Part shown: positions 1 through 64,000 of the stretch, in pieces
Layout: every line of letters starts with the position of its first letter
How positions within the stretch are numbered: position 1 is the first letter of the stretch
Source of the DNA: Candidatus Pyrohabitans jungbluthii
Lineage (GTDB): Archaea > Hydrothermarchaeota > Hydrothermarchaeia > Hydrothermarchaeales > BMS3B
Assembly: GCA_002010065.2 (NCBI GenBank)
Contig: MTMD02000002.1
Coordinates: 416,001-480,000 of the forward strand
DNA length: 64,000 nucleotides
Direction of reading: 5' to 3'
Made by a program: the position numbers and the translations under genes
Notes under the pieces: model-generated
What the model saw: the letters and a program-made list of their open reading frames with translations, nothing else
The model's database searches: none
Told to the model about the DNA's origin: nothing

Positions 1-3000
1 CCCAGAACCAATTTCCGCCACATCCCAAGCTATAGAATTTACGACCCTTACGTAACAAGAAGCCGTATCGACAACGAATTTATCCCACCTTCTATTGGCA
101 AAATCATCTTCGATGTCAGCGGCGGCTTCGGATGCAACGACTAGGGCTCCTAAGCCTGTAATAGCTTTAGCTGCAGTTTTTTGAGTAACGAGTTTTGTTT
201 CTTTATCAACCAAAATATCGGAGAGGTCATCCACAACGCTATCAAGGTTCATATATTTCTTCTCGGCTTCTATAGCCTTTTCTATATCTCCCATGTTGAT
301 ATATCTTGTAACCCATCCCTTAAGCGTCCTGACGGAATTTTTAAGTGCATCTCTGATTCCTCTTATTTCTTCAACTTCCTGTTCGGTTTTCTTCGCTTGA
401 GTCTTAATACGGTCGTTTACAATACCTCTTCCTATTGCAAATGGTGTCCTAAACCTATCCCAAAGGCTGAGGGAGTCTTCGACATCAGTATTGCCATCGG
501 TTTCCACTGTACCTATTTCCTTAAGTGCATCATCCACGAACCTCTTTTCTTCCACGGTCAATTGCCTATTCTCCTCAATTGCACGCTGTATTGATTCGAT
601 CATGGTGTCCCAGACACTTTCCTTTCCGAGATCTGTGAAAAATTCCTCAATATTTTTTTCTTTTGCCTTATCCAGTATCTCATTTAACTCCTGCTTTTCG
701 GTGCTTCCACCGTTTATAACAGTTCCAAGCTCGTCGGCGATCATCCAAGCATTTGCACCAGTTGCGGGGTCTAAAACAAGCCAGCCATACATCTTTACTT
801 TCCCTATTCTAATAAAGTTCATCGGCGCAAATACGGTATATCCCTGCTCTACAGCGTTTTTGATACTTCTCTCTATGTTCGGCTCAGAAATGTTTAGCTT
901 GTCGATATTGTGCTGGTTAATATTGACGATAGGAACACCCAGCTCAGCTGCTCCTTTGAAAAGATTAATCGTAGAAACCCCGGTGGAATTGTAAAGGGTG
1001 TCGAAGAGTACATGCTCCCATGAGGAGGAGATTGCTCCGGCCATGAAGGCGAATTTTTTCTTCTCAGACGAGCTTCCCTGGATTGAGAGAATATTCCTAG
1101 CCAGGTCTATATGTGTATAGCCTGGCTCAATGGTTGTGGGGACACTTCCAAGATAATCGGTATCGAAAGTAACGCCCAATACAGCAACGGATGGGGAAGC
1201 TCTCCACCATCTTACCCCTTGCGCCTCCGCTAAGAGTTGAGAATTTAGGTCTGTCATTTCAAAGTAGCTAAGGAGACTGAGATACATCGACGCCCCGAGG
1301 GCGTGATCTATAAGGAGGTTCCCATTCAGATTTTCATAAATCCCATCTAATGTCCTTGCGGCCTGTTTCTTTATAACTTCAGAGGGCATTTTCCCCAGGT
1401 CAAAGGCCACCGCATAGTAGCCACCCACTTCCAAGGGAGAAGAAACCACATCTAGGTTATTTGGTGTTATTATGCTCACCCTAAGTTCTTGCTTAACTCC
1501 GAAGGAAGAAGCATTCCCCAAAGCGAAGGGTAGAGAATTAACTCTCAGTACAGGTCGATAATCAAGCATATAAGCGGGAATGTCTGTTAGCGACTCTTGA
1601 GAGTTGACGAATTCTGACATCGAGTCATCAGCTGGAATATAGTCAATGGTTATTTGGTTACCTAAAGTGTTTACTGAGGAGATGTTGAAGCTCAATACAG
1701 TTTTTCCTTCTTCAACTATCTCAATTTTAATAAGATGGACGAACTCTGCCGGGATTTTATTGTACCTTTCAGAAACTACTACTGAATATGGTAGGGTTCC
1801 TGGTATTATCTCCGGTCCTGTTTTAGGTGGTTTAGATGCATATAAAGCGTCAAATTCCTCCCATGTTAGATTCTTGTGCAGGAGGCCTATGTTCTCATAG
1901 TACCATTGGTCGCTCTGATTTTTGAGTTCTGCAGTTGAATTTGATATCATGGAAACGGTATCTTTGGAAAATATTGTATAGTCTTCTGTTATTTTAGTGC
2001 TATTGATTATGTACTCGAATAAATTATCTAGATCATAATCCAAGTCAGCAGTCGGATACGGCTCCTTAGGCTTATAGGGTACGAAGGTGGGGTCAAGAGG
2101 TATCCACTGCTCTGGAGCATTACCGCACGCCTCTCTATTTGCAATGTAGCCACGGTAGCATTCGTCCGAGTACATGCCGTAGGGTAGCTTTACCTCTACC
2201 CATACATGTTCTACGAGGATTTTCTTGTTGGATAACTCAGCCGGTACATAATTCTCCCAGAGGAGTTGAAGGGCTTCTTCAGTTGTGTTGACCCCGAGTA
2301 CCTGCATCATGTACTCTGGCTCTACCTCTACCGTTCCAATGACGAAGCGGGTCTGGTATCCCGCCGCCCTGAGCAGGTCGGATAGCAACGCAGCCTGGTC
2401 GAAGTCATTGCCTGCCTTCTCCCACATCGTCCACAGCGAGCCCTTCATGTAACCGTAGTAGGGGGTGTACTCTATTTCGTCCCTCACGTAGGCGTAGATT
2501 TTTGCTGGGTTGTGGTCGAGCTGGGCGGAAAGGTTGGCTATCTCGGGCGGCACAGGAGAAGCAGCGTCTCCCTGCTCCTCGGCGAAGGCGCTGGGCAGGA
2601 GCGTTGTGAGCTTCTCTATGAGTCTGCCGAGCAGGGGCTTCTCTTCCCGCGCTTCGGCGTGCTTCGGCAGCGGCTTTGGCTTCTCCTTGGGGAAGGTGGT
2701 GCGGGGTTTTATGGGCTTGCCCCCGCTGGGCCTGGTGGGAAGCTGCTCCGGTGCTTTAACCTTCACCGCAGGCTTTGCCGGCTTCTCGAGCAGAGGGGTG
2801 ATATCGCTGAGCAGAGGCTCAACCTGAGCAAGTGCGAGCATCGCCTCGGAGGTGTGGTTGCTCGCGATCTCCTCCCTGAGCCGGGTTAGGGCGGCTGAGA
2901 GGTTCTCAAGGCTGGAGAGGAGCCGCCGGTTTTCCTGCGTCACGAGGGCGACCACTTCTTCATGCTTCTCCAGCTTCTGCCTCGGGATGCGCTTCTTTAC

Positions 3001-3429
3001 CTTCTTCAGCTTCTTGGTGACGCTGTCGGCGGAGCTCCTGAACCTCTCGTCCGCCGTGGCGAGCTCGCTTTTTGATTGGTTGAGGACCGTGAGGTAGAAG
3101 TCGACCAACTTAAGCGCATCCTCGGTGTCGCCCTCCTCCAGCTCCATGCGTATGTCCTCGGTGAGCATGCGGAAGAGGGAAAGCTCACCCTTAAATCCCT
3201 GCTTCAGCCGGGAGAGCTCTTTAAGAGCATGAGTGTACTTGCCGCCCAGGGGTTCGAAGGGCGGATCCCTCAAACCGAGGGTTATAAGCATGAGGTTGAT
3301 AGCCTTCCCGAGGGGAGAATCCCCTCTGGGCTGAGAAGCCCCGCCTGGCAGTGCGCCGGCTGCGGCGTAGGCGGCTGGAACAGGGGAGAGGAGCATGAGG
3401 AGTATCATGAAAAGCGCTCTGCCGCTCAT
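1..3429 (-). CDS. Large secreted transglutaminase-like-domain protein, probable polymorphic-toxin/effector carrier (>=1143 aa, 3' end beyond window edge)
   Basis: Absent from the ORF track because there is no stop inside the window. ATG at 3429-3427 overlaps the TGA of the 2000-aa gene. Manual translation is open to position 1. Signal-peptide-like N-terminus MSGRALFMILLMLLSPVPAAYAA; TGase-like motifs YTPYYGYMKGS, GNDFDQAALLSDLLRAAG, EHVWVEV, WIPLDPTF; later SSWEHVLF and GWLVLDPATGANAWMI...INGG. Confidence 0.85.
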   Translation of the reverse strand, partial: MSGRALFMILLMLLSPVPAAYAAAGALPGGASQPRGDSPLGKAINLMLITLGLRDPPFEPLGGKYTHALKELSRLKQGFKGELSLFRMLTEDIRMELEEGDTEDALKLVDFYLTVLNQSKSELATADERFRSSADSVTKKLKKVKKRIPRQKLEKHEEVVALVTQENRRLLSSLENLSAALTRLREEIASNHTSEAMLALAQVEPLLSDITPLLEKPAKPAVKVKAPEQLPTRPSGGKPIKPRTTFPKEKPKPLPKHAEAREEKPLLGRLIEKLTTLLPSAFAEEQGDAASPVPPEIANLSAQLDHNPAKIYAYVRDEIEYTPYYGYMKGSLWTMWEKAGNDFDQAALLSDLLRAAGYQTRFVIGTVEVEPEYMMQVLGVNTTEEALQLLWENYVPAELSNKKILVEHVWVEVKLPYGMYSDECYRGYIANREACGNAPEQWIPLDPTFVPYKPKEPYPTADLDYDLDNLFEYIINSTKITEDYTIFSKDTVSMISNSTAELKNQSDQWYYENIGLLHKNLTWEEFDALYASKPPKTGPEIIPGTLPYSVVVSERYNKIPAEFVHLIKIEIVEEGKTVLSFNISSVNTLGNQITIDYIPADDSMSEFVNSQESLTDIPAYMLDYRPVLRVNSLPFALGNASSFGVKQELRVSIITPNNLDVVSSPLEVGGYYAVAFDLGKMPSEVIKKQAARTLDGIYENLNGNLLIDHALGASMYLSLLSYFEMTDLNSQLLAEAQGVRWWRASPSVAVLGVTFDTDYLGSVPTTIEPGYTHIDLARNILSIQGSSSEKKKFAFMAGAISSSWEHVLFDTLYNSTGVSTINLFKGAAELGVPIVNINQHNIDKLNISEPNIERSIKNAVEQGYTVFAPMNFIRIGKVKMYGWLVLDPATGANAWMIADELGTVINGGSTEKQELNEILDKAKEKNIEEFFTDLGKESVWDTMIESIQRAIEENRQLTVEEKRFVDDALKEIGTVETDGNTDVEDSLSLWDRFRTPFAIGRGIVNDRIKTQAKKTEQEVEEIRGIRDALKNSVRTLKGWVTRYINMGDIEKAIEAEKKYMNLDSVVDDLSDILVDKETKLVTQKTAAKAITGLGALVVASEAAADIEDDFANRRWDKFVVDTASCYVRVVNSIAWDVAEIGSG

Positions 3430-6400
3430 TTCTTACCGCCTCCCTTCTTCGGCTCTATGGTTACATTCGAAACCAGCTCAACGGTCTCGTTCCCCTCAGG
3501 CGAGGAGTAGGTGATGAGCGTTTTGAGCGTGAAGGTGGTGGTCTCGCTCACCTCGGGGTTGAGGAGCACGTACTCCAGGGTTCTGCTGCTTCTTGGTTCG
3601 AGGGCGGTAAAGCTCCAGGTTATGCTGCTGTTCGCGGCGCTGCCGTCGCTGGAGTCTATCACAAACGCCTCCGGTATCTCCTCGGTTACGGTAACGTTCT
3701 CCGCCGACACGCTGCCCGTGCTGGAAATGCGTATGCTCACTCTGGTCTTAGCTGCCTTGCCCTCGTCCTGAGGCTTGAGCTCCTTGGTAGCGCTGAGGGA
3801 GGCGATGCTCTCGCATGCTTCGAGGCTCCACAGGAGAGCACGCTTTGTAATGTTGAGCCACACACTGGCGTTGTAGCCCTCGTAGGAGCTGAGCGCGATA
3901 TCCGGGGCGAAGAAGATGACCCTGCTTCCGTTGTAGTAGGAGAGGGTTAAGGCGGGGTAGCTCTCAGTCTCCTTTGTCGGCAGCATGTCCAGGGCATAGG
4001 CAAGCACCCTGTAGGTGTATTCCGGCTCAATCTTCGCGAGCCATCCCACCGTGGTGAGGTTCGCTCCCACATAGCCAGCGGTAAGGTGGTGCTCCTCCGT
4101 TATGGTCAGATTCCTGGGCTGATACGGCTCGCCCATCGGCAGGCTGCCGAGGTACTTGAAGCCGGCGATGTCTCCAAGGCCGGGATTGGCCTTGAGGGTG
4201 TAGTCGGAGAATATCAGCTCCCTGGTGAGGCTTCCCCGCTCACTCAGCCATGCCTTTATCTCCTCTATTTCGGTGCTATTCAGCTCCCCTTCTTCAGTGC
4301 AGTCGTACTCGCAGTGCCCCATGTTCAGGAGCCACAGCACGGTGTAGTAGCTGCTCCGAAGCTCGTGCATCAGCTCCTGCGTGGTGTTCACCTTCTTCAC
4401 GTAGGCTATCTCTTTAGCGGCTTCGTCGATGAACCACTCGTCGCTGGCATCGCCACTCCAGGCAAGCACCAGGATGGGGATTACTGTTACATTCGCCGAG
4501 GAGGAGTTGTAGTAGGCATAGCCGTCCTCGTCGTAGTAGGTGATGTTCAGGTTAAGGGTTATGTTGCGGATTTCGGGTATGAGCTGCGCCTCTGCAGAGA
4601 AGTTCAGGAGCACGCCATCCTTTGGCGGAAGCTCGAGGCTCCAGGTTACTGTGCCGGTGCTGGCGTTGAAGGATGCGTTTTCCAAGGTGTTCTCCAGCAC
4701 CCTGAGCTCCTCGGGTACTGTCAGGAGAGCGGTAATATTGACTGCGTCGTCGTAGCCGAGGTTGGTGATGTTCACCGCCACCGCAATGCTGTGGCCGCTG
4801 TAGGCTGCGCTGGGTGTGATTATCTCCCCTTTCAGCAGGGGTATCGGCTTGACCAGGAGCGTTTTCTCCACGCTGGAGACGTATGTTCTGCCGTAGTAGT
4901 CGAGGTAGAAGGCCTTCGCTCTGAGGGTGTAGTTTACGGGGTCGAAGCTGTGGATGAAGGGTGTGAGGAAGGTGTAGGCGACGCCTGCGCTTCCTTCGCT
5001 GGTGATGTCGCCCAGCTGCCAGGTTATGGTGGTGGTACCGCCATTGTAGTCGCCGGAGTAGCTAAGGGCGGTGAAGTTCTCCGGCAGAAGTGCGACGAGG
5101 GAGGTGTTGACAGCGGTGTTCTCCCCGGTGTTCCTCACTGTTAGGTTCGCATTTACCACCTTCAGGGCCCTTGTAGCGTAGGTGCTGAGGCTCTCCTCTA
5201 CTACCAGGTGGGGCACCTCAACGACCCTGAAGGATTTGGAGGCGGCCGCAAGGGCGGTGCCGTTCCTCAGCCTTAGAGTGGCATTAAGGAGGTACTCACC
5301 GCTTCCGTTGCGCGGGGTGAAGTAGTTGTGCACGTATTTTACCTCTCCAGGAGCTATTGCCGGGACATTGAGCACCCACCTGCTCAGGGTGGAGTTCCTC
5401 TTCGTCAGCAGGAATTCCACATAGGAGTCTTCTAGGGGCGTGTTCGGGCTGGTGTTGTTTATCTTCACGTAGGAGTCGACGATCTCGCCCAGCCTGTAGA
5501 CACCCCTATCGGTGAACAGGTTCATCTCCGCGCCTATTGCGCTGGCCATCTCGAAGAACGTGGTGGCGTTGGCCAGGGTGACGTTCAGCTCTCCTATGAG
5601 GGTACAAGCAACGGTGTAGTTCCCGGGCGCAAGTAGAGAGGTGTTGTTCAGAGGCAGAGAGAAGCTCAGGTTGCTCGATGGTGGAAGCACCGCTATCTCC
5701 ATGGGCTGCGCAGAAACTCTCGCGCCGGTGGGTGTGTCGATAAACGTGCGCAGGGTGAGGTTGCCCAGCGTCTGGTTGCCGTTGTTGCTCACCGTGCCGA
5801 CAAGCTCTATGGTGTCGTAGGGTGAATATACCCGCCTGCTCGTATTTATGCTGAGGCTCACCACATTCAGAGCTTCCACCTGCAGGGGCGGGAACTCTCT
5901 GACGACGCTGGCTGAGGTTACGCCGTCGACGTAGCTTATTCTCGCCTTTGAGATGTTCCTCTTCTCAAGGGCGGAGAGGACGAAGGAGACGTTGTACAGG
6001 ATGTTTATGGTCTCCCCGTTCTGTATCTCGGGGAATATCCATACAAGGGTGTTGTTGGCTGTATAGTTGGGAGGAGTGATGGGCTCCGCCTCGCCGTAAA
6101 GCACCTCCTCCTCGTAAGTGACGTTTATTCCAGCCAGTAGGTGGGTGCCGTCCAGGATTTCACGTTGATAGTTCATGGCTTCAACCAGCTCCTCATAGCT
6201 GGTGGTGAAGTTGAATAAACCGCTGGTTACACCCGTTACGGAGCCTGTAGTGGTGGAAGGAGTGGTGGGAGCTTCTCCGGGTTCTTCGGCAGCAGGCGGA
6301 GGAGGCTGAGGAATGAACACCGGTATGTAATAGTATACTACGATGGACGCTTCGGCGATATTACCACTGGTGTCAACGGCTCTGACGGTTATCCTGTTTG

Positions 6401-9400
6401 CTCCGTAGCGGAGGGTTAGGGGCTTACCCCAAGAAGTTGTGCCGTCCGCCGGTTCCCAATCTCCGTAATTCAGCCTTACTTTCACCTCCCTAATCCCCCT
6501 GTTGTCCGAGGCATTGCCTTGCAGCACTATACTGCTCGTCTCAAAACTCTGATATGTCTCCGGATATAAAATGGTCACATTGGGCGGAGTAGTATCCGGG
6601 GCACCTCTGATTACGGTGATAGAAGCATTAGCCGCAACACCCAACGTGTTGGTGGCCCTCACCACAATCACATTGGGACCTGGACGGAGGGTTACCACTT
6701 TCTCCCAGTGAGCAGTCCCGGAAGCTGGCTCATACGGCTCACCGTTAACACTCACCTCCACTCTGGAGATTCCTCTCTCATCATATGCAGTGCCATTAAC
6801 CACCACAGTCTCAGTGTAAACCGTTTCGTTGTTCTTTGGATAGGCAATCTCTATAGACGGCTGGATGTATTCCAGGGGATAGCATCCGCCATCGGAGGCG
6901 CAGATTGTACCCGAGGGGCAGAATTCACGTGTTATGCTGTATCCCTTTGGATATGAGGAGGAGAGGATACAAACCACATCATAGGGGTCGGAGTTTGTGT
7001 CCGCTGCAATGCATTCGTCACTCAGCTTAGCATAACAGCCCATATTCTCAGCCAAGCATAGAGCACTGTACTGGTAATTGGCACAGAAAGAAACAGCTTC
7101 TTCGCCATTCTTACCGCATGCTTTGTAGCCAGCAGGACCATACCACCGTTCATTAGTTTGACGCCAGTACTCTAATATAGGTAGTTCGTACTTATTATCA
7201 GAGTGATAATGCTCATAAATGTATTGCCTATAGAAGAAATCGGTGACGCTGCACTCAACACCAACTAAATTGACAGGATATTCTTCTATTTTTTCATAAT
7301 AATCGTAATTTGTTAATAGCCGATAATATTCATACCTACATGGTCCCCTTTTCTTGGTAAATGTATAAATGTTTAAATATCTTGGGGTAGAATAAGCGGG
7401 TATCTCGCCCTCATATGCTTTAACTGATATCATATCGCCGGTATCTGGGGATACCAGCCCAAACATTGAAGCGGGAGCCCAGCATTCTACAATAAAAGTC
7501 TCACCAGCATCAAACACACCATTGTTATTCGGGTCGCTTACAAGCGTGCAGTTCTGACTGCTGTTTTTACTGACCCATGCAGAAGCGCTTTCCTTTACCT
7601 CAAGGTAGTCTCCAATTTTAAGGAATTTAACTCCAATCTTCCACTCCCTCTTGGAGGAATCCAGATTCTTGGCATTTACTTTCACCCTTATCTCCTTCGT
7701 TGGCAGCACAAATATGTCGCCATAATCAATCCATGCGTTCCTGCTGGTATCATATATTTTAAAAGAGACCTCCATGGTCGGTTCTGGGAGATATGGGCAG
7801 TAGCCACCTCTTGCTATGTCAGTGGAGGTGCATTGTAACCCAGAAGCATCGAGGGCAGATCCGCCAAGTGGGTCCGCGCAGTATCTTATTCTGGCGGTAT
7901 TACAGGAGATTTTTCCAAGATAGGTGGTATTCAAAATAAGGTCCACTGCCCCAGAAGAGTGTATAAAACCCTGATTGGAAAATGCGATATTGGATGAGAT
8001 ACTTATGTTTGCTGAGAGGGGGTTGCCATCAGCACACTTATCATCACCCACACCTCCTGTGCCGATTAAAGAAGAAATGTTTCCTTTGCTGGTTATGATG
8101 AGTAAATCGGCAGATATGGCTACTTTTCCGGCATCACCGCCTCTTGCATTCTTATAGCAGCCACAGCTAATTTCGCTGCTAAATCTCCCCCCATTCCCAC
8201 CGTTCGCTGCAATAGAAGTGTTTACTATAACCATGGCTGCCTGAATATCAACCACTCCACCGTTGCCTCCTGGTCCGCCCTGTGCGTCGCCCCTTCCCTT
8301 ACCTCCCCGGGCGCCGTTCACATAAATCGGGAAATTAATGCTCACATTTGTGCCTCTGAGTATCACGCTTCCGCCGTTTCCACCTTTGCCGCCAAAACCG
8401 GTACAGGCATCGTCATCGCTGCTTTCATATCCACTTCCACCCCGTCCGCCAACCGCCTTCAGGTAACCATTGACAGTTATTTCCGAATTGGATTTAATAT
8501 AGATTTTTCCAGCATTTCCGCCGTCTCCACCGTCCCTGCCGAATCCTCCGTTTGCGGTTATGCTACCGCTAACAACTGTTTTATCGGAATTGATAGTTAT
8601 CGTACCTCCAGGACCGGCACTCCCACTATGGCGATACGCATCCCCCGAATTCCCACCTGCAGCAAAAATATCCCTCCTTATATAAACCTCACCAGCATCT
8701 ATACTTATTGAACCTGCTGTTCCTCCACCGCCACCGAAACCATAGCCCTTACCATTTCCGCCATTTCCACCATTTGCAGAGACGACCGAGTTAATTAACA
8801 CTTTTGATGCTTTGAAATAAATCGAACCTCCGCTTCCTCCTCTCCCACCATCCGAATCGGTACCACCACCTCTCCCGCCGTCCCCGCCTCGTGTGGATAG
8901 GGGGGCATACACTCTTATCTCAGTTGCTTTAAAATTAATTAGACCTGCACTACCTCCGGTTCCGCCAGTTCTGTAACTTCCACCTATTCCACCAATTCCA
9001 CCATTCGCGGAAACTGCTCCATAGATGTTAATTTTTTCTGCCTTAACAAAGATTGAACCACCATGCCCACCGCTTCCACCATTCTGCAACCATCCTCCAT
9101 TTCTCCCTCCTCCCCCATTCGCAGAAAGACTTGCACCAGCGTTTATTTGGAAAAGATTGTTCGCATAAAATCTAACATTTCTCGAATTCCTGCCCTCTTT
9201 TGGCACCACTACTGTACCGGTGATGTAGATGTTTGGAGCTTCACAGACGTAGGTTTGGGCATCAAGATTGCATTTTTCTTCAATATCTGCTGCTGAAGAA
9301 ATGTACAAATCAGATTCTAAAGCATAAGAAGAATGGGTAAAGAATATTAAAACGAAAATGCCTAATAAAGAAATTCTCTTAAACCATATGAATGGAATTC

Positions 9401-9428
9401 TTACAATAGGGAGGATTATCTTATTCAT
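3426..9428 (-). CDS. 2000-aa extracellular/surface protein: Gly-rich repeats, Cys-rich region, two Ig-like (Big) repeats, P/T linker, CARDB/DUF11-like Ig domains
   Basis: N-terminal hydrophobic signal; repeated GGxGGxGGxIxIxA units; two similar Ig repeats (VxVNGTAYDERGI / IxLQGNASDNRGI); PQPPPP...TTPSTTT linker; many N-x-S/T sequons in the C-terminal half. Confidence 0.85.
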   Translation of the reverse strand: MNKIILPIVRIPFIWFKRISLLGIFVLIFFTHSSYALESDLYISSAADIEEKCNLDAQTYVCEAPNIYITGTVVVPKEGRNSRNVRFYANNLFQINAGASLSANGGGGRNGGWLQNGGSGGHGGSIFVKAEKINIYGAVSANGGIGGIGGSYRTGGTGGSAGLINFKATEIRVYAPLSTRGGDGGRGGGTDSDGGRGGSGGSIYFKASKVLINSVVSANGGNGGNGKGYGFGGGGGTAGSISIDAGEVYIRRDIFAAGGNSGDAYRHSGSAGPGGTITINSDKTVVSGSITANGGFGRDGGDGGNAGKIYIKSNSEITVNGYLKAVGGRGGSGYESSDDDACTGFGGKGGNGGSVILRGTNVSINFPIYVNGARGGKGRGDAQGGPGGNGGVVDIQAAMVIVNTSIAANGGNGGRFSSEISCGCYKNARGGDAGKVAISADLLIITSKGNISSLIGTGGVGDDKCADGNPLSANISISSNIAFSNQGFIHSSGAVDLILNTTYLGKISCNTARIRYCADPLGGSALDASGLQCTSTDIARGGYCPYLPEPTMEVSFKIYDTSRNAWIDYGDIFVLPTKEIRVKVNAKNLDSSKREWKIGVKFLKIGDYLEVKESASAWVSKNSSQNCTLVSDPNNNGVFDAGETFIVECWAPASMFGLVSPDTGDMISVKAYEGEIPAYSTPRYLNIYTFTKKRGPCRYEYYRLLTNYDYYEKIEEYPVNLVGVECSVTDFFYRQYIYEHYHSDNKYELPILEYWRQTNERWYGPAGYKACGKNGEEAVSFCANYQYSALCLAENMGCYAKLSDECIAADTNSDPYDVVCILSSSYPKGYSITREFCPSGTICASDGGCYPLEYIQPSIEIAYPKNNETVYTETVVVNGTAYDERGISRVEVSVNGEPYEPASGTAHWEKVVTLRPGPNVIVVRATNTLGVAANASITVIRGAPDTTPPNVTILYPETYQSFETSSIVLQGNASDNRGIREVKVRLNYGDWEPADGTTSWGKPLTLRYGANRITVRAVDTSGNIAEASIVVYYYIPVFIPQPPPPAAEEPGEAPTTPSTTTGSVTGVTSGLFNFTTSYEELVEAMNYQREILDGTHLLAGINVTYEEEVLYGEAEPITPPNYTANNTLVWIFPEIQNGETINILYNVSFVLSALEKRNISKARISYVDGVTSASVVREFPPLQVEALNVVSLSINTSRRVYSPYDTIELVGTVSNNGNQTLGNLTLRTFIDTPTGARVSAQPMEIAVLPPSSNLSFSLPLNNTSLLAPGNYTVACTLIGELNVTLANATTFFEMASAIGAEMNLFTDRGVYRLGEIVDSYVKINNTSPNTPLEDSYVEFLLTKRNSTLSRWVLNVPAIAPGEVKYVHNYFTPRNGSGEYLLNATLRLRNGTALAAASKSFRVVEVPHLVVEESLSTYATRALKVVNANLTVRNTGENTAVNTSLVALLPENFTALSYSGDYNGGTTTITWQLGDITSEGSAGVAYTFLTPFIHSFDPVNYTLRAKAFYLDYYGRTYVSSVEKTLLVKPIPLLKGEIITPSAAYSGHSIAVAVNITNLGYDDAVNITALLTVPEELRVLENTLENASFNASTGTVTWSLELPPKDGVLLNFSAEAQLIPEIRNITLNLNITYYDEDGYAYYNSSSANVTVIPILVLAWSGDASDEWFIDEAAKEIAYVKKVNTTQELMHELRSSYYTVLWLLNMGHCEYDCTEEGELNSTEIEEIKAWLSERGSLTRELIFSDYTLKANPGLGDIAGFKYLGSLPMGEPYQPRNLTITEEHHLTAGYVGANLTTVGWLAKIEPEYTYRVLAYALDMLPTKETESYPALTLSYYNGSRVIFFAPDIALSSYEGYNASVWLNITKRALLWSLEACESIASLSATKELKPQDEGKAAKTRVSIRISSTGSVSAENVTVTEEIPEAFVIDSSDGSAANSSITWSFTALEPRSSRTLEYVLLNPEVSETTTFTLKTLITYSSPEGNETVELVSNVTIEPKKGGGKK
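8050..9130 (-). repeat. Coding Gly-rich degenerate tandem repeat (about 45 aa period, roughly 7-8 units) inside the 2000-aa gene
   Basis: Units such as SANGGxGGxG...GGxGGxGGSIxIxA recur; on the + strand they appear as cc(a/g/t)cc runs. Confidence 0.75.
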
Positions 9429-11502
9429 TCTCCCCCTCCTTAGAGTAAATTATCATATAAACAGGAATCCCATTTTCAGCTGCCCACTCGATAGCGCTCA
9501 GGGGATCGTCATAGCTAGGAGCCCTCACCACAGTGAAGATGTACCAGTTTTTGTCCCCCCTACCGTTTTCCAGTAAGATTTCGACGCTTCTGTTTATCCC
9601 CTCTCCGAGTTTGAGTATCGGTGCTCCTATCGTTATGCTCGAAATTGCACTCAGCGCTGCATCTCTGTCTGTTGATAGATTCAATAAGACTGTGGTGGTG
9701 TTTGAGACAGCGACCACGGCAACTCTGTCTCCCACGGCAAGGGAAGTGACGAAGGAATTCAGAGCGGTTTTCACATCCTCTAAGGCAGAAGTGGAGAGGT
9801 TGGTGCAGTCCACTAAAATAACGACATCTGCCGGGGGCTTGCCAGTTTTGCCCTGGATTGTGACGTTTATGGTGGCAGTGACTCTTCCAGGTGGGAAGGT
9901 TTCTGAGCTTATCCTCCTTTCCACCCTAATCCTAGGCCCGATGGATAGTGCTGAATACGTTGTCCCCCCTTCCACAAGTGCTCCATCTTTATAGACCCTA
10001 GCAATGACCGGGTAGGTTCCGTAGGCAAGGTTTCCGGTATAGAGGGTACCCACCTTAATGTATCCCCTCTTCCCGACGTTGAGGGTGGCGGTGGTGTTGC
10101 TGGACCAGAAGACCGTCTGATTGGGAGATAAAAGTTCAACCTCTATAAAAGCATCGCTGATGTTCCTGTTGCCGATGTTTTCCACATCTAGATAGAAATT
10201 CACCAGCGATTTTATGTCGGCATGGGACGGAATTATCTCCAGCCTGTGAATCCTAACCTTTTGCGTTGGAAGGACGTTCAACTCCGTCTGATTCGCGTGA
10301 ATCACGCGGCCTTCGCCATCTCTAATTTCCACAATCAAGTATGCAGCACCAGGCATGAGATGGTCGGTGACAAAGTAGGAGGAATAGCCCACCACAGAAC
10401 CCGCTGTGAAATCTCGTATGAGCTTGGGTGGGAGAATTTTTACGATTTTCTTTTCCTGAACCACCTTGCCCACAATTATTATATTTTTCTGATTTTCTCC
10501 CAAATTGGAAATCTGGGTAAATAGCGAATATTCCTCACCAGCTGGTATTGAGAAATTCGCAAGGGTGGAGTTGTCTTTTTTTATAATTAGGTTCCCCATC
10601 CTCAGGGCGATGCTCGATTTCAGATACTCCTGCAGGGCAAGCAGGCATTGTGATGTCGTATATGCCCTTCCTGAAGCATCAAGTCCCCAGCTTCCATCAG
10701 GGTTCTGACTATTTATCAGTGCTGTGACAAGATTCTCTTTCTCATCAGCAAAATGGCCATTATAAACTAAGGCTTGTAGAGCATTTGCTAATTCGAGTTC
10801 GCCAGAAAGTGTCCCCAAATTCTCCGAAAGATGAGCTGCGGATTTGTAGCCAGCCTTGTAGGCGTCCTCATTGAATATCAGCTCATTGTCAGTTAAAACG
10901 AAGGATAATTTTCCAAGTGTCTGAGAAGCCAAGGCTGTGTAAAGATTATCTGGCGCAAAAGAGCCATCTTGTTGCTGGATTTTCTCCAAGTAGGCGATTC
11001 CCCTTCGCAGAGAAGTGGAATTTGGGCTGGATTTTTTTAGCGCCTCCAATGCGAGGGAGGTATCAATTATGTTGCTTGAGAAAAACGTTGAATATCCCCA
11101 GCCACCGTCTGAGTTCTGGAAAGAGACCAACGATGAGGCATTTGCCCCAATTAGGAGGACTTTTCGGGAGAGGAAATCAGTCCCCTCTATATTGGCAAAA
11201 GAAATCCAGGATTTGCCATTTTCAATGGTGTCTGAAGCATCTATGTAATCTTGATTCTCAAGGGCTAATATGGCTTCGGCTGTACTCCATGGCAGACCTC
11301 CATCCCAGCTGCCATCGGCATTCTGGTTAAGGACCAACCAAGATGCTCCTTTTTCGATGCTATCCTGGACAGATAACCCAAACACCGGGCTTATGCATAG
11401 TGATAAGACCAGAAAAAGTCCACTGAAATGTAATAATCCCTGTATTATGTTTCCATCTGGAAATTGGCAGGCCAAACCTTTTAGCATGGTCCCTGCATCC
11501 AT
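9421..11502 (-). CDS. Secreted prenyltransferase/squalene-cyclase-repeat (alpha/alpha toroid) protein with Ig-like domains and a C-terminal truncated vWA domain
   Basis: Repeats QNADGSW, QNSDGGWG, QQQDGSF, QNPDGSWG; vWA start PADVVILVD...DRVAVV; hydrophobic signal LFLVLSLCISPVFG. The track start at 11640 runs through an AT-rich promoter-like region, so ATG 11502 or 11487 is more likely. Confidence 0.75.
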   Translation of the reverse strand: MDAGTMLKGLACQFPDGNIIQGLLHFSGLFLVLSLCISPVFGLSVQDSIEKGASWLVLNQNADGSWDGGLPWSTAEAILALENQDYIDASDTIENGKSWISFANIEGTDFLSRKVLLIGANASSLVSFQNSDGGWGYSTFFSSNIIDTSLALEALKKSSPNSTSLRRGIAYLEKIQQQDGSFAPDNLYTALASQTLGKLSFVLTDNELIFNEDAYKAGYKSAAHLSENLGTLSGELELANALQALVYNGHFADEKENLVTALINSQNPDGSWGLDASGRAYTTSQCLLALQEYLKSSIALRMGNLIIKKDNSTLANFSIPAGEEYSLFTQISNLGENQKNIIIVGKVVQEKKIVKILPPKLIRDFTAGSVVGYSSYFVTDHLMPGAAYLIVEIRDGEGRVIHANQTELNVLPTQKVRIHRLEIIPSHADIKSLVNFYLDVENIGNRNISDAFIEVELLSPNQTVFWSSNTTATLNVGKRGYIKVGTLYTGNLAYGTYPVIARVYKDGALVEGGTTYSALSIGPRIRVERRISSETFPPGRVTATINVTIQGKTGKPPADVVILVDCTNLSTSALEDVKTALNSFVTSLAVGDRVAVVAVSNTTTVLLNLSTDRDAALSAISSITIGAPILKLGEGINRSVEILLENGRGDKNWYIFTVVRAPSYDDPLSAIEWAAENGIPVYMIIYSKEGENE

Positions 11503-11690
11503 TAAATATTTGAAAAATTTTTTATAAAGCGCGTATTTTTTAAAACCTATATATAATTTTTTAGAAATTTCTTTCAAATAAAATCGATGATTTGCATTTA
11601 GTAACTTTTTGTTATTGAACACGCCTTCAAAAAATGGCAATGCCTATTTTCATCCCTCATGGCCATAAGTGAAGTATCTCCAAGGTTTAA

Positions 11691-12278
11691 CTATTCAATC
11701 GTCGCATGCCTGGTGCGCATCTCCTCCTCTGTTTTTCCAAGCCTCACCATGAGCTCTACTATTAGCGCATCAAGGAAGATAAGAACTGAAATTTCAAAAA
11801 GTGTGCCGAGGGGTGCGAGAGGATAATGTTCCCCCTTTATCTGGCGCATCACAAAGTCCTTCTCTCCGCGAAGCTTCGTCCTGCCCTCTACCACAACCAC
11901 AATGTCCGCTAACCTCCCTAGGGAAGAGTTGGGATAGGTGGTGATAAGCGCCACCTTTGCGCCTATATTCTTCGCTATTTTTGCAGCGTTCACCACGCTT
12001 GTGGTCTCACCCGAGCCTGAGATGGTTATGAGCAGGTCTTCGCGTTCAATCGCCGGCGTTATAATCTCCCCCACCACAAATACGTTTATACCCAGGTGCA
12101 TGAGGCGCATCGCAAACGCCTTGGCTACGAGCCCACTTCTGCCGGCACCGTACACAAACACCTTCTTAGAAGAGAGTATCGCATCAATGAGGGCCTCCAC
12201 CTCTTCCTCACCCAGCCCTTCAGCCACATCCTCTACATGCTTCGTTATAGTAAAAATCGCCTCCTTCAGAACTTCCAT
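11691..12278 (-). CDS. hxlB: 6-phospho-3-hexuloisomerase (SIS domain)
   Basis: VFVYGAGRSGLVAKAFAMRLMHLG, ISGSGET, APLGTLFE, C-terminal RHATIE. Confidence 0.93.
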   Translation of the reverse strand: MEVLKEAIFTITKHVEDVAEGLGEEEVEALIDAILSSKKVFVYGAGRSGLVAKAFAMRLMHLGINVFVVGEIITPAIEREDLLITISGSGETTSVVNAAKIAKNIGAKVALITTYPNSSLGRLADIVVVVEGRTKLRGEKDFVMRQIKGEHYPLAPLGTLFEISVLIFLDALIVELMVRLGKTEEEMRTRHATIE

Positions 12279-12352
12279 GCATGCAAGTTGCGTTTCGCCA
12301 TATAAATTTTTTCCGGGCGAAAGGTTACATTGTTAAGATTGTCTTATAATAT

Positions 12353-12497
12353 GGCTCGGCCAAACCGGAGGGCGTGAGAAGCATGATCGCCCTTGACTTA
12401 GCCGAGCTACAGGGCTGCAGAGCAATCCTCGCTCTCGCGCTTGGGTGAGCAAGCATGATCCCAAGTCGGTTAGCGGGGGGACATCTGCAGCCCTTTC
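12353..12497 (+). ncRNA. Archaeal box H/ACA pseudouridylation guide sRNA with two hairpin units
   Basis: Unit 1: GGCTCGGC/GCCGAGCT stem, pocket CAAACCG/GACTTA, GAGGGCG/CGCCCTT stem, K-loop TGA-gaagc-ATGA, ACA at 12409-12411. Unit 2: TCCTCGCT/AGCGGGGG stem, pocket CTCGC/CGGTT, GCTTGGG/CCCAAGT stem, K-loop TGA-gcaagc-ATGA, ACA at 12481-12483, enclosed by an AGGGCTGCAGA/TCTGCAGCCCT stem. Confidence 0.85.
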
Positions 12498-12504
12498 TAC
12501 AACT

Positions 12505-12804
12505 GAGTTAAATTGGAGGTGGCTGTCAATACACTTTGCCCTTGGCTTGGTCGGACTCATTTTAGTGTTGATTCATGCCTGTTTCCCCTTTGAATTCAGG
12601 TATATGACCTAAAGGTGGCGGTCTTGGAGTGGATCCACCTACCTCATGCTCTTAACTGTTGCCAGCAGCTTCCTGAGACCTCCAAAGGAGGCTTGACGCA
12701 TAGATGAGGGCATAGTTCAGGCACTGGCGCACGCACATATGCAGTTTGCTGTGCTCTTCTTCACCACCCTCCTGCACATCCTCTTTTCCCTTGGAGAGGA
12801 TTGA
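12505..12804 (+). pseudogene. Decayed fragment of a His-containing (heme b-type, ferric-reductase-like) transmembrane protein
   Basis: Fragments WLSIHFALGLVGLILVLIHA, TYLMLLTVAS and HAHMQFAVLFFTTLLHILF, interrupted by a stop and frameshifts; no start codon. Confidence 0.5.
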
Positions 12805-12854
12805 ATAGCCAATCACCGTAAAATTTATATATGCGGATTGCATGATGGAAAAAT

Positions 12855-12899
12855 GCCCTTGGAGTGTTAGATCTGCTTTTTCTTCTAATCTCCAAGGGC
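12855..12899. other. Strong intergenic inverted repeat/hairpin
   Basis: GCCCTTGGAG (12855-12864) / CTCCAAGGGC (12890-12899) perfect 10-bp arms plus inner TTAGA/TCTAA. Confidence 0.55.
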
Positions 12900-12998
12900 C
12901 CCCCTCCCCAACACCTCCCTCCCCCCTTTTTTGTTATACCGCATGTTGGCTGGTATGCATTTTTATATCAGCACAGGCAATTTTCTAGTGGTGGTTAA

Positions 12999-14471
12999 AT
13001 GCTCAGGGAAGGTCGCCTTGGAAAAAGCGTTGACGCTGAGTTTGCACGCTACACATCTTCGCTAGCCTTTGACAGGAATATCCTCGAATATGACATCCTG
13101 GGGAGTATGGCTCATGCGCTTATGCTTGGGAGGAGGGGAATTATCCAAGAGGAGGAGATGAAGAGAATTTTAGCCGGGCTGCTCAAAATTTACAGGAGCA
13201 GAAGCGTTAGCCTCGACCACGCGCTTGAGGATGTGCACGTTGCTGTGGAGGCGAGGCTCTTCGAGGAGATTGGCGAGACCGCGGGAAAGCTGCACACCGC
13301 TCGGTCGCGAAATGATCAAGTCGCTTTAGACCTGCGCATGCTTGCCCGCGACAGAATAAACCGCATCTCCCGCGCCTTGCTTGCCCTTGAGGAGGTGCTG
13401 CTTAAGATTTCAGGGGAGAATAAGGAGACGCCTATGCCAGGCTATACGCATCTTCAGCGTGCTCAACCAACCACGCTGGCGCATCATATGTTAGCGCACT
13501 TCTGGAGCTTTGCGAGAGACCTTGAGAGGCTGGAGGACGCCTACAGGAGGGTTAACCTCAGCCCCCTCGGGGCGTGCGCTCTCGCGGGGACGAGCTTCCC
13601 CATAGATCGCACTGAGGTGGCTCGCCTTCTAGGCTTCTCCGGCATAGTGGAGAACTCTCAGGACGCGGTCGCCTCGCGCGACTTTCTGTTGGAACCACTT
13701 TCAGCGCTTGCGATTCTCGCAGTTAACCTGAGCCGCCTTGCGGAGGAACTTATCCTGTGGAGTACCGCCGAGTTCGGCTTCGTGGAGCTAAGCGATGAGC
13801 TTTCCTCGACCTCCAGCATAATGCCCCAAAAGAAGAACCCAGACGCTCTGGAGATAATGCGCGCCCGTGTAGCGCGCGCTATAGGAAATCTCACCTCAGC
13901 TTTTGCGCTTGTTAAAGCCCTTCCCCTCGCCTACAACCGTGACCTTCAGGAGCTTTCGCCTGTTGCTCTTGACTCCTTTGAGATTCTTGAAGCCTCTGTC
14001 TCTATGCTCAGCAGGATTTTAAGCACTGCTGAATTTAAGCACGAGAGGATGCGCGCCACCTGTGAGGGCGACTTTCTCACCGCGACTGAGCTTGCGGACT
14101 ATCTTGTGAGGGAGAAAGGCTTAGCCTTCAGAACAGCCCATCGCATCGTGGGCAGACTCGTGGCGGGGGCTGTTAAAGCGGGCATTTCTCCTGACAAGAT
14201 TACTCCAGAGATGCTCGACGATGCAGCGCTTGAGGTAATCGGAAAACCTCTGGGGTTAAGCAAAGAGGAACTGGAGTGCTGCTTGTCGCTGGAGAAGAGC
14301 ATCGCCGGCAAGCGTTCAACTGGAGCGCCCTCTCCACCTGCTGTGGAGGAGTCCATAAGTAGAGGCGAAGCTAAGCTGGCTGAATTCAGGGCAAGGCTCG
14401 AGGATAGGGAGCGGAAGGTTAAAGAAGCCTTCGAGGCACTCTTGAAAGAGGTAGAGAGGCTCGCGGGGTAG
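12999..14471 (+). CDS. argH: Argininosuccinate lyase
   Basis: LHTARSRNDQ, MPGYTHLQRAQP, SSIMPQKKNPD. Confidence 0.97.
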   Translation: MLREGRLGKSVDAEFARYTSSLAFDRNILEYDILGSMAHALMLGRRGIIQEEEMKRILAGLLKIYRSRSVSLDHALEDVHVAVEARLFEEIGETAGKLHTARSRNDQVALDLRMLARDRINRISRALLALEEVLLKISGENKETPMPGYTHLQRAQPTTLAHHMLAHFWSFARDLERLEDAYRRVNLSPLGACALAGTSFPIDRTEVARLLGFSGIVENSQDAVASRDFLLEPLSALAILAVNLSRLAEELILWSTAEFGFVELSDELSSTSSIMPQKKNPDALEIMRARVARAIGNLTSAFALVKALPLAYNRDLQELSPVALDSFEILEASVSMLSRILSTAEFKHERMRATCEGDFLTATELADYLVREKGLAFRTAHRIVGRLVAGAVKAGISPDKITPEMLDDAALEVIGKPLGLSKEELECCLSLEKSIAGKRSTGAPSPPAVEESISRGEAKLAEFRARLEDRERKVKEAFEALLKEVERLAG

Positions 14472-14475
14472 TGGC

Positions 14476-15762
14476 ATGTATAGAGGCGAAGCTGCAAAGG
14501 TGCTTGGTGAAGCTAGGGTTGGCGACAGGATACGCGTGCTCAAGGGCGGTAGGAGCTACGAGGGCATTTTAATGCCCAGGAGCGAACTCGGAGATGATAG
14601 GCATGTGGTCATAAAGCTGGACAACGGCTACAATATAGGCGTAGAGGTTAGCAACGCTAGGGTGGAGAGGCTCGCCCCCGCGGAAGAGCCTTATTCGCGA
14701 GCCTTCCCAGAGCCAGAGTTTTCGCCAGAGAAGCCAGAGATAACCATCCTGGGCACAGGAGGAACAATAGCTTCGAAGATAGACTACAAAACGGGAGCGG
14801 TGCACCCCTCCTTCACCGCCGCTGAGATTATAAACGCCGTACCCGAGCTTGCTGATGTGGCGAGGGTGAAGACAAAGCTTCTCTTCAACATCCTCAGCGA
14901 GAACATGACGCCGGAGCACTGGAAGAAGATTGCTAGCGAGGTTGCCAAGGAGCTTAACGGCGACGCCTATGGCGTGGTAGTGGCTCATGGCACTGACACC
15001 ATGAGCTTCACGGCGAGCGCTCTCGCATTCATGCTCAAAAACCTTACTAAACCTGTGATATTCGTTGGCTCGCAGCGCTCCAGCGACAGACCGAGCAGCG
15101 ACGCAGCGCTGAACCTAATCGCCGCCGCAAAGGTGGCATGTAGTGAGCTTGCGGAGGTGGTTGTGGTTATGCATGCGCAGAGCAGCGACACCACCTGCGC
15201 AATACACAGGGCGACGAAGGTCAGGAAGATGCACTCCTCGCGCAGAGATGCCTTCAAGAGCATAAACGCTTTACCTTTGGGTGAGGTTGGCGAGGATGTG
15301 AGGCTCTTCGGGAGCTATAGAAGGCGAAGTGAGGGCGAGGTTTACGCTGACACCCGCCTGGAAGAGCGCGTTGCTCTGTTTAAGGTTTACCCAGGTGTGA
15401 GCGAGGAGCTTCTGGAGTACTGCGTGGATAGGTACAAGGGGATAGTGCTGGAAGGTACCGGCTTGGGGCACGTGCCAGAGAATCTGCTGCCAGCGATTGA
15501 GCGCGCTCGCGAGGAAGGTGTTGCTGTGGTGATGACCACCACCACGCTCTACGGCAGGGTAGACATGAAAGTATACTCCACGGGAAGGAGGCTTTTAAAC
15601 CTTGGCGTAATCCCGGGCGAGGACATGCTTCCCGAGGTGGCGTACGTCAAGCTCATGCACGTGCTTGGGATAACCCAGAACTACGAAGAGGTTCGTGGGC
15701 TAATGCTGCGCAGCCTCGCCGGCGAAATTACAGAGCGCAGCTTGGCGGATGCCTTCTACTGA
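14476..15762 (+). CDS. gatD: Glu-tRNA(Gln) amidotransferase subunit D
   Basis: N-terminal KLDNGYNIG domain, GTGGTIAS, HGTDT, SQRSSDRPSSD; adjacent to gatE. Confidence 0.96.
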   Translation: MYRGEAAKVLGEARVGDRIRVLKGGRSYEGILMPRSELGDDRHVVIKLDNGYNIGVEVSNARVERLAPAEEPYSRAFPEPEFSPEKPEITILGTGGTIASKIDYKTGAVHPSFTAAEIINAVPELADVARVKTKLLFNILSENMTPEHWKKIASEVAKELNGDAYGVVVAHGTDTMSFTASALAFMLKNLTKPVIFVGSQRSSDRPSSDAALNLIAAAKVACSELAEVVVVMHAQSSDTTCAIHRATKVRKMHSSRRDAFKSINALPLGEVGEDVRLFGSYRRRSEGEVYADTRLEERVALFKVYPGVSEELLEYCVDRYKGIVLEGTGLGHVPENLLPAIERAREEGVAVVMTTTTLYGRVDMKVYSTGRRLLNLGVIPGEDMLPEVAYVKLMHVLGITQNYEEVRGLMLRSLAGEITERSLADAFY

Positions 15763-15771
15763 GGTGGAGCT

Positions 15772-17661
15772 ATGGAAGGGCTAAGGGTAGGGTTTGAAAT
15801 ACACCAGCAACTGGCTACGAGAAAGCTTTTCTGCAACTGTGAGAGTGAGCTTCGGGAAGAGGAGCCTGAACTGAAAATTCTCCGCCGCCTGAGACCGACG
15901 CAGAGCGAGCTGGGCGAGATTGACCGCGCTGCTTTAGAGGAGTACCTGAAGGGGAGGTGCTACGAATACGAGGTGCCTGGCGACGTTTCTTGCCTAGTGG
16001 AGATGGACGAGGAGCCGCCGCACAACGTTAATATCGACGCCGTCAAGGCCGCGCTTGAGGTTGCTCTCCTCCTTAACGCCCAGCCTGTTGATGAAATCCA
16101 CTTCATGCGCAAGATTGTGATAGACGGGAGCAACACATCTGGTTTTCAGCGCACTGCAGTAATAGCCATGGACGGCTATGTGAAAACCGCCAAAGGGAAG
16201 GTGCGCATTCCTACTATCTGCCTTGAGGAGGAGGCTGCGAGAAAGATACGCGAGGAGGGGAGTAAGACAGTGTACCGCCTCGATCGCCTGGGTATACCGC
16301 TGATAGAGATAAGCACCTCTCCGGATATAACCTCTCCCGAAGAGGCACGGGAGGTTGCGCTTAAGATAGGCGAGATTCTCCGTGCCACAGGTAAGGTTAA
16401 GCGCGGCATAGGTACGATACGCCAGGATATAAACGTCTCCATCGCTGGTGGAGCGAGAGTTGAGATTAAGGGTGTGCAGGACTTAAACCTGATACCCAAG
16501 ATAATTGAGAAGGAGGCGGAGAGGCAGAGGAAGCTTATAGAAATTGCGCAGGAGCTGAAAAGGCGCGGGGTTGAGGAAGTCCATCTCGAGTTTTCGCCTG
16601 TTGATGTCTCAGAAATCTTCGCTTCCACGGAGTCAAAGCTGGTGGCGAAGGTGATGAAGAGAGGCGGAGTCGTTCTCGCCGTGAAGCTGCCCGGCTTTAG
16701 GGGTTTGATTGGCGGTGCAAAGGAGGAGCCCCGTCTGGGAAGTGAGCTTGCCCAGTACGCGCGTATAAAGGCAGGGGTTGGCGGGATATTCCACTCCGAC
16801 GAGCTTCCAAGCTATGGCATCTCCGCCAGCGAGGTTGAAGCTGTAGCGGATAAGCTGAGTCTGTCTGAGATTGACGCCTTTGTGCTCGTGGCTGAGGAGC
16901 GGGAGAAGGCGCTTAAAGCTCTGCAAGCTGTGCTGGAGCGCGCAAAGCTTGCGCTGAAAGGCGTACCTGAGGAGACGCGTGTGGCGCAGAGCGACGCCAC
17001 GACGCGCTACATGCGCCCCTTACCCGGGGCGGCGAGGATGTACCCCGAGACAGACCTGGCACCCTTTGTTGTTGATGAGAAGCTTATCGCCGAGCTCCGA
17101 GCCTCGCTGCCCGAGCTGTACGAGGAGAAAATCGCGAGATTTCTGAAGCAGTACAACCTGAGCCAGGAGCTTGCAACACAGGTGGTTAAAAGTGAGCGTG
17201 CACAGCTATTCGAGGAGCTGGTCGCGAGCGGTGCTTCTCCTAAGCTTGTGGCGACGACGCTTGTTTCCACGCTTCGGGAGCTTCGCCGCGAGGGCTACGC
17301 GGTGGAAAATATAAAGGATGAGAGATTCAGGGAGATGTTTGCCCTTGTGGCTGAGCAGAAGCTTGCGAAGGAGGCTATTCCCGAGGTTATTAAAGCGCTG
17401 AGCAGGACACCTGAGAGGAGTTGTGAGGAGATACTGGCAGAGCTTGGGCTAAAGGGCTTTTCAGAAGCGGATGTACGTGGGCTGGTGAGGAGGGTTATAA
17501 AGGAGAGGGCAGAGTTTGTGAGAGAGCGCGGTGAGGGCGCAGTGAAGCCACTCATGGGCGTGCTTATGAAGGAGCTGCGCGGCAGGGTGGAGGGTAGGGT
17601 GGTGATGAAAATCCTCGAGGAAGAGCTGAGGGGTTACCTGAAGGATGGCTTCCAAGGTTAG
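15772..17661 (+). CDS. gatE: Glu-tRNA(Gln) amidotransferase subunit E
   Basis: GFEIHQQL, KIVIDGSNTSGFQRT, GTIRQDINVSI, RPLPGAARMYPETD. Confidence 0.97.
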   Translation: MEGLRVGFEIHQQLATRKLFCNCESELREEEPELKILRRLRPTQSELGEIDRAALEEYLKGRCYEYEVPGDVSCLVEMDEEPPHNVNIDAVKAALEVALLLNAQPVDEIHFMRKIVIDGSNTSGFQRTAVIAMDGYVKTAKGKVRIPTICLEEEAARKIREEGSKTVYRLDRLGIPLIEISTSPDITSPEEAREVALKIGEILRATGKVKRGIGTIRQDINVSIAGGARVEIKGVQDLNLIPKIIEKEAERQRKLIEIAQELKRRGVEEVHLEFSPVDVSEIFASTESKLVAKVMKRGGVVLAVKLPGFRGLIGGAKEEPRLGSELAQYARIKAGVGGIFHSDELPSYGISASEVEAVADKLSLSEIDAFVLVAEEREKALKALQAVLERAKLALKGVPEETRVAQSDATTRYMRPLPGAARMYPETDLAPFVVDEKLIAELRASLPELYEEKIARFLKQYNLSQELATQVVKSERAQLFEELVASGASPKLVATTLVSTLRELRREGYAVENIKDERFREMFALVAEQKLAKEAIPEVIKALSRTPERSCEEILAELGLKGFSEADVRGLVRRVIKERAEFVRERGEGAVKPLMGVLMKELRGRVEGRVVMKILEEELRGYLKDGFQG

Positions 17662-18706
17662 GGTTAAGGATAGGTTAAGGAAGCTGCTGGAAACGCGAAG
17701 CGAGAGTGGTGGCGAGGGCGAGGTCAGAGAGCTTCTGAAGGAGTGGCTGGAGGACGACGCCGGGCTACATACACAGGTGGACAGCGAGGGCAACCTTATT
17801 GCAGGGCGAGACGAGGGCAGAGGCAAAGCGGTGGTGCTCAATGGACACATGGACACTGTGCCAGGCTACTACGGCGTCGCCGAGGAGGGTGACATCCTCC
17901 TTGCAAGGGGAGCGGTGGACATGAAGGCTGGTTTAGCAGGCATAGTGGAAGCTCTGAAGGAGCTTCGTAACGGGGAGCTGAAGTACAACGTTGAGGTGCA
18001 CTTCGTCGTAAAGGAAGAGGCGCCGCAACCTTCGGGTACCTCTGTGCTCGCGAAGCGCTGCAGAGCAAGCCTGGCAATAGTTGCGGAGCCCACCAGTCTT
18101 GAGCTCTACCTGGGGCAGCGGGGCAGGGTTACCATGGAGGTGAGCGTCCGCGGCAGGGCGGCGCATGCAAGCAGGGCTGAGAAGGGGATAAATGCGATTT
18201 ACAAAGCTATCGACGCTATAGAGAGGCTTCGTCTCTTACCACTGCCAGAGCACCCGGTGGTGGGTAAAGCCAGCCTCGAGATTACGGCTATAGAGGCAGG
18301 GGTGGCTGCAAATGTGGTGCCTGAGGTGTGCACCTTTACCATAGACAGGAGGCTAACCCTTGGGGAGACTCCCGAGGAGACGATGAAGCAGGTTCACAGG
18401 GCGCTGGCAGGTATGGAGTACACCGCCAGGCTTATAAATGGCGACACCTTTTCCAAACCCTTTCTCGTGGATGAAGATGAGCCCCTCGTTAGGGAGCTTT
18501 CCGGCGCGATTTCGCGGCGACGTGAGCTGCGCTACGGTGTTAGCAGGGCTACTACCGACGCCTCCTACTACCACAGCGCAGGCATACCTGCGGTGATCTT
18601 TGGTCCCGGCGATCCATCGCTTGCCCACACAAGAGAGGAGCGAATAGATATAAATGAGGTTGTTGAGTTTGCGGATATAATTGTTGATTTCCTGAGGTTA
18701 TGCTGA
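17645..18706 (+). CDS. M20 family metallopeptidase/deacylase (ArgE/DapE/LysK-like)
   Basis: LNGHMDTV, RGAVDMKAG, KEE, AEPT, AHTREE motifs. Confidence 0.88.
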   Translation: MASKVRVKDRLRKLLETRSESGGEGEVRELLKEWLEDDAGLHTQVDSEGNLIAGRDEGRGKAVVLNGHMDTVPGYYGVAEEGDILLARGAVDMKAGLAGIVEALKELRNGELKYNVEVHFVVKEEAPQPSGTSVLAKRCRASLAIVAEPTSLELYLGQRGRVTMEVSVRGRAAHASRAEKGINAIYKAIDAIERLRLLPLPEHPVVGKASLEITAIEAGVAANVVPEVCTFTIDRRLTLGETPEETMKQVHRALAGMEYTARLINGDTFSKPFLVDEDEPLVRELSGAISRRRELRYGVSRATTDASYYHSAGIPAVIFGPGDPSLAHTREERIDINEVVEFADIIVDFLRLC

Positions 18707-20484
18707 TGTGCGGGATAGTTGGCTACGTAGGCAAGAGAAACGCTGGCAAAGTGATATTTCAGGGCTTAAAGCGCTTGGAATACAGAGGTTACGACTCCTG
18801 CGGCATCGCGAGCATAGATGGCGAGCTAATGGTAAAGAAAGACGTGGGCATGATAGATGAGATTGAGCGCAGGCTCAGGCTGAGCGACATTAAGGGCAGC
18901 ATTGGAGTAGGTCACACGCGCTGGGCGACCCATGGAGGCGTGACTAGGGATAACGCCCACCCCCACTTAGACTGCAAAGGTGAGATTGCTGTAGTGCACA
19001 ATGGAATAATCTCCAACCATGAGGAGCTTAGGAAGCGCCTCGAGGCGAAGGGGCACGTTTTTGCTTCAGAGACAGACACCGAGGTTGTACCCCACCTTAT
19101 CGAAGAGTATTACACCACCAGCCTCGAGGAGGCGGTGCGGCGAGCGCTGTCAGATGTGGAGGGAACCTACGCCCTGCTGGTTATCTCTACGAGGGAGCCG
19201 GAAAAGATAATCGCTGCCCGCAGGGAGTCTCCGCTGGTGCTGGGAGTAGGCGAGGGCGAGATGTTCGTTGCTTCTGATATATTTTCCTTTCTGAAGCACA
19301 CGCGCACAGCTTTGCCCTTGGACGATGGGGAGTACGCTGTTATCACCGCCCACGGCTACGTGGTCAAAGAGCTTGCGACAGGTAAGGAGAAGCGCAAGCA
19401 GGTTATAAACGTGGACTGGAGCGATGAGGAGGCGAGGAAGGAAGGTTATGCTCATTTTATGTTAAAAGAGATTCACGAGCAGCCTCGCACAGTGGCAAGC
19501 GCTCTTAATATATACCACGAGGACGTTGAAAAGCTTGCGGAGATGATAGACGCCACTGAAAGGGTTTACATCACAGGCGCTGGCACGAGTTTGCACGCCG
19601 CAATGGTGGCTGAGTACTGGTTTGCGAGCCTGGCTGAGAAGGTGGTCATCGCCATCGATTCTTCTGAGCTGAAAAACAAGGGCGTGGTGGATGAGAACAC
19701 CCTTGTGATTGGCATAACCCAGAGCGGGGAGACCTACGACACCCTGGCAGCGCTGCGCTACGCCAAGCAGAGGCAAGCGCGTACCGCGGCGATAGTGAAC
19801 GTAATAGGCTCCACCGCCACTAGGTTAGTGGACCACGTGCTCATGCAGGGCTCTGGAATAGAAATCGCCGTGTGCGCCACCAAGACCTACACCTCGCAGC
19901 TAACGCTTCTCCTTCGCGTTGCCCTTGAGCTTGCTGAGAGACGTGGCAGAGATGTGAGCAGACTTAAAGAAGAGCTTCAGAGGCTTCCTGAGAAGATGAG
20001 CGAAGTACTTGAGCTTGAGCCAGAGATTAAGCGCGTTGCCGAGGAGTACTTCAACGTTAAAAACTACCTCTTCATAGGCAAGGGCATAAACCACCCCACT
20101 GCCCTTGAGGGCGCGCTTAAGCTCAAGGAGATTTCCTACCTCCATGCCGAGGGCATGAGTTCTGGCTTGCTCAAGCACGGGACCATCTCGCTGATAGATG
20201 AGGACATGCACACCGTCGCCTTCGTCCCCGCGGAGGGAGAGAACAGGAAGCGGATAATGAGCAACATTCAGGAAGTTAAGGCAAGGCAGGGCGTGGTTAT
20301 AGCCATAGCCTCGGACGAACCCGTGGCAAGCGACGCGTGCATAAGCATTGCAAAATGCAGCGAGGAGGTATCGCCCATCATGTTCGCCCCTGTTTTCCAG
20401 CTCCTCGCATACTACGTCGCCCTTAAGCTCGGTCGTAATGTGGACAAGCCGCGAGCCCTCGCCAAGTCGGTGACTGTGGAGTGA
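18706..20484 (+). CDS. glmS: Glutamine--fructose-6-phosphate transaminase (isomerizing)
   Basis: MCGIVG N-terminal nucleophile (start placed at ATG 18706, overlapping the upstream TGA), GHTRWATHG, C-terminal LAKSVTVE. Confidence 0.97.
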   Translation: MCGIVGYVGKRNAGKVIFQGLKRLEYRGYDSCGIASIDGELMVKKDVGMIDEIERRLRLSDIKGSIGVGHTRWATHGGVTRDNAHPHLDCKGEIAVVHNGIISNHEELRKRLEAKGHVFASETDTEVVPHLIEEYYTTSLEEAVRRALSDVEGTYALLVISTREPEKIIAARRESPLVLGVGEGEMFVASDIFSFLKHTRTALPLDDGEYAVITAHGYVVKELATGKEKRKQVINVDWSDEEARKEGYAHFMLKEIHEQPRTVASALNIYHEDVEKLAEMIDATERVYITGAGTSLHAAMVAEYWFASLAEKVVIAIDSSELKNKGVVDENTLVIGITQSGETYDTLAALRYAKQRQARTAAIVNVIGSTATRLVDHVLMQGSGIEIAVCATKTYTSQLTLLLRVALELAERRGRDVSRLKEELQRLPEKMSEVLELEPEIKRVAEEYFNVKNYLFIGKGINHPTALEGALKLKEISYLHAEGMSSGLLKHGTISLIDEDMHTVAFVPAEGENRKRIMSNIQEVKARQGVVIAIASDEPVASDACISIAKCSEEVSPIMFAPVFQLLAYYVALKLGRNVDKPRALAKSVTVE

Positions 20485-20582
20485 CAAACCTTAAATATAA
20501 GTATTTGCTATTTATATTAAGCAGAAAATAGCAGCAAATTTTTTAAATAAAAGGAGGAAGTCCCATTAGGGAATGGCTAGAC

Positions 20583-21140
20583 TTGGATGAAAAGGACAAA
20601 AAGATAATCTCCCTTCTGGAGGAAAATCCTGACCTCTCCCAGAGTGAGATTGCAGCCCAGGTTGGCATCTCTCAGCCCAGCGTCGGCGTGAGGCTTCGGA
20701 AGCTGAAGGAGAAGGGGGCTCTCTCCTTTCTTATAGGCATGAACTTCAAGAAGATTGACCTCTTTCTGGTTAACGTGGAGATGACAGCCGAGAACTCTAC
20801 GGAAATTCTTAAAAAATTCCGTGGATGCCCCTACTTCCTCAACGGCTTTGTGGTTTCAGGCAAAAAGAATCTCTCCCTCTTCTTTGTGAGCGAAGACCTG
20901 ACGACAATCGACTCCCTTGTGGATGCGCACCTCAGAAACAGGGAGGACGTGAAAGATGTGGAGGTAAACATTGTGATTACCTCCTACAAGGATCTAATTT
21001 TCCCTGTAAGGATGAAGATGGAGAAGTCCGACTCGCCACCATGTGGCAGCAAGGGCAGTTGCGGCGAGTGTAGGTACTATCAGATTGGTCACTGCCTCGG
21101 GTGCCCAGTGACGGGTCACTACCGGGGCAAGTTCTGGTGA
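20583..21140 (+). CDS. Lrp/AsnC-family transcriptional regulator with C-terminal Cys-rich extension
   Basis: N-terminal wHTH (DEKDKKII...SQSEIA...SQPSV..RL); C-terminal C-x5-CxxC-x6-CxxCP; TTG start. Confidence 0.85.
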   Translation: MDEKDKKIISLLEENPDLSQSEIAAQVGISQPSVGVRLRKLKEKGALSFLIGMNFKKIDLFLVNVEMTAENSTEILKKFRGCPYFLNGFVVSGKKNLSLFFVSEDLTTIDSLVDAHLRNREDVKDVEVNIVITSYKDLIFPVRMKMEKSDSPPCGSKGSCGECRYYQIGHCLGCPVTGHYRGKFW

Positions 21141-21349
21141 AGTAGCCACACTGTATATGAATCACATTAAAACGTTCAGAGTGATGCCGAGAAGGGCTAT
21201 GGTGTTTGCCAGAATGTACTTCTTCGCCTTTCGCTGGCTCACAATGGAGGGAAGCGAGTATTAAAGCAAGAATTATGGCTACCACATTTATCTCCCCCGG
21301 GAGCTACTGTCCACCCAGCGAGAACAGCGCAGCTTCTGAGGCTCCGCCC

Positions 21350-21931
21350 TTAATTAGCCCTCTTGCCGGACTGCCATCTGAGCAGTGCCCTTGCGAGCAG
21401 GCGCGCCACCTTGAGTGGCTCTGGTACGGAGCCCTGGAGTGTGAAGAGGTTGAGGGCATGCCTAACCTCGTGCAGCGAGAGCCCGCGGTAGCGTACGAAT
21501 ACCCTGTAACCTGTGCTGAGCCTAACTTCGCTGCGCTCACCGAGGCGGCGGTATATCTCCAGCCTCGCTTCTGCGTCGCTGAACTCGCGCAGGTACTTCT
21601 CCAAGCCAGTACTCTCCTCGTAGGTGACGCAGATTACAGGCGTGGAGAGGGTTTCATAAACCTCGTCTAAGTCGATGAGGTTGAAAAGGCTTATCACGCA
21701 GCCGTTGAGCAGGATTAGGTTGATGTCCCGCCGCCCAAGCTGGTTGTAAATCTCAAACACGCCCTGCGTAGCGTCTAAACCGCGAAGAGTTATCTCAGCA
21801 AACCCAAAGCCGTCTATCTGCAGGTCGCCGCGCATAACCACGCCTGCCAGAATAGCTTTGTTGCGCTGCTTGACAAAGCTCTCCGCTATGCCCAGAGCGC
21901 GAAGCCCGCGCTTGAAGAAGTGCAGCGGCAT
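21350..21931 (-). CDS. DUF99 family (endonuclease V-like fold) protein
   Basis: LGIAESF, GVVMRGD..IDG, GLDAT, VPEPLKVA; start moved to ATG 21931. Confidence 0.85.
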   Translation of the reverse strand: MPLHFFKRGLRALGIAESFVKQRNKAILAGVVMRGDLQIDGFGFAEITLRGLDATQGVFEIYNQLGRRDINLILLNGCVISLFNLIDLDEVYETLSTPVICVTYEESTGLEKYLREFSDAEARLEIYRRLGERSEVRLSTGYRVFVRYRGLSLHEVRHALNLFTLQGSVPEPLKVARLLARALLRWQSGKRAN

Positions 21932-21969
21932 GAGTTTTAGTTTGTTTGAGGGTTTATATACTCCTTGCC

Positions 21970-22749
21970 TTACTTCCACCCAGCGAACTGGCGGAGGTAC
22001 TCCTCCTCCATGAAGTGGAGCTCCCCCGGAATTATAATCGTATGCGGCAGAGCGCCAAGCTCAGCTTTCAAAAGTTCACTGATTTTCCCTGCCTTCACTC
22101 TTGTCTGGGGAGCGCCCGCAGCTGAGACCACTACCGCAAGAGTATCGCCGCTCACAACGCCTTCGCCCCGTTTTTTTTCCAGAGTAAGGAGTATCTCCAG
22201 AGCCTCCTTCGCGGACATCATGTACACCTCGTCCTTGCCAACCTTTATGTCCAGAAAGAGCAGGGTGTGCAGCCCCCGGGAGAGGTTTTCCTTAATCACA
22301 TCGTAGGGAGTCTCGGGAAAAAAGTCACCCTCAGGCTTTGCAACGGTTGCGCTCCTGCCGAACTTGTAGTTGTGCAGACCCGTAAGCGATGGCACGGCGG
22401 AGATTATCGAAGCGTTGTGCACCACACGGGTGGGTATCCCGCGCTTCTCTGCCTCAAGGCGAAGTGCTGCATGCGTCGTCGACACCATTGCGTCGCCGGG
22501 CACGAGCAGAGCTACATTGCGCTCCTTCGCTGGCTTTAAAATAACCTCCTCGGCTCGCTCCTCTACATCGCCCCTGCTCAGCAGCTGTATGCGCTTGCCT
22601 GAAAGCTTCTCCAGGCGTTCAAGGCTCAGCCCGGGCATGCGGGAGGTGTACAACTCCACAAAGGCTAAGTCGCACCGCTTAAGCTCCTCCAAGCCGCGCA
22701 AGGTTATGTCCATCTCGTCGTATAACCCCAAGCCTATGAATATGAGCAT
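21970..22749 (-). CDS. dph5: Diphthine synthase
   Basis: LIFIGLGLYDEMDITLRG, GLHNYKFG, GLHTLLFLDI. Confidence 0.95.
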   Translation of the reverse strand: MLIFIGLGLYDEMDITLRGLEELKRCDLAFVELYTSRMPGLSLERLEKLSGKRIQLLSRGDVEERAEEVILKPAKERNVALLVPGDAMVSTTHAALRLEAEKRGIPTRVVHNASIISAVPSLTGLHNYKFGRSATVAKPEGDFFPETPYDVIKENLSRGLHTLLFLDIKVGKDEVYMMSAKEALEILLTLEKKRGEGVVSGDTLAVVVSAAGAPQTRVKAGKISELLKAELGALPHTIIIPGELHFMEEEYLRQFAGWK

Positions 22750-22782
22750 AAATAAATACTCGCATGGGTTATAAAAAAGGGT

Positions 22783-23796
22783 ATGCTGGGCGTGCGTGTT
22801 CCTGCGAGGGAGGCGGAAAAGGCAAGGCGAGCGCTTCTTGCAGCGGGGGCGCTGGCAAAGGAGTATAGGATTAAGAGGCAGGGGAGTTATGTGATTCTCC
22901 CTGTTAAGGAGGAGGCACGAGACCTTTTGCAGGGCTACGAGGTGGTGGAGACTGAGTTCGAGTCTCTGGAAAAGCGTAAAAGCTTTGAGGACAGGCTGAG
23001 GGAACTTTTAAGCCCTCAAGAGTTTGTGCTGGTGAGGCGAAGCTTTGACATAATTGGAGACCTCGCCATTCTTGAAGTTCCCGATGAACTGTTCCACAGG
23101 AAGCATGAAATTGCGAGGGCACTCATGGAGGCACATAAAAACATTAAGGCGGTGTTCTGCAAGCGCAGTGAGGTTAAGGGCGAAGCTAGGGTGCGTGAGC
23201 TTGAGCACCTCGCCGGGGAGCGCAGGAGTGAAACGGTGCATCGGGAACATGGTCTAAGGCTCAAGCTGGACATTGCAAAAGTCTACTTCTCCCCCCGTCT
23301 TGCCTACGAGAGGCAGCGTGTGCTCAAGCAGGTGCAGGATGGCGAGGTTATAGTTGACCTATTCGCCGGCGTTGGTCCCTTTGCGCTCCTCTTCGCGAGG
23401 CATCGAAGGGTCAGGGTTTACGCCATAGATATAAACCCTGAGGCGGTGAGGTATCTTAGGGAGAACATCGCGCTTAACAAGCTAAAGGGTGAGGTTATAC
23501 CCCTGCTGGGCGATGCCCGCGAGGTGGCGCCACGAGGCGTAGCCTCGCGCGTAATAATGAACTTGCCAAAGAGCAGCGACGCATTCCTAGACCTTGCCTT
23601 TGAGGTTTTGAAACCCGAAGGAGGGGTGGTACACTTCTACACCATTGCACCCGAGGAGAACCTCTGGGGCAAGGCTGAGCTTGCTCGTAGTGTAGCGAAG
23701 CGCATGGGAAAGAGACTAGAGGTCCTGGAAAAGCGGGTGGTGCGCACCTACTCGCCGCGAAATTATCACGTGGTTTTTGACCTCAGGGTCTCCTGA
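22783..23796 (+). CDS. trm5: tRNA (guanine-37-N1) methyltransferase, Trm5/Met-10+ family
   Basis: SFDIIGDLA, VYFSPRL, DLFAGVGPF, VIMNLP. Confidence 0.9.
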   Translation: MLGVRVPAREAEKARRALLAAGALAKEYRIKRQGSYVILPVKEEARDLLQGYEVVETEFESLEKRKSFEDRLRELLSPQEFVLVRRSFDIIGDLAILEVPDELFHRKHEIARALMEAHKNIKAVFCKRSEVKGEARVRELEHLAGERRSETVHREHGLRLKLDIAKVYFSPRLAYERQRVLKQVQDGEVIVDLFAGVGPFALLFARHRRVRVYAIDINPEAVRYLRENIALNKLKGEVIPLLGDAREVAPRGVASRVIMNLPKSSDAFLDLAFEVLKPEGGVVHFYTIAPEENLWGKAELARSVAKRMGKRLEVLEKRVVRTYSPRNYHVVFDLRVS

Positions 23797-24259
23797 AAAA
23801 GCTCCGCCTGCGCAGGGTTTCGAAGTTAAGAGGTAAAAGCTCTGGCTTATAGGCAGCGAGGAATAAAAGCATGCCTATCGCGTCGGTGCCAATTCCAAAG
23901 AAAGCTAAGTAGTGGTCGAATATGCTGTAGCTCTCCACTACCGGAAAATCGTAGTCAATAAACGGGTAAAACCAGGGTATAAAGGAGTAGGCGTCCTCTA
24001 TGAGATGGGCGACGCAGCCTAGGGCGAGGGCTACGCCAGCCCGTCTTCCGCGAAGCAGGGCAAGCGCGCCTCCTGCAATGGCAGCGAAGGCGAGGGTGTG
24101 AGCGATGAAGCGCCCAGATCCGATGCCGAAGAAAATCAGCAGGATTTTATCCACTAGGTCGGGGAGAAGTACGCCCAGGGCGAGAAAGCCAAGGCTGAGT
24201 TTAAGCTTCCTGCCAAAAAGCAGAGTGAAGGTCACGTGACCAAGGGGATACATAATCAA
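23783..24259 (-). CDS. Membrane-bound metal-dependent hydrolase (YdjM/DUF457-like)
   Basis: GH, LPDLVDK, R..AHT, HL.ED motifs in hydrophobic context. Confidence 0.8.
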   Translation of the reverse strand: MIMYPLGHVTFTLLFGRKLKLSLGFLALGVLLPDLVDKILLIFFGIGSGRFIAHTLAFAAIAGGALALLRGRRAGVALALGCVAHLIEDAYSFIPWFYPFIDYDFPVVESYSIFDHYLAFFGIGTDAIGMLLFLAAYKPELLPLNFETLRRRSFFRRP

Positions 24260-24295
24260 AAACCCTTTTTTACGGGGTATATATAAGTTAACCCT

Positions 24296-25282
24296 ATGAA
24301 ACTCTCACAGCTTGGCGAGCGCAGGGTAATTGAGATTTTCGCGGAGGTTTTCGGAGGCTGCGATATTGCTGAGGTGGGAATAGGCGATGATGCAAGCGTG
24401 TTGAGAGTCGGTGACGCCCTGATTGTGGTTTCTACTGACATGATTCGCGAAGGCACGCACATCCCCAGAGAGATGACGCCGGAGCAAGCTGGAGGATACG
24501 CGGTCAATGTTAACCTCAGTGACCTCGCAGCCATGGGTGCAAAGCCTTTAGCGATGCTCTTTTCCTTTGGCTTGCCGGGCAGCAAGGATGAGGAGTTTGT
24601 GAGGAGGCTTGCGCGGGGTATAAGGGAAGCCTGCGATTCTCACGGCGTTTGCGTTATAGGAGGCGATACCAAGGAGCATGAGGAGATGGTAATCTCAGGC
24701 GTTGCCCTGGGTATCGCTGGGAGCGGGAGATACCTCACGCGTGGCGGAGCCAGGGCAGGGGATGTGCTCTGCGTTACAGGTAGCATAGGCAGCGCTGCCG
24801 CTGGCTTTTACTGCCTTACGAAGAATATAGAGCATCCCAAGAGGGAGGAGTTCATCAAAGCTGCGCTTGAGCCTAAAGCCAGGGTTAAAGAGGGGCTCGC
24901 ACTCGCAGGCGTTGCTAGTGCCTGCATGGACATAAGCGATGGGCTTGCTTTTAGTTTGAGCGAAATTGCGCGCAAGAGCGGTGTGGGCTTCGAGGTTTAC
25001 GAGGAGCGCGTACCGCGAGATAAAGCGGTTAAGGAAATAGCTGCTCTTGCGAAGGTGGATGAGAGGGAGATAATCTTCCACAAGGGCGGAGACTTCGAGC
25101 TTCTTTTCACCATAAGCGAAGAGTCGCTGCCCGCATTGCGTGCTGAGTTCAGAAGAAAAAAGCTGGCGCCGATTGCGGAGATAGGCAGGGTTGTCGAGGA
25201 AGGGTGCTGGCTGATAACAAAAGAGGGCCAGAGGATAGAGCTTCCAGCGCGGGGATATGAGGCATTCAAAAGCAGGTTTTAA
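24296..25282 (+). CDS. thiL: Thiamine-monophosphate kinase
   Basis: GIGDDA, NLSDLAAMGA, GGDT, DISDGL, GGDFELLFT. Confidence 0.95.
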   Translation: MKLSQLGERRVIEIFAEVFGGCDIAEVGIGDDASVLRVGDALIVVSTDMIREGTHIPREMTPEQAGGYAVNVNLSDLAAMGAKPLAMLFSFGLPGSKDEEFVRRLARGIREACDSHGVCVIGGDTKEHEEMVISGVALGIAGSGRYLTRGGARAGDVLCVTGSIGSAAAGFYCLTKNIEHPKREEFIKAALEPKARVKEGLALAGVASACMDISDGLAFSLSEIARKSGVGFEVYEERVPRDKAVKEIAALAKVDEREIIFHKGGDFELLFTISEESLPALRAEFRRKKLAPIAEIGRVVEEGCWLITKEGQRIELPARGYEAFKSRF

Positions 25283-25572
25283 ACCCCTATCAACCCCAGA
25301 TCCCAGATGCCCCACAGAATGGCGATTAAGCCGGCGATGCGCAGCGCAGCCTCTGCCATGCTCTTCCCGACAAAGATTATCACCAGACCTATAACCACTG
25401 GGAATATCGCTTCCAGGTTTATCGCAAAGCCGCTCAGGTAGTATTTCACCCCTCCGATGAGAATGAAGCCCACGCCTATGATGTTGAGAATCATGCCCAC
25501 AACGCGGGGGGCGATGAGTATAAGCACGAGACCAATGGCAATTTTAATCAGAGGCTCTGCTCCCAGGTTCAT
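25279..25572 (-). CDS. Small hypothetical membrane protein (3-4 TM helices)
   Basis: 97-aa, almost entirely hydrophobic ORF filling the gap between thiL and the next gene. Confidence 0.7.
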   Translation of the reverse strand: MNLGAEPLIKIAIGLVLILIAPRVVGMILNIIGVGFILIGGVKYYLSGFAINLEAIFPVVIGLVIIFVGKSMAEAALRIAGLIAILWGIWDLGLIGV

Positions 25573-25651
25573 GTATATATTTTTTCCTGCGGGGGAGTTA
25601 AATAGCTTTCGCAGGACAAGCTTTATTAGCCACCCTGCGAATACCCTTGCG

Positions 25652-26401
25652 ATGATTGAGGCAGAGTTTCTGATTGAAGCTCAGGGTAACGATAGGGATG
25701 CCGTAGCCAGGTCGCTTCGCGAGCTGGAGGAGAAGATAAAGGCTGAAGATGGGGTCAGGCTTCGCAAGGCGGAGTATGGTGATGTGGTGAAGGAGGAGCT
25801 GTTCTACTCTGCGGTTGCCGAATTTCAGTTGGAATTTGCTAACCTTCAGAGCTATCTCAATGCGGCGATAAGGTATGGTCCCTCCGCGATATACGTGCTC
25901 AGCCCGGAGAGGCTCACCCTCACCGCAGAGGAATTTCTCCTAACCCTTGGTGAGATAATCAAGCTGGCGCGGAAGTTTTACCAGAGCTACCACGTGGGGT
26001 TTGAGTTTGAGCCAGAGGAAGAGGTGAGCGTTGGTATCGAGGATTACGAGATAGAGGAACTGCTTAAAGAGGGAGCGATTCACGTCAAGCTCGTTGCTGA
26101 GGTCATGGCTGAGAGCGAGGCAGAGGCGGTGAGAATCCTTGTGGGGGATATTAAAGATGAGGCACCGGTAAATAAGGTGAAGAGCACCTTTAATGAGGAG
26201 AGCGGAGCCTACCTCGTTGCAGTGGATGCTTTCGCCTTGGATGCGAGGGCGCTGTTTAGCATAGCACTGCGCCATGTCCCTGTGCTCATAGAAATCCTTG
26301 AGCCAAAGGAGATAACACTGAGCATGCTCGACCTTCAGGACATTGCCCTCGACATCGCAGGTGTGTTTTTTGAAGCCTCTCAAAGGCTGGCGCTGAGCTG
26401 A
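25652..26401 (+). CDS. Conserved archaeal hypothetical protein with internal duplication
   Basis: Two similar halves (…RYGPSAIYVLSPERLTL / …RHVPVLIEILEPKEITL). Start moved to ATG 25652 to avoid overlapping the divergent gene. Confidence 0.75.
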   Translation: MIEAEFLIEAQGNDRDAVARSLRELEEKIKAEDGVRLRKAEYGDVVKEELFYSAVAEFQLEFANLQSYLNAAIRYGPSAIYVLSPERLTLTAEEFLLTLGEIIKLARKFYQSYHVGFEFEPEEEVSVGIEDYEIEELLKEGAIHVKLVAEVMAESEAEAVRILVGDIKDEAPVNKVKSTFNEESGAYLVAVDAFALDARALFSIALRHVPVLIEILEPKEITLSMLDLQDIALDIAGVFFEASQRLALS

Positions 26402-26439
26402 GCCAAAAGGTTAAATATGGCAACGCCCACCTCAGTGGC

Positions 26440-27708
26440 ATGGAAGCTCTTCTTAAAAGGCTGGAGGAGCATTTTAGGAGGAAGGAGTGGAAGGAGCTTG
26501 AGGAGGTGAGCAGTGAGCTACTTGCCTCCAACCCAGAGGGTAAGCTCAAGGCACTGGCAGAGGGTTTTAGAAGCTATGCACGCGCGAGGCAGGAGAGTGA
26601 GCCCGCGAAGATAATTCCCGAGCTTGAGAGAGCTGTGTCCGCCTTTAAAGGTGTGGACGAGCTTTTGTACTCGATGGCAACTACAGAGAGGCTCCTGCTT
26701 CTCTCTGTCTTTGATGAGGCTAACAGGGGGCGGCATCTCAAGGCTCTGGGGGAGTTCTCCCTCAATCGCTTCATGAGAACCCAGAGCGAGGGCGACATTC
26801 GGCTTGCGATTGAGGCGCTGGAGCGTGCAAGAGAGCACCTCACGGGGAGAGAGCTTGCGGAAGCTGAGCTCAACCTCACCTTCTGCTATGGGTGCTGCGC
26901 GGCGGTCAGCGATAATCCAAAGCGCGAGTATGAGAGGGTGATAAGTCTATGCGAGGAGCTGGAGGAGCGCTACCAAGAGGACAAAGCCACGCTTGCAAGG
27001 CTCAGGATGAACCATGCAACAGCACTTCAGAGCCTTGCGCAAGTCTCGGGCTCAGAGGCGGTGGCGCTGCTTGAGAAGGCAGCTACATTAAGCCGCGAGG
27101 CAGCTGACATTTTCAGTGAGCTTGGTGCGAAGGTTGAGGAGGTGAGGGCGCTTCAGAGCCTTGCGAATATCTACAGGGACGCTGCAACCCTGGCAGAGGA
27201 GGGCGAGGGCTACCTTGAAAGGTTTATTAAGGTTAAGAAGGAGATAGCAAAGCTCTTCAGCGAGGCTGAGTACACAGCAAAGGCTGCCATTGAGGAGCTT
27301 GAGGCAGGCGTGGCAAGGCTTGAGCTCGCAGCCAAGCGTGGGGTGAGGGCTGAGATTGAGACAGCGCTTAAGGAGATTGCAAAAGTGTCAGAGGTCTTCA
27401 GGGAAGAAGGTCTTAAGGAGGAGCTTGCACATTCCCTCGCTGCTATGGGCGCTGCTTACAGGAGCCTCGCATCCTTCAGCGACGACGCAACGGAGCTTCT
27501 CGGCAGAGCGGTTGAGAGTTACGGGGAAGCGATAGGCATATTCTCGAGGAGTGGGAAGCAGGCATACCTTGGCGCGGCGAAGGCGGCACTCGCACAGGTT
27601 TACCGTGACTTAGCTGCGCTCTCCTCAGACGCCGCCCATAAAGAAAAAGCTGAGAAGCTTGAGAGAGAAGCAAGAGAAATCCTTGAGCAGAGCAGTAAAA
27701 ATGAATAA
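26440..27708 (+). CDS. TPR-like alpha-helical repeat protein
   Basis: Repeating motifs such as ALQSLANIYRD, SLAAMGAAYRSL, ALAQVYRDL; A/E/L-rich. Confidence 0.75.
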   Translation: MEALLKRLEEHFRRKEWKELEEVSSELLASNPEGKLKALAEGFRSYARARQESEPAKIIPELERAVSAFKGVDELLYSMATTERLLLLSVFDEANRGRHLKALGEFSLNRFMRTQSEGDIRLAIEALERAREHLTGRELAEAELNLTFCYGCCAAVSDNPKREYERVISLCEELEERYQEDKATLARLRMNHATALQSLAQVSGSEAVALLEKAATLSREAADIFSELGAKVEEVRALQSLANIYRDAATLAEEGEGYLERFIKVKKEIAKLFSEAEYTAKAAIEELEAGVARLELAAKRGVRAEIETALKEIAKVSEVFREEGLKEELAHSLAAMGAAYRSLASFSDDATELLGRAVESYGEAIGIFSRSGKQAYLGAAKAALAQVYRDLAALSSDAAHKEKAEKLEREAREILEQSSKNE

Positions 27709-27728
27709 AAACAGAAGAAAGAGAGGGT

Positions 27729-27929
27729 TTACTTTGCAGCCAGCTTTATATCGCTCGCCTTAACGGTCTTCCTGCCAGCATGCTTTGCAAGGGCACCTGC
27801 CTCTCTGGCTATCTCGGTGCCTATTTCCTCAAGAATTTCCGCAAGGTACTCTGCAGCATCCCTGCCAACACGCAGTCCTGTTGCATTTCTTATTATCCTG
27901 TCGCACGCAGAAATAGGTAGTTCACCCAT
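27729..27929 (-). CDS. Archaeal histone (HMf/HTk type)
   Basis: MGELP...RII...RV...[15 protein letters not shown]; RBS GAGGTGA and AT-rich TATA upstream. Confidence 0.96.
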
Positions 27930-28261
27930 TATATCACCTCTTTTTTGAAATTTTTATACATTTTCCCGACTGTTCTGTGTAAACCTTATTATATATAAAT
28001 CTTACTGTGGTTATACGTCAAGAAGTCGATTCTTTCAGGCAATCAGATTTTTACGGAGAAGGGTTAGCACCCTTATTTACCAGTTGTGATGAGCTTCGGG
28101 TTCCATGAGCCCCTTCTCGAATCGTTGAGGCAGCGCACATAGTGCTACCACTTACAAGTATAATCTTTTTTAATCATAAATACTATGTGCGGAAAACCTT
28201 TGGTGGTTCAGCATCAGAATGTGTCCGCTAAAATTAAATACCCCCGCTTCCACTCAAAATC

Positions 28262-29299
28262 ATGGAATTCGTTGAAGGCGTGGTAGAAGCGCTGAAACGC
28301 CCTGAGGCTTATCCCCACGAAGTGAGGAGCATAACCCTCATTCAGACCCACATCTCCTTCGTGTTTCTGACGGGAGATTATGTATATAAGGTGAAGAAGC
28401 CCGTGGATTTTGGCTTTCTGGATTTCACCACCCTTGAGAAGCGCCGCTACTACTGCAACGAGGAGATTCGGGTTAACCGTGCCCTTGCAGGTGAGCTATA
28501 CTTAGGCGTTGTTCCAATAACGCGCGATGATAAGGGTGAAATTAAGGTGGAGGGCGAGGGTGATGTGGTGGAGTATGCGGTTAAGATGGTGCAGCTCCCC
28601 CAAGAGGCGATGATGAAGTCCCTCCTCGAGAGGGGCGAGGTTCAGCTAAGCGATGTCAAGGAGATAGCTGCGAGAGTGGCGAAGTTTCACGCTGGTGCTG
28701 CGAGGGGTGCTGAGATTACCCGCTGGGGGGCCTACGAGCAGGTGGTCAAAAACTGGGAGCAGAACTTCGAGCAGACAGCGCAGCTCAAGGCCAAAGAGGT
28801 TGATGAGCAAGAGTATGAGACCCTTGAGACGAGGGTGAGACGCTTCCTCAGAGAGAAAGAGGAACTTTTCAGGGCTAGAGAGAGGGCGGAGAAGATACGC
28901 GAATGCCACGGCGACCTGCACAGCGGCAACATATTTATCGTGAGAGAGCCGGGAAAGCTGTACCGCGAGGGGATTTATATTTTTGACGCCATAGAGTTTT
29001 TTAAGGGCTTCAGCTGCAGCGATGTGCTCGCTGACGTTGCCTTCTTCGCCATGGACCTGGACTTCCACCGTAGGCAAGAGCTTAGCGAAGCCTTTGTCGA
29101 GGCTTACGTCGCTGCGAGTGGGGAGAGCTTTCCCGAGGAACTCCTGGAGTTCTACAAGTGCTACCGCGCCTTTGTGAGGATGAAGGTGGAGAGCTTCAAG
29201 CTTTTTGATGCCCATGTAACAAAAGAGGAAAAGGAAGTAACGCGGAAGTTGGTGGAAGAGTACTTTAACCTCGCCTGCCGCTACGCCTCGCAGCTTTAG
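28262..29299 (+). CDS. Aminoglycoside-phosphotransferase-like kinase (COG2187 type)
   Basis: QTHISFVFL, YKVKKPVDFGFLDF, ECHGDLHSGNI, FDAIEF, DVAFFAMDL. Confidence 0.9.
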   Translation: MEFVEGVVEALKRPEAYPHEVRSITLIQTHISFVFLTGDYVYKVKKPVDFGFLDFTTLEKRRYYCNEEIRVNRALAGELYLGVVPITRDDKGEIKVEGEGDVVEYAVKMVQLPQEAMMKSLLERGEVQLSDVKEIAARVAKFHAGAARGAEITRWGAYEQVVKNWEQNFEQTAQLKAKEVDEQEYETLETRVRRFLREKEELFRARERAEKIRECHGDLHSGNIFIVREPGKLYREGIYIFDAIEFFKGFSCSDVLADVAFFAMDLDFHRRQELSEAFVEAYVAASGESFPEELLEFYKCYRAFVRMKVESFKLFDAHVTKEEKEVTRKLVEEYFNLACRYASQL

Positions 29300-29801
29300 T
29301 TCTGCTCCTTATGTAGCGCATAATCTCGGCAAGGTTCTCCTCCAGAGGGTTGCTGGTGTCCACTATAACCCGAGGTCTCTGCAGAGGCTCAAACTGGTCG
29401 CGTATCTTCTTGTACACCTCGAAGTCGGCGTCGGTGGGAATGTTCTTCTTTTTTGCACGCATCTCCATCCTCTGCTTAACTACCGCCTCAGGAGCGCAGC
29501 ACTCCACGATTATGAGCTTTGTTTTCATCGCCTTTGCGAGCTGGTAAACGCGCTCACGCAGACTGCGCTTGTAGAAGGTTCCGTCGAGGATTACGTTCCT
29601 CTCTGCTCTTAGAAGGTACTCTGCTATTAGGAAGGTTACCCTGTAGACAAGCTCCTTCTCTTCCTCCGTGTACTTCGGCTCAGGGAAGAGCTGTTTACGT
29701 ATTACGTCGGTGCGCAGCACAGTGGCGCGAAGCCTTCTCGCCAGGTGCATGGCGATGGTGCTCTTTCCGGTGCCGGGTAAGCCTGCGATTAGCACCAGCA
29801 T
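29265..29801 (-). CDS. P-loop kinase, AAA_33/COG0645 family
   Basis: GLPGTGKST, RTDVIRK, VILDGTF. Confidence 0.9.
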   Translation of the reverse strand: MLVLIAGLPGTGKSTIAMHLARRLRATVLRTDVIRKQLFPEPKYTEEEKELVYRVTFLIAEYLLRAERNVILDGTFYKRSLRERVYQLAKAMKTKLIIVECCAPEAVVKQRMEMRAKKKNIPTDADFEVYKKIRDQFEPLQRPRVIVDTSNPLEENLAEIMRYIRSRTKAARRSGRRG

Positions 29802-29890
29802 GGGGTAAAATACGCGAAGGTGTTATAAAAAGGCTTCCAGCGGTAACTATATAACTCTCCCCCACCCACTTTCTAATTCTGGTGCATTGA

Positions 29891-30943
29891 ATGCGGATAT
29901 ACTTTGTAAGCAATGGCTTCGGCTACGGGCATGTGAGCAGGGATGTGGAGCTTGCGAAGGCGCTGCGCGAGCGCGGGCACGAGGTGATCTTCTCCACCTA
30001 CGGCGATGGCTTGGTATTCCTGCGCAACTATGACTTTGAGGTAATCGAGGTGGAGGAGTTCGGCGAGGTCTCTTTTACCTCGACTGAGATTGAAGTCTTC
30101 AAGACGGTGCTCAACACGCTGCGCAGCGTTAAGCCGGGTATGCTCCTCGAGGCGAGGCGCATACTGCGCGACGTTTCGCCTGATGTGATGGTCGTCGATG
30201 GTTACGTGCCTGCGATGGTCTCGAAGATTCTGCGCTCATGGCGCAAGATGCGGATTTTTCTTATAACCAACGAAACAATACAGTGGAAGAAGCTGGAAGG
30301 CAACCTCAGCTTACCTATAAAAAAGCTGGGCGAGGTTGCAGAGGCTGCGCTTGTGTACCTCGCAGATGAGATAATAGTGCCCGACTTTCCGCCGCCCTAC
30401 ACGGTTTGCCTGGAAAACCTCGCCTTCTATGACCAGAAGCGCAAATTCCACTTTGTTGGTCCCATGCTTCCGGAACTCGAGAGCAGGGGCGAGGGGAAGG
30501 TAGTGGTGAACTTTGGCGGCTCTGGTGTGAATCCAGACGTTACCGAAGCTCTCTCTAAAGCAGAGGAGATTCTCGGCGAAAGTTTTATTGTAGCCAAAGG
30601 AATGCGCCGCGAGCGCTACCTGGAGCACCTTTCGCGCGCTCGTGTGCTGATAACCCACGGCGGGCACAACAGCATAATGGAGGCAATAGCGTGCGCCAAG
30701 CCTATAGTGGGCATACCAATTAAAAACTACCCCGAGCGGGAGGGTAACCTGCGCGGGGTTGAGAGGCTCGGCGTGGGGAGGATGCTGGATGCGGAGTGGA
30801 TAACCGGAGATAGCCTTGCTACGGCGATACAGGAGGTCTCCCTTCCAGAGTTCAGGCGTCGCCTTGATATTTTCAGTGCCCTCGCCAGGCGCACCAACGG
30901 CGTGGCGAAGGCTGTTGAGATAATTGAGAATGGGACGCACTAG
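29891..30943 (+). CDS. GT-B glycosyltransferase (GT28/MurG-like, MJ1255-type)
   Basis: GYGHVSR, PDFPPPYTV, ITHGGHNSIMEA. Confidence 0.88.
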   Translation: MRIYFVSNGFGYGHVSRDVELAKALRERGHEVIFSTYGDGLVFLRNYDFEVIEVEEFGEVSFTSTEIEVFKTVLNTLRSVKPGMLLEARRILRDVSPDVMVVDGYVPAMVSKILRSWRKMRIFLITNETIQWKKLEGNLSLPIKKLGEVAEAALVYLADEIIVPDFPPPYTVCLENLAFYDQKRKFHFVGPMLPELESRGEGKVVVNFGGSGVNPDVTEALSKAEEILGESFIVAKGMRRERYLEHLSRARVLITHGGHNSIMEAIACAKPIVGIPIKNYPEREGNLRGVERLGVGRMLDAEWITGDSLATAIQEVSLPEFRRRLDIFSALARRTNGVAKAVEIIENGTH

Positions 30944-31956
30944 CCGCGCTCCTGCACGAAGCGAGGAACAGCGTCTTTGAGAGGGTCGAAGCGCTCTATG
31001 TTTTTAATGTACATGCACTTCATGCTCACCTTGCTGTGCAGCGAACTTGGCAGGCGGAGGATGCGCTTTACATCGACGGTAACCTTTGCGTCAAGCATCT
31101 CAGCGTTAATTCTACGCACCAGCTCTAAGAACTTCGCAAAACCAGTGCTTCCCAGGATTTCCTTGAGGGTGGTAAACTTCGCCTCCTCCAGCTCGTTCGC
31201 CACCCTTCTAAGCATCTTGGGGTTGAGAAGGGCATCAGCACGCTTTAGGCTAATGCCTCCGCTGCGCAGGGTTTCAAGGTTGAGCAGAGACAGCAAGCGC
31301 AGCACGCGCATGCGGAAGACGCGCGGGTAGCCGCGGCGAAGCTCCAAAAGTTCGGGCTCAGGTATCACTCCTCCCGCAACGTAGTCCAAGAGGCTCCCCC
31401 TCTCTGGGCTCTGCATATGCAGCACATCCTTGTCGAGCACGCGCAGGTGGTACCCCCTGCCTGAGTACACGAAGTGAAGCTCCTTCAGGGCGAAATCCTC
31501 ACGAAGTATCTCTGCGACTTCGATAATGTACTCCTTGGCTTCGCCTAAGCAGAGTTCGCACACCTCTCCAGGCGAGCATGAGCAGGGGCGAAGAGGCAAG
31601 TCCTTGGCATCGACGTCAAAAACCAGCTCCGCGCCTAACCAGCCCTCTCGCTTCTCAGGCCTCTCATAGAAGGAGATGCTTGCATACGCTGCATAGGGTG
31701 CTGCGTTTATGAGCACGCCCTCAAGCTGGGTCGGTGTTGAGATTCGATTGTAGCGGTCGTTTGGTCCCTCACCACGGTGGTCAAAGCCGAACTCCCGCTG
31801 CGCAATCGTCGCAAGAATGAACTCCGGCACATCGTTCAGCTTCCACTCCTCGCGGTAGTAGCGTCGTCGCTCCTCAAGCGTAGCCTCGCGGAAAACTTGC
31901 AACTCTCTTCGAGAGTTGCTTCGATTTCCCTCACTGGCGTTCGGGAAATGCATCAC
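30940..31956 (-). CDS. priS: DNA primase small (catalytic) subunit
   Basis: REFGFD, ELVFDVD, CSC..VC..C zinc motif, YSGRGYH, RILRLP.SLH. Confidence 0.95.
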
Positions 31957-33104
31957 TTATCCTCCTTGGCGAAGCGCTTTCTGGTGTAGTAAACTAGGGG
32001 GTTCTTAATGCCTTTGCAGTCCTTGTCCGGGCGACAGAGCGATGGCGCCTCTCTGCGAATCTTCTCACAGTTGGGAACGAAGTACCAGGGGCTTTTTCCA
32101 GAATCTTCTAGCTTAGGCTGCTCAGTGAAGCCGAAGCCTAAGTGATAGCAGATGTTGAGCTTCTCCTGGGGCTGGTCCTCAAAAAGTGGCGGGGAGCATC
32201 GCTCCGCGGCTGCGTAGATTACCGGGAGAACCTCCTCTATTATTATGCTTATGTCGCTTATGAAGTCCGCTACCCTCGCGTTCTCACCTGCGTTGAAGGG
32301 CGCTATCCGCGCGTAGGAGAGGAAAGATGTTAAGAGCACTGTGATGGCGTAGTTTCTTGAGCCACTTCCCACGCCTGCGAGCGTTGCCTTTATACATGGT
32401 GGAAAATGCTCCTCCTTGAGCGACTTGCCCGCGTGCTTTACCAGCACCGGCATGGCTGAAAGAGCTGCGCTGCTCAACGCACTCGCGATCTCCTCCAGGC
32501 GCTCATCCTTCGCTACGCTTCCCTCGAGGGAGCGCAGGAAGGCGTCGCATCTCTCAGCGATGCTCTCTGCATAGCACTCAATCGCCTGCCTCAGCGTGAG
32601 CAGCGCATACCCCTGAGTAAGATAGAGCTGGGGAAGGCTCAACCTCCGACTTCGCAATACTGGCAAAAGCTCCCCCCAGGGCACAGCGTAGAGTAGGGGC
32701 TCACCCTCGTGGGCTGTAAGGAGCCTTACATCACCTTCCTCCAGCTTTACCCCTGCCTGTGTGAGGGTGAGCAGCTCAAAGTCCTCTAGGAGATAAGCCA
32801 GAGCCTCCGGGTTAAACCTGCTCGTGCCCCAGCCCTCGCGCTTTACCAGCGCCCACACGCGAGAAGCGATCTGCTTTTTAATAATCTCCTTCGCCGCCCT
32901 CGCCTCCTTCGAGGCAAAGCCGCGGAGGGAAGCCGCACTCAGGAGGATGTAAAAGGAAAGCGCATCATCGCGGGGCTCTACATCAAGCCTAACCTCACCA
33001 GCGAGTTTTCTCTTAGCTTCTGTAAAGGCTTCCTTGGTGAACTTGCCCTCTTGAAAGTAGCGCAGCACACGCTTAGAGAAGGGGTTAACAATGGGGTGGA
33101 GCAT
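31953..33104 (-). CDS. priL: DNA primase large subunit
   Basis: [33 protein letters not shown] (Fe-S Cys). Confidence 0.93.
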
Positions 33105-33157
33105 GTATCTATCTAACTTCCATCCAACTTAAGGTTAATCCAAGCAGGGGAAAAGTG

Positions 33158-33898
33158 TCACTCACTCTCAACGCGTGGCGCTAACAGGAAGCTGAGGCTT
33201 ACCCCTGGAGCAAGAAAGTCAAGCTTCACAGGGATGTCGTTGCCCAGGTTTATCCTCACCGTCGTTGCTATGTCGCCAGCCTTAATCATGTCTTTGAGGT
33301 ACTCTATAGAGAACATGCTCCTGCAGGGTTCGCTCACCTCGAAGCTCACCGCCTCTTCCCTGCTCACCTTCACCTCCACGTTGCCCAAGTCTCCCCTCGC
33401 CGAGATGTAGAGATTCTCAGCGTCGCAGCGCAGCGTCACGTGGTCGCTGAATATCTCCGCGTCCTTAATACCCTCGCTCAGTATCTTCGGGTCTATCTCC
33501 ACCTTTGCAGGAAACTCAAGCTGGGGTACGCGAAGCTCCTCCTCGCCCACGTCTATGAGCGGCAGATCGAAGCGCCTTGTGGCGCTGTTGCGGATTGTGA
33601 TTCTCAGCGAACCTCCATCATCGCTGGTGGAGAGCTCAATCCTGTCGCTGCTCCCTGCACGCTTGAGTATGGTATTTAGCCTGTCCAAATCTATGCCTAG
33701 GGTGAGCGTCTCGTTAACATCATACTCCTCAAAGGCTTCCTTCTCCAGCTTGAAGTCCACCAGAGCAACGTGCGCCGGGTCCATGGCGCGCAGCGCTATT
33801 CCTTCCTGCGAGACGATAACGCCAGCCTCGTCTATCATGTTGGAAATCGCATCTATGCTCGACTTCAAAATTTTGGGATCTGCAAGCGTTGCTTTCAT
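33158..33898 (-). CDS. pcn: DNA polymerase sliding clamp PCNA
   Basis: RAMDPAHVALVD, FSIEYL, FLLAPRVE. Confidence 0.97.
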   Translation of the reverse strand: MKATLADPKILKSSIDAISNMIDEAGVIVSQEGIALRAMDPAHVALVDFKLEKEAFEEYDVNETLTLGIDLDRLNTILKRAGSSDRIELSTSDDGGSLRITIRNSATRRFDLPLIDVGEEELRVPQLEFPAKVEIDPKILSEGIKDAEIFSDHVTLRCDAENLYISARGDLGNVEVKVSREEAVSFEVSEPCRSMFSIEYLKDMIKAGDIATTVRINLGNDIPVKLDFLAPGVSLSFLLAPRVESE

Positions 33899-33913
33899 CT
33901 TCTCTCCTCCTTA

Positions 33914-34249
33914 TCAACTTTTAAGCTTCTCTACTGCATACTTCACCTGCTCATAGAGGGCTATGTCCAGTTTGCTCATGTCCTGAATTACTTCAACCTC
34001 AATCTCAACCGCCTCAGCTACGCGCACCCTTCCGAGAACCCTAACTCGCCTTCCCTCCACTGCTCGGGAGAATAGCTCGGGGTCGGCAAAGAGGAGAACC
34101 GCCCTGCCTGTGCCGTCATCGATAAGCGCTGTGCCGCTGGCTTCATCCTTATCTACGATGGTGCCAAGAACGCGCACACGAAACTCCTCACCAGTTATGT
34201 TCGCTATCTCCACCTCCTTTGCAGGAAACCTGCGCTTCTCCTGTGGCAT
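33914..34249 (-). CDS. Single OB-fold protein, RPA small-subunit-like
   Basis: RR.PA..V.I, RVRVLG, LIDDGTG, VRVLGRV, EVIQDMS.LD..LY. Confidence 0.75.
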   Translation of the reverse strand: MPQEKRRFPAKEVEIANITGEEFRVRVLGTIVDKDEASGTALIDDGTGRAVLLFADPELFSRAVEGRRVRVLGRVRVAEAVEIEVEVIQDMSKLDIALYEQVKYAVEKLKS

Positions 34250-34251
34250 GC

Positions 34252-34758
34252 CTACTCCCTCAGCTTAACGCTCTTAGCTCCCCTCGCCATTATCGTCTTA
34301 CCTGTGCGCGCAATCTCCTTTATCCCATAGCTCCGCATGAGCTCGATGAAGGCTCTTATCTTGTCCTCATCGCCGGTTATCTCCACCACCATGCTCTGCT
34401 TAGCCACGTCCACGATGCGCCCGCGGAATATGTTAGCGTACTGCACCACCTCAGCGCGCGCCGCCTCGTTCTTCACGCTTACCTTTATCAGTGCCAGCTC
34501 TCGAATAACACTCTCCCGCGGGTTCAGCTCGCTAACCTTCACGACCTCGATGAGCTTATTGAGCTGCTTCATCACCTGCTCAAGGGTAACTCTGTCGCCG
34601 CGTACTGTCATGGTAATTCGTGAGATGCCAGGAATTTCAGTCTCGCCCACGGAGATACTGTCTATGTTGAAGTTGCGCTTTCTCAGCAAACCAGAGACGC
34701 GTTGCATGACGCCGGGGCGATCCTCCACGAGGGCGACGATGTAGTGGGTATCCTCCAT
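34252..34758 (-). CDS. ilvH: Acetolactate synthase small (regulatory) subunit
   Basis: LVEDRPGV..RVSGL..KR.FNI.S, KQLNKLI.V, EIARTG. Confidence 0.96.
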   Translation of the reverse strand: MEDTHYIVALVEDRPGVMQRVSGLLRKRNFNIDSISVGETEIPGISRITMTVRGDRVTLEQVMKQLNKLIEVVKVSELNPRESVIRELALIKVSVKNEAARAEVVQYANIFRGRIVDVAKQSMVVEITGDEDKIRAFIELMRSYGIKEIARTGKTIMARGAKSVKLRE

Positions 34759-34767
34759 TCAGACCAC

Positions 34768-36444
34768 CTACTCAATAATGTCCTTAAGGCACCTGCCAGG
34801 CGGCACCATGGGGAAGATGTTGCACTCCCTGTCTATGATGAAGTCTATCACCGCCGGCTTGCCCGCATCGAAGGCTTCGCTGAGTGCGTCGCGTATCTCC
34901 CCCGGCTTCTCCACGCGTAAGCCCAGCGCTCCGAAGGCTTCTGCAACCTTAACGAAGTCCGGCGAGCTACCAAGGTTAACCGCGGAGTAGCGGCGGTCGT
35001 AGAATAGCTCCTGCCACTGGCGCACCATTCCCAAATAGCGGTTGTCAAAGACCGCAACCACCACGTTAATGTTATTCTCAACCACAGTTGCAAGCTCCTG
35101 AATGTTCATGAGAAAGCTCCCATCGCCAGCGATGTCTATCACCTTAGCCTCAGGCCTCGCCACCTTGGCGCCCATAGCCGCAGGAAAGCCGAATCCCATT
35201 GTGCCAAGTCCACCAGAGGATATAAAGGTGCGGGGCTTCGTCCTGCCAAGGTAGTGGTGCGCCCACATCTGGCACTGCCCAACTTCGGTGGTGACGATAT
35301 CCTCTTCACCTAAGAAGTCCATTATCTCCTTTATAACGCGGTGCGGCTTCAGCGGGATGTCGTCGTAGTCCATGCGCGGATTGAACTCCTTCTTCCAGCG
35401 CTGAACTTTTTCCACCCAGGCTTTTGTTTTAGCCTGCCTCATCATCTCCCTGAGCACGCGAAGAAGCTGGCGAAGAACGCGCTTAGCATCTCCGACTACA
35501 GGAATGTCTGCGCGAACATTCTTACCTATCTCCGCTGGGTCTATGTCTATGTGGATTATCTTCGCTTCGGGGGCGAAGCAGCTCACCATGCCCGTGCTTC
35601 TGTCGCTGAATCTCGTGCCAATGGCGATGAGCAGGTCAGCATCGGTAACCGCATAGTTTGCAGCCTTGCGCCCGTGCATTCCTAGCACACCAAGAGCGAG
35701 GGGGTGCGACTCGGGAAAGCTGCCCTTGCCCATGAGCGTCGTAACCACAGGCGCCATGATTAGCTCTGCCAGCTCCATAAGCTCTGGCGAAGCACCTGAG
35801 ATTATCACACCCCCGCCAGCGAGTATAACGGGACGCTCCGCCTCGAGTATCGCCTTTGCAGCGGCTTTTATCTGCCTTGGATGCCCCTCGTAGGTGGGCT
35901 TATAGCCCACGATCTCAACCTTATCAGGGAACTCAACCTCGGCTTCACCTTCCTGCATGTCCTTGGGGAGGTCTATGAGCACAGGACCAGGTCTGCCCGT
36001 CTGCGCGATGTGGAATGCCCTTTTTATAACCTCAGGTATCTCCGCTACGCTGCGAATCTGGAAGTTGTGCTTGGTTATTGGCATAGTTATGCCTATAACG
36101 TCTGTCTCCTGAAAGGCGTCCTTGCCTATGAAGGGCGTCGCAACTTGGCCTGTGAAGGCTACCACTGGCGATGAGTCCATGTAGGCTGTGGCGATTCCCG
36201 TGGTAAGGTTTGTTGCTCCCGGTCCTGAGGTGGCGCTGCACACACCCGCTTTGCCCTGGACTCGGGCGTAGCCATCGGCAGCATGCGCTGCCCCCTGCTC
36301 ATGGCGCGTGAGTATGTGCCTTATGTTGGCGTCATAGAGTTCGTCGTAGAGCGGAATCGACGCGCCGCCAGGAATACCAAAGATAACCTCAACGCCTTCT
36401 CTTTCCAGAGCCTTGACTATCGCCTCAGCACCCTTCATCCTCAT
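34768..36444 (-). CDS. ilvB: Acetolactate synthase large subunit
   Basis: RHEQGAAHAADGYAR, TSGPGATN, GDGSFLMN TPP motif; ATG start at 36444 or 36438. Confidence 0.96.
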   Translation of the reverse strand: MRMKGAEAIVKALEREGVEVIFGIPGGASIPLYDELYDANIRHILTRHEQGAAHAADGYARVQGKAGVCSATSGPGATNLTTGIATAYMDSSPVVAFTGQVATPFIGKDAFQETDVIGITMPITKHNFQIRSVAEIPEVIKRAFHIAQTGRPGPVLIDLPKDMQEGEAEVEFPDKVEIVGYKPTYEGHPRQIKAAAKAILEAERPVILAGGGVIISGASPELMELAELIMAPVVTTLMGKGSFPESHPLALGVLGMHGRKAANYAVTDADLLIAIGTRFSDRSTGMVSCFAPEAKIIHIDIDPAEIGKNVRADIPVVGDAKRVLRQLLRVLREMMRQAKTKAWVEKVQRWKKEFNPRMDYDDIPLKPHRVIKEIMDFLGEEDIVTTEVGQCQMWAHHYLGRTKPRTFISSGGLGTMGFGFPAAMGAKVARPEAKVIDIAGDGSFLMNIQELATVVENNINVVVAVFDNRYLGMVRQWQELFYDRRYSAVNLGSSPDFVKVAEAFGALGLRVEKPGEIRDALSEAFDAGKPAVIDFIIDRECNIFPMVPPGRCLKDIIE

Positions 36445-36542
36445 CGAAAGCACCCGCTTTCTTTCACTATTCTACATGCATCATTAAAAACCTTTTCTTC
36501 ACCTCACCCCGAAAGCCTTAACCCGAGCTTCACTGCGTGCTA

Positions 36543-37904
36543 CTACCCCAGATGCTGAAGCAACAGCGAGGCGAGTGTGAAGTAAACCACCAGCCCGGTT
36601 ATATCCTGCGTGGTAGTCATAAAGGGACCGCTGGCAATCGCCGGGTCTATCTTCAGCTTTTCAAAAATCCAGGGTATAACCACGCCCATAACGCTGGCTA
36701 AGCTCATTGCACAGAACATGGCTACGCCCACGATTAGACCTATAATAGGCTTTCCAACGAGAAGCTGTGCGAAGACCGCGACGGCAGCGCCTGCAAGCAG
36801 AGCCATGGTTATGCCTATCTTAACCTCGCGTAGAAGATAGCGCAGCCTGTCAGAAATCTCCTTCGTAGCAAGACCGCGGATGAATATCGTCGAGGTCTGC
36901 AAACCAACGTTTCCCCCCATGGTCATTATCGCGGGCACGAAGAGGGAGAGGGCAACCACTGAAGCGAGGGCCTCTTCGAAGCGCTTAAGTATACTCGCCG
37001 CCACTAGGCCATCGCCGAGGAGTGCCACCAGAAGCCAGGGCAGGCGAGCCTTTACCACCTCTATCGCCGGCGCTTCGATAAGCCTGTCCACCCCAACGCC
37101 AGTACCCGCGATCTGACCCATGTCCTCGACGATCTCCTCCTCAATAACGTCCACCACGTCGTCTACCGTTACTATGCCCACAAGTTTTCCCTCTTTGTCA
37201 ACCACTGGCACAGCGGCAAGGTCATAGTCGGCGACGATCTTGGCCACCTCTTCCTGGTCCATCTCTAAAGGCACAGAGATTACATCAGGATTCATCACCT
37301 CCCCCAGCTTCCTTTTACCCGGAGCGAGCACAAGTTCGCGGAGGGAAAGCACCCCCACGAGCTTGCCCTTCTCGTCAACCACGTAGAGGTAGTAGATGGT
37401 TTCATACTCACCCGCGTGCTGACGTATGAACCTGATCGCCTCCTCAACCGTCATATCCTTGGGCAGCGCTAGCACGCGTGTTGTCATTAGTCCGCCTGCA
37501 GAGTCGCTGGGATGGCGGAGCAGAGCTCGTGCTTCAAGGCGAAGCTTCTCTGGCATGTACTGCATTATCGCCTGCCTTACCTCCGGGCTGAGGAGCGAGA
37601 GCACATCGGCGCGCTCGTCCGGCTGGAGATGCAGCAGAAGTTCCGCTGCAGCGCGAGGCGGGAGGAGTTCTAAAAGCTCCGCCTGGATTTCATCGCGAAG
37701 CTCCGGCAGAAACTGGGCAACGAGCTTTGGAGAGAGTCGCGTCAGCACCTGCCTGCGCTGCTCGTCCTTCAGGCTCTGCACAAACTCGCTCAAATCGTGG
37801 GGGTGGAGCTTTGCTATCTCCTGCTCAAGCTCCTCCCACTCTCTCTCTTCTATGAGCCACTGCAATCGCCTTTCTGTAGCCTCGTCAACGGCTATGAAAA
37901 TCAC
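36543..37904 (-). CDS. mgtE: Magnesium transporter MgtE
   Basis: N domain, two CBS domains (SAGGLMT, GIVTVDD), RLPWL, GGNVG.Q, DPA.ASGPF.TT..D. Confidence 0.95.
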   Translation of the reverse strand: MIFIAVDEATERRLQWLIEEREWEELEQEIAKLHPHDLSEFVQSLKDEQRRQVLTRLSPKLVAQFLPELRDEIQAELLELLPPRAAAELLLHLQPDERADVLSLLSPEVRQAIMQYMPEKLRLEARALLRHPSDSAGGLMTTRVLALPKDMTVEEAIRFIRQHAGEYETIYYLYVVDEKGKLVGVLSLRELVLAPGKRKLGEVMNPDVISVPLEMDQEEVAKIVADYDLAAVPVVDKEGKLVGIVTVDDVVDVIEEEIVEDMGQIAGTGVGVDRLIEAPAIEVVKARLPWLLVALLGDGLVAASILKRFEEALASVVALSLFVPAIMTMGGNVGLQTSTIFIRGLATKEISDRLRYLLREVKIGITMALLAGAAVAVFAQLLVGKPIIGLIVGVAMFCAMSLASVMGVVIPWIFEKLKIDPAIASGPFMTTTQDITGLVVYFTLASLLLQHLG

Positions 37905-37998
37905 TCTCCTTTTTCTACCTTGATAATTTTGAGCGAGGCAGGAATATATAGTTGACTAATATTTAAGCTTGCTGTGGGTGCCCAAAAGAAAAGTAGCC

Positions 37999-39300
37999 TT
38001 ATCTCAGCCTCTCGGGCACCACCTGCTTTGCAGTTAAATCCTCGAAATCCTCGGCGTAGCGTATGAGCTCCGCCTTTCCATTATTCACCAGCACCTCAGC
38101 GCAGCGTGGACGGGAGTTGTACTGCGAAGCCATGACAAAGCCGTACGCGCCAGCGTCAAGAAAGGCTAAAACGTCACCCTTCTCTATCTCCGGCAGCAGC
38201 CTGTCCTTCGCAAGCAAATCGCCGCTCTCGCACAGGTTGCCGGCGATGGTGACTTCCTCGGCTGGAGCGAGAGAAGCCTTATTCGCTACAACCACATCAT
38301 GATGAGAGCCATACATCGCTGGCCTTATAAGAAGGTTGAATCCAGCGTCGCAGCCTATAAACTTCTTATATGGGGTGCGCTTTGTGGTGTAAACCCGCGC
38401 CAGCATTACTCCAGCGTCGCCCACGATGTAGCGCCCAGGCTCGAAGAGAAGCTTGGGCTTTCTTAACGAATACTCAGCCAGCTTCTCTTCAATTATGGGC
38501 AGTATCGCCTCAGCCAGCTGCGCTGGGGTAATATAGGGCTGCTCACCCGAGTAGCGGATTCCCACACCTCCGCCAAGGTCGGCGAACTCCAGCTCCAAGC
38601 CAAGCTCTCTCTTCAGCCTGCCCATGATATCAAAAAGCCTGCGCGTCGCCTCCTCGTAGGGCTCTGTCTTGGTAATCTGCGAACCTATGTGCATATGTAT
38701 TCCTACGACGTTTAAACGTGAGCAGCGCATCGCCCGCTCGTATGCTTTGAGCACAATATCTTCATGAATGCCGAACTTGCTCTCCCGTAAGCCAGTCGCA
38801 AGGTGGGGATGCGTCTCCGGCGAGACTTCGGGGTTCACCCTGAATGAGACATTAGCCTCAGCATTCTCGGCTTCCACAATATCAATCAGCCTCTCAAGCT
38901 CATGAAGCGAGTCCAAGTTAATAATCACCCCTGCCTCCACCGCCTTCTCTAACTCGCGGTCGCTCTTGTTGTTTCCCGTAAAGATAATCTTGTCTCCAGG
39001 CAAACCAACCTTGAGCGCTAGGTAGAGCTCTCCCTCACTCACTATGTCAGCACCTGCACCCTCGCTACGCAGAATGTGGAGTATCGCAAGCGAAGTGTTG
39101 GCCTTGTATGCGTAGCACACCTCCACGTCACCGTAGCCTGCGAAGGCATCGCGAAACTCGCGATAGCGCCCGCGAATGCGCTGTTCATCGTACACATAGA
39201 GAGGAGTGCCGTACTTCTCCGCAAGCTCCACCAGATCGGCGCCGCCCAGCGCGAGGTGTCCGCGCTCGTTTATGCTCAGATGGGGTCGGAAGTCGAGCAT
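37999..39300 (-). CDS. lysA: Diaminopimelate decarboxylase
   Basis: YAYKAN, SKFG, HMHIGSQ, EPGRY, CESGD, YNSRPR. Confidence 0.96.
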   Translation of the reverse strand: MLDFRPHLSINERGHLALGGADLVELAEKYGTPLYVYDEQRIRGRYREFRDAFAGYGDVEVCYAYKANTSLAILHILRSEGAGADIVSEGELYLALKVGLPGDKIIFTGNNKSDRELEKAVEAGVIINLDSLHELERLIDIVEAENAEANVSFRVNPEVSPETHPHLATGLRESKFGIHEDIVLKAYERAMRCSRLNVVGIHMHIGSQITKTEPYEEATRRLFDIMGRLKRELGLELEFADLGGGVGIRYSGEQPYITPAQLAEAILPIIEEKLAEYSLRKPKLLFEPGRYIVGDAGVMLARVYTTKRTPYKKFIGCDAGFNLLIRPAMYGSHHDVVVANKASLAPAEEVTIAGNLCESGDLLAKDRLLPEIEKGDVLAFLDAGAYGFVMASQYNSRPRCAEVLVNNGKAELIRYAEDFEDLTAKQVVPERLR

Positions 39301-39351
39301 AGTGTATCACCTGGGATTATATCTTGTTATAATATAATTAAAAACTCACTT

Positions 39352-40527
39352 TTACTCCTCCTTCTCCTCCCTCCTCCCCCTCTCTGCAATCTCCCGCATG
39401 TCATCGTATATCTCCCTGGAAAGCTCGTCGAAGTCGGCTATGCGCCTGCGCAGCAGCTTGAACTTCTCAAACACCCGAGAAAAGCGTTCACTCACCTCCC
39501 CGCGGTTGCGCAGCATTCTGCCCAGCTGGTACAGGTAGCGTATCCTGTCGGAGCGGCGAATGCCTGAGTAGAGCACAGTAACCTCAAGGCTGCGCTTGTC
39601 GCTCGCTGGCAGGTCACCGCCTCTAACCTCGCCCTCAAGCTGTTTCTCAATCCATAGCCTGGAGGGTATGCTCCCCAGAAAGTCCAGGTAACGCCTTGGC
39701 CCTGAGACAACCACCAGGGCGCGCTTCGCCGCCGCCAGATCGAAGCTCACCAGCGTAGCCTGAGAAGCTTTTTTGGTCAGGTGTACCACAAGCTCGGGCT
39801 TATCCAGGTTTTCCTCCCCGCCGCCAAAGAGCGAGCCTGAGCTTCGCATCTCCTTGCCGGCTAAACCTATGCTCGAGACACCCGAAAGGGTATTTATCAC
39901 GTCGGTTGCGCCCAGCACATTGCTCCCCAGCTCTTCTGGCGCACGGTATTCGCCAACCTCGAAGAGATTGTTGAAGTACCTGAAGATCTTCTCGTTAATC
40001 ACATTGAGCTGCCCCTGGACGCGGAGCCCTTCGCTCAGCGCCTCATTGTCCACAGGAAAGACGGCATCGCTCTTGGCAACTATCGGTTTAAAACTCTCTG
40101 AGAAGTTTATAAGTGCGCGGTCAACATCCTGCTCGCTTGGTAAGATGCCCAGGTAGTACACCGGCTCTGTGTAGCTCTTCTTAAGCTCATCTATAAGCAT
40201 GTCCACGCCACCGCCTGTGCCCCCGCCGAAGGCTGAGATCACAAGCAGGCAGTCGAAGGTATCCTTCACGCGGTCTATCAGCTCGACGACGTTGTACTTC
40301 TCCTCATCCAGAATCTGCCTCCCCATCTCAATGTCGTAGTTTGTGCCGTTGCCGTCAAGCAAGCGCTCGCCAAGGAGGAGCTTGTGCTTATGCGGTAATG
40401 CAGCGAGCGTAAGGGCATCGCTGTCTAAAAGCACGCCAGTGTAGGGTACCCTGGAGCGACCTTCCTTTAGAAATACGCTTGCAATCTTACATCCAGCCCT
40501 GCCGACGCCTACAATCAGCGGCTTCAA
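39352..40527 (-). CDS. Divergent tubulin/FtsZ-superfamily (CetZ-like) protein with C-terminal coiled coil
   Basis: GVGRAGCKIA, FGGGTGGG, VDN, VINTL, RGGDLP; TTG start. Confidence 0.88.
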   Translation of the reverse strand: MKPLIVGVGRAGCKIASVFLKEGRSRVPYTGVLLDSDALTLAALPHKHKLLLGERLLDGNGTNYDIEMGRQILDEEKYNVVELIDRVKDTFDCLLVISAFGGGTGGGVDMLIDELKKSYTEPVYYLGILPSEQDVDRALINFSESFKPIVAKSDAVFPVDNEALSEGLRVQGQLNVINEKIFRYFNNLFEVGEYRAPEELGSNVLGATDVINTLSGVSSIGLAGKEMRSSGSLFGGGEENLDKPELVVHLTKKASQATLVSFDLAAAKRALVVVSGPRRYLDFLGSIPSRLWIEKQLEGEVRGGDLPASDKRSLEVTVLYSGIRRSDRIRYLYQLGRMLRNRGEVSERFSRVFEKFKLLRRRIADFDELSREIYDDMREIAERGRREEKEE

Positions 40528-40544
40528 TTGCTTCTCTCCCTACT

Positions 40545-41363
40545 TCAGCCCAGTTCTCCCGTTCTCTGCTTAATGAAGAACACAACCAAGGCAATTACAA
40601 TCACACCAGCTATGACAAGGAGATACTTTTTGAGGCTGGACTTCTTCTCCGCCGCCTGCGCCTTCTCTTTCGCCTCCTTTATTATATCCTCAAGCAGGGC
40701 GAGGGAACTCTCGGCATTCTGCTTTGCCAGATCCACATTACCCCTGTCGTGGAGCTTCTTAGCGGTGTTTAGGGTATCCTTCGCGGTTTCAAGGCGTTTT
40801 TTGAGGCTTTCCACATCCACTCCGCGCTTCTCAAGCTCGTTAACCAGTTCCTCAGCTTCGCTCAGCTTAACCTCTGCCCTGCTTATCTCGCTGAGCGCAG
40901 CACTTATCAATTCGTTGGTCACGTCCAAGTAAAGGGAAGTCTCCTCCTGGTAACCCTTGTTGTCCTCGTCATAGTAAACATACGTGGAGACCTTGACAAC
41001 CTGTATGCGGGTGAGCTTGCTAACAGATGGAGCGTTGCCCACAAGCTTTATTGACACGCTCTTAAGCCCCTTGGGTAGAGGAATTTCAATCTCATTGCCA
41101 TAGTAGGTGTTAGCCTCGCCTCCGTCGAAGATTACGGTGGTGGTGGGGTTGTCCAGCCCTATGGTTATATTCAGCCTTGCCTCCTGAGGCTCGGGCCCAA
41201 GCTTCTTCAGCACCACATCAACTGCAACAGGGTCGCCAATCCTCGCAACCCCAACGGGTGAAACCTTCTGTTCCTCCACTGCCAGGTAGTCGGCAGATAT
41301 CTCAGCAGCTAAGGTAATACCAACGGCAACAATCATGGCAACTACAATAGGTAGAGCTTTCAT
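40545..41363 (-). CDS. Type I membrane protein: signal peptide, beta-rich domain, coiled coil, C-terminal TM
   Basis: MKALPIVVAMIVAVG signal; EAEELVNELEK...KAQAAEKK helical stretch; LLVIAGVIVIALVVFFI followed by KQRTGELG. Confidence 0.85.
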   Translation of the reverse strand: MKALPIVVAMIVAVGITLAAEISADYLAVEEQKVSPVGVARIGDPVAVDVVLKKLGPEPQEARLNITIGLDNPTTTVIFDGGEANTYYGNEIEIPLPKGLKSVSIKLVGNAPSVSKLTRIQVVKVSTYVYYDEDNKGYQEETSLYLDVTNELISAALSEISRAEVKLSEAEELVNELEKRGVDVESLKKRLETAKDTLNTAKKLHDRGNVDLAKQNAESSLALLEDIIKEAKEKAQAAEKKSSLKKYLLVIAGVIVIALVVFFIKQRTGELG

Positions 41364-41378
41364 ACATCTTTCCTCCTG

Positions 41379-42395
41379 TTACAGAGGGCTTATGTCCTCA
41401 AGAAGGTCCTCCAACTCAGGAGAAAGCCTTTTCTCCTCCTTCTCCTCCTTGACCTCATAGCTCCTGATTATATCATCTACACCAGTAATTATCATCCCAA
41501 TATTTAAATGTTTAGACCCAAAAACCTCATGAGAGGAAAAGCTCACCTCAGCCCCAAGCTTGTTCTTAACCCACTCCACAGCGAAGCCCTCGCCGTATAC
41601 GTTGCGAACATCTCCATTTATAAGCAGGAGTATCTTCTCAGGCTTTACATCCTCAAGGTTTATGTAGATGTGGTCTCGCAGCATCCTGCTTATTATATCC
41701 TTTGCCGAGATGTGCTCAGCTTTTATCCGCATAAATCCAATCGTCGCCTTCTTGCCCTCGACCTCCTTCGCCACGAGCACGGGGTCGGCGATGCTCATGA
41801 AGTTGGTTATCGTCGCGGTTATGGTTGCGTGGCTCCTACCTAGGTCTTCGCCGCGCGATGTCAGCACATTGTTGTCCAGAAAAAGCGCACCATCAACCTT
41901 GCTCACGACCTCATGGAAATACTTGCCAACATTTTTGATGTAGTGCAGCCCCTCGCCGCGAGAAGGCAGAAGAAAGATGCCAACCACAGGTACGCGATAA
42001 TACTTCCTAAGTCGCTCTGCAATCACAGGCGCACCGCCAGTGCCGGTGCCTCCTCCTAAGCCGGCAATAACAAAGAACACCTCTGGCTTCTCTGTGTTCG
42101 CCTTCCTCACAGCGTTCATCGCAAGCTCTATCTCCTCCTCCATTATCTTCCGCCCAAGCTCGACATCAGCACCCGTGCCGTGTCCCTTAGCTCTGCTCCT
42201 CCCTATTAGCACGCGGTTTTCCACAGGCAGGTGCTTTAGTGCGGAGATCGCCTCGGAGGTGTCGATGCCAACGCCTCTGAGCTCTTCCTGCTTGGAAGGA
42301 GCAAGAAGGCTGAAAAGGCTGGAGAGAGGGTCTTTTTTGTAGAAAGCATCAACTATCCTGCAGCCAGCTCCGCCTACGCCAACTAGGGAGAACAT
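41379..42395 (-). CDS. Divergent tubulin/FtsZ-superfamily (CetZ-like) protein
   Basis: GVGGAGCRI, GHGTGAD, AGLGGGTGTG, LDN. Confidence 0.88.
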   Translation of the reverse strand: MFSLVGVGGAGCRIVDAFYKKDPLSSLFSLLAPSKQEELRGVGIDTSEAISALKHLPVENRVLIGRSRAKGHGTGADVELGRKIMEEEIELAMNAVRKANTEKPEVFFVIAGLGGGTGTGGAPVIAERLRKYYRVPVVGIFLLPSRGEGLHYIKNVGKYFHEVVSKVDGALFLDNNVLTSRGEDLGRSHATITATITNFMSIADPVLVAKEVEGKKATIGFMRIKAEHISAKDIISRMLRDHIYINLEDVKPEKILLLINGDVRNVYGEGFAVEWVKNKLGAEVSFSSHEVFGSKHLNIGMIITGVDDIIRSYEVKEEKEEKRLSPELEDLLEDISPL

Positions 42396-42404
42396 CCACC
42401 CACC

Positions 42405-43550
42405 TTACAGGCCCTCAATATCTCCGAGAAGGTAGTCCAGGTCTCTCTCTTTCTGAGGCTCAGCCTCCGCGGTTACCTTCTTCTGAATCTCCCTGGCGCG
42501 CTCAAGCATGCGCTTCACTCGCGGAGCGTTGGTTATGCCGGCAAGAAGCACCACGCAGCCGACGTGGTTCTCCTTGGGCAGCGGATAATCGCCGCCTCTC
42601 ACTTCAGTGCCTGCGATGGTGCTCTCCAACCACTCTCTAGCCTTCTCTATACCCTTGCGGTCAAGCTGGTCCGGCGGCCCTGCGATAACAATAAGAGCCT
42701 TGCTGGCAGAGCGATAGTCGCAGGGTAAAAGCAGCCTTCCCTTAACGGCGCGCTTTGTAACAGAGAGGATGCGCGACGCCTTGCCTATCTCATACTCCTT
42801 CTTCTTGAAGAGCTTTGTCAGGAAGCCTTCCTTCTTAACTGCCTCCGAGGCGTAGCCTATGCTGCATATCCCGCCTGCCTTAAGAGTGTTTATAATCTCA
42901 CTCGCATCGACCACCATCTCGCCCACATGCTTGCGGTTCTTCACCTCACCCGCTCTGCAGAGAATGCCAAGGCGCTTTACTATCTCGTCGTTTATCCTGT
43001 CGTACGCCTGGCGAACACTCTCGCCGCTGCGCAGGAAAGCACCATTGTCTACCAAGATGGTCGCGTCTGCATGAGGAATCAGTGCTTTAAGGCTACGGGC
43101 GGCATTGAGGGTGTAGATATCGCCCTCATTCTCCGCGGGTAGTATTCCTATCGCATAAACAGGCTCGTCGTACACCTCCTTAAGGTGCCTGGTTACAACG
43201 CTTATGCTCCCGCTTCCTGTGCCACCTCCCAAGCCTGCTACGACGAAGAAGGCGTCAAAGGCGCTGACATTCAGCCTTGATATACGGTTGAGGATTATCT
43301 CTATCTCATCCTCGGCTATTCTCGCCGCCTTCTTATTATCTGCACCCACACCATGCCCCTTAACAACCGTCTCACCCAGAAGTATGCGGTCTTCCTGAGG
43401 TATGTATTGCAAACCCATGAGGTCAGAAACCGCCGTATTCACGGCTATTGCTTCAAAGGTGTGGGGTACGTGACTTTTTCTATCTCTCATTATGAATAAA
43501 TCAGCTATTTTACCTCCAGCCTGTCCTAAGCCGATTACCATCACTCTCAT
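42405..43550 (-). CDS. cetZ: CetZ tubulin-like cytoskeletal GTPase
   Basis: GLGQAGGKIAD, AVNTA..DL, GHGVGADN, GLGGGTGSG, EMVVDASEIINTL, EVRGGDYP. Confidence 0.92.
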   Translation of the reverse strand: MRVMVIGLGQAGGKIADLFIMRDRKSHVPHTFEAIAVNTAVSDLMGLQYIPQEDRILLGETVVKGHGVGADNKKAARIAEDEIEIILNRISRLNVSAFDAFFVVAGLGGGTGSGSISVVTRHLKEVYDEPVYAIGILPAENEGDIYTLNAARSLKALIPHADATILVDNGAFLRSGESVRQAYDRINDEIVKRLGILCRAGEVKNRKHVGEMVVDASEIINTLKAGGICSIGYASEAVKKEGFLTKLFKKKEYEIGKASRILSVTKRAVKGRLLLPCDYRSASKALIVIAGPPDQLDRKGIEKAREWLESTIAGTEVRGGDYPLPKENHVGCVVLLAGITNAPRVKRMLERAREIQKKVTAEAEPQKERDLDYLLGDIEGL

Positions 43551-43753
43551 CTGCTCTGCCTCCAGCTCTTCCGTTTAGAGTGTACTTTTTCCCCTTATAT
43601 ATATCTTACCTTGGAGTAACTTTTACTTACGAATAACACCTTTAGAATAACTTCCTCACTCGAACCTGAATGTGATTTTGGCTGTCAAATTTTTATGCAA
43701 AACATTCGGGTATCATTAATTTGTGAAAAAAATACCGCACAAAATCACATGTT

Positions 43754-44410
43754 TTACGGCCAAACATTCCTTCCAAACTTGGGATGGTCAGGATTGTATT
43801 TTAAAAATGTTGTTCCACCAAAAGTTTTTGTTATAATGAAAACAGGCGGATCTTTATTTAGATTTTTTCTGAAAAAATTTGTAGGCTTTTTTAAAGATCG
43901 ATTTCCCTCCCAGAAATAGGCACCTTTTGTTATATCTGTTGGATTAAACAATGCTCTAACTGTAGCCTCAAGATCAGATAACATATATTTATTATCAAAC
44001 CAGTTTTTTAGAGGTAGATTGTTAGCTTCTCTGTATCTAGCTGAATCTCGTCCATATATTGCATGTCCTCCAATACCTCCCTCCTTATGCGAACGCCAGA
44101 AATTAGGGCTCGAATAGTCTATGCCCTTATATTCAGCCCTATTTCTGATAACGCGAGCGATACCCTCACTCTCCTTGGGGTTATGACTTGATTCGCTATA
44201 CACCGTTGCTGCAATATCGCGAAGCACCGGTTCATCAAAAATGCGTAAAACACGAAAACCTGCAATATAAGAGGGGGTGCGATTTTTAACTGCTTCTACA
44301 ACCACTTCTTGCACAAGACAACAATCTAAATTCTCAAGAATAAATACCCTGTTATCTCCATCATCGTAATAACCAGAAAATGTCCCATCATCGCTGAAGA
44401 TGTATGTCAT
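43754..44410 (-). CDS. SleB/CwlJ (Hydrolase_2)-like cell-wall hydrolase / lytic transglycosylase
   Basis: IAATVYSES (cf. LA..VYAEA with catalytic Glu), IARVIRNR (cf. V.LNR), DITKGAYFW (cf. DPT.GA.YF); AT-rich; no signal peptide. Confidence 0.7.
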   Translation of the reverse strand: MTYIFSDDGTFSGYYDDGDNRVFILENLDCCLVQEVVVEAVKNRTPSYIAGFRVLRIFDEPVLRDIAATVYSESSHNPKESEGIARVIRNRAEYKGIDYSSPNFWRSHKEGGIGGHAIYGRDSARYREANNLPLKNWFDNKYMLSDLEATVRALFNPTDITKGAYFWEGNRSLKKPTNFFRKNLNKDPPVFIITKTFGGTTFLKYNPDHPKFGRNVWP

Positions 44411-44770
44411 TTATTCGTCACCCTCCTCAAAAACCCTCATTTCCACCGGCGAAAATCGGATTTTCATATAACTAATGTGATGTGGTTCGAGGTCTTTCAG
44501 CGAATCTGGCGAGATTCTAATCTTGATGTCTGATATTTCACCCTCACGTGTTTTTTTAACCTCAGGTGGTCCTGCAACGGCGAATCGCAGCTCCACCTCC
44601 ACGTCGGAGATGGTAAAAGCTGGAATAGAAAATGAGGACAGGGCTTTCTGGCTTTTATACGTATCTACCAGCCTAGCGCTCTCCAAATCTCCCAAGAACT
44701 TCGCTTGTCTCAGTGCTTGCAGTATACCTCCCACCACCGTCTTTAGGCTGACCTCCGCCTGCTCTGTCAT
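44411..44770 (-). CDS. Small DUF2589-like accessory protein
   Basis: SLKTVVGGILQALRQA helix and FSIPAFTISDVEVELRF strand resemble the two upstream paralogues; start moved to ATG 44770 (GGGTGG RBS-like). Confidence 0.65.
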   Translation of the reverse strand: MTEQAEVSLKTVVGGILQALRQAKFLGDLESARLVDTYKSQKALSSFSIPAFTISDVEVELRFAVAGPPEVKKTREGEISDIKIRISPDSLKDLEPHHISYMKIRFSPVEMRVFEEGDE

Positions 44771-44787
44771 TAATATCCACCCCAAAC

Positions 44788-44823
44788 GGTTAAAATGGGG
44801 GATGGAGTCCCCCACTATTAACC
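44788..44823 (-). other. Intercistronic stem-loop
   Basis: Minus strand GGTTAA-TAG-TGGGGGA-ctcca-TCCCCCA-TT-TTAACC, just after the stop of the 215-aa gene. Confidence 0.6.
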
Positions 44824-44827
44824 ACGG

Positions 44828-45475
44828 TCAGCCGCCTCCGGAGCCACCGCTACCGCCGGCGGGAACAGTTATCTTCTCTCCCTCGGAAAGGGGTACCACC
44901 TTCATCGCATCGCTGAGCATATCCAGAACCCTTGCAAGACCTTCAGGTATCTCATCCTGCACAGCATTTACTGTAATCTTCAATGTACTCCTCCTGTCGG
45001 TTTCCCTCTTGTTCGCACTCCGGTAGGTGAAAGAGCCCTTGAGCTGTACCTTGTAGAACCAGCCCCCCGCCTTTGCATTTGTGCTTATGTTCGTCTCAGT
45101 TGTGGATTCTGATGTTTCCACATCCCTTATTTGATATTCAAAGTCTATTGTCATGTCGTTGATTCGAATGAACGGTATGGGTACTATGCTCAGGAGCGGA
45201 ACCGTAAGTTTCGAAGGCACCACCTTGTGCACAGTTTCCTCTCCTTCCCTCTCCTCAATCACCCGGTCGAATTTGAACTCCACGTATCTAGCCTCGTACC
45301 CCGTTTTGTCATCTGTGGCGGTCCAGCTGGAGTCCTCCTTGAGACCCACCTCCTTTATGAAATCCACTGTGGTCTTTGCCGCCAGTGCCTGCGCCTTAAT
45401 AGCCGCCACAAGTGGCGACCCAATTACATGCTCCAATGGAAGAGCTCTCAACTCTGCCGGTATATTTGCCATCAT
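44828..45475 (-). CDS. DUF2589 domain protein
   Basis: LPLEHVIGSPLVAAIKAQ..AAKTT.DFI..VG, VPLLSIVPIP.I.I....IDF, PEGLARVLDML; strong GGAGGTGA RBS; Gly-rich tail. Confidence 0.8.
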   Translation of the reverse strand: MMANIPAELRALPLEHVIGSPLVAAIKAQALAAKTTVDFIKEVGLKEDSSWTATDDKTGYEARYVEFKFDRVIEEREGEETVHKVVPSKLTVPLLSIVPIPFIRINDMTIDFEYQIRDVETSESTTETNISTNAKAGGWFYKVQLKGSFTYRSANKRETDRRSTLKITVNAVQDEIPEGLARVLDMLSDAMKVVPLSEGEKITVPAGGSGGSGGG

Positions 45476-45484
45476 CTCACCTCC

Positions 45485-46246
45485 TTATTTTTCTCCCTCA
45501 GCGAGGAGCTTTGCCTTTTTTCTCCATCCGAGAATGCGTCTTTCCGAAACGCCAACAGTCTTCGCCAGCTCTTTAACACCTTCATTTGTCTTGGTTGCAG
45601 AAATCAGGTCCATAACGGTGGCAATTCCCTTTTTCTTGAGGAGGTCCGCTGTCTCGGCTCCAATACCACGTATTTTCTCCACAGGAAGAGAGCTTTCAGC
45701 TTGCTTCTTCTGTGCCCCTGTACTGGCTGATGGGGTCTTACCGCTCAGTAAGTCGACAAGAACATCCCCAAGTCTCGCCATTCCCTCAGGAACATCTCTG
45801 GTGATTTTCATCTTTACCCTTATTGTGGTTGGGTTGGATTTCCCCAGGGGAGAGAACAGTGCCAGGGTTGGTGCAAGAGAGGCACCCTTTAATGCCGATG
45901 ATATGACCGACGATTTTATAGGTTCTGTCCTCGGCTCCACTATTTCAACCCCAAACTCCACGTCCATCTCCTGAAGCTGCATTACCGGAGGAGGTACCAG
46001 TGCAAGCAGTGGTATGCTCAGCTCCAGAGGTTTTTCTTTGATCTCTGTTTTGGACTCACCAGTTTCAGGGTCAATTTTTCTCTCCTCTACTATCCTTTCG
46101 GCTCTCAGGCTGAAGGTTCTGGCGGAACCTTTCTCCATGCCAAACTCTTCAATGAAGGAGATTGTCTCCTGAAGGGCAAGATTCTGCGCCCTTATTGCAG
46201 CTTGGAGAGGCAGAGCGAAAAGCTGACCTAACTGGAGGAGTTTCAC
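45485..46246 (-). CDS. DUF2589 domain protein fused to C-terminal helix-hairpin-helix (DUF4332-like) domain
   Basis: LPLQAAIRAQ..A...TI.FI...G, IPLLALVPPP, PEGMARL.D.L; then IRGIGAETADLLKKKGIATV.DL...GVSERRILGW; GTG start. Confidence 0.8.
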   Translation of the reverse strand: MKLLQLGQLFALPLQAAIRAQNLALQETISFIEEFGMEKGSARTFSLRAERIVEERKIDPETGESKTEIKEKPLELSIPLLALVPPPVMQLQEMDVEFGVEIVEPRTEPIKSSVISSALKGASLAPTLALFSPLGKSNPTTIRVKMKITRDVPEGMARLGDVLVDLLSGKTPSASTGAQKKQAESSLPVEKIRGIGAETADLLKKKGIATVMDLISATKTNEGVKELAKTVGVSERRILGWRKKAKLLAEGEK

Positions 46247-46328
46247 GAAATACCCCCTGCATAACCCCCTATTTCATGGTACTATTATTTAAAATTAACG
46301 CAATGTGAGCCGTTGGCAGATTATGATG

Positions 46329-46874
46329 CTATTTTAATCTGACCTCACGCAGCATGGAATACACAGCCCCTTTCGGCGTGAGGATGCTCTTCATCAGTTT
46401 CACCTCACTGGCGAGAACTTCACCAAGCTCATCCTGTGCATGCTCGGCAATAAAGCGGGCTATCTTGTTCCTCTCCTGCATGCTCTTCACTCTCGCCAGG
46501 GTGATGTGGGGCACAAAGGCGCGTTTCTCCGGCGGAAACCCTAGCCTGAGCAGTTCCCTTTCAAGCTTTCCCTGAAGCTCTATTAGCGCGTCCTTACCCT
46601 CGGTTATCCCTGCCCATATTACGCGTGCGCTCCTCGCGCTGGGAAAGGCACCCACGCCCCTAATCGAGAATTTAAAGCTGCTGCAATCCTCAAAGGCGCG
46701 CTTCATGGCGGAGTGCACCTCTTCTACCTGCGCTTCTTCGATTTCCCCCAGAAACTTGAGGGTTATGTGCAGACTCTCTGGGGATACAGGCTTCACGCCT
46801 CTGATGCTGGATAGCTCCTCAAGCAGCTTCGGAAGCGCACTCGTATGTGCATCCACGGCGATGAAGGTGCGCAT
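46329..46874 (-). CDS. thpR: RNA 2',3'-cyclic phosphodiesterase (2'-5' RNA ligase family, 2H)
   Basis: MRTFIAVD, two HITL motifs, SILTPKGAVY. Confidence 0.93.
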   Translation of the reverse strand: MRTFIAVDAHTSALPKLLEELSSIRGVKPVSPESLHITLKFLGEIEEAQVEEVHSAMKRAFEDCSSFKFSIRGVGAFPSARSARVIWAGITEGKDALIELQGKLERELLRLGFPPEKRAFVPHITLARVKSMQERNKIARFIAEHAQDELGEVLASEVKLMKSILTPKGAVYSMLREVRLK

Positions 46875-46968
46875 GTTATTCTCTTCCTGCGTGACCTTTA
46901 TCTTATTTGCGCAGGGTTAGGGCGCGAAGGGCAGAAAGATTTATGAAAGCGTGAGCTAAGCTGTGAGT

Positions 46969-47640
46969 ATGGAGCACCGCATACTCTACCGTCCAACCTA
47001 TAGCATAGCAGAGATAAGGCTGGCTGAGGGTGAGGCGATACAGGCGGAAGCGGGCGCAATGGTGTACATGTCCGAGAATGTAAAGCTCGAGACCAAGATA
47101 AAGGGTGGTGTACTCGGAGCTTTGAAAAGAACTCTGCTTGGCGGCGAGAGCTTTTTTGTAAATACCTACAGGGCACATGGTGGAGAGGGGACAATAGGGT
47201 TAGCGCCTCCGTATCAGGGGGATATTACCCACCACTCCCTCAGCGGCGAGCTGTTTGTGCAGAGCGGCAGCTTTCTGGCATGCTCCCCTGAGGTGGACAT
47301 AGACATAAAGTGGGGCGGCGCAAAGACCTTCTTCGGAAGGGAGGGGCTCTTCCTGCTCAAGATGAAAGGCGAGGGGAGCGTTTTCCTCTCGAGCTTCGGC
47401 GCCATCCATGAGGTTGAGTTGCGGGGCGAGAGCTTTGTGGTTGACACGGGGCATATAGTCGCCTTCACCCCAGGCGTCGACTTCTCTCTGCGCAGAGCCG
47501 GTGGGATGAAGGAGACGCTTCTCAGTGGCGAGGGTTTGGTGGCTGAATTCTCTGGTCACGGTAAGCTCTACCTCCAGACGAGAAGCGTGGATTCCTTCAT
47601 GAACTGGCTTTTACCACTGCTGCCCTCCAGGGAAGGATGA
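46969..47640 (+). CDS. AIM24/TIGR00266 family protein
   Basis: AEAGAMV.MS, GGESFF.N, GEGLF, VDTGHIVAF, SGEGLV..F.G.G...QTR. Confidence 0.9.
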   Translation: MEHRILYRPTYSIAEIRLAEGEAIQAEAGAMVYMSENVKLETKIKGGVLGALKRTLLGGESFFVNTYRAHGGEGTIGLAPPYQGDITHHSLSGELFVQSGSFLACSPEVDIDIKWGGAKTFFGREGLFLLKMKGEGSVFLSSFGAIHEVELRGESFVVDTGHIVAFTPGVDFSLRRAGGMKETLLSGEGLVAEFSGHGKLYLQTRSVDSFMNWLLPLLPSREG

Positions 47641-47733
47641 GTTTTTTACTCGACCACCAGCAGTTACCATTTTCACTTTTCCGGTGCTCTCGGAAAAGCT
47701 ACATTACAGCAGGGGTTAAGCAAGATTTAAGCG

Positions 47734-48690
47734 ATGGAGTGGCTCAGGCAGGTGGAGGAGTTTAGAAAGTATGCGGAAGACAGGCTCCTCAGAGGGGAAT
47801 ACTACGAGTTGGAGAAGGTGGAAACGCCGCTGAAGCATGCGCTGCCCCCGCACATGGAGGTGCGCCTCCTGGAGATACCGGGCATCTACCGCGTGGCAGA
47901 GCGCTATGAGCCAGCCACCGGGCTGAGGTACTTTATGGATGGGGTGCAGCGCACTGTGCTGTGGCGCTATTACGATTACCACTCTGCGAAAGTGCCCCTC
48001 TTTCTGCATCTTTCGGGTGCTGTGGTGCTGGAGCGGGTTAAGCCGGGTGTTTTTGTACCCGTAGAGCAGGGGTATCACAGTGCCATACTTGTGCCGGAGT
48101 TCATCTACGAGGAGTTCGCTGACCTCGAGGGCGTGGTTTCCATCGGGGAGGTAGAGCCCTGGGATATTGCCGAAATAGCCTCACTGGCAAAGGTTAAGTC
48201 AAAGGCGCTTCGTCAGGCGCTTGAGCTTGAGGTGATGCACCGCTTCCTTGAGCGCGAGGAGGAGTATTTACTGGTGAAGGACGGCAATATCATTGACACG
48301 GGCAGGCACAACGTCGTGGGCGTGGTGAAGACCCATACTACGCTATACCTTCAACACATAAACCCTTCGCTTCAGCGCTTAGTGTGGAATATGCCCCTAT
48401 ACCACAGAAGCGCCATCTTTTCTTTACGCTTAAGCGACGGCTCCCGCGTGGAGAGCTTCTACCTAAGGATACATGAGCCCCTTGCCCCTGAGACGGGCTT
48501 GATACGCGTGGAGCATCGCCTCGCCGACTGCGAAGAGCTTGCGGCTTGGCTTATAGCTGAGAGCAGGGTTTATTCACGTGGTGAGCGCTGGCACAATATG
48601 CTCTATCCGATACAGCGCTGCGAGGACTACCTGCGCACACAGCTTCCAAGCTCAAAGAAGCTAAAGGCGCTGCTGGGGGTTGTGGCATGA
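47734..48690 (+). CDS. NurA-like nuclease (RNase H fold)
   Basis: YFMDGVQRT, LE..V, LLVKDG, VGVVKTH, LYPI..CE.YL; ATGA-coupled to the HerA-like gene. Confidence 0.75.
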   Translation: MEWLRQVEEFRKYAEDRLLRGEYYELEKVETPLKHALPPHMEVRLLEIPGIYRVAERYEPATGLRYFMDGVQRTVLWRYYDYHSAKVPLFLHLSGAVVLERVKPGVFVPVEQGYHSAILVPEFIYEEFADLEGVVSIGEVEPWDIAEIASLAKVKSKALRQALELEVMHRFLEREEEYLLVKDGNIIDTGRHNVVGVVKTHTTLYLQHINPSLQRLVWNMPLYHRSAIFSLRLSDGSRVESFYLRIHEPLAPETGLIRVEHRLADCEELAAWLIAESRVYSRGERWHNMLYPIQRCEDYLRTQLPSSKKLKALLGVVA

Positions 48691-50282
48691 GCGCTCTAGG
48701 CTATGCAATAGGCACGCGCTCCTCGCCGAATACAGCGAACGAGTTTTACTTCTGGATACCGCCTGAAGAGGCGAGCCTGCAGATAGGTTCTATAGTTAAA
48801 GTGGAGAGCCCTGAGAACAGTGTAATAGGCGTAGTAGAGGAGATGAAGAGCTACGTGGATGTGGACGACTTCCTCACGCATGCGTTACCTCGTGGTAATG
48901 ACCCTCTGCTTACCCCGGCCAACAAAGAGCAGAGCATCCTCGTGTGCAAAGCGCGGGTGCTGAAGCAGCAGGTGGAGCGCCCGATTAAGGAAGGCGTTGT
49001 GTACTACCCAACGCGTGAAGAGCTGGAAGAGGTGTTCAACGTCGAGGGTTGCAATCTTCCCTTCGGCGTATTTGTGAACACCGACGCTACGATGCTCCCG
49101 GTTAAGGTGCACGAGGAGTACGTGCTGGGCTACGAGGGGGCGCACGTGAATATCTCCGGAATGAGTGGCTTAGCCACGAAAACCTCAACATTTCTCTTCC
49201 TTCTCGCCTCAATCTTCACCCACGCAAAGAGCAGAGTCGCGTGCGTAATATTCAACAACAAGAGTGACGATTTGTTGTACATAGACCAGCCTTCAACAGA
49301 GCTGACCGAAGAGGACATGTTAATATACGAAGAGTGCGGCATCTCACCTCGGGGCTTTAACGCCCGCTTCTTTGCCCCTAGCAACTTCTACGGCAGACCC
49401 CATTCCTTAAAAGAAGATGCAGAGGTGTTCAGGTGGGGGTGGCAGGAGATAGTGGAGTACATCCCCTCACTGCTCAAGGCTGCCACGCAGGACCAGAAGG
49501 AAAAGCTGGACAACGCCTTCTATGAGCTCAAGCGCATGTCCGTAGAGCATGGTATTGACTCCCTCGCTGAACTTCTGGAGTTCATGCGCCGCGAACTTCT
49601 GCGCGAGGATAAGGGCTGGGCGGAGCTCATCCGCGGTACCTACAAAGCTACGTGGGGGAAGCTGTACAACCAGCTCCGTGGGCTGGAGACAAAGTACGAC
49701 GGGCTCATAACCAGCTACGCCGACGAAGTTGTGGACATACCCTTCAACGATATATCCGACCGTGAGGTGTGGGTGATAGACATCCAGCAGCTTGGCTTCT
49801 ACCCGCGCAAGCTGGTGTTTGAGCGCGTAATAGACGAGTTCCTCTCCCGCTTAGAGCGCCGCTCCCTGAAGGTTGACAAACTTATAATTTTCATGGACGA
49901 GCTGAACAAGTACGCCCCCACCAATGCAAGCACAGAGGTGGCATCGCTAAAGGAGAAGCTCATCGAAATCGCTGCCCGCGGTAGAAGCGTTGGAATCTCC
50001 CTCTTCGGCGCTGAGCAGTTTAAGTCAAAAATAGACCAGAACATCCTAGGCAACATATCCACAGACATCTACGGAAAAACCAAGGATGCGGAGCTTGCGG
50101 AGCCGCTGTACAAAAACTTATCCGACGAGGTGAAGGGGAGGATAAGAAGGTTCTCCCGTGGCGAGAAGCTGCTTGATCATGAGCTTTTCGAGACACCGGT
50201 TTTTATACGTGTCCCCCGCCCGCCATGTATGCTGGGCAGTGAGAGGTCCAAGCTAAAGGCGATGCAGAAGAACATAGCCTAG
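48687..50282 (+). CDS. HerA/FtsK-family ATPase (bacterial-type HerA)
   Basis: N-terminal HAS-barrel-like region, atypical Walker A HVNISGMSGLATKTS, Walker B IFMDELNKYAP, RGRSVG..LFGAEQ. Confidence 0.85.
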   Translation: MSALGYAIGTRSSPNTANEFYFWIPPEEASLQIGSIVKVESPENSVIGVVEEMKSYVDVDDFLTHALPRGNDPLLTPANKEQSILVCKARVLKQQVERPIKEGVVYYPTREELEEVFNVEGCNLPFGVFVNTDATMLPVKVHEEYVLGYEGAHVNISGMSGLATKTSTFLFLLASIFTHAKSRVACVIFNNKSDDLLYIDQPSTELTEEDMLIYEECGISPRGFNARFFAPSNFYGRPHSLKEDAEVFRWGWQEIVEYIPSLLKAATQDQKEKLDNAFYELKRMSVEHGIDSLAELLEFMRRELLREDKGWAELIRGTYKATWGKLYNQLRGLETKYDGLITSYADEVVDIPFNDISDREVWVIDIQQLGFYPRKLVFERVIDEFLSRLERRSLKVDKLIIFMDELNKYAPTNASTEVASLKEKLIEIAARGRSVGISLFGAEQFKSKIDQNILGNISTDIYGKTKDAELAEPLYKNLSDEVKGRIRRFSRGEKLLDHELFETPVFIRVPRPPCMLGSERSKLKAMQKNIA

Positions 50283-50497
50283 CTGTACTCGTAGATATCC
50301 TCCCCCTCCGAGGCAAGGCTGAGCATGCTGCCCGCGATTGCGTTAAGCGCTTCTCTCAGCTCATGAAGCTCCATAAGCAGGCGCATCTGAAGCAGAAGCG
50401 ATGCATAGCTCAGGTCACGCTTCCCTGTAATCCGCTCCACCTGACTGAGAAGCTTCTCCAGCTCCTCGCTAACCTTCTGAATATCTGTCATCTCCAT
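50279..50497 (-). CDS. Small helical hypothetical protein
   Basis: GGAGG RBS before ATG 50497; fills the gap between herA and nfi. Confidence 0.55.
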   Translation of the reverse strand: MEMTDIQKVSEELEKLLSQVERITGKRDLSYASLLLQMRLLMELHELREALNAIAGSMLSLASEGEDIYEYS

Positions 50498-50544
50498 GCC
50501 TCCGGCTAAGTTTAAATACACCTCCTTTTAAACCTTACCATGCC

Positions 50545-51174
50545 GTGAACCTGAGACGCTTTGCCGAGATTCAACACAAGCTTAGCCAGCGGATAACCCT
50601 GAAGGACGCCTTTACAAAAGTGGAGCGCATCGCCGGCGTGGATGCAGCGTATACCAGCGACGCATGCTTCGCTGGTGCTGTGGTGGTGAAGCTCCCCACA
50701 CTGCGCACAGTAGAGGAGAAGACGGCGATGCAGGCTTTGCATGTGCCCTACATCCCGGTCTTCTTTGCCTTCCGCGAAATGGGCGCCGTGATTAAAGCGC
50801 TGCGAAGGCTGCGCTCAAGCTACGACGTTCTTATGGTTGAGGGACATGGCATAGCTCACCCCAATGGGTGCGGCTTCGCCTCCCACCTGGGCGTACTCCT
50901 GCGCAAGCCCAGCATCGGCGTAGCCAAACGCCTGCTCTGCGGACGTGTAGAGGGCATACCCACGCCGGAGAAGCCTGCGGAGATAGTGCTTAATGACAGG
51001 GTGGTGGGCTATGCGGTGCTGAGCAATGGAAAGGTGATATACGTGAGCCCTGGCAATATGATTAGCTTAGCTACAGCGCTTGAAGTGGTTAAGAAAGCAA
51101 CCCACAGGCACACGCTGCCAGAGCCTCTGCAAAGAGCGCACGTGCTCGCGGAGCGCGCGAAGCGAGGTTACTAA
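50545..51174 (+). CDS. nfi: Endonuclease V
   Basis: AGVDAAY, PYIP..FAFRE, VEGHGIAHP, SIGVAK, YVSPG, LPEPL..AH. Confidence 0.93.
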   Translation: MNLRRFAEIQHKLSQRITLKDAFTKVERIAGVDAAYTSDACFAGAVVVKLPTLRTVEEKTAMQALHVPYIPVFFAFREMGAVIKALRRLRSSYDVLMVEGHGIAHPNGCGFASHLGVLLRKPSIGVAKRLLCGRVEGIPTPEKPAEIVLNDRVVGYAVLSNGKVIYVSPGNMISLATALEVVKKATHRHTLPEPLQRAHVLAERAKRGY

Positions 51175-51204
51175 TTTTCCGTCGTTACACCTCACTGAGC
51201 AAAT

Positions 51205-51238
51205 ACCTCAAAGTTGATTAGCAACCAAAATTTGAGTA
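51205..51238 (+). promoter_or_regulatory. Two tandem imperfect palindromes upstream of ribK, candidate autoregulatory (RbkR-type) operator
   Basis: ACCTCA-aagt-TGATTA (51205-51220) and AACCAA-aatt-TGAGTA (51223-51238), directly before the HTH-riboflavin kinase start. Confidence 0.3.
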
Positions 51239-51244
51239 GGTACT

Positions 51245-51904
51245 ATGGAAGTCGCTGCATTAATAGCGCTGGCAAAGGCGGGTGCATATCAAGGGTACGC
51301 CTTTATATCTTCTGCCCAGCTTGCATCTCTACTAGGCGTTTCTCAGCAGACAGCTTCGCGTAGACTCAAGCTTCTGGAAGATGCGGGCTATATTGCGCGA
51401 GAGGTCTTCCCCAGAGGGCAGCGGGTTAAGCTCACAGCCCAGGGAAAGCGCGCCCTGGGCGAGCTTTATGCAGAGCTTCGCACCATTCTGGGCGACTCCG
51501 GCAAGGCGGCGCTAACGCTGTGCGGCGAGGTAACCTCAGGCTTGGGTGAGGGAAGCTACTACATGTCCCTGCCCGGCTATGTTAAGCAGTTCGAGGAAAA
51601 GCTGGGTTTTACCCCCTATCCGGGCACACTGAACCTTGCGCTCAAGACTCAGGAGGATATACGCACCAGGCAGGAGCTTGTGAACATGGGAGGCATAGCA
51701 GTCAAGGGGTTTAACCATGGCGGAAGAAGGCTGGGTGATGTAACCTGCTTCCATGCAGAGCTTCAGGGCGCGCAGGCAGCTGTAGTACTTCCCACAAGAA
51801 CCCACCACAGTCTAGCCACGCTGGAGGTAATTGCGCCCGTGAATCTGAGGCAAAAGCTCGGGCTTAAAGATGGCGACATGGTTGCTGTCAGGGTATTCGT
51901 GTAG
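51245..51904 (+). CDS. ribK: CTP-dependent riboflavin kinase with N-terminal HTH (RbkR-type)
   Basis: [12 protein letters not shown]; [40 protein letters not shown]. Confidence 0.94.
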
Positions 51905-51912
51905 GTGGTAGC

Positions 51913-52587
51913 ATGAGCGTGAAGAGAGCTATTCAGGCGCTGAAGCAGGGGGAGATGGTGCTCATCTTCGACGGCGATGGCAGAGAGGAGGAGACCGACC
52001 TCGTCATAGCCTCGCAGTTCGTAACACCAGAACACATTCGCAGGATGCGCAAGGACGGCGGCGGGCTGATATGCACCGCTCTGCATCCAGCGATAGCGAG
52101 GGAGCTTGGCTTGCCCTTTCTCAGCGATGTGCTGAGCAGTGCTGCGGAAAGATTTCCTGTGCTTAACGCCCTTGAGGCTAATGATATCCCTTACGATGAG
52201 CGCTCCTCCTTCTCCATAACAATAAACCACAGGCGTACCTTCACAGGTATAACCGACAGCGACAGGGCGCTCACTATACGCGAGCTGGCACGCTTAGCCT
52301 CGCTCAACGGCGAGAAGCGCACGCTATTTGGCAAAAACTTCCGCTCACCGGGGCATGTTATACTCCTGCGCGCCGCCGATGGTTTGCTGCACTCAAGGCG
52401 AGGGCACACTGAGTTGAGTGTCGCCCTGGCAGAGATGGCTGGCCTAACCCCAATAGCGACGATATGTGAAATGATGGGCGACAATGGCGGTGCCCTGAGC
52501 AAGCGTGAGGCAAAACGCTATGCTGAGAAGCACGGCTTGGTCTTTTTAGAAGGCGAGGAGATAATGCAGGCGTACTTGGGGGAGTAA
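51913..52587 (+). CDS. ribB: 3,4-dihydroxy-2-butanone-4-phosphate synthase
   Basis: [37 protein letters not shown]. Confidence 0.96.
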
Positions 52588-52762
52588 ATTAGCCTCATTT
52601 TACTCTCTCCCCTATCATCTAGGTAAACTTTTCCTAGTCATGAGCTGTTAACACCAGAGTACGCCTCTTTTTACAGGGATTTTGTCGGTTACTTGAGCCT
52701 CCTTAAATATAATCATAGGAACCACTGAGTTCGAAAGGAAGCACAGCGCTGAAGCTTATAAC

Positions 52763-53257
52763 TCATCTACAACCTCCAATCCAAATCTCCCAGGGATACT
52801 CTCTTTTCCAGATGAAGTATATGGCGGCGGAGTATAATAGGATTTCCAGAGATATGTATACGGCTCTAAAAGCTATAGTTGGTACATTTATATGGTACGC
52901 GAGGAGACACTCTGCCTCAGAAAATGGCCAGAGGCACCACACACCTCCCCTGAAAATTATGCCGGTGTTCAGCAGGATATCTACGAGGATGTGCAGGTAG
53001 GCGCCGAGGAGGAGCGCCAAGGGAATACGCCATGAGCGTAGCAGTGGCGAAACGGTAAGGGCAAGAAGCAGCCACAGCACCAGAGAGTGGCTGAGGGTTG
53101 CGTGGTACTTCAGAAGAAAATCCATGCCAAATATGAGGGTTACCGCGTCGATATCCGGCAGAAGAGAGGCAAGAGTAAGAGCGCGGTAAGCAGGCCTCTT
53201 CAGCTTCATCCTTCTGCCGATGAGCCATGCGAGCATGTAATGTCCTAAGGGGTCCAT
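52763..53257 (-). CDS. Membrane-bound metal-dependent hydrolase (YdjM-like)
   Basis: MDPLGH, LPDID, H...SHSL, HILVD, LWPF. Confidence 0.8.
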   Translation of the reverse strand: MDPLGHYMLAWLIGRRMKLKRPAYRALTLASLLPDIDAVTLIFGMDFLLKYHATLSHSLVLWLLLALTVSPLLRSWRIPLALLLGAYLHILVDILLNTGIIFRGGVWCLWPFSEAECLLAYHINVPTIAFRAVYISLEILLYSAAIYFIWKREYPWEIWIGGCR

Positions 53258-53280
53258 ATCCCTAATGGGCTGTTACCATT

Positions 53281-56200
53281 TTATCCCCCAAAATCCTCAA
53301 GGCGAAGCTCGTGCACATGTCCGCGGTAGTATTCGTCCAGGTTGCGAATGCTTATCTCTCCGCTAAGCACGCTCTCTATAGCTTTGCACGCCGCCTGGGC
53401 TGCGGCGATGGTTGTGATGTAGGGTATCCCAAGGTCTACCGCGTGCCTGCGGATGTAAAAGCCGTCGGTGAAGGGCACCTTGCCAGCGGTGGGCGTGTTT
53501 ATTATTAAGTCCACTTCTTTGCGTAGCATCACGTCGAGGATATTCGGCTTAGCCTCGCTCACCTTTCTTACCAGCTTCGCGGGTATCCCTGCCTCTTCGA
53601 GGCTTGCCTTGGTACCGTCGGTGGCAAGAAGCTCAAACCCGAGCTCGTGGAGCTTCTTAGCTATAGGGATAATCGCCTGGCGGTCACGCTTGCTCACACT
53701 TATAAATATCCTCCCGCTCGTAGGGAGGCGGTTGCCTGCGGCAAGCTGCGCCTTGTAGTAGGCTTTTCCAAAGTCGAAGTCTATTCCCATGACCTCGCCC
53801 GTGGACTTCATCTCGGGTCCGAGCACCGGGTCGACGCCCGGAAGCTTCAGGAATGGGAACACTGCCTCCTTGACTGCAACGTGGCGAATCTTGCGCTCCC
53901 CCACGTAACCCAGATCGCGAAGCTTTGCGCCCAGCATCACCTTCGTGGCAAGCTTTGCTAAGGGAACACCTATCGCCTTGCTCACATATGGCACAGTGCG
54001 TGAAGCGCGGGGGTTTGCCTCCAGCACGTAAACTTTGCCGTCCTTCACCGCATACTGTATGTTCAGCAGCCCCACAACGTTGAGCTCCCTAGCGAGCCTT
54101 ATCGTATAGTCCTTAATTGTGCCAAGCACCTCCCGAGATAACGTCTGGGGTGGAAGCACACACGCGGAGTCGCCGCTGTGCACGCCCGCCTGCTCTATGT
54201 GCTCCATTATTCCGCCAATGAACACATCCTCGCCGTCGCTCACCGCATCGACGTCTACCTCCACGGCGTCTTCCAAAAACTTGTCCACAAGCACAGGATG
54301 TTCCTCGCTGACCTCAATGGCGAGAGCCATGTAGCGTTCAAGCTGAGCCTCGTCGTAAACTATCTCCATCGCCCTGCCACCCAGCACATAGCTGGGGCGA
54401 ACCAGCACCGGATAGCCTATCCTCTTAGCTATGCGCTTCGCTTCGTCAACGCTGAAGGCGGTGCCATACTCCGCTTGGGGTATCCCCAGCTTCTTAAGCA
54501 CCCGCGTGAAGAGTTCGCGATCCTCAGCCCGGTCTATGTCCTCGCTCCTCGTGCCCAGGAGCTTTACCCCCTGCTTGGCGAGGGGCACCGCAAGGTTGAG
54601 AGGCGTCTGACCGCCGAACTGTACTATAACCCCTTCCGGCTTCTCCTTCTCAATTATGTTCATTACGTCCTCCAGCGTAATCGGCTCAAAGTAGAGCTTG
54701 TCGCTGGTGTCGTAATCAGTGGAGACCGTCTCAGGGTTGTTGTTCATGAGTATCGCTTCAATGCCAGCCTCGCGAAGGGCAACCGCGGCATGGACGCAGC
54801 AGTAGTCAAACTCTATGCCCTGGGCAATGCGTATTGGCCCGCCTCCGATAACCAAAACTTTTCGCCTGTTGCTCACCTTAACCTCGTCCACGCTGTCGTA
54901 GGCGGAGTAGTAGTAGGGTGTCTTCGCCTCAAACTCCGCTGCACACGTGTCCACCATCTTATAGACAGGCTTGGCTCTGCGCTTTTTCCTCAGCGTGAGC
55001 TCCTCGCAGCCGAGAAGGTGCGCAAGCTGCCTGTCGCTGAAGCCGAGGCGCTTCGCTAAGGTGAGCTCTTCCTGCGTAACCTCCTCTATGCCCTTCCCCT
55101 CAAGGGAGCGCTCCATCTCCAGGATGTTCTTAATCTTCTCTATGAAGAAGGGCGATATGCCCGTAAGCTTGTTAATTTCAGCCACGCTCATGCCCAGGCG
55201 AAGGGCGTCGTAGATGTAGAATATGCGCTTATCCGTGGGGTTGCGCAGGTTCTCAACTATCACCTCGCGGTTGGTTTCGTACTCGCGCCCATCGCAGCAA
55301 ATGCCGAAGCGCTTTATGTCGAGGCTGCGTATCGCCTTTTGCAGAGCCTCCTCAAAGCTTCGCCCTATCGCCATGACTTCGCCTGTGCTCTTCATCTGCG
55401 TGCCTATCCTCTGCTCTGCCTCGGGAAACTTGTCAAAGGGCCAGCGTGGAATTTTCACAACCACGTAATCCAGGGTGGGCTCAAAGCTGGCTGGCGTCTC
55501 CTTCGTTACGTCGTTGGGGATTTCGTCAAGCGTTAGCCCTACGGCGATCTTCGCTGATATCTTGGCGATAGGGTAACCTGTTGCCTTGCTCGCCAGCGCA
55601 GAGCTTCTCGATACTCGGGGATTGACCTCTATCACGTAGTACTCCCAGGTTTCGGGGTTTACCGCGAACTGAATATTGCAACCGCCCTCGATGCGGAGAG
55701 CGCGGATTATCTTGAGTGCGGCGCTCCTCAGCCTCTGGTGGTCCTCATCGCTGAGCGTCTGCGCCGGCGCTACCACGATGCTCTCGCCAGTGTGTATCCC
55801 CATGGGGTCAATGTTCTCCATGTTACAGACGGTTATGCAGTTGTCCGCGGAGTCACGCATAACCTCGTACTCGTACTCATACCACCCAAGCAGAGACTTC
55901 TCTATGAGCACCTGGTGCACCATGCTGGCGCTCAAGCCGCGCTCCGCTATGCTGCGAAGCTCAGCCTCATTGTTAGCCACGCCGCCACCGGTACCGCCGA
56001 GGGTGTACGCTGGCCTAATAATCACCGGGTATCCTATCTTGTTTGCAGCCTCCACCGCCTCCTCAACACTATTAACCGCGTAGCTCTCGGGTATCGGCTC
56101 GCGGATCTCCCGCATGAGCTCCGCGAATAGCTCACGATCCTCGGCGCGCTTTATCGTCTCAACACTCGTCCCGAGAACTTCAACGTCGTACTTCTCGAAG

Positions 56201-56520
56201 ATGCCCATGTCGGCAAGCTGGGCTGTGAGATTTAAGCCGGTCTGCCCGCCCATTGTGCCTATAAAGCCGTCTGGCTTTTCCTTGGCTATAATCTTAGCCA
56301 CTATCTCGGGCACGAGGGGCTCGAGGTAGATAACGTCAGCTATCTCCTTATCTGTCTGAATCGTCGCTGGGTTTGAGTTCACCAGCACAACGCGATAACC
56401 TTCTTCGCGAAGTGCCTTGCATGCCTGCGAACCCGAATAGTCGAACTCTGCCGCCTGGCCTATTATTATCGGCCCAGAGCCTATGACTATGATTTTTTCA
56501 ATATCCTTACGCTTTGGCAC
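53281..56520 (-). CDS. carB: Carbamoyl-phosphate synthase large subunit
   Basis: (M)[25 protein letters not shown], duplicated ATP-grasp, MGS domain; true start GTG 56520, overlapping the carA end. Confidence 0.97.
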
Positions 56521-57592
56521 GGCGCACCATCTCCAGAAACTCGTCGAAAAGATATTCGCTGTCCTTAGGGCCCGGATTAGCCTCAGGGTGATACTGCACA
56601 CTCATTATCTCCAAGCTACGGTGGCGCATACCTTCAACGGTGGAGTCGTTCAGGTTTATCTTATCAACGCGAAACTCGTCCTCAGGCAATGAGCCAGCGT
56701 CCACTGCATAGCCGTGGTTCTGCGAGGTTATGTACACCCTCCCGGTGCGCAGGTCCTTCACCGGCTGATTTGCGCCGCGGTGACCGAATTTCAGCTTATA
56801 GGTTTCGCCCCCACTCGCCAAGGCAAGCATCTGATGCCCCAGGCAAATGCCGAACAGCGGCACTTCTCCGAGAAGCTCGCGAACGGTGCGAATCGCATAC
56901 GGCGCGCGCTTCGGATCCCCTGGCCCGGGGGATACAACCACACCATCGGGTTCTAAATTCAGAATCTCCTTCGCTGGCGTCTCCGCTGGCAGAACATAAA
57001 CCTCACACCCGCGCTTGAGGAAGTTGTCGCGAATCGACCACTTCATTCCCAGGTCAAGAATCGCAATGCGCTCCCCCTTGCCCGGGTAGTGCAGCATTTT
57101 TTCGCAGGTAACTTTGCTCACCAGGTCGAGCTCGCCTATGTCCGGCGCGGCTCTGCACTTTTCCAGCAGCGCTTCTGCGTCTATCTCCTCACGCGATGTT
57201 TTAAGCGCACCCTTCATCACGCCGTAGCTTCTGATCTTTCTGGTGAGCGCCCTGGTATCGACGCCTGCGATGCCGGGTATCCCCTCTCGCTTCAGAAACT
57301 CGTCCACCGTCGCCTCTGCGCTGCGGTGGCTCGGCTTGTCGCAGGCTTCGCGAACCACAAAACCCTCGACCTGTATCCTCGAACTCTCATAGTCCTCGCT
57401 ATTTATGCCATAATTACCAATCAGTGGGTAGGTGAGCAGGAGTATCTGCCCGGCATAGCTCGGGTCGGTAAGCGCTTCCTGGTAACCCGTCATGCTGGTG
57501 CAGAACACCACCTCTCCATAAACCTCAGCCTCTGCACCGAAGCCCTCGCCACGGACAATAGTACCATCCTCAAGAACCAGCGTCGCCTTCAT
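56507..57592 (-). CDS. carA: Carbamoyl-phosphate synthase small subunit
   Basis: GEVVF.T.MTGYQE.LTDPSY, SPGPGDP, GICLGHQ, QYHPEA.PGP. Confidence 0.97.
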
Positions 57593-57684
57593 GCTATCAA
57601 AACTACTGCTATGTTTCCCCTACTTAAGGTTTATTCAACTAATGTATCAAATGGTAATAAGTTGAGCCATATGCGTCGATTGCG

Positions 57685-58332
57685 ATGAATATATCTCAGG
57701 CAACCCGCAAGGTGCTCAGGAAGTATCCCAACATAGCCGAGTATTTAAGCTATGGTGTGGTTAACTACCGCGCCCTGGCGAGGCTTATTCAGCCGGAGGT
57801 TGAGAGGCTCCTGGGCACAGGGGTAAAGCTTCAGAGCATAGTTACAGCGCTGCGCAGGAGTGGGAGCGCAAAGCTGGAGCAGGGCGAGGCGTCGCGAATC
57901 CTGGCTAAAAGCGAGGTCAGCCTTCGCTACGATTTGGGTTTGATAACAACTTCGCTCTCCAGAGAAACACCGCGCAAGGTGCTTGAGGTGCACCGCGCGC
58001 TTCGAGGTGAGACCTACGTCCTGCTCCAGGGGCTGGAGAACCTTACGATAGTAACACGGCAGGAACACATAGCTAAGCTTGAGAAGCTCTTCGGTGATGA
58101 AATGATTGAGAGCAAGCGCAGCCTCGCCGGCATCTTCGTAAAGAGCCCGCCAGAGATTGCCTCCACCAGCGGTGTTCTGGCAAGGCTGAGCGGTCTCCTC
58201 GCAGCCGAGGGGATAAATGTGGTGGAGATGATGTCCAGCCACATGGAGACAATTTTCCTGGTGGAGGAGCGTGACTGCCTTCGCGGCGTAGAGGCGATAC
58301 GGGAGGAGATTAAGCGTGCGAGGGGTGGGTGA
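57685..58332 (+). CDS. Archaeal ACT-domain protein with N-terminal helical (HTH-like) domain
   Basis: GVVNYRALAR.I; C-terminal ACT GVLARL...LA..GINV.E..S...ET; divergent from carA. Confidence 0.8.
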   Translation: MNISQATRKVLRKYPNIAEYLSYGVVNYRALARLIQPEVERLLGTGVKLQSIVTALRRSGSAKLEQGEASRILAKSEVSLRYDLGLITTSLSRETPRKVLEVHRALRGETYVLLQGLENLTIVTRQEHIAKLEKLFGDEMIESKRSLAGIFVKSPPEIASTSGVLARLSGLLAAEGINVVEMMSSHMETIFLVEERDCLRGVEAIREEIKRARGG

Positions 58333-58400
58333 ATAGCTCATTGGTTGGTAGAAACCTCTAAATACTCCCGCTCACAAAACTATTACTGGAGGTGGTTGAT

Positions 58401-58685
58401 TTGCCAAAGTATGTAGTAGTTTCCACTCTTACTGACGAGGGGGCTAAAACGCTGAAAAACAGACCCTCCCGCGTGAAAGAGGTCAATCAAGAGCTGGAGA
58501 ACATGGGGGTTAAAGTGCTGGAGCAGTACATGGTGCTGGGAAGCTTTGACTTTCTGAACATAGTTGAAGCAGAGGATGACGCTACAATAGCAAAGGCGAT
58601 GGTGGAGCTAGCCTCGCGAGGCACTATACGCACACAGACGATGCCCATTATTCCAGTGGATGAGTTTCTTGAAAAGCTGGGCTAA
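58401..58685 (+). CDS. GYD-domain protein
   Basis: (M)PKYV....LTDEG, LGSFDF...VEA, G.IRT.TM; GGAGGTGG RBS before TTG 58401. Confidence 0.85.
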   Translation: MPKYVVVSTLTDEGAKTLKNRPSRVKEVNQELENMGVKVLEQYMVLGSFDFLNIVEAEDDATIAKAMVELASRGTIRTQTMPIIPVDEFLEKLG

Positions 58686-59446
58686 TCGCTGCTAAGGTCT
58701 TCGCCGCCGTACAGCACCTGCTGCACCTCGTTGTACAGGTCAGGAATACCCTCGCCCGTCTCTGCAGAGGTGGGTATCAGAGGCTTGTAGGCGTCCATTA
58801 TCTCCAGGGCTCGGAATAGCTCCACATTGAGGTTCGCAGTTAGCGAACCCTGAGCAATCAAGTCGTCGTACAGCACATTGGGGTCGCTGCCCCACTCCAA
58901 AATCCGCTCCATTTCTTCTCTCGCGAGAAGGTCAACCTTGCTCAGTGCCGTCACGCAGGGTAAATCAAGACGGAACTGCGCAGAGAGGCTCTGCAGCACC
59001 AGAGAGATAAAGCCTTGCGGAGTTTTCGCAAGCGCTGGGTCGAAGAGGTATGCGAGAACGGCGCTATCCTTGCCCAAGGTTTCGACGACAACGTGGCTGG
59101 AGCTTCGCAGGGTGAACAACTCCATTTGCCCGGGGGTATCTATCAGGTAGTACTCGGTTACAAACTCGTCGAGAGCTTCCTTAATCTCATTGATTTTCAA
59201 TGCCAGTAAATCGGCAGCGACGATCTGCGCGCCGTTGGGGCCCACGCCGTACTCGCGCATGACATCGTCTAGATTAATCCACTCTCTCACGTCCACGTCT
59301 GGAGCGTAGGGAAGCCACTCAACGCCCGGGTCGAGATTAACCGTAACCACGTCGTAGCCATAGGTCTGCATCCAGTTTTTAAAGGCACTCGTGAGGGCGC
59401 TCTTCCCGCAGCCTGCGTTGCCTATGAAGTAGAGGTAGGCGGGCAT
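58682..59446 (-). CDS. GPN-loop GTPase
   Basis: GNAGCGKS, VNLDPG, GPNG, DTPGQMELF, SKVD. Confidence 0.93.
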   Translation of the reverse strand: MPAYLYFIGNAGCGKSALTSAFKNWMQTYGYDVVTVNLDPGVEWLPYAPDVDVREWINLDDVMREYGVGPNGAQIVAADLLALKINEIKEALDEFVTEYYLIDTPGQMELFTLRSSSHVVVETLGKDSAVLAYLFDPALAKTPQGFISLVLQSLSAQFRLDLPCVTALSKVDLLAREEMERILEWGSDPNVLYDDLIAQGSLTANLNVELFRALEIMDAYKPLIPTSAETGEGIPDLYNEVQQVLYGGEDLSSD

Positions 59447-59521
59447 AGCTTTTAGTCTACTCCACGCCTTATGAACTTTGCTCCGGTAACCTTAAATATC
59501 ACCATTGCCATGCCTTAAGCG

Positions 59522-60946
59522 ATGAAGCGCCTGGTTATGAAGTTCGGTGGCACCAGCGTGGGCAGCGCTGAGCGCATAGCGAGAGTTGCCAAGCTGGTGA
59601 AAGAATTCGCAGCACCGGAGACGATTGTGGTGACCAGTGCAATGAGCGGCGTCACAGATCGTCTGGTGGAGATAGCCGAGAGAGTGGCTCAGGGTATAGA
59701 AGAGGAGCACATCCATGAGTTTGTCGCCTACATGCGGGAGAAGCACATAAGCACAGCACAGGAGGTAGCGAGGGAGGAAGAAATTCCGGAGCTGAAGGCG
59801 GAAATAGAGCGTCTGCTGAGCGAGCTGGAGAAGATACTTGTGGGTATCTCCTACGTGGGCGAGCTGACGCCACGCTCTCTGGATTATGTGCTCTCCTTCG
59901 GTGAGCGCCTGGCTGCGCCTCTTGTGAGTGCTGCGCTGCGTAAAGAGGGGATAAACTCGCGCTGGTACACCGGTTACGAGGCGGGAATAGTTACAGACTC
60001 CAACTTTGGTAGAGCATCGCCCATAATGGACATAACAGAAGAGCGCGTGCGAGAGGTGATAGAGCCCCGCCTGAAGGACACCATACCTGTGGTCACTGGT
60101 TTTATCGCCGGAAACGAGAAGGGTAGGATAACCACCCTTGGTAGAGGCGGCTCCGACTACACAGCGGCGATACTCGGAGCGGTGCTTGATGCAGACGAGA
60201 TATGGATCTGGACGGATGTGGACGGCATTCTTACCACTGACCCTAGGCTGGTGAAGGAGGCTCGGGTAATAGAGGTGCTCTCCTACATCGAAGCTATGGA
60301 GTTAGCGTACTTCGGCGCCAAGGTGCTGCACCCCAAAACCATTGAACCAGCGATGGAAAAGGGCATTCCGGTGCGCGTGAGGAACACCTTTAACCCGGGC
60401 TGCGAGGGTACACTGATAGTGAGTGAGCAGGAGAAGACCAGCGACATAGTTAAGGCGATAAGTGTGATGAAAAACGTAGCTCTGCTCAATATCTCTGGCG
60501 TGGGGATGATAGGCTTACCCGGCGTCGCCTCTCGAGTTTTTACAGCGCTGGCGCAGCAGAAGGTTAACATCCTCATGATCTCCCAGGGTTCAAGCGAGGC
60601 GAACATCTCAATCGTAGTGGAGAAAGGCGATGTGGAGCGTGCTGTGGATGCGCTTCGCGAGGAGTTTCTCGGCGCAAACATCGTTAAGCACGTGCAGTAC
60701 AATGAGGACGTAGCAATAATCGCCGTGGTGGGCGCAGGTATGCGCGGAACTCGAGGAGTAGCGGCGCGGGTTTTCACCGCCGTGGCAAACGCCGGCGTTA
60801 ATGTGCTCATGATAGCCCAGGGCTCAAGTGAGGTGAACATATCATTTGTCATCGCTGGCGAAGACGCTGCGAAGGCTGCAAGAGCGCTGCACGAGGAGTT
60901 CATAACTAAGCGCGGGAGTTCCCCGTCTCGCGAAGCGATAGAGTGA
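59522..60946 (+). CDS. lysC: Aspartate kinase
   Basis: VMKFGGTSV, TTLGRGGSDY, WTDVDG...DPR, two ACT domains. Confidence 0.96.
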   Translation: MKRLVMKFGGTSVGSAERIARVAKLVKEFAAPETIVVTSAMSGVTDRLVEIAERVAQGIEEEHIHEFVAYMREKHISTAQEVAREEEIPELKAEIERLLSELEKILVGISYVGELTPRSLDYVLSFGERLAAPLVSAALRKEGINSRWYTGYEAGIVTDSNFGRASPIMDITEERVREVIEPRLKDTIPVVTGFIAGNEKGRITTLGRGGSDYTAAILGAVLDADEIWIWTDVDGILTTDPRLVKEARVIEVLSYIEAMELAYFGAKVLHPKTIEPAMEKGIPVRVRNTFNPGCEGTLIVSEQEKTSDIVKAISVMKNVALLNISGVGMIGLPGVASRVFTALAQQKVNILMISQGSSEANISIVVEKGDVERAVDALREEFLGANIVKHVQYNEDVAIIAVVGAGMRGTRGVAARVFTAVANAGVNVLMIAQGSSEVNISFVIAGEDAAKAARALHEEFITKRGSSPSREAIE

Positions 60947-60989
60947 CGGAAACCCTAAATATTATATCTGTGATTGCAAACTTTTATCC

Positions 60990-63908
60990 ATGAAGGTATC
61001 GGAGAGGGGATGGCGTGAGTTAGCTGTGGTGTGTGGAATCGTTGTGGTATTCCTTGCGATACGGCTTACCTTCTTGCGATACGGCTTTCTTTACGGCTTT
61101 GACCCCTACTACCACTACCATAACGCAAAGGCTCTGCTTGAAGAGGGCACTGTTCTTCTGCCCTTTGGCTTCTATACTCCGGCGTTACTTCTCTATACAG
61201 TCTTAAAACCCCTTGGCGTAAGCTTCTACGACGCCTTCCGCCTCACCACGCCGGTGGTTGGTGCGCTTACAATTGTGTTCTTCTACCTCCTTGCCAGGGA
61301 GCTATTCGGTGTAAGCGTTGCGAGGCTATCAGCGCTTACTCTGGCGGTGCTTCCAGGCTTCGTTACACGAGCGCTGGCAGGGAATTACCGCGGCGACCTG
61401 TATGCAATGCTCTTTTATGTGGCCGGATTCTTCCTCTTCTTTAAAGCTTTAAAGGCAGCTAACCTTGCGAGGACAGCAGGATTTTCGGTAGCGGCTGGCG
61501 CCGCCTTCGCACTCTCTGCCTTTGTGTGGAGCTCTGGCTACATCTTTGCCATGGCGGTGCTCTCGCTGTTCATACTTGCTCAGGCTTCGACCAGCTTTGC
61601 GCTTGCGGAGCGGGGTAATAAAGCCGCCCACGCCTATTTCCTCTCCTCTCTCACCGGCATCATGCTCATTCTAGCTGCGCAGAAGTTTGAGCTTGCTGTG
61701 GTAAGGGCAGTGGGATTTAAAGACTACTACACCTACATCTTCCCAGCGGTGGCGGCTTATTCTCTGCTTCTAACCTTTACTTCTGACAGGATAAAGGTGG
61801 AGAGCGCTGCTAAGCGAGCCGCCATCCCCAGCTGCATTGCTGCCATAGGTTTAATTGCAGGCTATGCCATCTTTACCACTCCCATCGAAAACCTCATGAA
61901 CATCTACGGGAAGCTCATCAACCCGCAGGTGCTGCGCCCCACGGCTGAGACTGTTAAGGTGGGCTTTCCCATGCTGTGGGAACGCTTCTCCCTGCTCCTC
62001 CTCTTTATCCCTCTGGCGTTTCTGCACATTTTAAGAAAAACTGTCAAAAAACTGCAAGACAATGCAAGCATCTTCCTCCTAGTTTGGTTTGCTGCCGGGG
62101 TATTCATAGTATACAAGGCAGGCCAGCGCGCCATCTTTACCGCCTCTCCCTCAGTTGCGCTGCTGCTGGGAGTTTTTCTTGCAAACTTAAGGACATACCT
62201 GCCCAAGAACCTCGCCCATGCAGCGGTTGCCTTTGCTGTGGGCTTCACTTCAGTCGCTGGGATAACCTTCGCCTCAGATTATGCGCCCATGATAACCCCA
62301 GAGTGGAACGAATCGCTCAGCTGGCTCAAACAGAACACTCCCAGCGACGCGAGAGTGCTCTCCTGGTGGGACTACGGATACTGGATTCTCGCCATAGGGG
62401 AGCGGAGCCCGATTCTTACGCCGAGTAGCTCTGGCAACGCGGTGAAACCTGTGGGGGAGCTTTTGCTGAGCACCAATGAGGGCAAGCTCATAGAGTACAT
62501 GAAGAAGCGGAGGGCGGAGTACCTCCTCCTTCCGACTGACATGGTGGCCCAGGTGCACAACCTGGAGGCGATTTTAAACGTCTCAGACTACCAGTACGTG
62601 TACTTCCCCTTTACGGATGCAGTGCTGCTCTTCAACTCCCCGGCAAGGCTGTACGGCAGCAACCTCTACATTTTAACCACCTCCCAGGGCAAACTGGCGC
62701 TGGTTGAACAGAGTGGTAACTTCTATGCCTTCCGCGACGTTTACTACAGGAAGAAGGGCAAGCTGGTGCACAGGCGCTACACAAGCTCAGAGATCTCCTT
62801 CACCGAGGGCGCAGTGTACATCTCTGACAACGACACAAAGCTGCCGCTGATAGAAAGCTACGAGTACGTGCTGTACATCCCGCCAAAGATGCAGAGTGCG
62901 TTGCTCAACTCTTTTATCCTCCTAGACGGCGAAGGGCTGAGCAATTTCACCCTTGTGTATTCAAACCCAGAGGTCAGGATTTACAAAGCAAGATACGAGC
63001 ACACCTTCGCCTCCATAGTGCCGGAGAGGCGTGCATACAGCGCTGGCGAAGTGGTAACGCTTCTCGCTAAGCTGCGCTCCACTAGACCATTTTCAGGCAC
63101 CATACGCGTAGGTGTGCGCAACCCTGAGGGTGCGCTGGTTTACTATGGTACAGCTAAGATAAACGACTCCACCAACGTGAGCCTTTCCTTCTTCCTGCCT
63201 GCGGATGCAAAGGAGGGGAGGTATAAAGTTTCTGCCTCCCTGCATAACCCCAAGGGCAAGCGGGTTGATTCAACCTCCACGAGCTTCATGGTTAAGGGTA
63301 GAGAAGGGAAGAGCTTCTCCGCGAGCCTTGAGGAGGGCTCCTCAACGCGCGAGCTAATCATCTCGGGCAAACTACCCTCACAGGGTGAGGTGGTGGTGGC
63401 AATTGCAGGGCAGGAGATTAAGAGAGAGTCCACCTCTAGCGACGGAAGCTTCACCGTAGCCATCGAAAAGCCGCGCCTTTTCCGGGGCAGCAATGCCATT
63501 GCACTCTTCACCCCCGACTACGGCTACAGCGCCACCGTCTATGCTGTGGTTCAGGCAGAGCTTGTGAGGGACTTTACGCTGAGCAAGAGCAGGGTCAGGC
63601 GCGGAGAAGAGGTCACAGCAAGATTCGCTGTCAAGAACACCGGCAACCTTGCACTGAAAGGCTACCTCAGCCTGAATCCAAAGGGCAACGCTCCCAAGAG
63701 AATATTCACAGAGGACTTCAACCTACCATATGAACTCAAGCCTGGTGAGGAGGCGGAGTTTACCCACACCTTTACCGTTGCGCAGGATGCTCCCACAGGA
63801 AAGTTCAGGCTCTGGAGAGAGATGCGGGAGGAGAATCTCAAGCTCTGGGTTGCGCCAATGAATAGACATGGGAAGGGGAACTCGGCTTTGCTCGAGGTAG
63901 TGGAGTAA
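60990..63908 (+). CDS. aglB: Oligosaccharyltransferase AglB/STT3-like with long C-terminal Ig-like extension
   Basis: GFDPYYH, multiple TM helices, PTAET, SWWDYGYWI; about 300 extra aa of beta-rich domains. Confidence 0.8.
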   Translation: MKVSERGWRELAVVCGIVVVFLAIRLTFLRYGFLYGFDPYYHYHNAKALLEEGTVLLPFGFYTPALLLYTVLKPLGVSFYDAFRLTTPVVGALTIVFFYLLARELFGVSVARLSALTLAVLPGFVTRALAGNYRGDLYAMLFYVAGFFLFFKALKAANLARTAGFSVAAGAAFALSAFVWSSGYIFAMAVLSLFILAQASTSFALAERGNKAAHAYFLSSLTGIMLILAAQKFELAVVRAVGFKDYYTYIFPAVAAYSLLLTFTSDRIKVESAAKRAAIPSCIAAIGLIAGYAIFTTPIENLMNIYGKLINPQVLRPTAETVKVGFPMLWERFSLLLLFIPLAFLHILRKTVKKLQDNASIFLLVWFAAGVFIVYKAGQRAIFTASPSVALLLGVFLANLRTYLPKNLAHAAVAFAVGFTSVAGITFASDYAPMITPEWNESLSWLKQNTPSDARVLSWWDYGYWILAIGERSPILTPSSSGNAVKPVGELLLSTNEGKLIEYMKKRRAEYLLLPTDMVAQVHNLEAILNVSDYQYVYFPFTDAVLLFNSPARLYGSNLYILTTSQGKLALVEQSGNFYAFRDVYYRKKGKLVHRRYTSSEISFTEGAVYISDNDTKLPLIESYEYVLYIPPKMQSALLNSFILLDGEGLSNFTLVYSNPEVRIYKARYEHTFASIVPERRAYSAGEVVTLLAKLRSTRPFSGTIRVGVRNPEGALVYYGTAKINDSTNVSLSFFLPADAKEGRYKVSASLHNPKGKRVDSTSTSFMVKGREGKSFSASLEEGSSTRELIISGKLPSQGEVVVAIAGQEIKRESTSSDGSFTVAIEKPRLFRGSNAIALFTPDYGYSATVYAVVQAELVRDFTLSKSRVRRGEEVTARFAVKNTGNLALKGYLSLNPKGNAPKRIFTEDFNLPYELKPGEEAEFTHTFTVAQDAPTGKFRLWREMREENLKLWVAPMNRHGKGNSALLEVVE

Positions 63909-63947
63909 CTGCCCAAAACTTATTAACCCCCGTCTCCACCTTTATTT

Positions 63948-64000
63948 ATGCTTGAGGCTCTGCCCTTTGCTGCTCTCTCATTTGCAATAACTTTTCTCGC
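63948..64000 (+). CDS. 5' end of a membrane protein (partial, unidentified)
   Basis: ATG 63948 then hydrophobic MLEALPFAALSFAITFL running off the window; TTATTAA TATA-like upstream. Confidence 0.45.
   Translation, partial: MLEALPFAALSFAITFL

Follow-up and report, generated by a model that had tools for sequence, protein, structure and literature searches.

A candidate polymorphic toxin operon with a transglutaminase-like carrier in a Hydrothermarchaeota-like archaeon

Sec-dependent RHS toxins of bacteria carry an N-terminal domain called 'inactive transglutaminase' in section 19 of Zhang, de Souza, Anantharaman, Iyer and Aravind (2012, Biol Direct 7:18, PMC3482391), who propose that the dead domain of the bacterial forms binds peptide. 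Such toxins have a signal peptide, then a transglutaminase-fold (TGase) domain without the catalytic Cys, and a variable C-terminal domain. Pore-forming colicins (the Ia/Ib/K/E1 type channel, PF01024) and pyocin S5 are also modular, with the carrier or receptor part first and the killing domain last. This last domain is all-helical, is about 170-190 residues long, and has a Gly/Ala-rich, uncharged last third that is preceded by an amphipathic K-G-L-G...D...G-x-Y/W stretch. The orphan toxin cassettes of Rhs and CdiA systems, also summarised in PMC3482391, are displaced C-terminal modules found downstream of the main gene. Among archaea, VARTIG and the alpha2-macroglobulin neighbourhoods involve large secreted Ig proteins, as covered in Makarova et al. 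(2021, Front Microbiol 12:721392). VARTIG is described there as confined to Thermococcales, with an Ig domain as its variable part and C-terminal variability made by recombination, and its organisation is compared to that of polymorphic toxin systems (PMC8416519). The word 'transglutaminase' occurs 0 times in that article.

The locus that we compare with these systems lies in a window of 64,000 nucleotides, the whole stretch of DNA that was analysed, and comprises three minus-strand genes, g1, g2 and g3. We think it reasonably probable that they encode a cell-surface apparatus, exported by Sec and heavily N-glycosylated, in a Hydrothermarchaeota-like archaeon, and that the last gene is a polymorphic toxin. 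This would probably make the operon an archaeal, RHS-less and previously unseen variant of the Sec-dependent polymorphic toxin system. The original prediction of a possible archaeal polymorphic toxin system is supported in part, by the recurrence of the trio in a second archaeon, the homology of the carrier to RHS toxins, a variable tail and an orphan-like copy; the colicin-like nature of the effector is probable only.

Organisation of the operon and the proteins g1 and g2

The ORF list contains frames at 9421-11640 (739 aa from a TTG), 3426-9428 (2000 aa) and 1-3429, the last of 1143 aa and running off the window edge. Read directly from the sequence, g1 and g2 overlap by 8 bp (9421-9428, ATGAATAA) and g2 and g3 by 4 bp (3426-3429, ATGA), as originally described, and each internal ATG has a GGAGG-type motif shortly upstream of it, at a distance of a few bases. 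Because the alignment with the orthologue from Candidatus Pyrohabitans (Hydrothermarchaeota, locus L001) begins at residue 46/47 of the TTG frame and a TATA-like TTTATAAAAAA (11528-11518, minus strand) lies 26 nt upstream, we place the g1 start at the ATG at 11502, where the original prediction had put it, giving a gene of 693 aa at 9421-11502. The AT-rich region before it (11503-11640, minus strand) probably serves as an archaeal promoter, from which the operon mRNA would be transcribed with a short leader or none, and nucleotide homology with L001 reaches 11633, upstream of g1 (blastn). A promoter and terminator scan of bacterial type, which does not apply to archaea, performed at chance level.

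The expected recurrence of the trio elsewhere is borne out by L001, a second archaeon, which has the same genes in the same order with 4-bp overlaps, encoding 688, 2238 and at least 1014 aa, the last being cut by the contig end. Identity to these orthologues is 80% for g1, 79% for g2 (residues 38-2000) and 68% for g3. A hydropathy scan finds a single N-terminal hydrophobic segment in each window protein and no other segment above threshold, in keeping with the signal-like N-termini claimed before, and the earlier domain calls for all three proteins hold in domain searches.

After its signal-like N-terminus g1 has an alpha/alpha toroid of QW-type squalene-cyclase/prenyltransferase repeats (about residues 46-300), followed by an Ig-like middle region and a C-terminal VWA domain (residues 559-689) with DCTNL at the MIDAS position. 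Three close relatives were found in 5.8 billion clusters, at 81%, 75% and 45% (partial). The signal-like N-terminus of g2 (3426-9428, minus strand) precedes Gly-rich repeats at about residues 100-480 (window 7989-9131), where each 100 aa of residues 101-400 contain 27-36 Gly and the fold may be a beta-solenoid. Beyond these lie a Cys-containing region (residues 500-860), two Big_7/Glucodextran_B domains (857-1040), an MG2/LacZ_4/DUF11/CARDB Ig-like array (1195-1640), an unannotated domain (1640-1880) and a terminal DUF11 (1894-1969). The protein contains 57 N-x-S/T sequons. A comparison of g2 with PDB sequences gave zero matches, and its ESM Atlas search returned nothing useful.

These domains could also be read as a complement- or alpha2-macroglobulin-like defence or protease trap, in which the g1 toroid would be of thioester type, g2 the MG2/Ig macroglobulin body and the VWA domain factor-B-like. 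We regard this as very improbable. The g2 MG2 matches that would fit it are weak (E=8.8e-4, below the Pfam cut-off), and many distant relatives of g1 do carry PF07678, the complement-type thioester domain. According to PMC8416519, polymorphic toxin systems also have genes in common with the neighbourhoods of archaeal alpha2-macroglobulin homologues. However, the CxEQ thioester motif is absent from both g1 and g2, the PDB matches of the toroid are QW repeats of squalene-cyclase type and not macroglobulins, and a protease trap would leave the RHS-type carrier and the exchangeable g3 tail unexplained.

The transglutaminase-like protein g3 and bacterial RHS toxins

The gene for g3, a putative polymorphic toxin, fills 1-3429 of the minus strand with codons 1-1143 of 1188, the full length being given by a database protein of 1188 aa (P0057) that is identical to it across all 1143 residues. 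Only 45 codons therefore lie beyond the window, so that g3 is not much longer than the part in view, and its last ~230 window residues already contain the putative effector domain, which is not hidden beyond the edge. The signal peptide comprises residues 1-23 (3361-3429; hydropathy scan and sequence), with a cleavage site placed by eye between ...PAAYA and AAG. It is followed by a helical region at residues ~60-250 (2680-3252), which AlphaFold2 models as four long helices with block pLDDT mostly 74-92 over residues 60-210. A helical region of 250 residues in this place, between signal peptide and TGase domain, sets g3 apart from the RHS toxins. The transglutaminase-like core spans residues 308-447 (2089-2508; Pfam Transglut_core E=2.7e-11; pLDDT about 90), and a conserved middle domain of mixed beta/alpha structure, drawn from family alignments, spans residues ~540-910 (700-1812; block pLDDT 62-92, residues 700-706 excepted). 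The latter ends in a W-L-V-x-D-P-x-T-G-A-x-A-W-M-I motif beyond which the family diverges, and may have a receptor-binding or pre-toxin role.

The TGase match raises the alternative that g3 works as an enzyme, either an active transglutaminase or one of cysteine-protease fold, and cross-links or trims proteins of the envelope as pseudomurein endoisopeptidases do, with the maturation of g1/g2 as one example. His408 and Asp446 are indeed retained in g3, and in 14/16 and 13/16 family sequences respectively. TGase-fold chains alone stand out in Foldseek, where PeiP, 3isr and CPR-C4 reach probabilities of 0.96-0.98 but with E>0.08, none being at E<=0.001. The nucleophile Cys, however, is Asp in g3 (GNDFDQA, aligned under GVCRDFA of PDB 3isr) and is missing from all 15 sequences that cover the column (13 Asp, 1 Ala, 1 Thr), while Asp is also lost in 3 of the 16 sequences and His in 2 without loss of the family. 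Zhang et al. (PMC3482391) likewise concluded that the bacterial proteins are inactive, and we hold catalysis by g3 to be highly unlikely.

The reading of g3 as a carrier is supported because its core (residues ~200-920) is homologous to the N-terminal module of RHS toxins and has lost the nucleophile Cys. Residues 199-920 match a 3928-aa Thermoanaerobaculia protein and a 2275-aa Duganella protein (tblastn/BLASTP), both with RHS repeats; with ten other RHS proteins sharing this ~700-residue homology, PF05593 (RHS repeats) is present in 12/12 longer relatives of the module. The RHS relatives differ in their C-terminal domains, one ending in a Scabin-like ADP-ribosyltransferase (P0020) and another in DUF6765 (P0019). 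The transglutaminase-like and CARDB clusters that the original prediction mentioned for bacteria exist at both bacterial loci (L002 and L003), where a giant CARDB/DUF11/Ig/MG2 protein is encoded directly upstream, as the Ig-rich g2 is in the window; the two share domain classes with g2 and no BLAST similarity. The g3 type of tail is carried by 0/15 of the TGase-RHS proteins collected. A search of 1.84 billion proteins gave the fragment P0017 (E=9.5e-6), in which a g3-type tail domain follows the NPxxxxDPxG motif that ends the RHS core.

Unlike the RHS toxins, g3 has no RHS repeats, DUF6531 or Big_1, its carrier being fused straight to a variable tail of ~270 residues, and its host is an archaeon. 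It is also the third gene of a coupled trio with a toroid-VWA protein, which was not seen in the bacterial loci within that part of their upstream DNA which is in view.

Exchange of the 3' end of g3 and displaced copies

The conserved N-terminus and variable C-terminus anticipated for homologues of g3 are seen in the comparison with L001. DNA homology to the L001 operon (about 80%) ends at window 2036 (blastn), where GC falls, placing a recombination breakpoint at about codon 464 (2030-2042, minus strand). From codon 401 on, GC per 300 nt is 0.39-0.49 in the window copy and 0.51-0.58 in L001, and protein identity per 50 residues drops from 78-94% (residues 1-450) through 40-58% (451-900) to 24% or less beyond. 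At the level of sequence comparison, it is shown that the 3' ~2.2 kb of g3 was replaced through recombination. A breakpoint and GC shift within the conserved region are also features of Rhs/CdiA orphan cassettes.

The orphan C-terminal cassettes sought by the original prediction have a likely representative in P0012, a 5'-truncated g3-like fragment that keeps part of the conserved region and has an alternative tail. It lies on a 697,940-bp contig, and the longest contig with window g1 and full-length g3 is also of 697,940 bp, so that P0012 apparently shares its contig with window g3. At 82% identity to L001 g3 and 35% to window g3, its tail is nearer to the main gene of another strain than to its own, and in this, as in its truncation, P0012 apparently resembles an Rhs/CdiA orphan cassette. 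A displaced copy with the alternative tail thus persists, apparently on the g3 contig. A 423,057-bp contig of a second genome contains a full-length copy (P0059) and a deletion derivative (P0014), in which the g3-type N-terminal helical region is joined directly to the tail.

The C-terminal domain and pore-forming colicins

The variable domain of g3 (residues ~915-1143 and 45 more outside the window; 1-687, minus strand), delimited by alignments and profiles, is all-helical, with an amphipathic stretch followed by an uncharged segment of 18 residues, and probably resembles colicin-type pore formers, judging from profile comparisons. It has in common with them a length of about 170-190 residues and a Gly/Ala-rich, uncharged last third behind an amphipathic K-G-L-G...D...G-x-Y/W stretch. 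The window tail scored 36.9 bits against a profile of the other seven tails, the maximum in 1000 shuffles being 8.9. With a profile from 4 tails, the pore domain of pyocin S5 (E=1.1e-3) and colicin Ib (E=0.013) were the top 2 of 177,635 PDB sequences, and with 8 tails the values were 3.5e-3 for colicin Ib and 0.015 for pyocin S5. Hhalign of the tail against 11 colicin pore domains gave a probability of 88.8% and a score of 45.8, the alignment covering only the last ~100 columns, and none of 100 full or 100 local column shuffles exceeded 23.1. With the tail profile, three of the 11 colicin domains scored higher than any of the 1069 global shuffles reported and the 1100 local ones, and the other 8 were not distinguished from shuffles. 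PF01024 was the sole named family among 30 Atlas neighbours of the tail (rank 17, score 0.88), which is a lead only.

Unlike colicins, the g3 tails stay below the Pfam threshold, the Colicin family matching none of them even at E<=10, and a colicin HMM (11 sequences) gave them -3.5 to 4.5 bits in the reciprocal direction, scores that shuffles also reach (maximum 5.9). AlphaFold2 models the tail unreliably, at a pLDDT of 51.7, and no colicin is among the Foldseek matches of the model. The uncharged run in the window tail is 18 residues long, whereas colicins have 31-52 residues there and the relatives of the tail 28-53. Colicin genes are plasmid-borne and the proteins released by lysis, whereas the g3 gene is chromosomal and its product Sec-exported, and no opposite-strand immunity gene is visible at the g3 locus as far as the window reaches.

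The marginal colicin similarity and the failed reciprocal direction are among the points in favour of a non-toxic surface complex for adhesion, envelope or biofilm, with the hydrophobic C-terminal segment of g3 as membrane anchor for a g1/g2 scaffold and the mosaicism of g3 as diversifying selection on an exposed protein, for example for virus evasion or kin recognition. We consider this unlikely, if a serious contender. Such a C-terminal segment occurs in g3 only, and g1 and g2, having none, would need a tether; the single 18-residue run with a charged tail behind it looks like a tail anchor; 57 sequons and Ig-like arrays in g2 are typical of archaeal surface proteins; and VARTIG, in the account of PMC8416519, provides a precedent for a hypervariable archaeal Ig-protein module with polymorphic-toxin-like organisation. 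Against it, the tail domain of P0017 sits behind the RHS-core end motif, a place kept for toxins, and the long relatives of the carrier module are all RHS toxins (12/12). The uncharged stretches of the tail relatives exceed the need of a single anchor helix, the top-ranked likeness to pore-forming bacteriocins withstands the local-shuffle control, and orphan-like truncated copies are the hallmark of toxin cassettes.

As a polymorphic toxin system, the operon might work as follows. The g2 protein (Gly-rich region and long Ig-like array) and g1 (toroid, Ig-like region and VWA) would form an adhesive stalk or scaffold, to which the catalytically dead TGase module would anchor g3 by binding peptide, as Zhang et al. 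proposed for bacteria. The archaeal version would have dropped the RHS cage and fused the carrier directly to the toxin. The helical C-terminal domain would be a colicin/pyocin-type pore former that enters a neighbour's membrane on contact and collapses the ion gradients across it, so that the g3 tip of this deep-subsurface archaeon may punch holes in the membranes of neighbouring cells. Beyond the window edge, immediately downstream of g3, would lie the gene for a small membrane protein that gives the producer immunity. In this system, unlike VARTIG, a TGase-like carrier bears the variable part, a helical domain that looks membrane-active.

Layout and domain content of the operon

Three overlapping ORFs lie on the minus strand within the first 11.6 kb of the window: g1 (9421-11640), encoding a toroid, Ig-like and VWA protein, g2 (3426-9428), encoding a Gly-rich and Ig-like giant of 2000 aa, and g3 (1-3429, open at the window edge), encoding a transglutaminase (TGase)-like carrier. 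Both the ORF listing and the sequence bear out the arrangement of the original prediction, three minus-strand genes joined by an 8-bp overlap between g1 and g2 (ATGAATAA) and a 4-bp overlap between g2 and g3 (ATGA), and a GGAGG-like motif is found a few bases 5' of both internal starts. The g1 start is most likely the ATG at 11502, giving a product of 693 aa, because the alignment with its orthologue in a second Pyrohabitans locus (L001) begins there. A TATA-like element, TTTATAAAAAA, lies at 11528-11518, 26 nt 5' of this ATG, a position that would suit an archaeal leaderless or short-leader transcript. Scans for sigma-70 promoters and terminators gave chance-level results with models that are bacterial and do not apply to archaea, and folding of the g1 leader RNA revealed no structure (z=0.33).

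The GC content of g1, g2 and g3 is 0.467, 0.516 and 0.488 respectively, against 0.538 for the remaining window, which outside the operon holds ordinary archaeal housekeeping genes: GatD/GatE, diphthine synthase, Trm5b, primase, PCNA, CetZ and AglB. GC content is also patchy within the operon (window 6001-12000 and 1-2000), at 0.41-0.52 in g1 and the 5' 40% of g2, 0.52-0.63 in the 3' 60% of g2 and the 5' part of g3, and 0.39-0.49 in the 3' two-thirds of g3. Only the last of these internal boundaries matches a homology breakpoint against L001.

Signal peptides were called heuristically, from a hydropathy scan and sequence features, and are predictions only. The scan identified one N-terminal hydrophobic segment in each of the three proteins and, in g3 only, a second, weaker segment at the C-terminus. 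The g1 product starts with a signal-like stretch, continues with QW-type toroid repeats and an Ig-like region, and ends in a VWA domain (E=3e-9) in which the MIDAS position reads DCTNL; the closest PDB matches to the toroid are squalene-cyclase-type proteins, with E about 1e-7. In g2 a signal-like N-terminus is followed by a repeat region rich in Gly (27-36 per 100 residues between 101 and 400), for which there was no family match and an ESM Atlas score (0.80) at chance level. Beyond this region are Big_7/Glucodextran_B, MG2-like, LacZ_4-like, DUF11 and CARDB domains, an unannotated domain of ~240 residues and a terminal DUF11, and the protein contains 57 N-x-S/T sequons. For g2 residues 1-560, 500-860 and 1590-1880, which carry no annotation, Pfam gave nothing at E<=1, Tandem Repeats Finder returned two short 9-nt arrays only, and a phmmer search of the PDB gave no match for g2, g3 or the TGase core of g3 alone. 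A complement- or macroglobulin-like system is very improbable, as a C.EQ pattern search found no CxEQ thioester motif in g1 or g2, which separates both from alpha2-macroglobulin and other thioester-containing proteins.

Two further observations concern g2. The g2 of L001 has an extra Cys- and Tyr-rich N-terminal segment of ~250 residues (L001 3386-4142) that the g2 of the window does not have and that the nucleotide homology skips. Elsewhere in the window (60990-63908, plus strand) the 972-aa AglB/STT3 oligosaccharyltransferase has, at residues 677-768, an Ig-like domain of MG2 type (E=5.6e-8), the same class that is weakly detected in g2.

The g3 carrier and its relatives

All 1143 residues of g3 in the window are matched exactly by P0057, a 1188-aa database protein that continues for 45 more, placing the stop codon ~135 nt beyond window position 1. 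The original prediction was mistaken in expecting a large unseen C-terminus: since only 45 residues are added, the effector, whatever its nature, lies inside the window. The N-terminus of g3 has a basic residue, a hydrophobic core and a heuristically assigned AYA|A site, and is predicted to be the secretion element typical of the polymorphic toxin class. Between this signal peptide and the TGase core is a helical and Pro/Lys-rich region of ~270 residues; a related protein from Thermoanaerobaculia (locus L002) also has ~500 residues before its core. An AlphaFold2 model of g3 from an 18-sequence alignment (mean pLDDT 66.3, pTM 0.64) is confident in three parts: the N-terminal region, with four helices, the TGase core, and residues 540-910, a middle domain of mixed beta/alpha structure. 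Foldseek with the full-length model gave no match at E<=0.001; only the TGase fold was found again, and nothing for the middle domain.

The Transglut_core domain (PF01841) spans residues 308-447 with a Pfam E of 2.7e-11. When aligned with the putative cysteine protease 3isr the nucleophile site reads Asp in g3 (GVCRDFA vs GNDFDQA), the Cys being replaced by Asp342. None of the 15 sequences covering this column has Cys (13 Asp, 1 Ala, 1 Thr). The His column, covered by 16 sequences, contains 14 His, 1 Gln and 1 Ser, and the Asp column, also covered by 16, contains 13 Asp, 1 Ala, 1 Met and 1 Leu. An active transglutaminase or protease is therefore highly unlikely, with the nucleophile Cys absent in 15/15 sequences, and the family differs in the same way (0/15) from active transglutaminase-like cysteine peptidases. 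Judged by its residues, the core is catalytically dead and is the domain that Zhang et al. 2012 (section 19; PMC3482391) call the "inactive transglutaminase domain in polymorphic toxins".

The g3 family is rare, with 7 proteins of near length recovered by a word-indexed search of 5.8 billion clusters. A profile scan of genome contigs, run with a 4-sequence g3 alignment because the 7-sequence alignment was too divergent, identified three loci. The first, L001 from Candidatus Pyrohabitans sp. JdFR-17 (Hydrothermarchaeota), encodes the same trio with 4-bp overlaps and products of 688, 2238 and at least 1014 aa, the g3 gene being cut by the contig end. Identities to the window are 80% for g1, 79% for g2 and 68% for g3, and the three genes that the original prediction had grouped do co-occur outside the window. 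The upstream neighbour of the operon is a PLD/TrmB-like gene in L001 compared with HxlB in the window.

The other two loci are bacterial, from Thermoanaerobaculia (L002) and Duganella (L003), and match g3 residues ~199-920 at 24-25% identity. Here the g3-type module is N-terminal in two RHS-repeat proteins, of 3928 aa and 2275 aa respectively, and both genes are preceded by one for a giant CARDB/DUF11/Ig/MG2/beta-propeller protein with pAdhesive_15. Bacterial clusters of TGase-like and CARDB proteins, as put forward in the original prediction, are therefore seen in both loci. RHS repeats were present in 12/12 of the longer relatives of g3 in a search limited to longer proteins, and the C-termini of these relatives differ: the TGase-RHS protein P0020 ends in a Scabin-like ADP-ribosyltransferase and P0019 in DUF6765. 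With RHS toxins containing an inactive TGase, g3 shares the TGase fold with a lost triad residue but has no RHS array. Its full length of 1188 aa leaves no room for RHS repeats, and no match to RHS_repeat, DUF6531 or YD-shell was found in g3, its L001 orthologue or the related proteins P0004-P0009. It is because of this absence of RHS repeats that g3 stands outside the RHS-toxin architecture.

The TGase-RHS gene of Thermoanaerobaculia has a 4-bp overlap at its stop with a 187-aa ORF of no Pfam family (L002 20236-20799, plus strand), which occupies the expected position of an immunity gene. The ice-binding-like adhesive domain pAdhesive_15 is fused to the C-terminus of the giant protein in L002, while in L003 it is a separate 337-aa ORF (8348-9361, plus strand) in a different frame from the giant upstream gene, whose end it overlaps; either a frameshift or a true split may account for this.

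Recombination in g3 and the nature of its tail

Protein identity between the window and L001 copies of g3 is 78-94% over residues 1-450, 40-58% over 451-900, and <=24% or nil beyond 900. This is the conserved N-terminus and variable C-terminus that the original prediction had anticipated, and it is accompanied by a nucleotide breakpoint. Between window positions 11633 and 2036 (g3 codon ~464) operon DNA is 79-82% identical to L001; below 2036 homology ends except for an 84-nt patch. Near the breakpoint the GC content of the window drops from 0.55-0.63 to 0.39-0.49 whereas that of L001 stays at 0.51-0.58. From the end of homology and the GC drop at codon ~464, the 3' ~2.2 kb of g3 looks to have been replaced by foreign DNA.

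A truncated relative of g3 (P0012, 451 aa) begins at the equivalent of g3 residue ~660, without signal peptide or TGase core, and is 82% identical to the g3 of L001 but only 35% identical to that of the window. It is encoded outside the window on a 697,940-bp contig, the same size as the longest contig with the window g1 and full-length g3. A variant from another assembly, P0058, differs from it at the 5' end and is divergent at the C-terminus. Displaced orphan cassettes in Rhs and CdiA loci take the form of a truncated copy with an alternative tail, and by analogy P0012 looks like an orphan-like cassette. Another genome has a full-length copy (P0059, 1156 aa) and a shorter protein (P0014, 431 aa), both encoded on a 423,057-bp contig. 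The latter is a natural deletion derivative in which the N-terminal helical region is joined directly to the C-terminal domain, the whole TGase and middle module being gone; its junction lies at a short repeated PQGNPS stretch, noticed by eye.

The tails of the archaeal-type proteins (residues ~915 onward in g3) are of several types, yet their last ~125 residues are common to all. Against a profile of the other seven tails the window tail scores 36.9 bits, where 1000 shuffles reach a maximum of 8.9. The tail domain is rare: of 1.84 billion representatives, 8 proteins reach E<=0.001. One of these, P0017 (E=9.5e-6), is a 239-aa fragment that starts NPLKYTDPTG, the same motif as closes the RHS core in the L002 protein, P0019 and P0020. 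The tail domain therefore also occurs at the toxin position of RHS proteins. The tail profile did not match the C-termini of 15 TGase-RHS proteins, and a similarity of the P0020 tail to that of g3 was ruled out (-7.1 bits).

Several comparisons point to colicin-type channel domains. Against 177,635 PDB sequences a 4-sequence tail profile placed the pyocin S5 pore domain (1.1e-3) and colicin Ib (0.013) first and second, and an 8-sequence profile placed colicin Ib (3.5e-3) first and pyocin S5 (0.015) fourth. When aligned by hhalign with 11 colicin-type channel domains taken from plasmid records, the tail gave a probability of 88.8% and a score of 45.8 over 99 columns. Among the controls, 100 full column shuffles reached at most 16.9 and 100 local 12-column shuffles at most 23.1, so that 0/200 attained 45.8. 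The tail profile placed three of the 11 colicin domains (Ib 20.2, Arsenophonus 23.2 and K 12.4 bits) above all 1069 global and 1100 local reported shuffles. Colicin (PF01024) was the sole named family among 30 ESM Atlas neighbours of the tail, at rank 17 with a score of 0.88, which serves as a lead only.

Other results set the tail apart from known colicins. It falls below the Pfam threshold for PF01024, which matched neither the window tail nor P0004-P0009 even at E<=10, and in the reciprocal test the scores of the tails with a colicin HMM fell within shuffle noise. The Pfam matches that the tails did give at E<=10 (MLKL_N 0.13, GNAT 0.06) were dismissed as noise. The longest uncharged run is 18 residues in the window g3, 31-52 in the 11 colicin domains and 28-53 in P0004, P0005, P0006, P0012, P0059 and P0017. 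An AlphaFold2 model of the tail from 8 sequences is all-helical and unreliable (pLDDT 51.7); Foldseek with this low-confidence model was uninformative, returning ESCRT-III, JetABC and PI3K coiled coils, none at E<=0.001, and no colicin. Taken from these profile comparisons, the g3 tail is a probable, though not established, membrane-permeabilising toxin domain related to colicins.

The operon might instead encode a structural adhesin, with the g3 tail as its membrane anchor. This would suit the weak hydrophobic segment of the tail and the fact that g1 and g2 have no anchors of their own, but we consider it unlikely, as it leaves unexplained the occurrence of the tail domain at an RHS tip, the uniform RHS-toxin identity of the long relatives of the carrier, and the orphan-like copies.

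Proposed mechanism and the surrounding genes

Returning to the tail as a toxin domain, all three proteins would be exported by Sec and then glycosylated, an AglB gene being present in the window. The g2 protein, perhaps with g1, would build a long adhesive scaffold onto which the dead TGase module may dock g3. The tail would then insert into the membrane of a contacted cell, possibly as a pore, while an immunity protein encoded downstream would protect the producer. Recombination near codon 464 would swap the tails along with the middle domain and leave orphans behind. The locus probably works like a Sec-dependent polymorphic toxin, as an RHS-less archaeal variant in which toxicity and immunity are putative; with the polymorphic toxin systems of Zhang et al. 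2012 g3 shares a secretion element and a recombining, variable C-terminal domain.

A full-text literature search for Hydrothermarchaeota and transglutaminase, the scope of which did not extend to the archaeal polymorphic-toxin survey of Makarova et al. 2019, found no paper. A second search, on archaeal pore-forming and polymorphic toxins, showed no description of an archaeal colicin-like toxin among the matches listed, judged by titles and abstract openings. The locus offers a concrete, testable toxin candidate in which a carrier module common to bacterial RHS toxins is used without the RHS cage, with a candidate membrane-permeabilising domain whose colicin link is weak but reproducible. To our knowledge there is little documentation of antagonism among archaea or of archaea with bacteria, and a mechanism has been proposed for few archaeal protein toxins. 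The breakpoint, GC shift and orphan-like fragment suggest polymorphic-toxin cassette logic at work in a deep-branching, uncultured archaeal phylum.

More broadly, and more tentatively, it is quite possible that archaea of the Hydrothermarchaeota use a polymorphic toxin that is chromosomally encoded, exported by Sec and free of RHS repeats, that its killing domain is distantly related to the colicin/pyocin channel domain, and that it is presented on a giant, glycosylated surface apparatus of three proteins. In that case the range of colicin-type pore formers would include Archaea, where they would need to work on archaeal membranes at high temperature, and channel formation by the tail would reveal how a domain of the colicin type deals with such membranes. 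The inactive-TGase carrier and the upstream giant Ig-rich protein would then be an ancient cross-domain toxin-display module, older than or independent of the RHS cage. The conserved pairing of the two in Archaea and Bacteria alike would suggest a display mechanism without experimental study in either domain.

Several other genes in the window drew our attention. Two pairs of adjacent ORFs on the plus strand are without assigned families, one of 314 and 422 aa (25457-27708; Pfam and NCBIfam) and one of 318 and 531 aa with a 4-bp overlap (47734-50282; Pfam). On the minus strand two adjoining DUF2589 proteins (44828-46246), the second fused to DUF4332, have next to them a 218-aa ORF without a family (43754-44410), and GC content across 42-46 kb is 0.48-0.49, below the surroundings. 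Three tubulin/FtsZ-superfamily genes stand in a row at 39352-43550 on the minus strand, with a 272-aa ORF of no Pfam family (40545-41363) interleaved among them. A CetZ C-terminal domain is present in 39352-40527 and 42405-43550, and 41379-42395 (minus strand) has the Tubulin domain only.

Follow-up and report, generated by a model that had tools for sequence, protein, structure and literature searches.

Probable division of a vWA/Ig-like unit between two adjacent genes of Candidatus Pyrohabitans and its proposed reassembly from two secreted proteins

How the parts of one domain come to be coded by two adjacent genes, and whether their products can still build it together, is the question raised by a locus of a deep-sea archaeon of the genus Candidatus Pyrohabitans (Hydrothermarchaeota; genome G000), found in the 64,000 nt stretch of DNA that was analysed (the window). 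Its three genes lie on the minus strand: gene A (protein P0002; 9421..11502), gene B (P0001, 2000 aa; 3426..9428) and gene C (P0003; 1..3429). The latter codes for a secreted transglutaminase-like protein (Pfam Transglut_core, 44.1 bits) whose full length, taken from the genome, is 1188 aa, the gene continuing 137 nt beyond the window start. The gene B ATG overlaps the gene A stop by 8 nt (ATGAATAA) and the gene C start overlaps the gene B stop by 4 nt. The three genes probably form a surface-adhesin operon, where relatives usually have an operon of two genes. A congeneric contig is 79–82% identical to the locus.

Gene A codes for 693 aa from M47, the probable start (11502), and its orthologue at metagenome locus L023 has an ATG start and 693 aa; an alternative TTG upstream (11640, minus strand) gives 739 aa (ORF 9421–11640). 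In the protein, a signal/anchor segment and an alpha/alpha toroid with QW-type repeats are accompanied by Ig-like domains, two orphan Ig strands and a vWA domain without its carboxyl-terminal part (aa 601–733; 9442..9840, minus strand), which was characterized by Pfam, AF2, VIA-align, MIDAS alignment and dN/dS. Its match to Pfam VWA PF00092 (residues 605–735; 37.6 bits, E 3.4e-9, above the gathering cut-off of 23.8 bits) spans profile positions 1–142 of 174, and the protein stops four residues later. The AF2 model runs b1-a1-b2-b3-a2-a3-b4-a4-b5 to the chain end, giving five strands and four helices. VIA-align superimposes residues 599–735 on solved vWA domains with Z of 14–17.6 over 130–138 aligned residues, in ranges that stop well short of the target ends (e.g., residues 4–148 of 206 in 3ibs_A). 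None of the three methods found in gene A the carboxyl-terminal alpha5-beta6-alpha6 that completes a six-stranded vWA fold in the same chain. The MIDAS metal site (DxSxS, Thr, Asp) is lost as well: DRSGS of single-chain relatives is replaced by DCTNL, and none of the three split sequences in the alignment keeps the Thr or the beta4 Asp, each being substituted or deleted. The claims of the first-pass annotation that this vWA domain lacks its final helix-TGG-strand-helix and carries a degenerate MIDAS motif are thus borne out. The segment that it took for the start of an Ig domain (RVERRIS...VTATINVTIQG) aligns to the two strands preceding the vWA domain of single-chain relatives. This orphan segment (aa 566–600, GPRIRVERRISSETFPPGRVTATINVTIQGKTG; 9841..9945, minus strand) is, as judged from sequence, the counterpart of strands one and two of a DUF11/CnaA-like Ig domain that would continue in gene B.

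The last gene A codons (AAGGAGGGGGAG) hold a Shine-Dalgarno-like GGAGG for gene B in the junction (9421..9445, minus strand). The junctions of G001, L023 and L024 have GGAGG too, with 4 nt overlaps, so that the two genes are adjacent, with overlapping stop and start and this motif, at the four loci for which DNA is available. Gene B then opens with a signal peptide (aa 1–35; 9324..9428, minus strand) whose hydrophobic core ISLLGIFVLIFF is followed by SYA/LE, the putative cleavage site read from the sequence. Next comes a head of ~1000 residues (aa 36–1034; 6327..9323, minus strand) composed of Gly-rich repeats (aa ~95–470), a Cys-rich region with a conserved "IYDTS..W.DYGDIFVLP" domain (aa ~550–850) and two Big_7/Glucodextran_B Ig domains identified by Pfam (aa 851–1034). 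It is connected by a Pro/Thr-rich linker (aa 1035–1062; 6243..6326, minus strand), identical at 28 of 28 residues in G001, to a tail (aa 1063–1097, SVTGVTSGLFNFTTSYEELVEAMNYQREILDGTHL; 6138..6242, minus strand) that is the candidate for the vWA TGG motif, beta6 and alpha6. A partial Ig domain follows (aa 1098–1190; 5859..6137, minus strand), probably the remainder, from about strand C on, of the DUF11/CnaA-like domain begun in gene A. The body (aa 1191–2000; 3429..5858, minus strand) has CARDB, MG2-like and DUF11 repeats according to Pfam, an alpha/beta domain (~1650–1870) and a last Ig domain, and ends ...EPKKGGGKK. Note that GC3 is low in both gene A and the head (0.31–0.58) and 0.75–0.79 in the body, a pattern that does not fit a simple insertion.

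Beyond the linker, from aa 1063 on (nt 6242 downward), the sequence reads SVTGVTSGLFNFTTSYEELVEAMNYQREIL... and had been said to resemble the missing vWA end plus the rest of the Ig domain. The resemblance holds for the two parts together: when the Ig part behind the tail is included, hhalign yields P 0.0013 in an alignment of 97 columns that begins exactly at TSG/TGG, and MAFFT aligns both with the vWA end and Ig part of three single-chain proteins. The tail alone is weak. It scores 15.3 (P 0.048) at the expected place, IANITGGKYFYAPTPENLNEIY..REIAGEI of the single-chain relatives, a score reached by 24 of 400 column shuffles and thus not significant, and it was not detected by Pfam or HMMER profiles. 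A helix is predicted within it at aa 1078–1092. The partial Ig domain, from about residue 1128, matches residues 1737–1892 of the single-chain protein P0006 (BLASTP E 8e-9), while hhalign to intact DUF11 repeats is weak (P 0.01–0.2). The equivalent piece after the vWA domain of P0022 matches Pfam DUF11 positions 35–99 of 114 (E 0.0025, below the gathering score). Both orphan Ig pieces model poorly in their own chains, a result that the thin depth of their alignments (5–6 sequences) could explain: gene A residues 568–602 have pLDDT ~30 and no secondary structure between neighbouring domains at 60–88, and gene B aa 1098–1190 have 25–40, with 80–88 for the next domain, when gene B is folded alone. 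The flanking domains fold well from the same shallow alignments.

The whole unit is found in one chain in four relatives of the same phylum: G001, as a paralogue in the same genus, G006, G011 and G019. Its order there is alpha/alpha toroid, Ig domains, two Ig strands, a complete vWA domain with DRSGS, the rest of the Ig domain and the CARDB repeats of a CARDB/DUF11 stalk. The P0006 vWA domain is complete (profile positions 1–173 of 174); P0002 residues 439–730 align with P0006 1096–1429 and stop at beta5. The proteins P0022, P0023 and P0006 thus share phylum and domain order with the split pair, one of them also the genus, but they are single polypeptides without a head, have the complete DRSGS-bearing vWA domain and end in a different, charged helical carboxyl terminus. 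One source names such proteins "Mg-chelatase subunit ChlD/prenyltransferase beta subunit". In G000, no single-chain paralogue that could supply the function was found. A transglutaminase-like gene follows at both single-chain loci scanned, those of P0022 and P0006 (G001:C20 and G019), and also downstream of the L023 split pair, being present at all loci scanned. The search for homologues with both segments contiguous was therefore positive, though at only ~25% identity, and these collinear proteins lend good support to the earlier proposal of one ancestral gene into which a module bearing its own signal peptide was inserted. Their identity to the split pair is only ~19–25% in the vWA and Ig regions that were compared, so that there is no close outgroup and the ancestral state is deduced from architecture.

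The head is exchangeable, as had also been suggested from the G000 sequence. Between G000 and L023, nucleotide identity is 91.5% up to window position 9419 and 86% from 6239 onward, gene B body included. From 6240 to 9418 there is essentially no nucleotide similarity except for one 57 nt match, and the heads differ in architecture. The replacement between these two close loci concerns the head alone; its breakpoints fall on the upstream stop codon and on the first tail codon. Other heads vary as well: that of P0007/P0008 has no Gly-rich part, and in G001 the signal peptide is followed by ~750 additional nucleotides.

The split arrangement is old and has been maintained. It was found in five or six independent sequences, down to ~50% identity and always with the same end point. 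The gene A types of G000, G001/L024, L023, P0019, P0020 and P0021 end at the same strand (46–80% identity in full-length alignment); since five of the five family members recovered do so, truncation is not due to chance. Strong matches to each gene family among the 38 phylum genomes searched are confined to G000 and G001, and in this set neither family was found full-length without the other. The comparison of these two genomes gives dN/dS well below 1 across the whole locus, with 0.09 for the vWA domain and 0.03 for the tail against 0.12–0.29 in other regions of at least 37 codons. The two half-domains have the lowest values of their proteins, the tail being lowest in the locus except for the 28-codon linker, which has zero substitutions. 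In the ~50% homologues, beta4-alpha4-beta5 is 68% identical compared to 42–58% elsewhere, and the tail is 63% identical to that of P0008.

The reading that we favour, and consider somewhat better than even, is that the first operon gene underwent insertional fission and that its two secreted halves reassemble outside the cell. The truncation, the collinear single-chain relatives, the conservation of the split arrangement, the purifying selection and the recombination breakpoints are observed; that the halves physically reassemble, in which order the events took place and what the head does are what we infer from them. Fold complementation, likewise proposed in the first-pass annotation, has indirect support from selection, the strict adjacency of the two genes and the low model confidence of each orphan piece in its own chain. 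The insertion would have brought a stop codon, a ribosome-binding site, a start codon, a signal peptide, the ~1000-residue head and the Pro/Thr linker in place of vWA helix alpha5. Gene A would then end with Ig strands A-B and vWA beta1-beta5, and gene B would resume after the head with vWA beta6-alpha6, Ig strands C onward and the stalk. The two products would be exported separately and, once outside, the interdigitated half-units would most likely rebuild the nested vWA-in-Ig pair, a joint tying the toroid protein to the stalk with the head hanging from it. Lacking helix alpha5, the rebuilt domain would fall short of a full vWA and, as the metal site is lost, it is proposed to be a structural socket rather than a ligand binder, so that ligand binding would fall to the head. 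Heads would be exchanged by recombination between the conserved gene A 3' end and the tail.

Several alternatives were weighed. The split products might work separately after fission, the truncated vWA domain and the tail being tolerated remnants or segments conserved for another reason, e.g., the folding of their neighbours. Such an outcome, for which the lost MIDAS, the absent alpha5 and the non-significant score of the isolated tail speak, is nevertheless unlikely: the supposed remnants are the most constrained segments and the most nearly identical ones among distant homologues, truncation falls at one invariant point in the five family members, each protein would have to keep both an incomplete Ig and an incomplete vWA domain, and the two families stay together among the genomes searched. 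That the split state is ancestral and the single chains arose by fusion with loss of the head draws on the distance of the single-chain relatives, but we give it very little credit as vWA is single-chain in every solved structure matched, single chains with intact MIDAS occur in more lineages (G001, G006, G011, G019, P0024–P0027) than the split form, strong in 2 of 38 genomes, and it is the split form that has lost the metal site. A frameshift, a misassembly or a recently broken gene might be suspected in a compositionally mosaic locus of a metagenome-assembled genome. This is already contradicted, with next to no probability left to it, by intact long ORFs, signal peptide and ribosome-binding site in independent assemblies at 46–92% identity and by dN/dS well below 1 throughout.

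Docking could also be followed by a covalent lock, either a CnaA-type isopeptide bond linking the first Ig strand, from gene A, to the penultimate one, from gene B, or a cross-link made by the transglutaminase-like protein of the operon. DUF11 (CLIPPER) has been described as CnaA-like and isopeptide bonds in CnaA-like domains as joining first and penultimate strands (10.1101/2025.04.25.650565); single-chain P0022 carries the expected Lys, Asp and Asn, P0020 has Lys at the isopeptide position and P0008, possibly from the same genome, has Asp where Asn is expected. The Lys position is, however, Arg in G000, G001, L023 and P0021, which makes the bond impossible in these four; among the split sequences Lys is found only in P0020. 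That Lys is absent from the intact DUF11 repeats of P0001 as well, and all these residues were assigned in alignments of low identity (~25%). The transglutaminase-like gene, although present downstream at all loci scanned, is not split-specific because unsplit relatives carry it too. A lock of either kind is improbable. Returning to fission with reassembly, a tentative extension, which we hold to be possible but rather less probable than the reassembly itself, is that the two chains act as a "plug and socket", a heat-stable conserved dock for heads exchanged by recombination, and that in one lineage at least the joint (P0020 with P0008) may regain a Lys-Asp/Asn isopeptide. If true, this joint would lock two natural proteins together covalently, in the manner of SpyTag/SpyCatcher.

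Several known systems share features with the proposed unit. Split inteins and fractured genes were considered and rejected: P0001 and P0002 have no intein or Hint Pfam match (E up to 0.1) and gene B opens with a signal peptide, not an intein half. Donor-strand complementation in chaperone-usher systems is alike in that one secreted protein supplies the segment missing from the incomplete fold of another, and in its modular assembly with exchangeable tips. The exchange proposed here differs in being reciprocal, with an alpha/beta-domain strand and helix and at least five Ig strands, and in occurring between two different proteins only, with no polymer implied. Chaperone-usher systems have a periplasmic chaperone, an usher and polymerising subunits that bear an N-terminal extension strand; a search limited to the three operon proteins found no Pfam chaperone or usher family, and the host is an archaeon. 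In the Mfa5 (Porphyromonas gingivalis), RrgA and GBS104 tip adhesins (PDB 6to1, 2ww8 and 3txa, as cited in PMC7835359), the vWA domain is described as an insertion that separates strands B and C of an Ig-like domain (PMC7835359). The unit proposed here would be similar, with a vWA domain between the first two strands and the rest of an Ig-like domain, atop a stalk of Ig-like repeats, and the gene A vWA model matches Mfa5 with Z 16.7–16.9 (VIA-align). Each of these adhesins is one chain, its MIDAS works and its isopeptide bond is intramolecular, whereas the unit described here is divided between two separately exported proteins with MIDAS lost and the isopeptide Lys changed to Arg, and its archaeal host offers neither a sortase nor a type V pilus context. 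Large foreign modules are likewise carried in vWA loops by archaeal and bacterial surface proteins with split HMM coordinates (P0043, P0051, P0053, P0056 and others, including ANME/Methanolobus "adhesin/invasin"). Those insertions stay in frame and occupy other loops, after profile position ~22 or 60–87, while the insertion of the present locus brings a stop, a start and a signal peptide.

The locus lies in an archaeal genome assembly of 2.0 Mb that is 99.95% complete, and a congeneric contig (phylum Hydrothermarchaeota) matches it with 79–82% nucleotide identity. It carries three genes, all on the minus strand. The product of gene A (window 9421–11640, with a probable start at M47, position 11502; protein P0002) begins with a hydrophobic segment, followed by an alpha/alpha toroid carrying QW repeats of the squalene-cyclase type, then Ig-like domains and a vWA domain. 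In the product of gene B (3426–9428, 2000 aa; protein P0001) the signal peptide is followed by Gly-rich repeats, a region rich in Cys, a pair of Big_7/Glucodextran_B domains, the Pro/Thr linker and a stalk of DUF11/CARDB/MG2-like repeats. Gene C (1–3429, 1188 aa in full) codes for a secreted transglutaminase-like protein. The start of gene B overlaps gene A, being placed 8 nt ahead of its stop, and a GGAGG motif is found within the final codons of gene A. An ORF of 195 aa (11691–12278, minus strand) is located immediately upstream of gene A, inside a block that is 91.5% identical to L023, a metagenome locus with the split pair. The carboxyl terminus of the gene B protein (window 3429–4475, aa ~1650–2000) is a conserved alpha/beta domain, ILVLAWSGDASDEWF..., without Pfam match, which is 75% identical even to P0008, a homologue of ~50% overall identity. 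It finishes in an invariant ...EPKKGGGKK, without a membrane anchor.

The vWA domain of gene A was described in the first-pass annotation as truncated and with a degenerate MIDAS, and both features were borne out. The match spans Pfam positions 1–142 of 174 (1–139 in the orthologue from the congeneric genome G001) and the chain stops 4 residues later. The AF2 model of the whole protein has a low mean pLDDT (53) and leaves the toroid unmodelled; its vWA part (pLDDT 56–87) follows the order b1-a1-b2-b3-a2-a3-b4-a4-b5, where the chain ends. Residues 599–735 align to solved vWA domains (VIA-align, Z 14–17.6, 130–138 residues aligned), the aligned ranges ending in every case well short of the target end (e.g. 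3ibs_A 4–148 of 206). The metal site is gone: where single-chain relatives have DRSGS, gene A has DCTNL, and neither the Thr nor the Asp further on is kept.

The proposal of an ancestral single gene called for relatives in which the two segments are contiguous; these were found, at low identity, in four genomes of the phylum (G019, G001, G011 and G006). P0006 from G019 (2773 aa) is composed of toroid repeats, Ig domains, a complete vWA domain (profile 1–173 of 174, DRSGS), an Ig domain and CARDB repeats. Residues 439–730 of P0002 align to its residues 1096–1429, ending at beta5, while P0001 aligns from residue ~1128 to its residues 1737–1892 (E 8e-9). Similar proteins are coded in G001, which belongs to the same genus as the window's genome (1619 aa), G011 (1578 aa) and G006 (>1057 aa); no single-chain copy was found in the window's genome itself. 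In G001 (contig C20) and G019 the next gene codes for a transglutaminase-like protein, as in the window. The usual operon therefore consists of a toroid-vWA-Ig-stalk gene followed by a transglutaminase-like gene; in the window the first of these is broken in two, ~1060 additional codons separating the parts. A search for longer, fused relatives of P0002 returned none among 4403 candidates, which is weak evidence. With the segment of gene B that spans tail, Ig and CARDB as query, the search of representative proteins gave 12 matches at E up to 0.001; the two close ones, P0007 and P0008, were rejected as fused forms, both being head-bearing gene B forms. A PDB sequence search with the single-chain vWA and Ig region retrieved only a BatA-like vWA (4rck) and no nested example. 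Note that in P0006 (G019:C8, 1941–10262) the post-vWA Ig domain is itself host to an insertion, a domain of ~230 aa with another copy earlier in the protein, and that there is an N run inside the gene. A vWA profile match in two separated stretches is seen in many surface proteins of archaea and bacteria that are related to the single-chain vWA (P0028–P0041, P0043, P0051, P0053, P0056, P0058, P0059 and P0065), which suggests that large insertions sit in frame after about profile position 22 or 60–87; several of these proteins are named adhesin/invasin (Methanolobus) or originate from ANME-2c.

The first-pass annotation placed the missing vWA end in gene B, directly after the Pro/Thr linker, where the sequence from aa 1063 onward reads SVTGVTSGLFNFTTSYEELVEAMNYQREILDG... 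MAFFT and hhalign both put SVTGVTSGLFNFTTSYEELVEAMNYQREILDG on ...IANITGGKYFYAPTPENLNEIYREIAGEI..., the vWA end of the single-chain relatives, and the match runs on into the next Ig-like domain. The tail (aa 1063–1097) together with the Ig part gives an hhalign P of 0.0013 over 97 columns, the first aligned position being exactly TSG/TGG. The tail alone (44 columns) falls in the expected place with a score of 15.3 and P 0.048, a score reached by 24 of 400 column shuffles. With a HMMER profile built from 60 vWA(+Ig) sequences the tail went undetected in P0001, P0004, P0007 and P0008 (3.9 bits, E 22, for the best domain that reached into it), and the 154-aa tail segment had no VWA hit in Pfam at E values up to 10. 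The claim thus stands on position and collinearity, and not on a sequence signal of the tail itself.

The Ig domain is distributed between the two proteins as well. In single-chain proteins ~30 residues (…AEKSVSPEELLPGNATVNLTISLRGEG) precede the vWA domain, and for the post-vWA piece the Pfam DUF11 match begins only at profile position 35 and stays below the gathering score (E 0.0025). Homologous pre-vWA strands are retained in gene A (aa 566–600) and the rest of the Ig domain in gene B (aa 1098–1190), so that each protein holds parts of both the vWA and the Ig domain. Comparison of the orphan strands with intact DUF11 repeats was not significant (hhalign P 0.22–0.63). When each protein is folded alone, precisely these pieces lack structure: residues 568–602 of gene A have a pLDDT of ~30, flanked by domains at 60–88, and residues 1058–1188 of gene B have 25–40, followed by a domain at 80–88; the underlying alignments are thin (5 and 6 sequences) and these low values are therefore no more than supportive.

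The split form is old and has been maintained. Five members of the gene A family, 46–80% identical in full-length alignment, all stop a few residues past beta5. In all four loci for which DNA is available (the window, G001, L023 and L024) gene B directly follows gene A, the stop codon of the one overlaps the start codon of the other, and a GGAGG motif is present. P0020, of gene A type, and P0008, of gene B type, are each ~50% identical to the window's proteins, and both are listed with a longest contig of 423,057 nt; strong matches to gene A or B among the 38 phylum genomes searched were confined to the window's genome and G001. A frameshift-fused product was rejected, as the orthologues overlap to different extents (8 nt versus 4 nt) and every one of them has a GGAGG and a start codon of its own. 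Between the window's genome and G001 the truncated vWA has a dN/dS of 0.09 and the tail one of 0.03, other regions having 0.12–0.29; the first two are the lowest values of their proteins except for the 28-codon linker, which has zero substitutions. In the ~50% homologues the beta4-alpha4-beta5 region is 68% identical versus 42–58% in the rest of gene A, and the tail is 63% identical to P0008, a value exceeded by only one body domain. The independent assemblies and the low dN/dS rule out that the locus is an artefact or a pseudogene. Such constraint and identity are also unexpected of vestigial remnants, and it is rather improbable that the half-domains are non-interacting leftovers. Fusion instead of fission as the direction of change is unlikely, the distribution of the two forms and the state of the MIDAS speaking against it.

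Most likely, we infer, the separately exported half-units rebuild the nested vWA-in-Ig pair. Genes A and B would be translated as a coupled pair and their products exported separately before reassembly. Strand beta6 of gene B would join gene A at the edge of beta5, the gene B helix 1078–1092, which is amphipathic, would fill the place of alpha6, and the Ig sandwich in gene B would be finished by strands A-B of gene A. In such an assembly the vWA, without its metal, would act as a structural socket, and the head, hung via the Pro/Thr linker at the former alpha5 site, as the variable binding part. A less likely alternative is that the joint is covalently locked by a CnaA-type isopeptide, P0020 having a Lys and P0008 an Asp at the partner position (cf. 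the CLIPPER preprint, 10.1101/2025.04.25.650565); this is not supported for the window's genome, where the required Lys is Arg, as it is in three other members.

The suggestion that heads are swappable is upheld by comparison with L023. Nucleotide identity is 91.5% from upstream of gene A to window 9419, the stop/start junction, and 86.0% from 6239, the second tail codon, to 2046; between them (6240–9418) there is essentially no similarity apart from one 57-nt match. This gap bounded by conserved flanks indicates that the part between the half-domains was exchanged as a unit. The L023 head (P0007) has no Gly-rich region and carries another inserted domain, and its shared Cys-rich and Big_7 parts are only 41–45% identical to those of the window. 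Gene B of G001 has the window's type of head plus ~750 nt after the signal peptide. This extra segment (window 9319 versus ~8902–9658 of the G001 locus) codes for a Cys- and Tyr-rich domain of ~240 aa directly past the signal peptide. The head core (query residues 1–300) had no other match in the 38 phylum genomes, where only the Big_7 domains of the head were matched. The Gly-rich repeats (window 8019–9146, ~375 aa, GGxGGxGG...I.I.A) are the part most diverged from G001 (56–66% nucleotide identity) and in NCBIfam match only the AgmC N-terminal region, weakly (E 0.0017); an ESM Atlas search with them was uninformative (scores 0.83 or less).

Over window 1–12400 GC3 changes sharply from block to block: it is 0.31–0.58 in gene A and the head, 0.75–0.79 in the gene B body and in gene C up to codon ~350, and 0.3–0.5 in the rest of gene C; long ORFs of the genome have a median of 0.63 and a 99th percentile of 0.72. 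A simple one-step insertion predicts equal composition for gene A and the gene B body, which GC3 contradicts, and the blocks must therefore be assumed to have recombined later or to differ in origin. Several recombination joints make the locus a mosaic. The high-GC3 stretch (0.70–0.85, exceeding the genome's 99th percentile) covers gene B from about codon 1100 and codons 1–350 of gene C, and GC3 of the Big_7 region is 0.75–0.88 in G001 versus 0.57–0.62 in the window's genome. In the transglutaminase-like protein the carboxyl-terminal two thirds (window 1–2046) are another variable block, at whose edge, window 2046, L023 ceases to be similar in nucleotide sequence. Outside the window, downstream of gene C (C2:409345–415223, minus strand), there are partial gene C copies (aa 445–1128, 39% identical; aa 581–1170, 35–48%) and a 94%-identical copy of its conserved core (aa 326–445). 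They resemble orphan C-terminal cassettes with a recombination handle.

These findings open to testing the cell surface of the Hydrothermarchaeota, which were described in 2019 as a phylum without cultivated representatives (PMC6759336). If the halves reassemble, a domain-destroying insertion can instead create a docking joint, the locus would provide a concrete case of adhesin-head cassette exchange in uncultured hyperthermophilic archaea, and it would supply a thermostable split pair as a candidate for protein engineering. A full-text literature search found no report of a vWA/Ig unit that is naturally fissioned and reciprocally shared by two secreted proteins; nested vWA-in-Ig adhesins, in-frame insertions into vWA domains and strand complementation are each already known.

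Follow-up and report, generated by a model that had tools for sequence, protein, structure and literature searches.

The window, the 64,000-nucleotide stretch of DNA analyzed here from a vent-dwelling, uncultivated archaeon of the Hydrothermarchaeota, carries an operon of three tubulin-superfamily paralogues (A, B and C) and one membrane protein (M), in the order A-B-M-C, which is conserved across the order to which the host belongs. The pairing of a cetZ gene with an M-like gene predates this operon and extends far beyond it; it is widespread in Halobacteriota and is reported here as new. The reading that we prefer, to which we give roughly even odds, is that the Hydrothermarchaeota operon is an elaboration of an older cetZ-M module in which A would form the filament, M would couple it to the envelope, B would be an end subunit or a 1:1 partner of A, and C would be an accessory.

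In the ORF list of the window the four genes are co-directional on the minus strand (39352-43550) and are separated by 9, 15 and 17 bp (A/B, B/M and M/C, respectively), exactly the coordinates and spacing from which the earlier note had proposed a four-gene operon. A Shine-Dalgarno-like GGTGG, AGGAGG or GGGAG is present in every intergenic gap. ATATATATAA, upstream of A, is a candidate operon promoter, and the oligo-T run 3′ of C is a candidate archaeal terminator. The gene after C encodes a lysA-type decarboxylase and starts at 39300. Features of the locus are listed in Table 1.

Table 1. Features of the A-B-M-C locus, in window coordinates
Feature	Position	Strand	Remarks
TATA-box-like ATATATATAA	43595..43604	-	~50 nt upstream of A start codon; sequence reading
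GGAGG Shine-Dalgarno-like motif	43559..43563	-	8 nt before A start codon; sequence reading
A	43550..42405	-	381 aa, canonical CetZ1-like tubulin-superfamily GTPase
A G-box GGGTGSG	43209-43229	-	sequence motif, loop T4
A T7 motif VVDASEIINTL	42882-42914	-	aligns to VVDSSEIINTL of CetZ1 4b46
A amphipathic M-loop insert	42783-42830	-
A C-terminal tail DLDYLLGDIEGL	42408-42443	-
B	42395..41379	-	338 aa, CetZ-derived paralogue without T7 and M-loop
B G-box GGGTGTG	42036-42056	-	sequence motif, loop T4
B H7-to-S7 junction	41751-41795	-	site of T7 deletion
B CetZ-type tail ELEDLLEDISPL	41382-41417	-
M	41363..40545	-	272 aa, type I membrane protein
M signal peptide or N-terminal helix	41304-41363	-
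M TM helix	40572-40625	-
M cytoplasmic tail KQRTGELG	40548-40571	-
C	40527..39352	-	391 aa, divergent CetZ-like paralogue
C G-box GGGTGGG	40207-40227	-	sequence motif, loop T4
C T7 motif VLGATDVINTL	39886-39918	-	Asp at catalytic position
C charged helical C-terminal extension	39355-39510	-
Oligo-T run	39340..39344	-	7 nt after C stop codon; sequence reading

Gene order was compared in 32 related loci. Wherever the position could be assessed, A lay directly upstream of B (31/31) and M directly downstream of B (30/30), while C followed M in 23 of 26 loci; the gaps were mostly 0-18 bp. The order recurs in relatives from ten GTDB-type families, which is far beyond chance. A four-gene order conserved nowhere would have refuted the earlier note; the arrangement is kept across the host's order, and Pfam, synteny and the alignment of M bear out the note's description of an operon that encodes a type I membrane protein together with three paralogues of the tubulin superfamily. 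Across the order the proteins are 70-100% (A), 34-93% (B) and 37-96% (C) identical. Since C is relocated in two genomes (G018 and G026) and was not found in a third (G022, 94% complete), its linkage to the operon is not obligatory. In one genome of the same genus (G004, 93% complete) none of A, B and C was found. Relatives at the class level have cetZ, M-like and C-like genes and lack B.

A is a canonical CetZ1-like protein. It matches both Pfam Tubulin (3.5e-30; 106.1 bits to the GTPase domain PF00091, cut-off 33) and CetZ_C (2.6e-68), and aligns over its full length with Haloferax volcanii CetZ1 (PDB 4b46; phmmer 9.8e-110), an archaeal cell-shape protein with which it shares the T7 D..E, the amphipathic M-loop insert and the hydrophobic-acidic tail. 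In the joint alignment the T7 acidic pair (CetZ1 D215 and E218), which triggers GTP hydrolysis in the adjoining subunit, is invariant in 29/29 A sequences and is complete in A alone, as the earlier note had proposed for the first paralogue. The GGGTG(S/T/G)G loop, which it had assigned to all three proteins, is likewise present in each, in the forms given in Table 1, and is conserved within each of the three families. A would be a conventional CetZ that hydrolyzes GTP and forms filaments.

C is more distant, with weaker matches to Tubulin (4.2e-19; 70.0 bits to PF00091, cut-off 33), CetZ_C (6.1e-26) and 4b46 (phmmer 6.4e-46); CetZ1 is the best solved relative of both B and C. About 95 clusters match the C family, all of Hydrothermarchaeota type. 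At the position of CetZ1 E218 all 22 of 22 orthologues have Asp, and at that of D215 the residue is G in 13, T in 4, S in 2, N in 1 and D in 2. The VLGATDVINTL segment given in the earlier note is present, with loss of the first Asp only; C is not T7-dead, as the catalytic position keeps its Asp throughout. When tails were compared across the order, C lacked the CetZ-type C-terminal tail. From its T7 Asp, missing tail and long charged helix, C may be an accessory subunit that co-assembles with or bundles filaments.

B has lost the T7 loop altogether. Its only Pfam match is Tubulin (1.1e-29; 104.5 bits to PF00091, cut-off 33), with no match to CetZ_C (PF21011) at an E value of 0.01, and its alignment to 4b46 ends at residue 201. 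A 17-residue gap replaces T7 in 30/30 orthologues in the joint alignment, confirming the suspicion that this paralogue lacks the segment, and the M-loop is also absent from all 30. The AlphaFold2 model (pLDDT 89.2, pTM 0.87) has the two-domain fold, in which H7 (185-202) leads through a short helix (205-212) into S7; Foldseek ranks CetZ1 4b46 first (TM 0.76), followed by CetZ2 and FtsZ. Matches to the B family are confined to Hydrothermarchaeota-labelled sequences. The invariant columns of B are loops T1, T3, T4 and T5 and the tail. Column identity averages 0.64 over the N-domain and falls to 0.46 over the T7-remnant/H8/S7 region, none of whose 23 columns attains 90%; A and C average 0.82 and 0.71, respectively, over the equivalent region. 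The T7 face is the least conserved part of B.

Because its nucleotide loops are conserved, B is predicted to bind GTP. Without T7 and the M-loop, and with its T7-side face unconstrained, it cannot activate hydrolysis in a neighbor, and probably no subunit is added on that side. B may join A filaments by the nucleotide face alone and so cap their ends or nucleate them, in the topology that gamma-tubulin has on alpha-tubulin; alternatively, it might form a 1:1 complex with A. T7-deleted mutants of Staphylococcus aureus FtsZ reportedly still pack as filaments in crystals, so that loss of T7 need not abolish self-assembly. Structures of such mutants have been solved and were among the Foldseek matches (entry titles of 3wgk and 3wgm).

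Both A and B end in short hydrophobic-acidic tails, (D/E)L(D/E)xLLG(D/E)I..(L/F) across the order, and the CetZ-type tail is kept in all full-length B orthologues. The similarity of DLDYLLGDIEGL and ELEDLLEDISPL, described earlier as acidic-amphipathic, is therefore a conserved property, and B should share whatever partner binds that tail. In Halobacteriota, CetZ proteins encoded beside an M-like gene carry ..PLF or ..LESLF at the C-terminus. Passages of a preprint show the tail and M-loop of CetZ1 to be essential, and no partner is named there for either.

In a quick tree rooted with FtsZ, A falls inside the canonical CetZ clade (support 90 for A plus CetZ), C comes out as the sister group of this clade (95*), and B branches before both; the stems of B and C are long and their placement may be distorted. 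A, B and C each form a separate well-supported clade (99*, 98* and 98*). An AU test disfavors a single A+B+C clade (p 0.011), which, together with the position of B and C outside canonical CetZ, leaves a recent duplication of A unsupported, although long branches may mislead. With the full T7 acidic pair absent in B and incomplete in C, B is not classed here as a canonical CetZ and, in the strict sense, neither is C. They differ from CetZ1 in this tentative tree position and, for B, in failing the CetZ_C model; no CetZ described so far has a T7 deletion or belongs to a fixed operon alongside two divergent paralogues.

The features of M were taken from an alignment (A2) of 27 orthologues. A signal peptide is followed by an Ig-like beta-sandwich and a three-helix bundle, and a single TM helix then leads to a cytoplasmic tail of ~9 residues; the AlphaFold2 model of the protein has a pLDDT of 88.2. 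No other part of M is as well conserved as this tail, R-x-(K/R)-R-E-E-L-G, in which EELG is near-invariant. Neither M nor six M-like proteins matched a Pfam or NCBIfam family above cut-off, FtsA, ZipA and SepF included for M; Foldseek returned generic sandwiches only, and all atlas neighbors are annotated ‘hypothetical protein’. M is predicted to be exported by its signal peptide, with the sandwich and three-helix bundle outside the cell and the basic tail inside. With so small a cytoplasmic part, any tethering must run through the short conserved tail, which we infer to be the coupling point of CetZ filaments to the envelope. So few cytoplasmic residues are little for an anchor.

An M-like gene immediately follows cetZ in 9/9 Methanocellales loci, in 28 of the 30 best Halobacteriota loci (the other 2 end at contig ends) and in 13 of 20 weaker ones; haloarchaeal cetZ1 loci have the same arrangement. 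Among 201 Halobacteriota genomes, 80 contain both CetZ_C and M-like proteins, 10 M-like only, 31 CetZ_C only and 80 neither, so no M-like match at 1e-5 was obtained in 31 of the 111 CetZ-bearing genomes. Five genomes without CetZ_C (G050, G061, G072, G083 and G093) encode a sub-group of M-like proteins whose tails differ.

M, which adjoins cetZ in two phyla, is a concrete candidate for the way in which CetZ filaments act on the envelope. M resembles the FtsZ membrane tethers FtsA, ZipA and SepF and haloarchaeal CdpA (PMC12126565, abstract) in that a membrane protein is encoded with, or acts on, a tubulin homologue whose C-terminal peptide is conserved; it differs in belonging to none of those families and in being predicted almost wholly extracellular. 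Recognition might run through the tail of M, that of CetZ, or both.

The division of labor proposed here has a parallel in eukaryotic tubulin, from which A, B and C are set apart by their origin on the CetZ/FtsZ side of the tubulin superfamily. In beta-tubulin a Lys replaces the catalytic T7 Glu, so that GTP at the intradimer site stays unhydrolyzed, and gamma-tubulin caps the minus end by its nucleotide face. As in alpha/beta/gamma-tubulin, one catalytically complete subunit would be combined with a predicted GTP-binding paralogue, B, that is unable to activate its neighbor's hydrolysis; B deletes the whole T7 loop, in contrast to the single-residue substitution in beta-tubulin. Its kept nucleotide face and lost T7 face would give B the minus-end contact topology of gamma-tubulin. 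As a naturally occurring tubulin fold with a retained GTP site and with T7 missing from all orthologues, B offers a clear test case of how paralogue specialization (catalytic versus non-catalytic, body versus end) can emerge beyond eukaryotic tubulin.

A stronger reading, which we regard as rather unlikely, joins two of these ideas: cetZ-M would be the missing transmembrane coupling of CetZ to the envelope from Hydrothermarchaeota to haloarchaea, with the M tail docking filaments under the membrane and the ectodomain reaching the surface layer, and B would be a gamma-tubulin-like non-catalytic end subunit that caps or nucleates the T7-facing end of A filaments. If this is true, no earlier prokaryotic filament of the tubulin superfamily would have had a specialized end protein built in, as B-capped CetZ would. 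It is also doubtful that A, B and C are three independent homopolymers with separate tasks, as has been proposed for haloarchaeal CetZ1 and CetZ2, that share an operon for co-regulation only and form no mixed filament. Their separate clades and the ability of C to sit elsewhere in the genome fit such an arrangement, as do the several haloarchaeal CetZ paralogues, whose roles are distinct or opposing (PMC13556191, abstract). However, a homotypic head-to-tail interface that is conserved would be difficult to square with a B that has neither T7 nor M-loop and an unconserved T7 face, and the tight 0-18 bp coupling across ten families also speaks against independence.

We consider it quite improbable that B is instead a soluble regulator, a GTP-loaded pseudo-subunit that sequesters free A (or C) monomers by their T7 face and sets the polymerizable CetZ pool. 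Its anatomy, an intact nucleotide face with T7 missing and the bottom face relaxed, fits sequestering and capping alike, and nothing separates the two on that ground. B evolves faster than A, as many regulators do, yet the tail retained in its full-length orthologues suggests the same destination as A. A similarly low probability attaches to M being an envelope or S-layer-associated surface protein, co-regulated or indirectly placed, with a tail that would signal sorting, retention or turnover and not act as an anchor. The predicted extracellular bulk of M, a sandwich similar to surface-protein domains only, and the M-like proteins with other tails in the five genomes without CetZ_C are consistent with such a role. 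Against this, adjacency to cetZ, often with overlap, is kept over two phyla, the cytoplasmic tail rather than the ectodomain is most conserved, and no C-terminal sorting-signal model in NCBIfam was matched.

The haloarchaeal M-like gene can be placed by synteny. In one haloarchaeal-type locus (L103) the order is epimerase, cetZ, M-like, CofC and radical SAM, and that of H. volcanii is cofC, arCOG03888, cetZ and nolA (Table S2 of Brown & Duggin 2023, PMC9856176). By position, the M-like gene next to cetZ1 is therefore arCOG03888, which the same table lists, unannotated, in 11 of 20 cetZ1 regions and which occurs 0 times in the main text of that paper. Because this gene lies beside cetZ1 in haloarchaea that are amenable to genetics, its deletion, tagging and tail mutation are feasible at once.

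The earlier note had proposed that three tubulin-superfamily paralogues and a membrane anchor constitute a candidate heteropolymeric cytoskeletal system, and all motifs quoted there were found in the sequence. The genes encode A, a canonical CetZ1-like protein; B, a paralogue without T7 and M-loop; M, a single-pass type I membrane protein; and C, a divergent CetZ-like paralogue. The nearest named proteins are from 'Candidatus Pyrohabitans sp.' and Hydrothermarchaeota MAGs. Pfam assigned Tubulin and CetZ_C to A and C and Tubulin only to B, and gave no match for M. Neighbouring genes are 9, 15 and 17 bp apart, with a Shine-Dalgarno-like motif in every gap (GGTGG, AGGAGG and GGGAG, respectively). 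These motifs, together with a TATA-like sequence and GGAGG upstream of A and an oligo-T run after the C stop codon, suggest that A-B-M-C is probably a single transcript. A run search listed 11 DNA and no RNA sequencing runs holding this DNA, and Rfam gave no matches across the whole window.

Positions of the four genes and the putative promoter element in the window
Feature	Position	Strand	Description
TATA-like ATATATATAA	43595-43604		upstream of A; by sequence
A	43550..42405	minus	ORF, 381 aa
B	42395..41379	minus	ORF, 338 aa
M	41363..40545	minus	ORF, 272 aa
C	40527..39352	minus	ORF, 391 aa

Conservation of the gene order was examined in relatives, whose genomes and loci are designated by G and L numbers. 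Using B as the query against 40 relatives, 37 of them from the same class, we found a full or partial B orthologue in 33 of the 37 same-class genomes. No B orthologue turned up in G004 (same genus, 93% complete), in G010 (62% complete) or in G035 and G037, which belong to another family. ORFs in 32 loci were then scored with family HMMs, and the four-gene synteny held. The immediate upstream neighbour of B is A in all 31 assessable loci (the remaining contig stops 93 bp short of B), and its immediate downstream neighbour is M in all 30 (two contigs end there); C comes after M in 23 of 26. Two of the genomes with the three exceptional loci carry a C orthologue elsewhere (∼1e-130); in the third, G022 (94% complete), C was not found anywhere. 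Identity to the proteins of the window is 70–100% for A, 34–93% for B, 32–89% for M and 37–96% for C. At L026 (G013) and L027 (G007), M and C are parted by 977 and 424 bp, compared with 0–58 bp elsewhere. At L029 7014-8024 (G011) one in-frame TAG splits the B orthologue into 255 and 74 aa, which could be a pseudogene or a MAG assembly error.

A aligned over its whole length with CetZ1 of Haloferax volcanii (PDB 4b46; 9.8e-110), including the hydrophobic M-loop insert and the T7 motif. The Glu of this motif aligns with E218 of CetZ1 and is residue 218 in A too. According to a preprint, an Ala mutant of E218 blocks GTPase activity. C aligned with 4b46 at 6.4e-46. Its T7 is changed at the D215 position, where the 22 orthologues have Gly, Thr, Ser, Asn or Asp. 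C is altered rather than T7-dead, because Asp occupies the E218 position in 22 of 22 orthologues. FtsZ itself has Asp at the equivalent position.

The alignment of B with 4b46 reaches helix H7 only. When 29 A, 30 B and 22 C sequences were aligned together, T7 was replaced by a 17-residue gap and the M-loop by one of ∼25 residues in all B sequences (30/30). The AF2 model of B, built from 58 sequences (pLDDT 89.2, pTM 0.87), keeps both domains; H7 (185-202) is followed by two residues, a short helix and S7. Foldseek placed CetZ1 first (TM 0.76), followed by CetZ2 and Methanosaeta CetZ and, after these, FtsZ. The invariant columns of B are in the nucleotide loops and the tail. Conservation in B is lowest around the site of the missing T7, where mean identity is 0.46 and none of 23 columns reaches ≥90%; for the same region, A averages 0.82 and C 0.71. 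Throughout the order A and B end in (D/E)L(D/E)xLLG(D/E)I..(L/F), and C has a charged helical extension of ∼50 residues in place of this tail.

In tubulin and FtsZ filaments, each subunit contributes its T7 loop to the GTPase site of its neighbour and so makes that site complete. If these mechanics apply, B would show its GTP-loaded face to T7 of A or C and would be unable to activate a neighbour itself; its T7-side surface is unconserved. The contacts of B would thus be those of a terminal subunit or a 1:1 partner, and an end cap, a nucleator or a sequestering factor would all be compatible with such a protein. C, with both faces conserved, would more likely be a co-assembling accessory.

The origin of the paralogues was examined with a quick IQ-TREE analysis of 54 rows and an FtsZ outgroup. 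B was the earliest branch (98) and C the next (98), followed by canonical CetZ, to which A belongs (90). Constraining A, B and C to a single clade cost 19.4 log-likelihood units (p-AU 0.011, for a group named after the tree had been seen), and recent tandem duplication is not supported by this tree. Since B and C both sit on long stems and the group was named post hoc, they may be either ancient paralogues or fast-evolving duplicates. Class-level relatives (family f11) have cetZ, M-like and C-like genes and no B; the cetZ-M pair is probably the oldest part, to which C and later B were added.

The assignment of M as a type I protein holds. Its 27 orthologues start with a hydrophobic stretch, after which come a small-x-small motif and a conserved DYL; by inspection, this arrangement resembles a signal peptide. 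A variable ectodomain and one C-terminal TM helix make up the rest of the layout. About nine cytoplasmic residues remain, and the very C-terminus is R-x-(K/R)-R-E-E-L-G, in which E, L and G hardly vary. In the AF2 model (pLDDT 88.2), residues 27-149 form a beta-sandwich, and the final one of three helices enters the membrane. Foldseek returned only generic Ig-like sandwiches (TM ≤0.34), and the atlas neighbours are unnamed archaeal proteins weakly resembling CARDB/DUF11 surface domains. Because its tail is conserved and its position beside cetZ is persistent, M is the best candidate for a link to the envelope. Complex prediction of A with M residues 228-272 (TM and tail) gave uncontrolled scores of 0.14 and 0.17 (mark, 0.32), which speak neither for nor against binding.

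We also searched the M profile against 1.84 billion representatives. It has 24 core members at E ≤1e-30, and a second tier of full-length proteins of 260–300 aa with the same layout matched at 1e-28 to 1e-12; their tails are short and basic and end in ..WDRLG, ..RKRGIY or ..VEPW. The M-like gene immediately follows a canonical cetZ in nine of nine Methanocellales/Halobacteriota loci. The Hydrothermarchaeota M profile itself matches Halobacteriota M-like proteins, and 90 of 201 sampled Halobacteriota genomes contain a match. cetZ lies directly upstream on the same strand in 28 of the best 30 M-like loci, the other two being at contig ends, and directly upstream in 13 of 20 weaker loci. Among the 201 genomes, 80 have both M-like and CetZ_C matches, 10 M-like only, 31 CetZ only and 80 neither; no p-value is attached to these counts because related genomes are not independent. 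Neither Pfam nor NCBIfam has a model covering the M-like family. The fold family of M also exists without CetZ, since a sub-group of 268–312 aa with tails ..TRAKL or ..PRKKL (L094 in G072, L096 in G083, L097 in G050, L098 in G093 and L101 in G061) has no adjacent tubulin-like gene, and its five genomes gave no CetZ_C match.

Several of the M-paired CetZ proteins have a tail of the CetZ1 type (..ELESLF or ..ELEPLF) and cluster with named haloarchaeal CetZ. One such locus has the order epimerase, cetZ, M-like, CofC, radical SAM, which matches the order nolA, cetZ, arCOG03888, cofC, cofG given for H. volcanii in Table S2 of PMC9856176. By gene position, the haloarchaeal M-like gene would therefore be arCOG03888, which is tabulated in 11 of 20 cetZ1 regions in the same table and not mentioned in the text of that paper. 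In the openly accessible literature searched, the operon, a T7-less CetZ-like family and a cetZ-linked membrane protein were not described, including in passages of PMC9856176, PMC9871819, 10.1101/2024.04.08.588506, PMC13644373 and PMC13556191; HVO_2203 and HVO_2205 were not mentioned in the papers searched. PMC9871819 does no more than note the occurrence of CetZ in Hydrothermarchaeota. Being testable in H. volcanii, the wider cetZ-M pairing offers the most useful lead.

Between a LigT-like gene and A lies a four-gene block on the minus strand (43754-46246), encoding two DUF2589 proteins (of 215 and 253 aa, the longer one ending in an HHH/DUF4332 part) and unknown proteins of 134 and 218 aa. 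Its GC is ∼0.48–0.49, compared with ∼0.54 around it, and PADLOC gave no match for the four genes. The block was present in only one of 32 related loci (G002), LigT abutting A otherwise, so it was ruled out as part of the system and looks like an inserted cassette. In positions 1-12000 of the window, GC ranges from 0.43 to 0.58.

The 2.0-Mb genome has seven tubulin-superfamily loci: two FtsZ, A, B and C, and two more ∼105 kb away. A second tubulin-like cluster, outside the window, lies on one strand of the organism's own locus L052 (4820-8788; contig C2, ∼563.8–567.8 kb). It encodes a 429-aa distant CetZ-like protein matching 4b46 over its full length at 2.2e-19, a 457-aa protein without a family and one of 432 aa that weakly matches Tubulin (1.4e-7). 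Genes for secreted beta-helix and Ig-domain proteins are close to this cluster.
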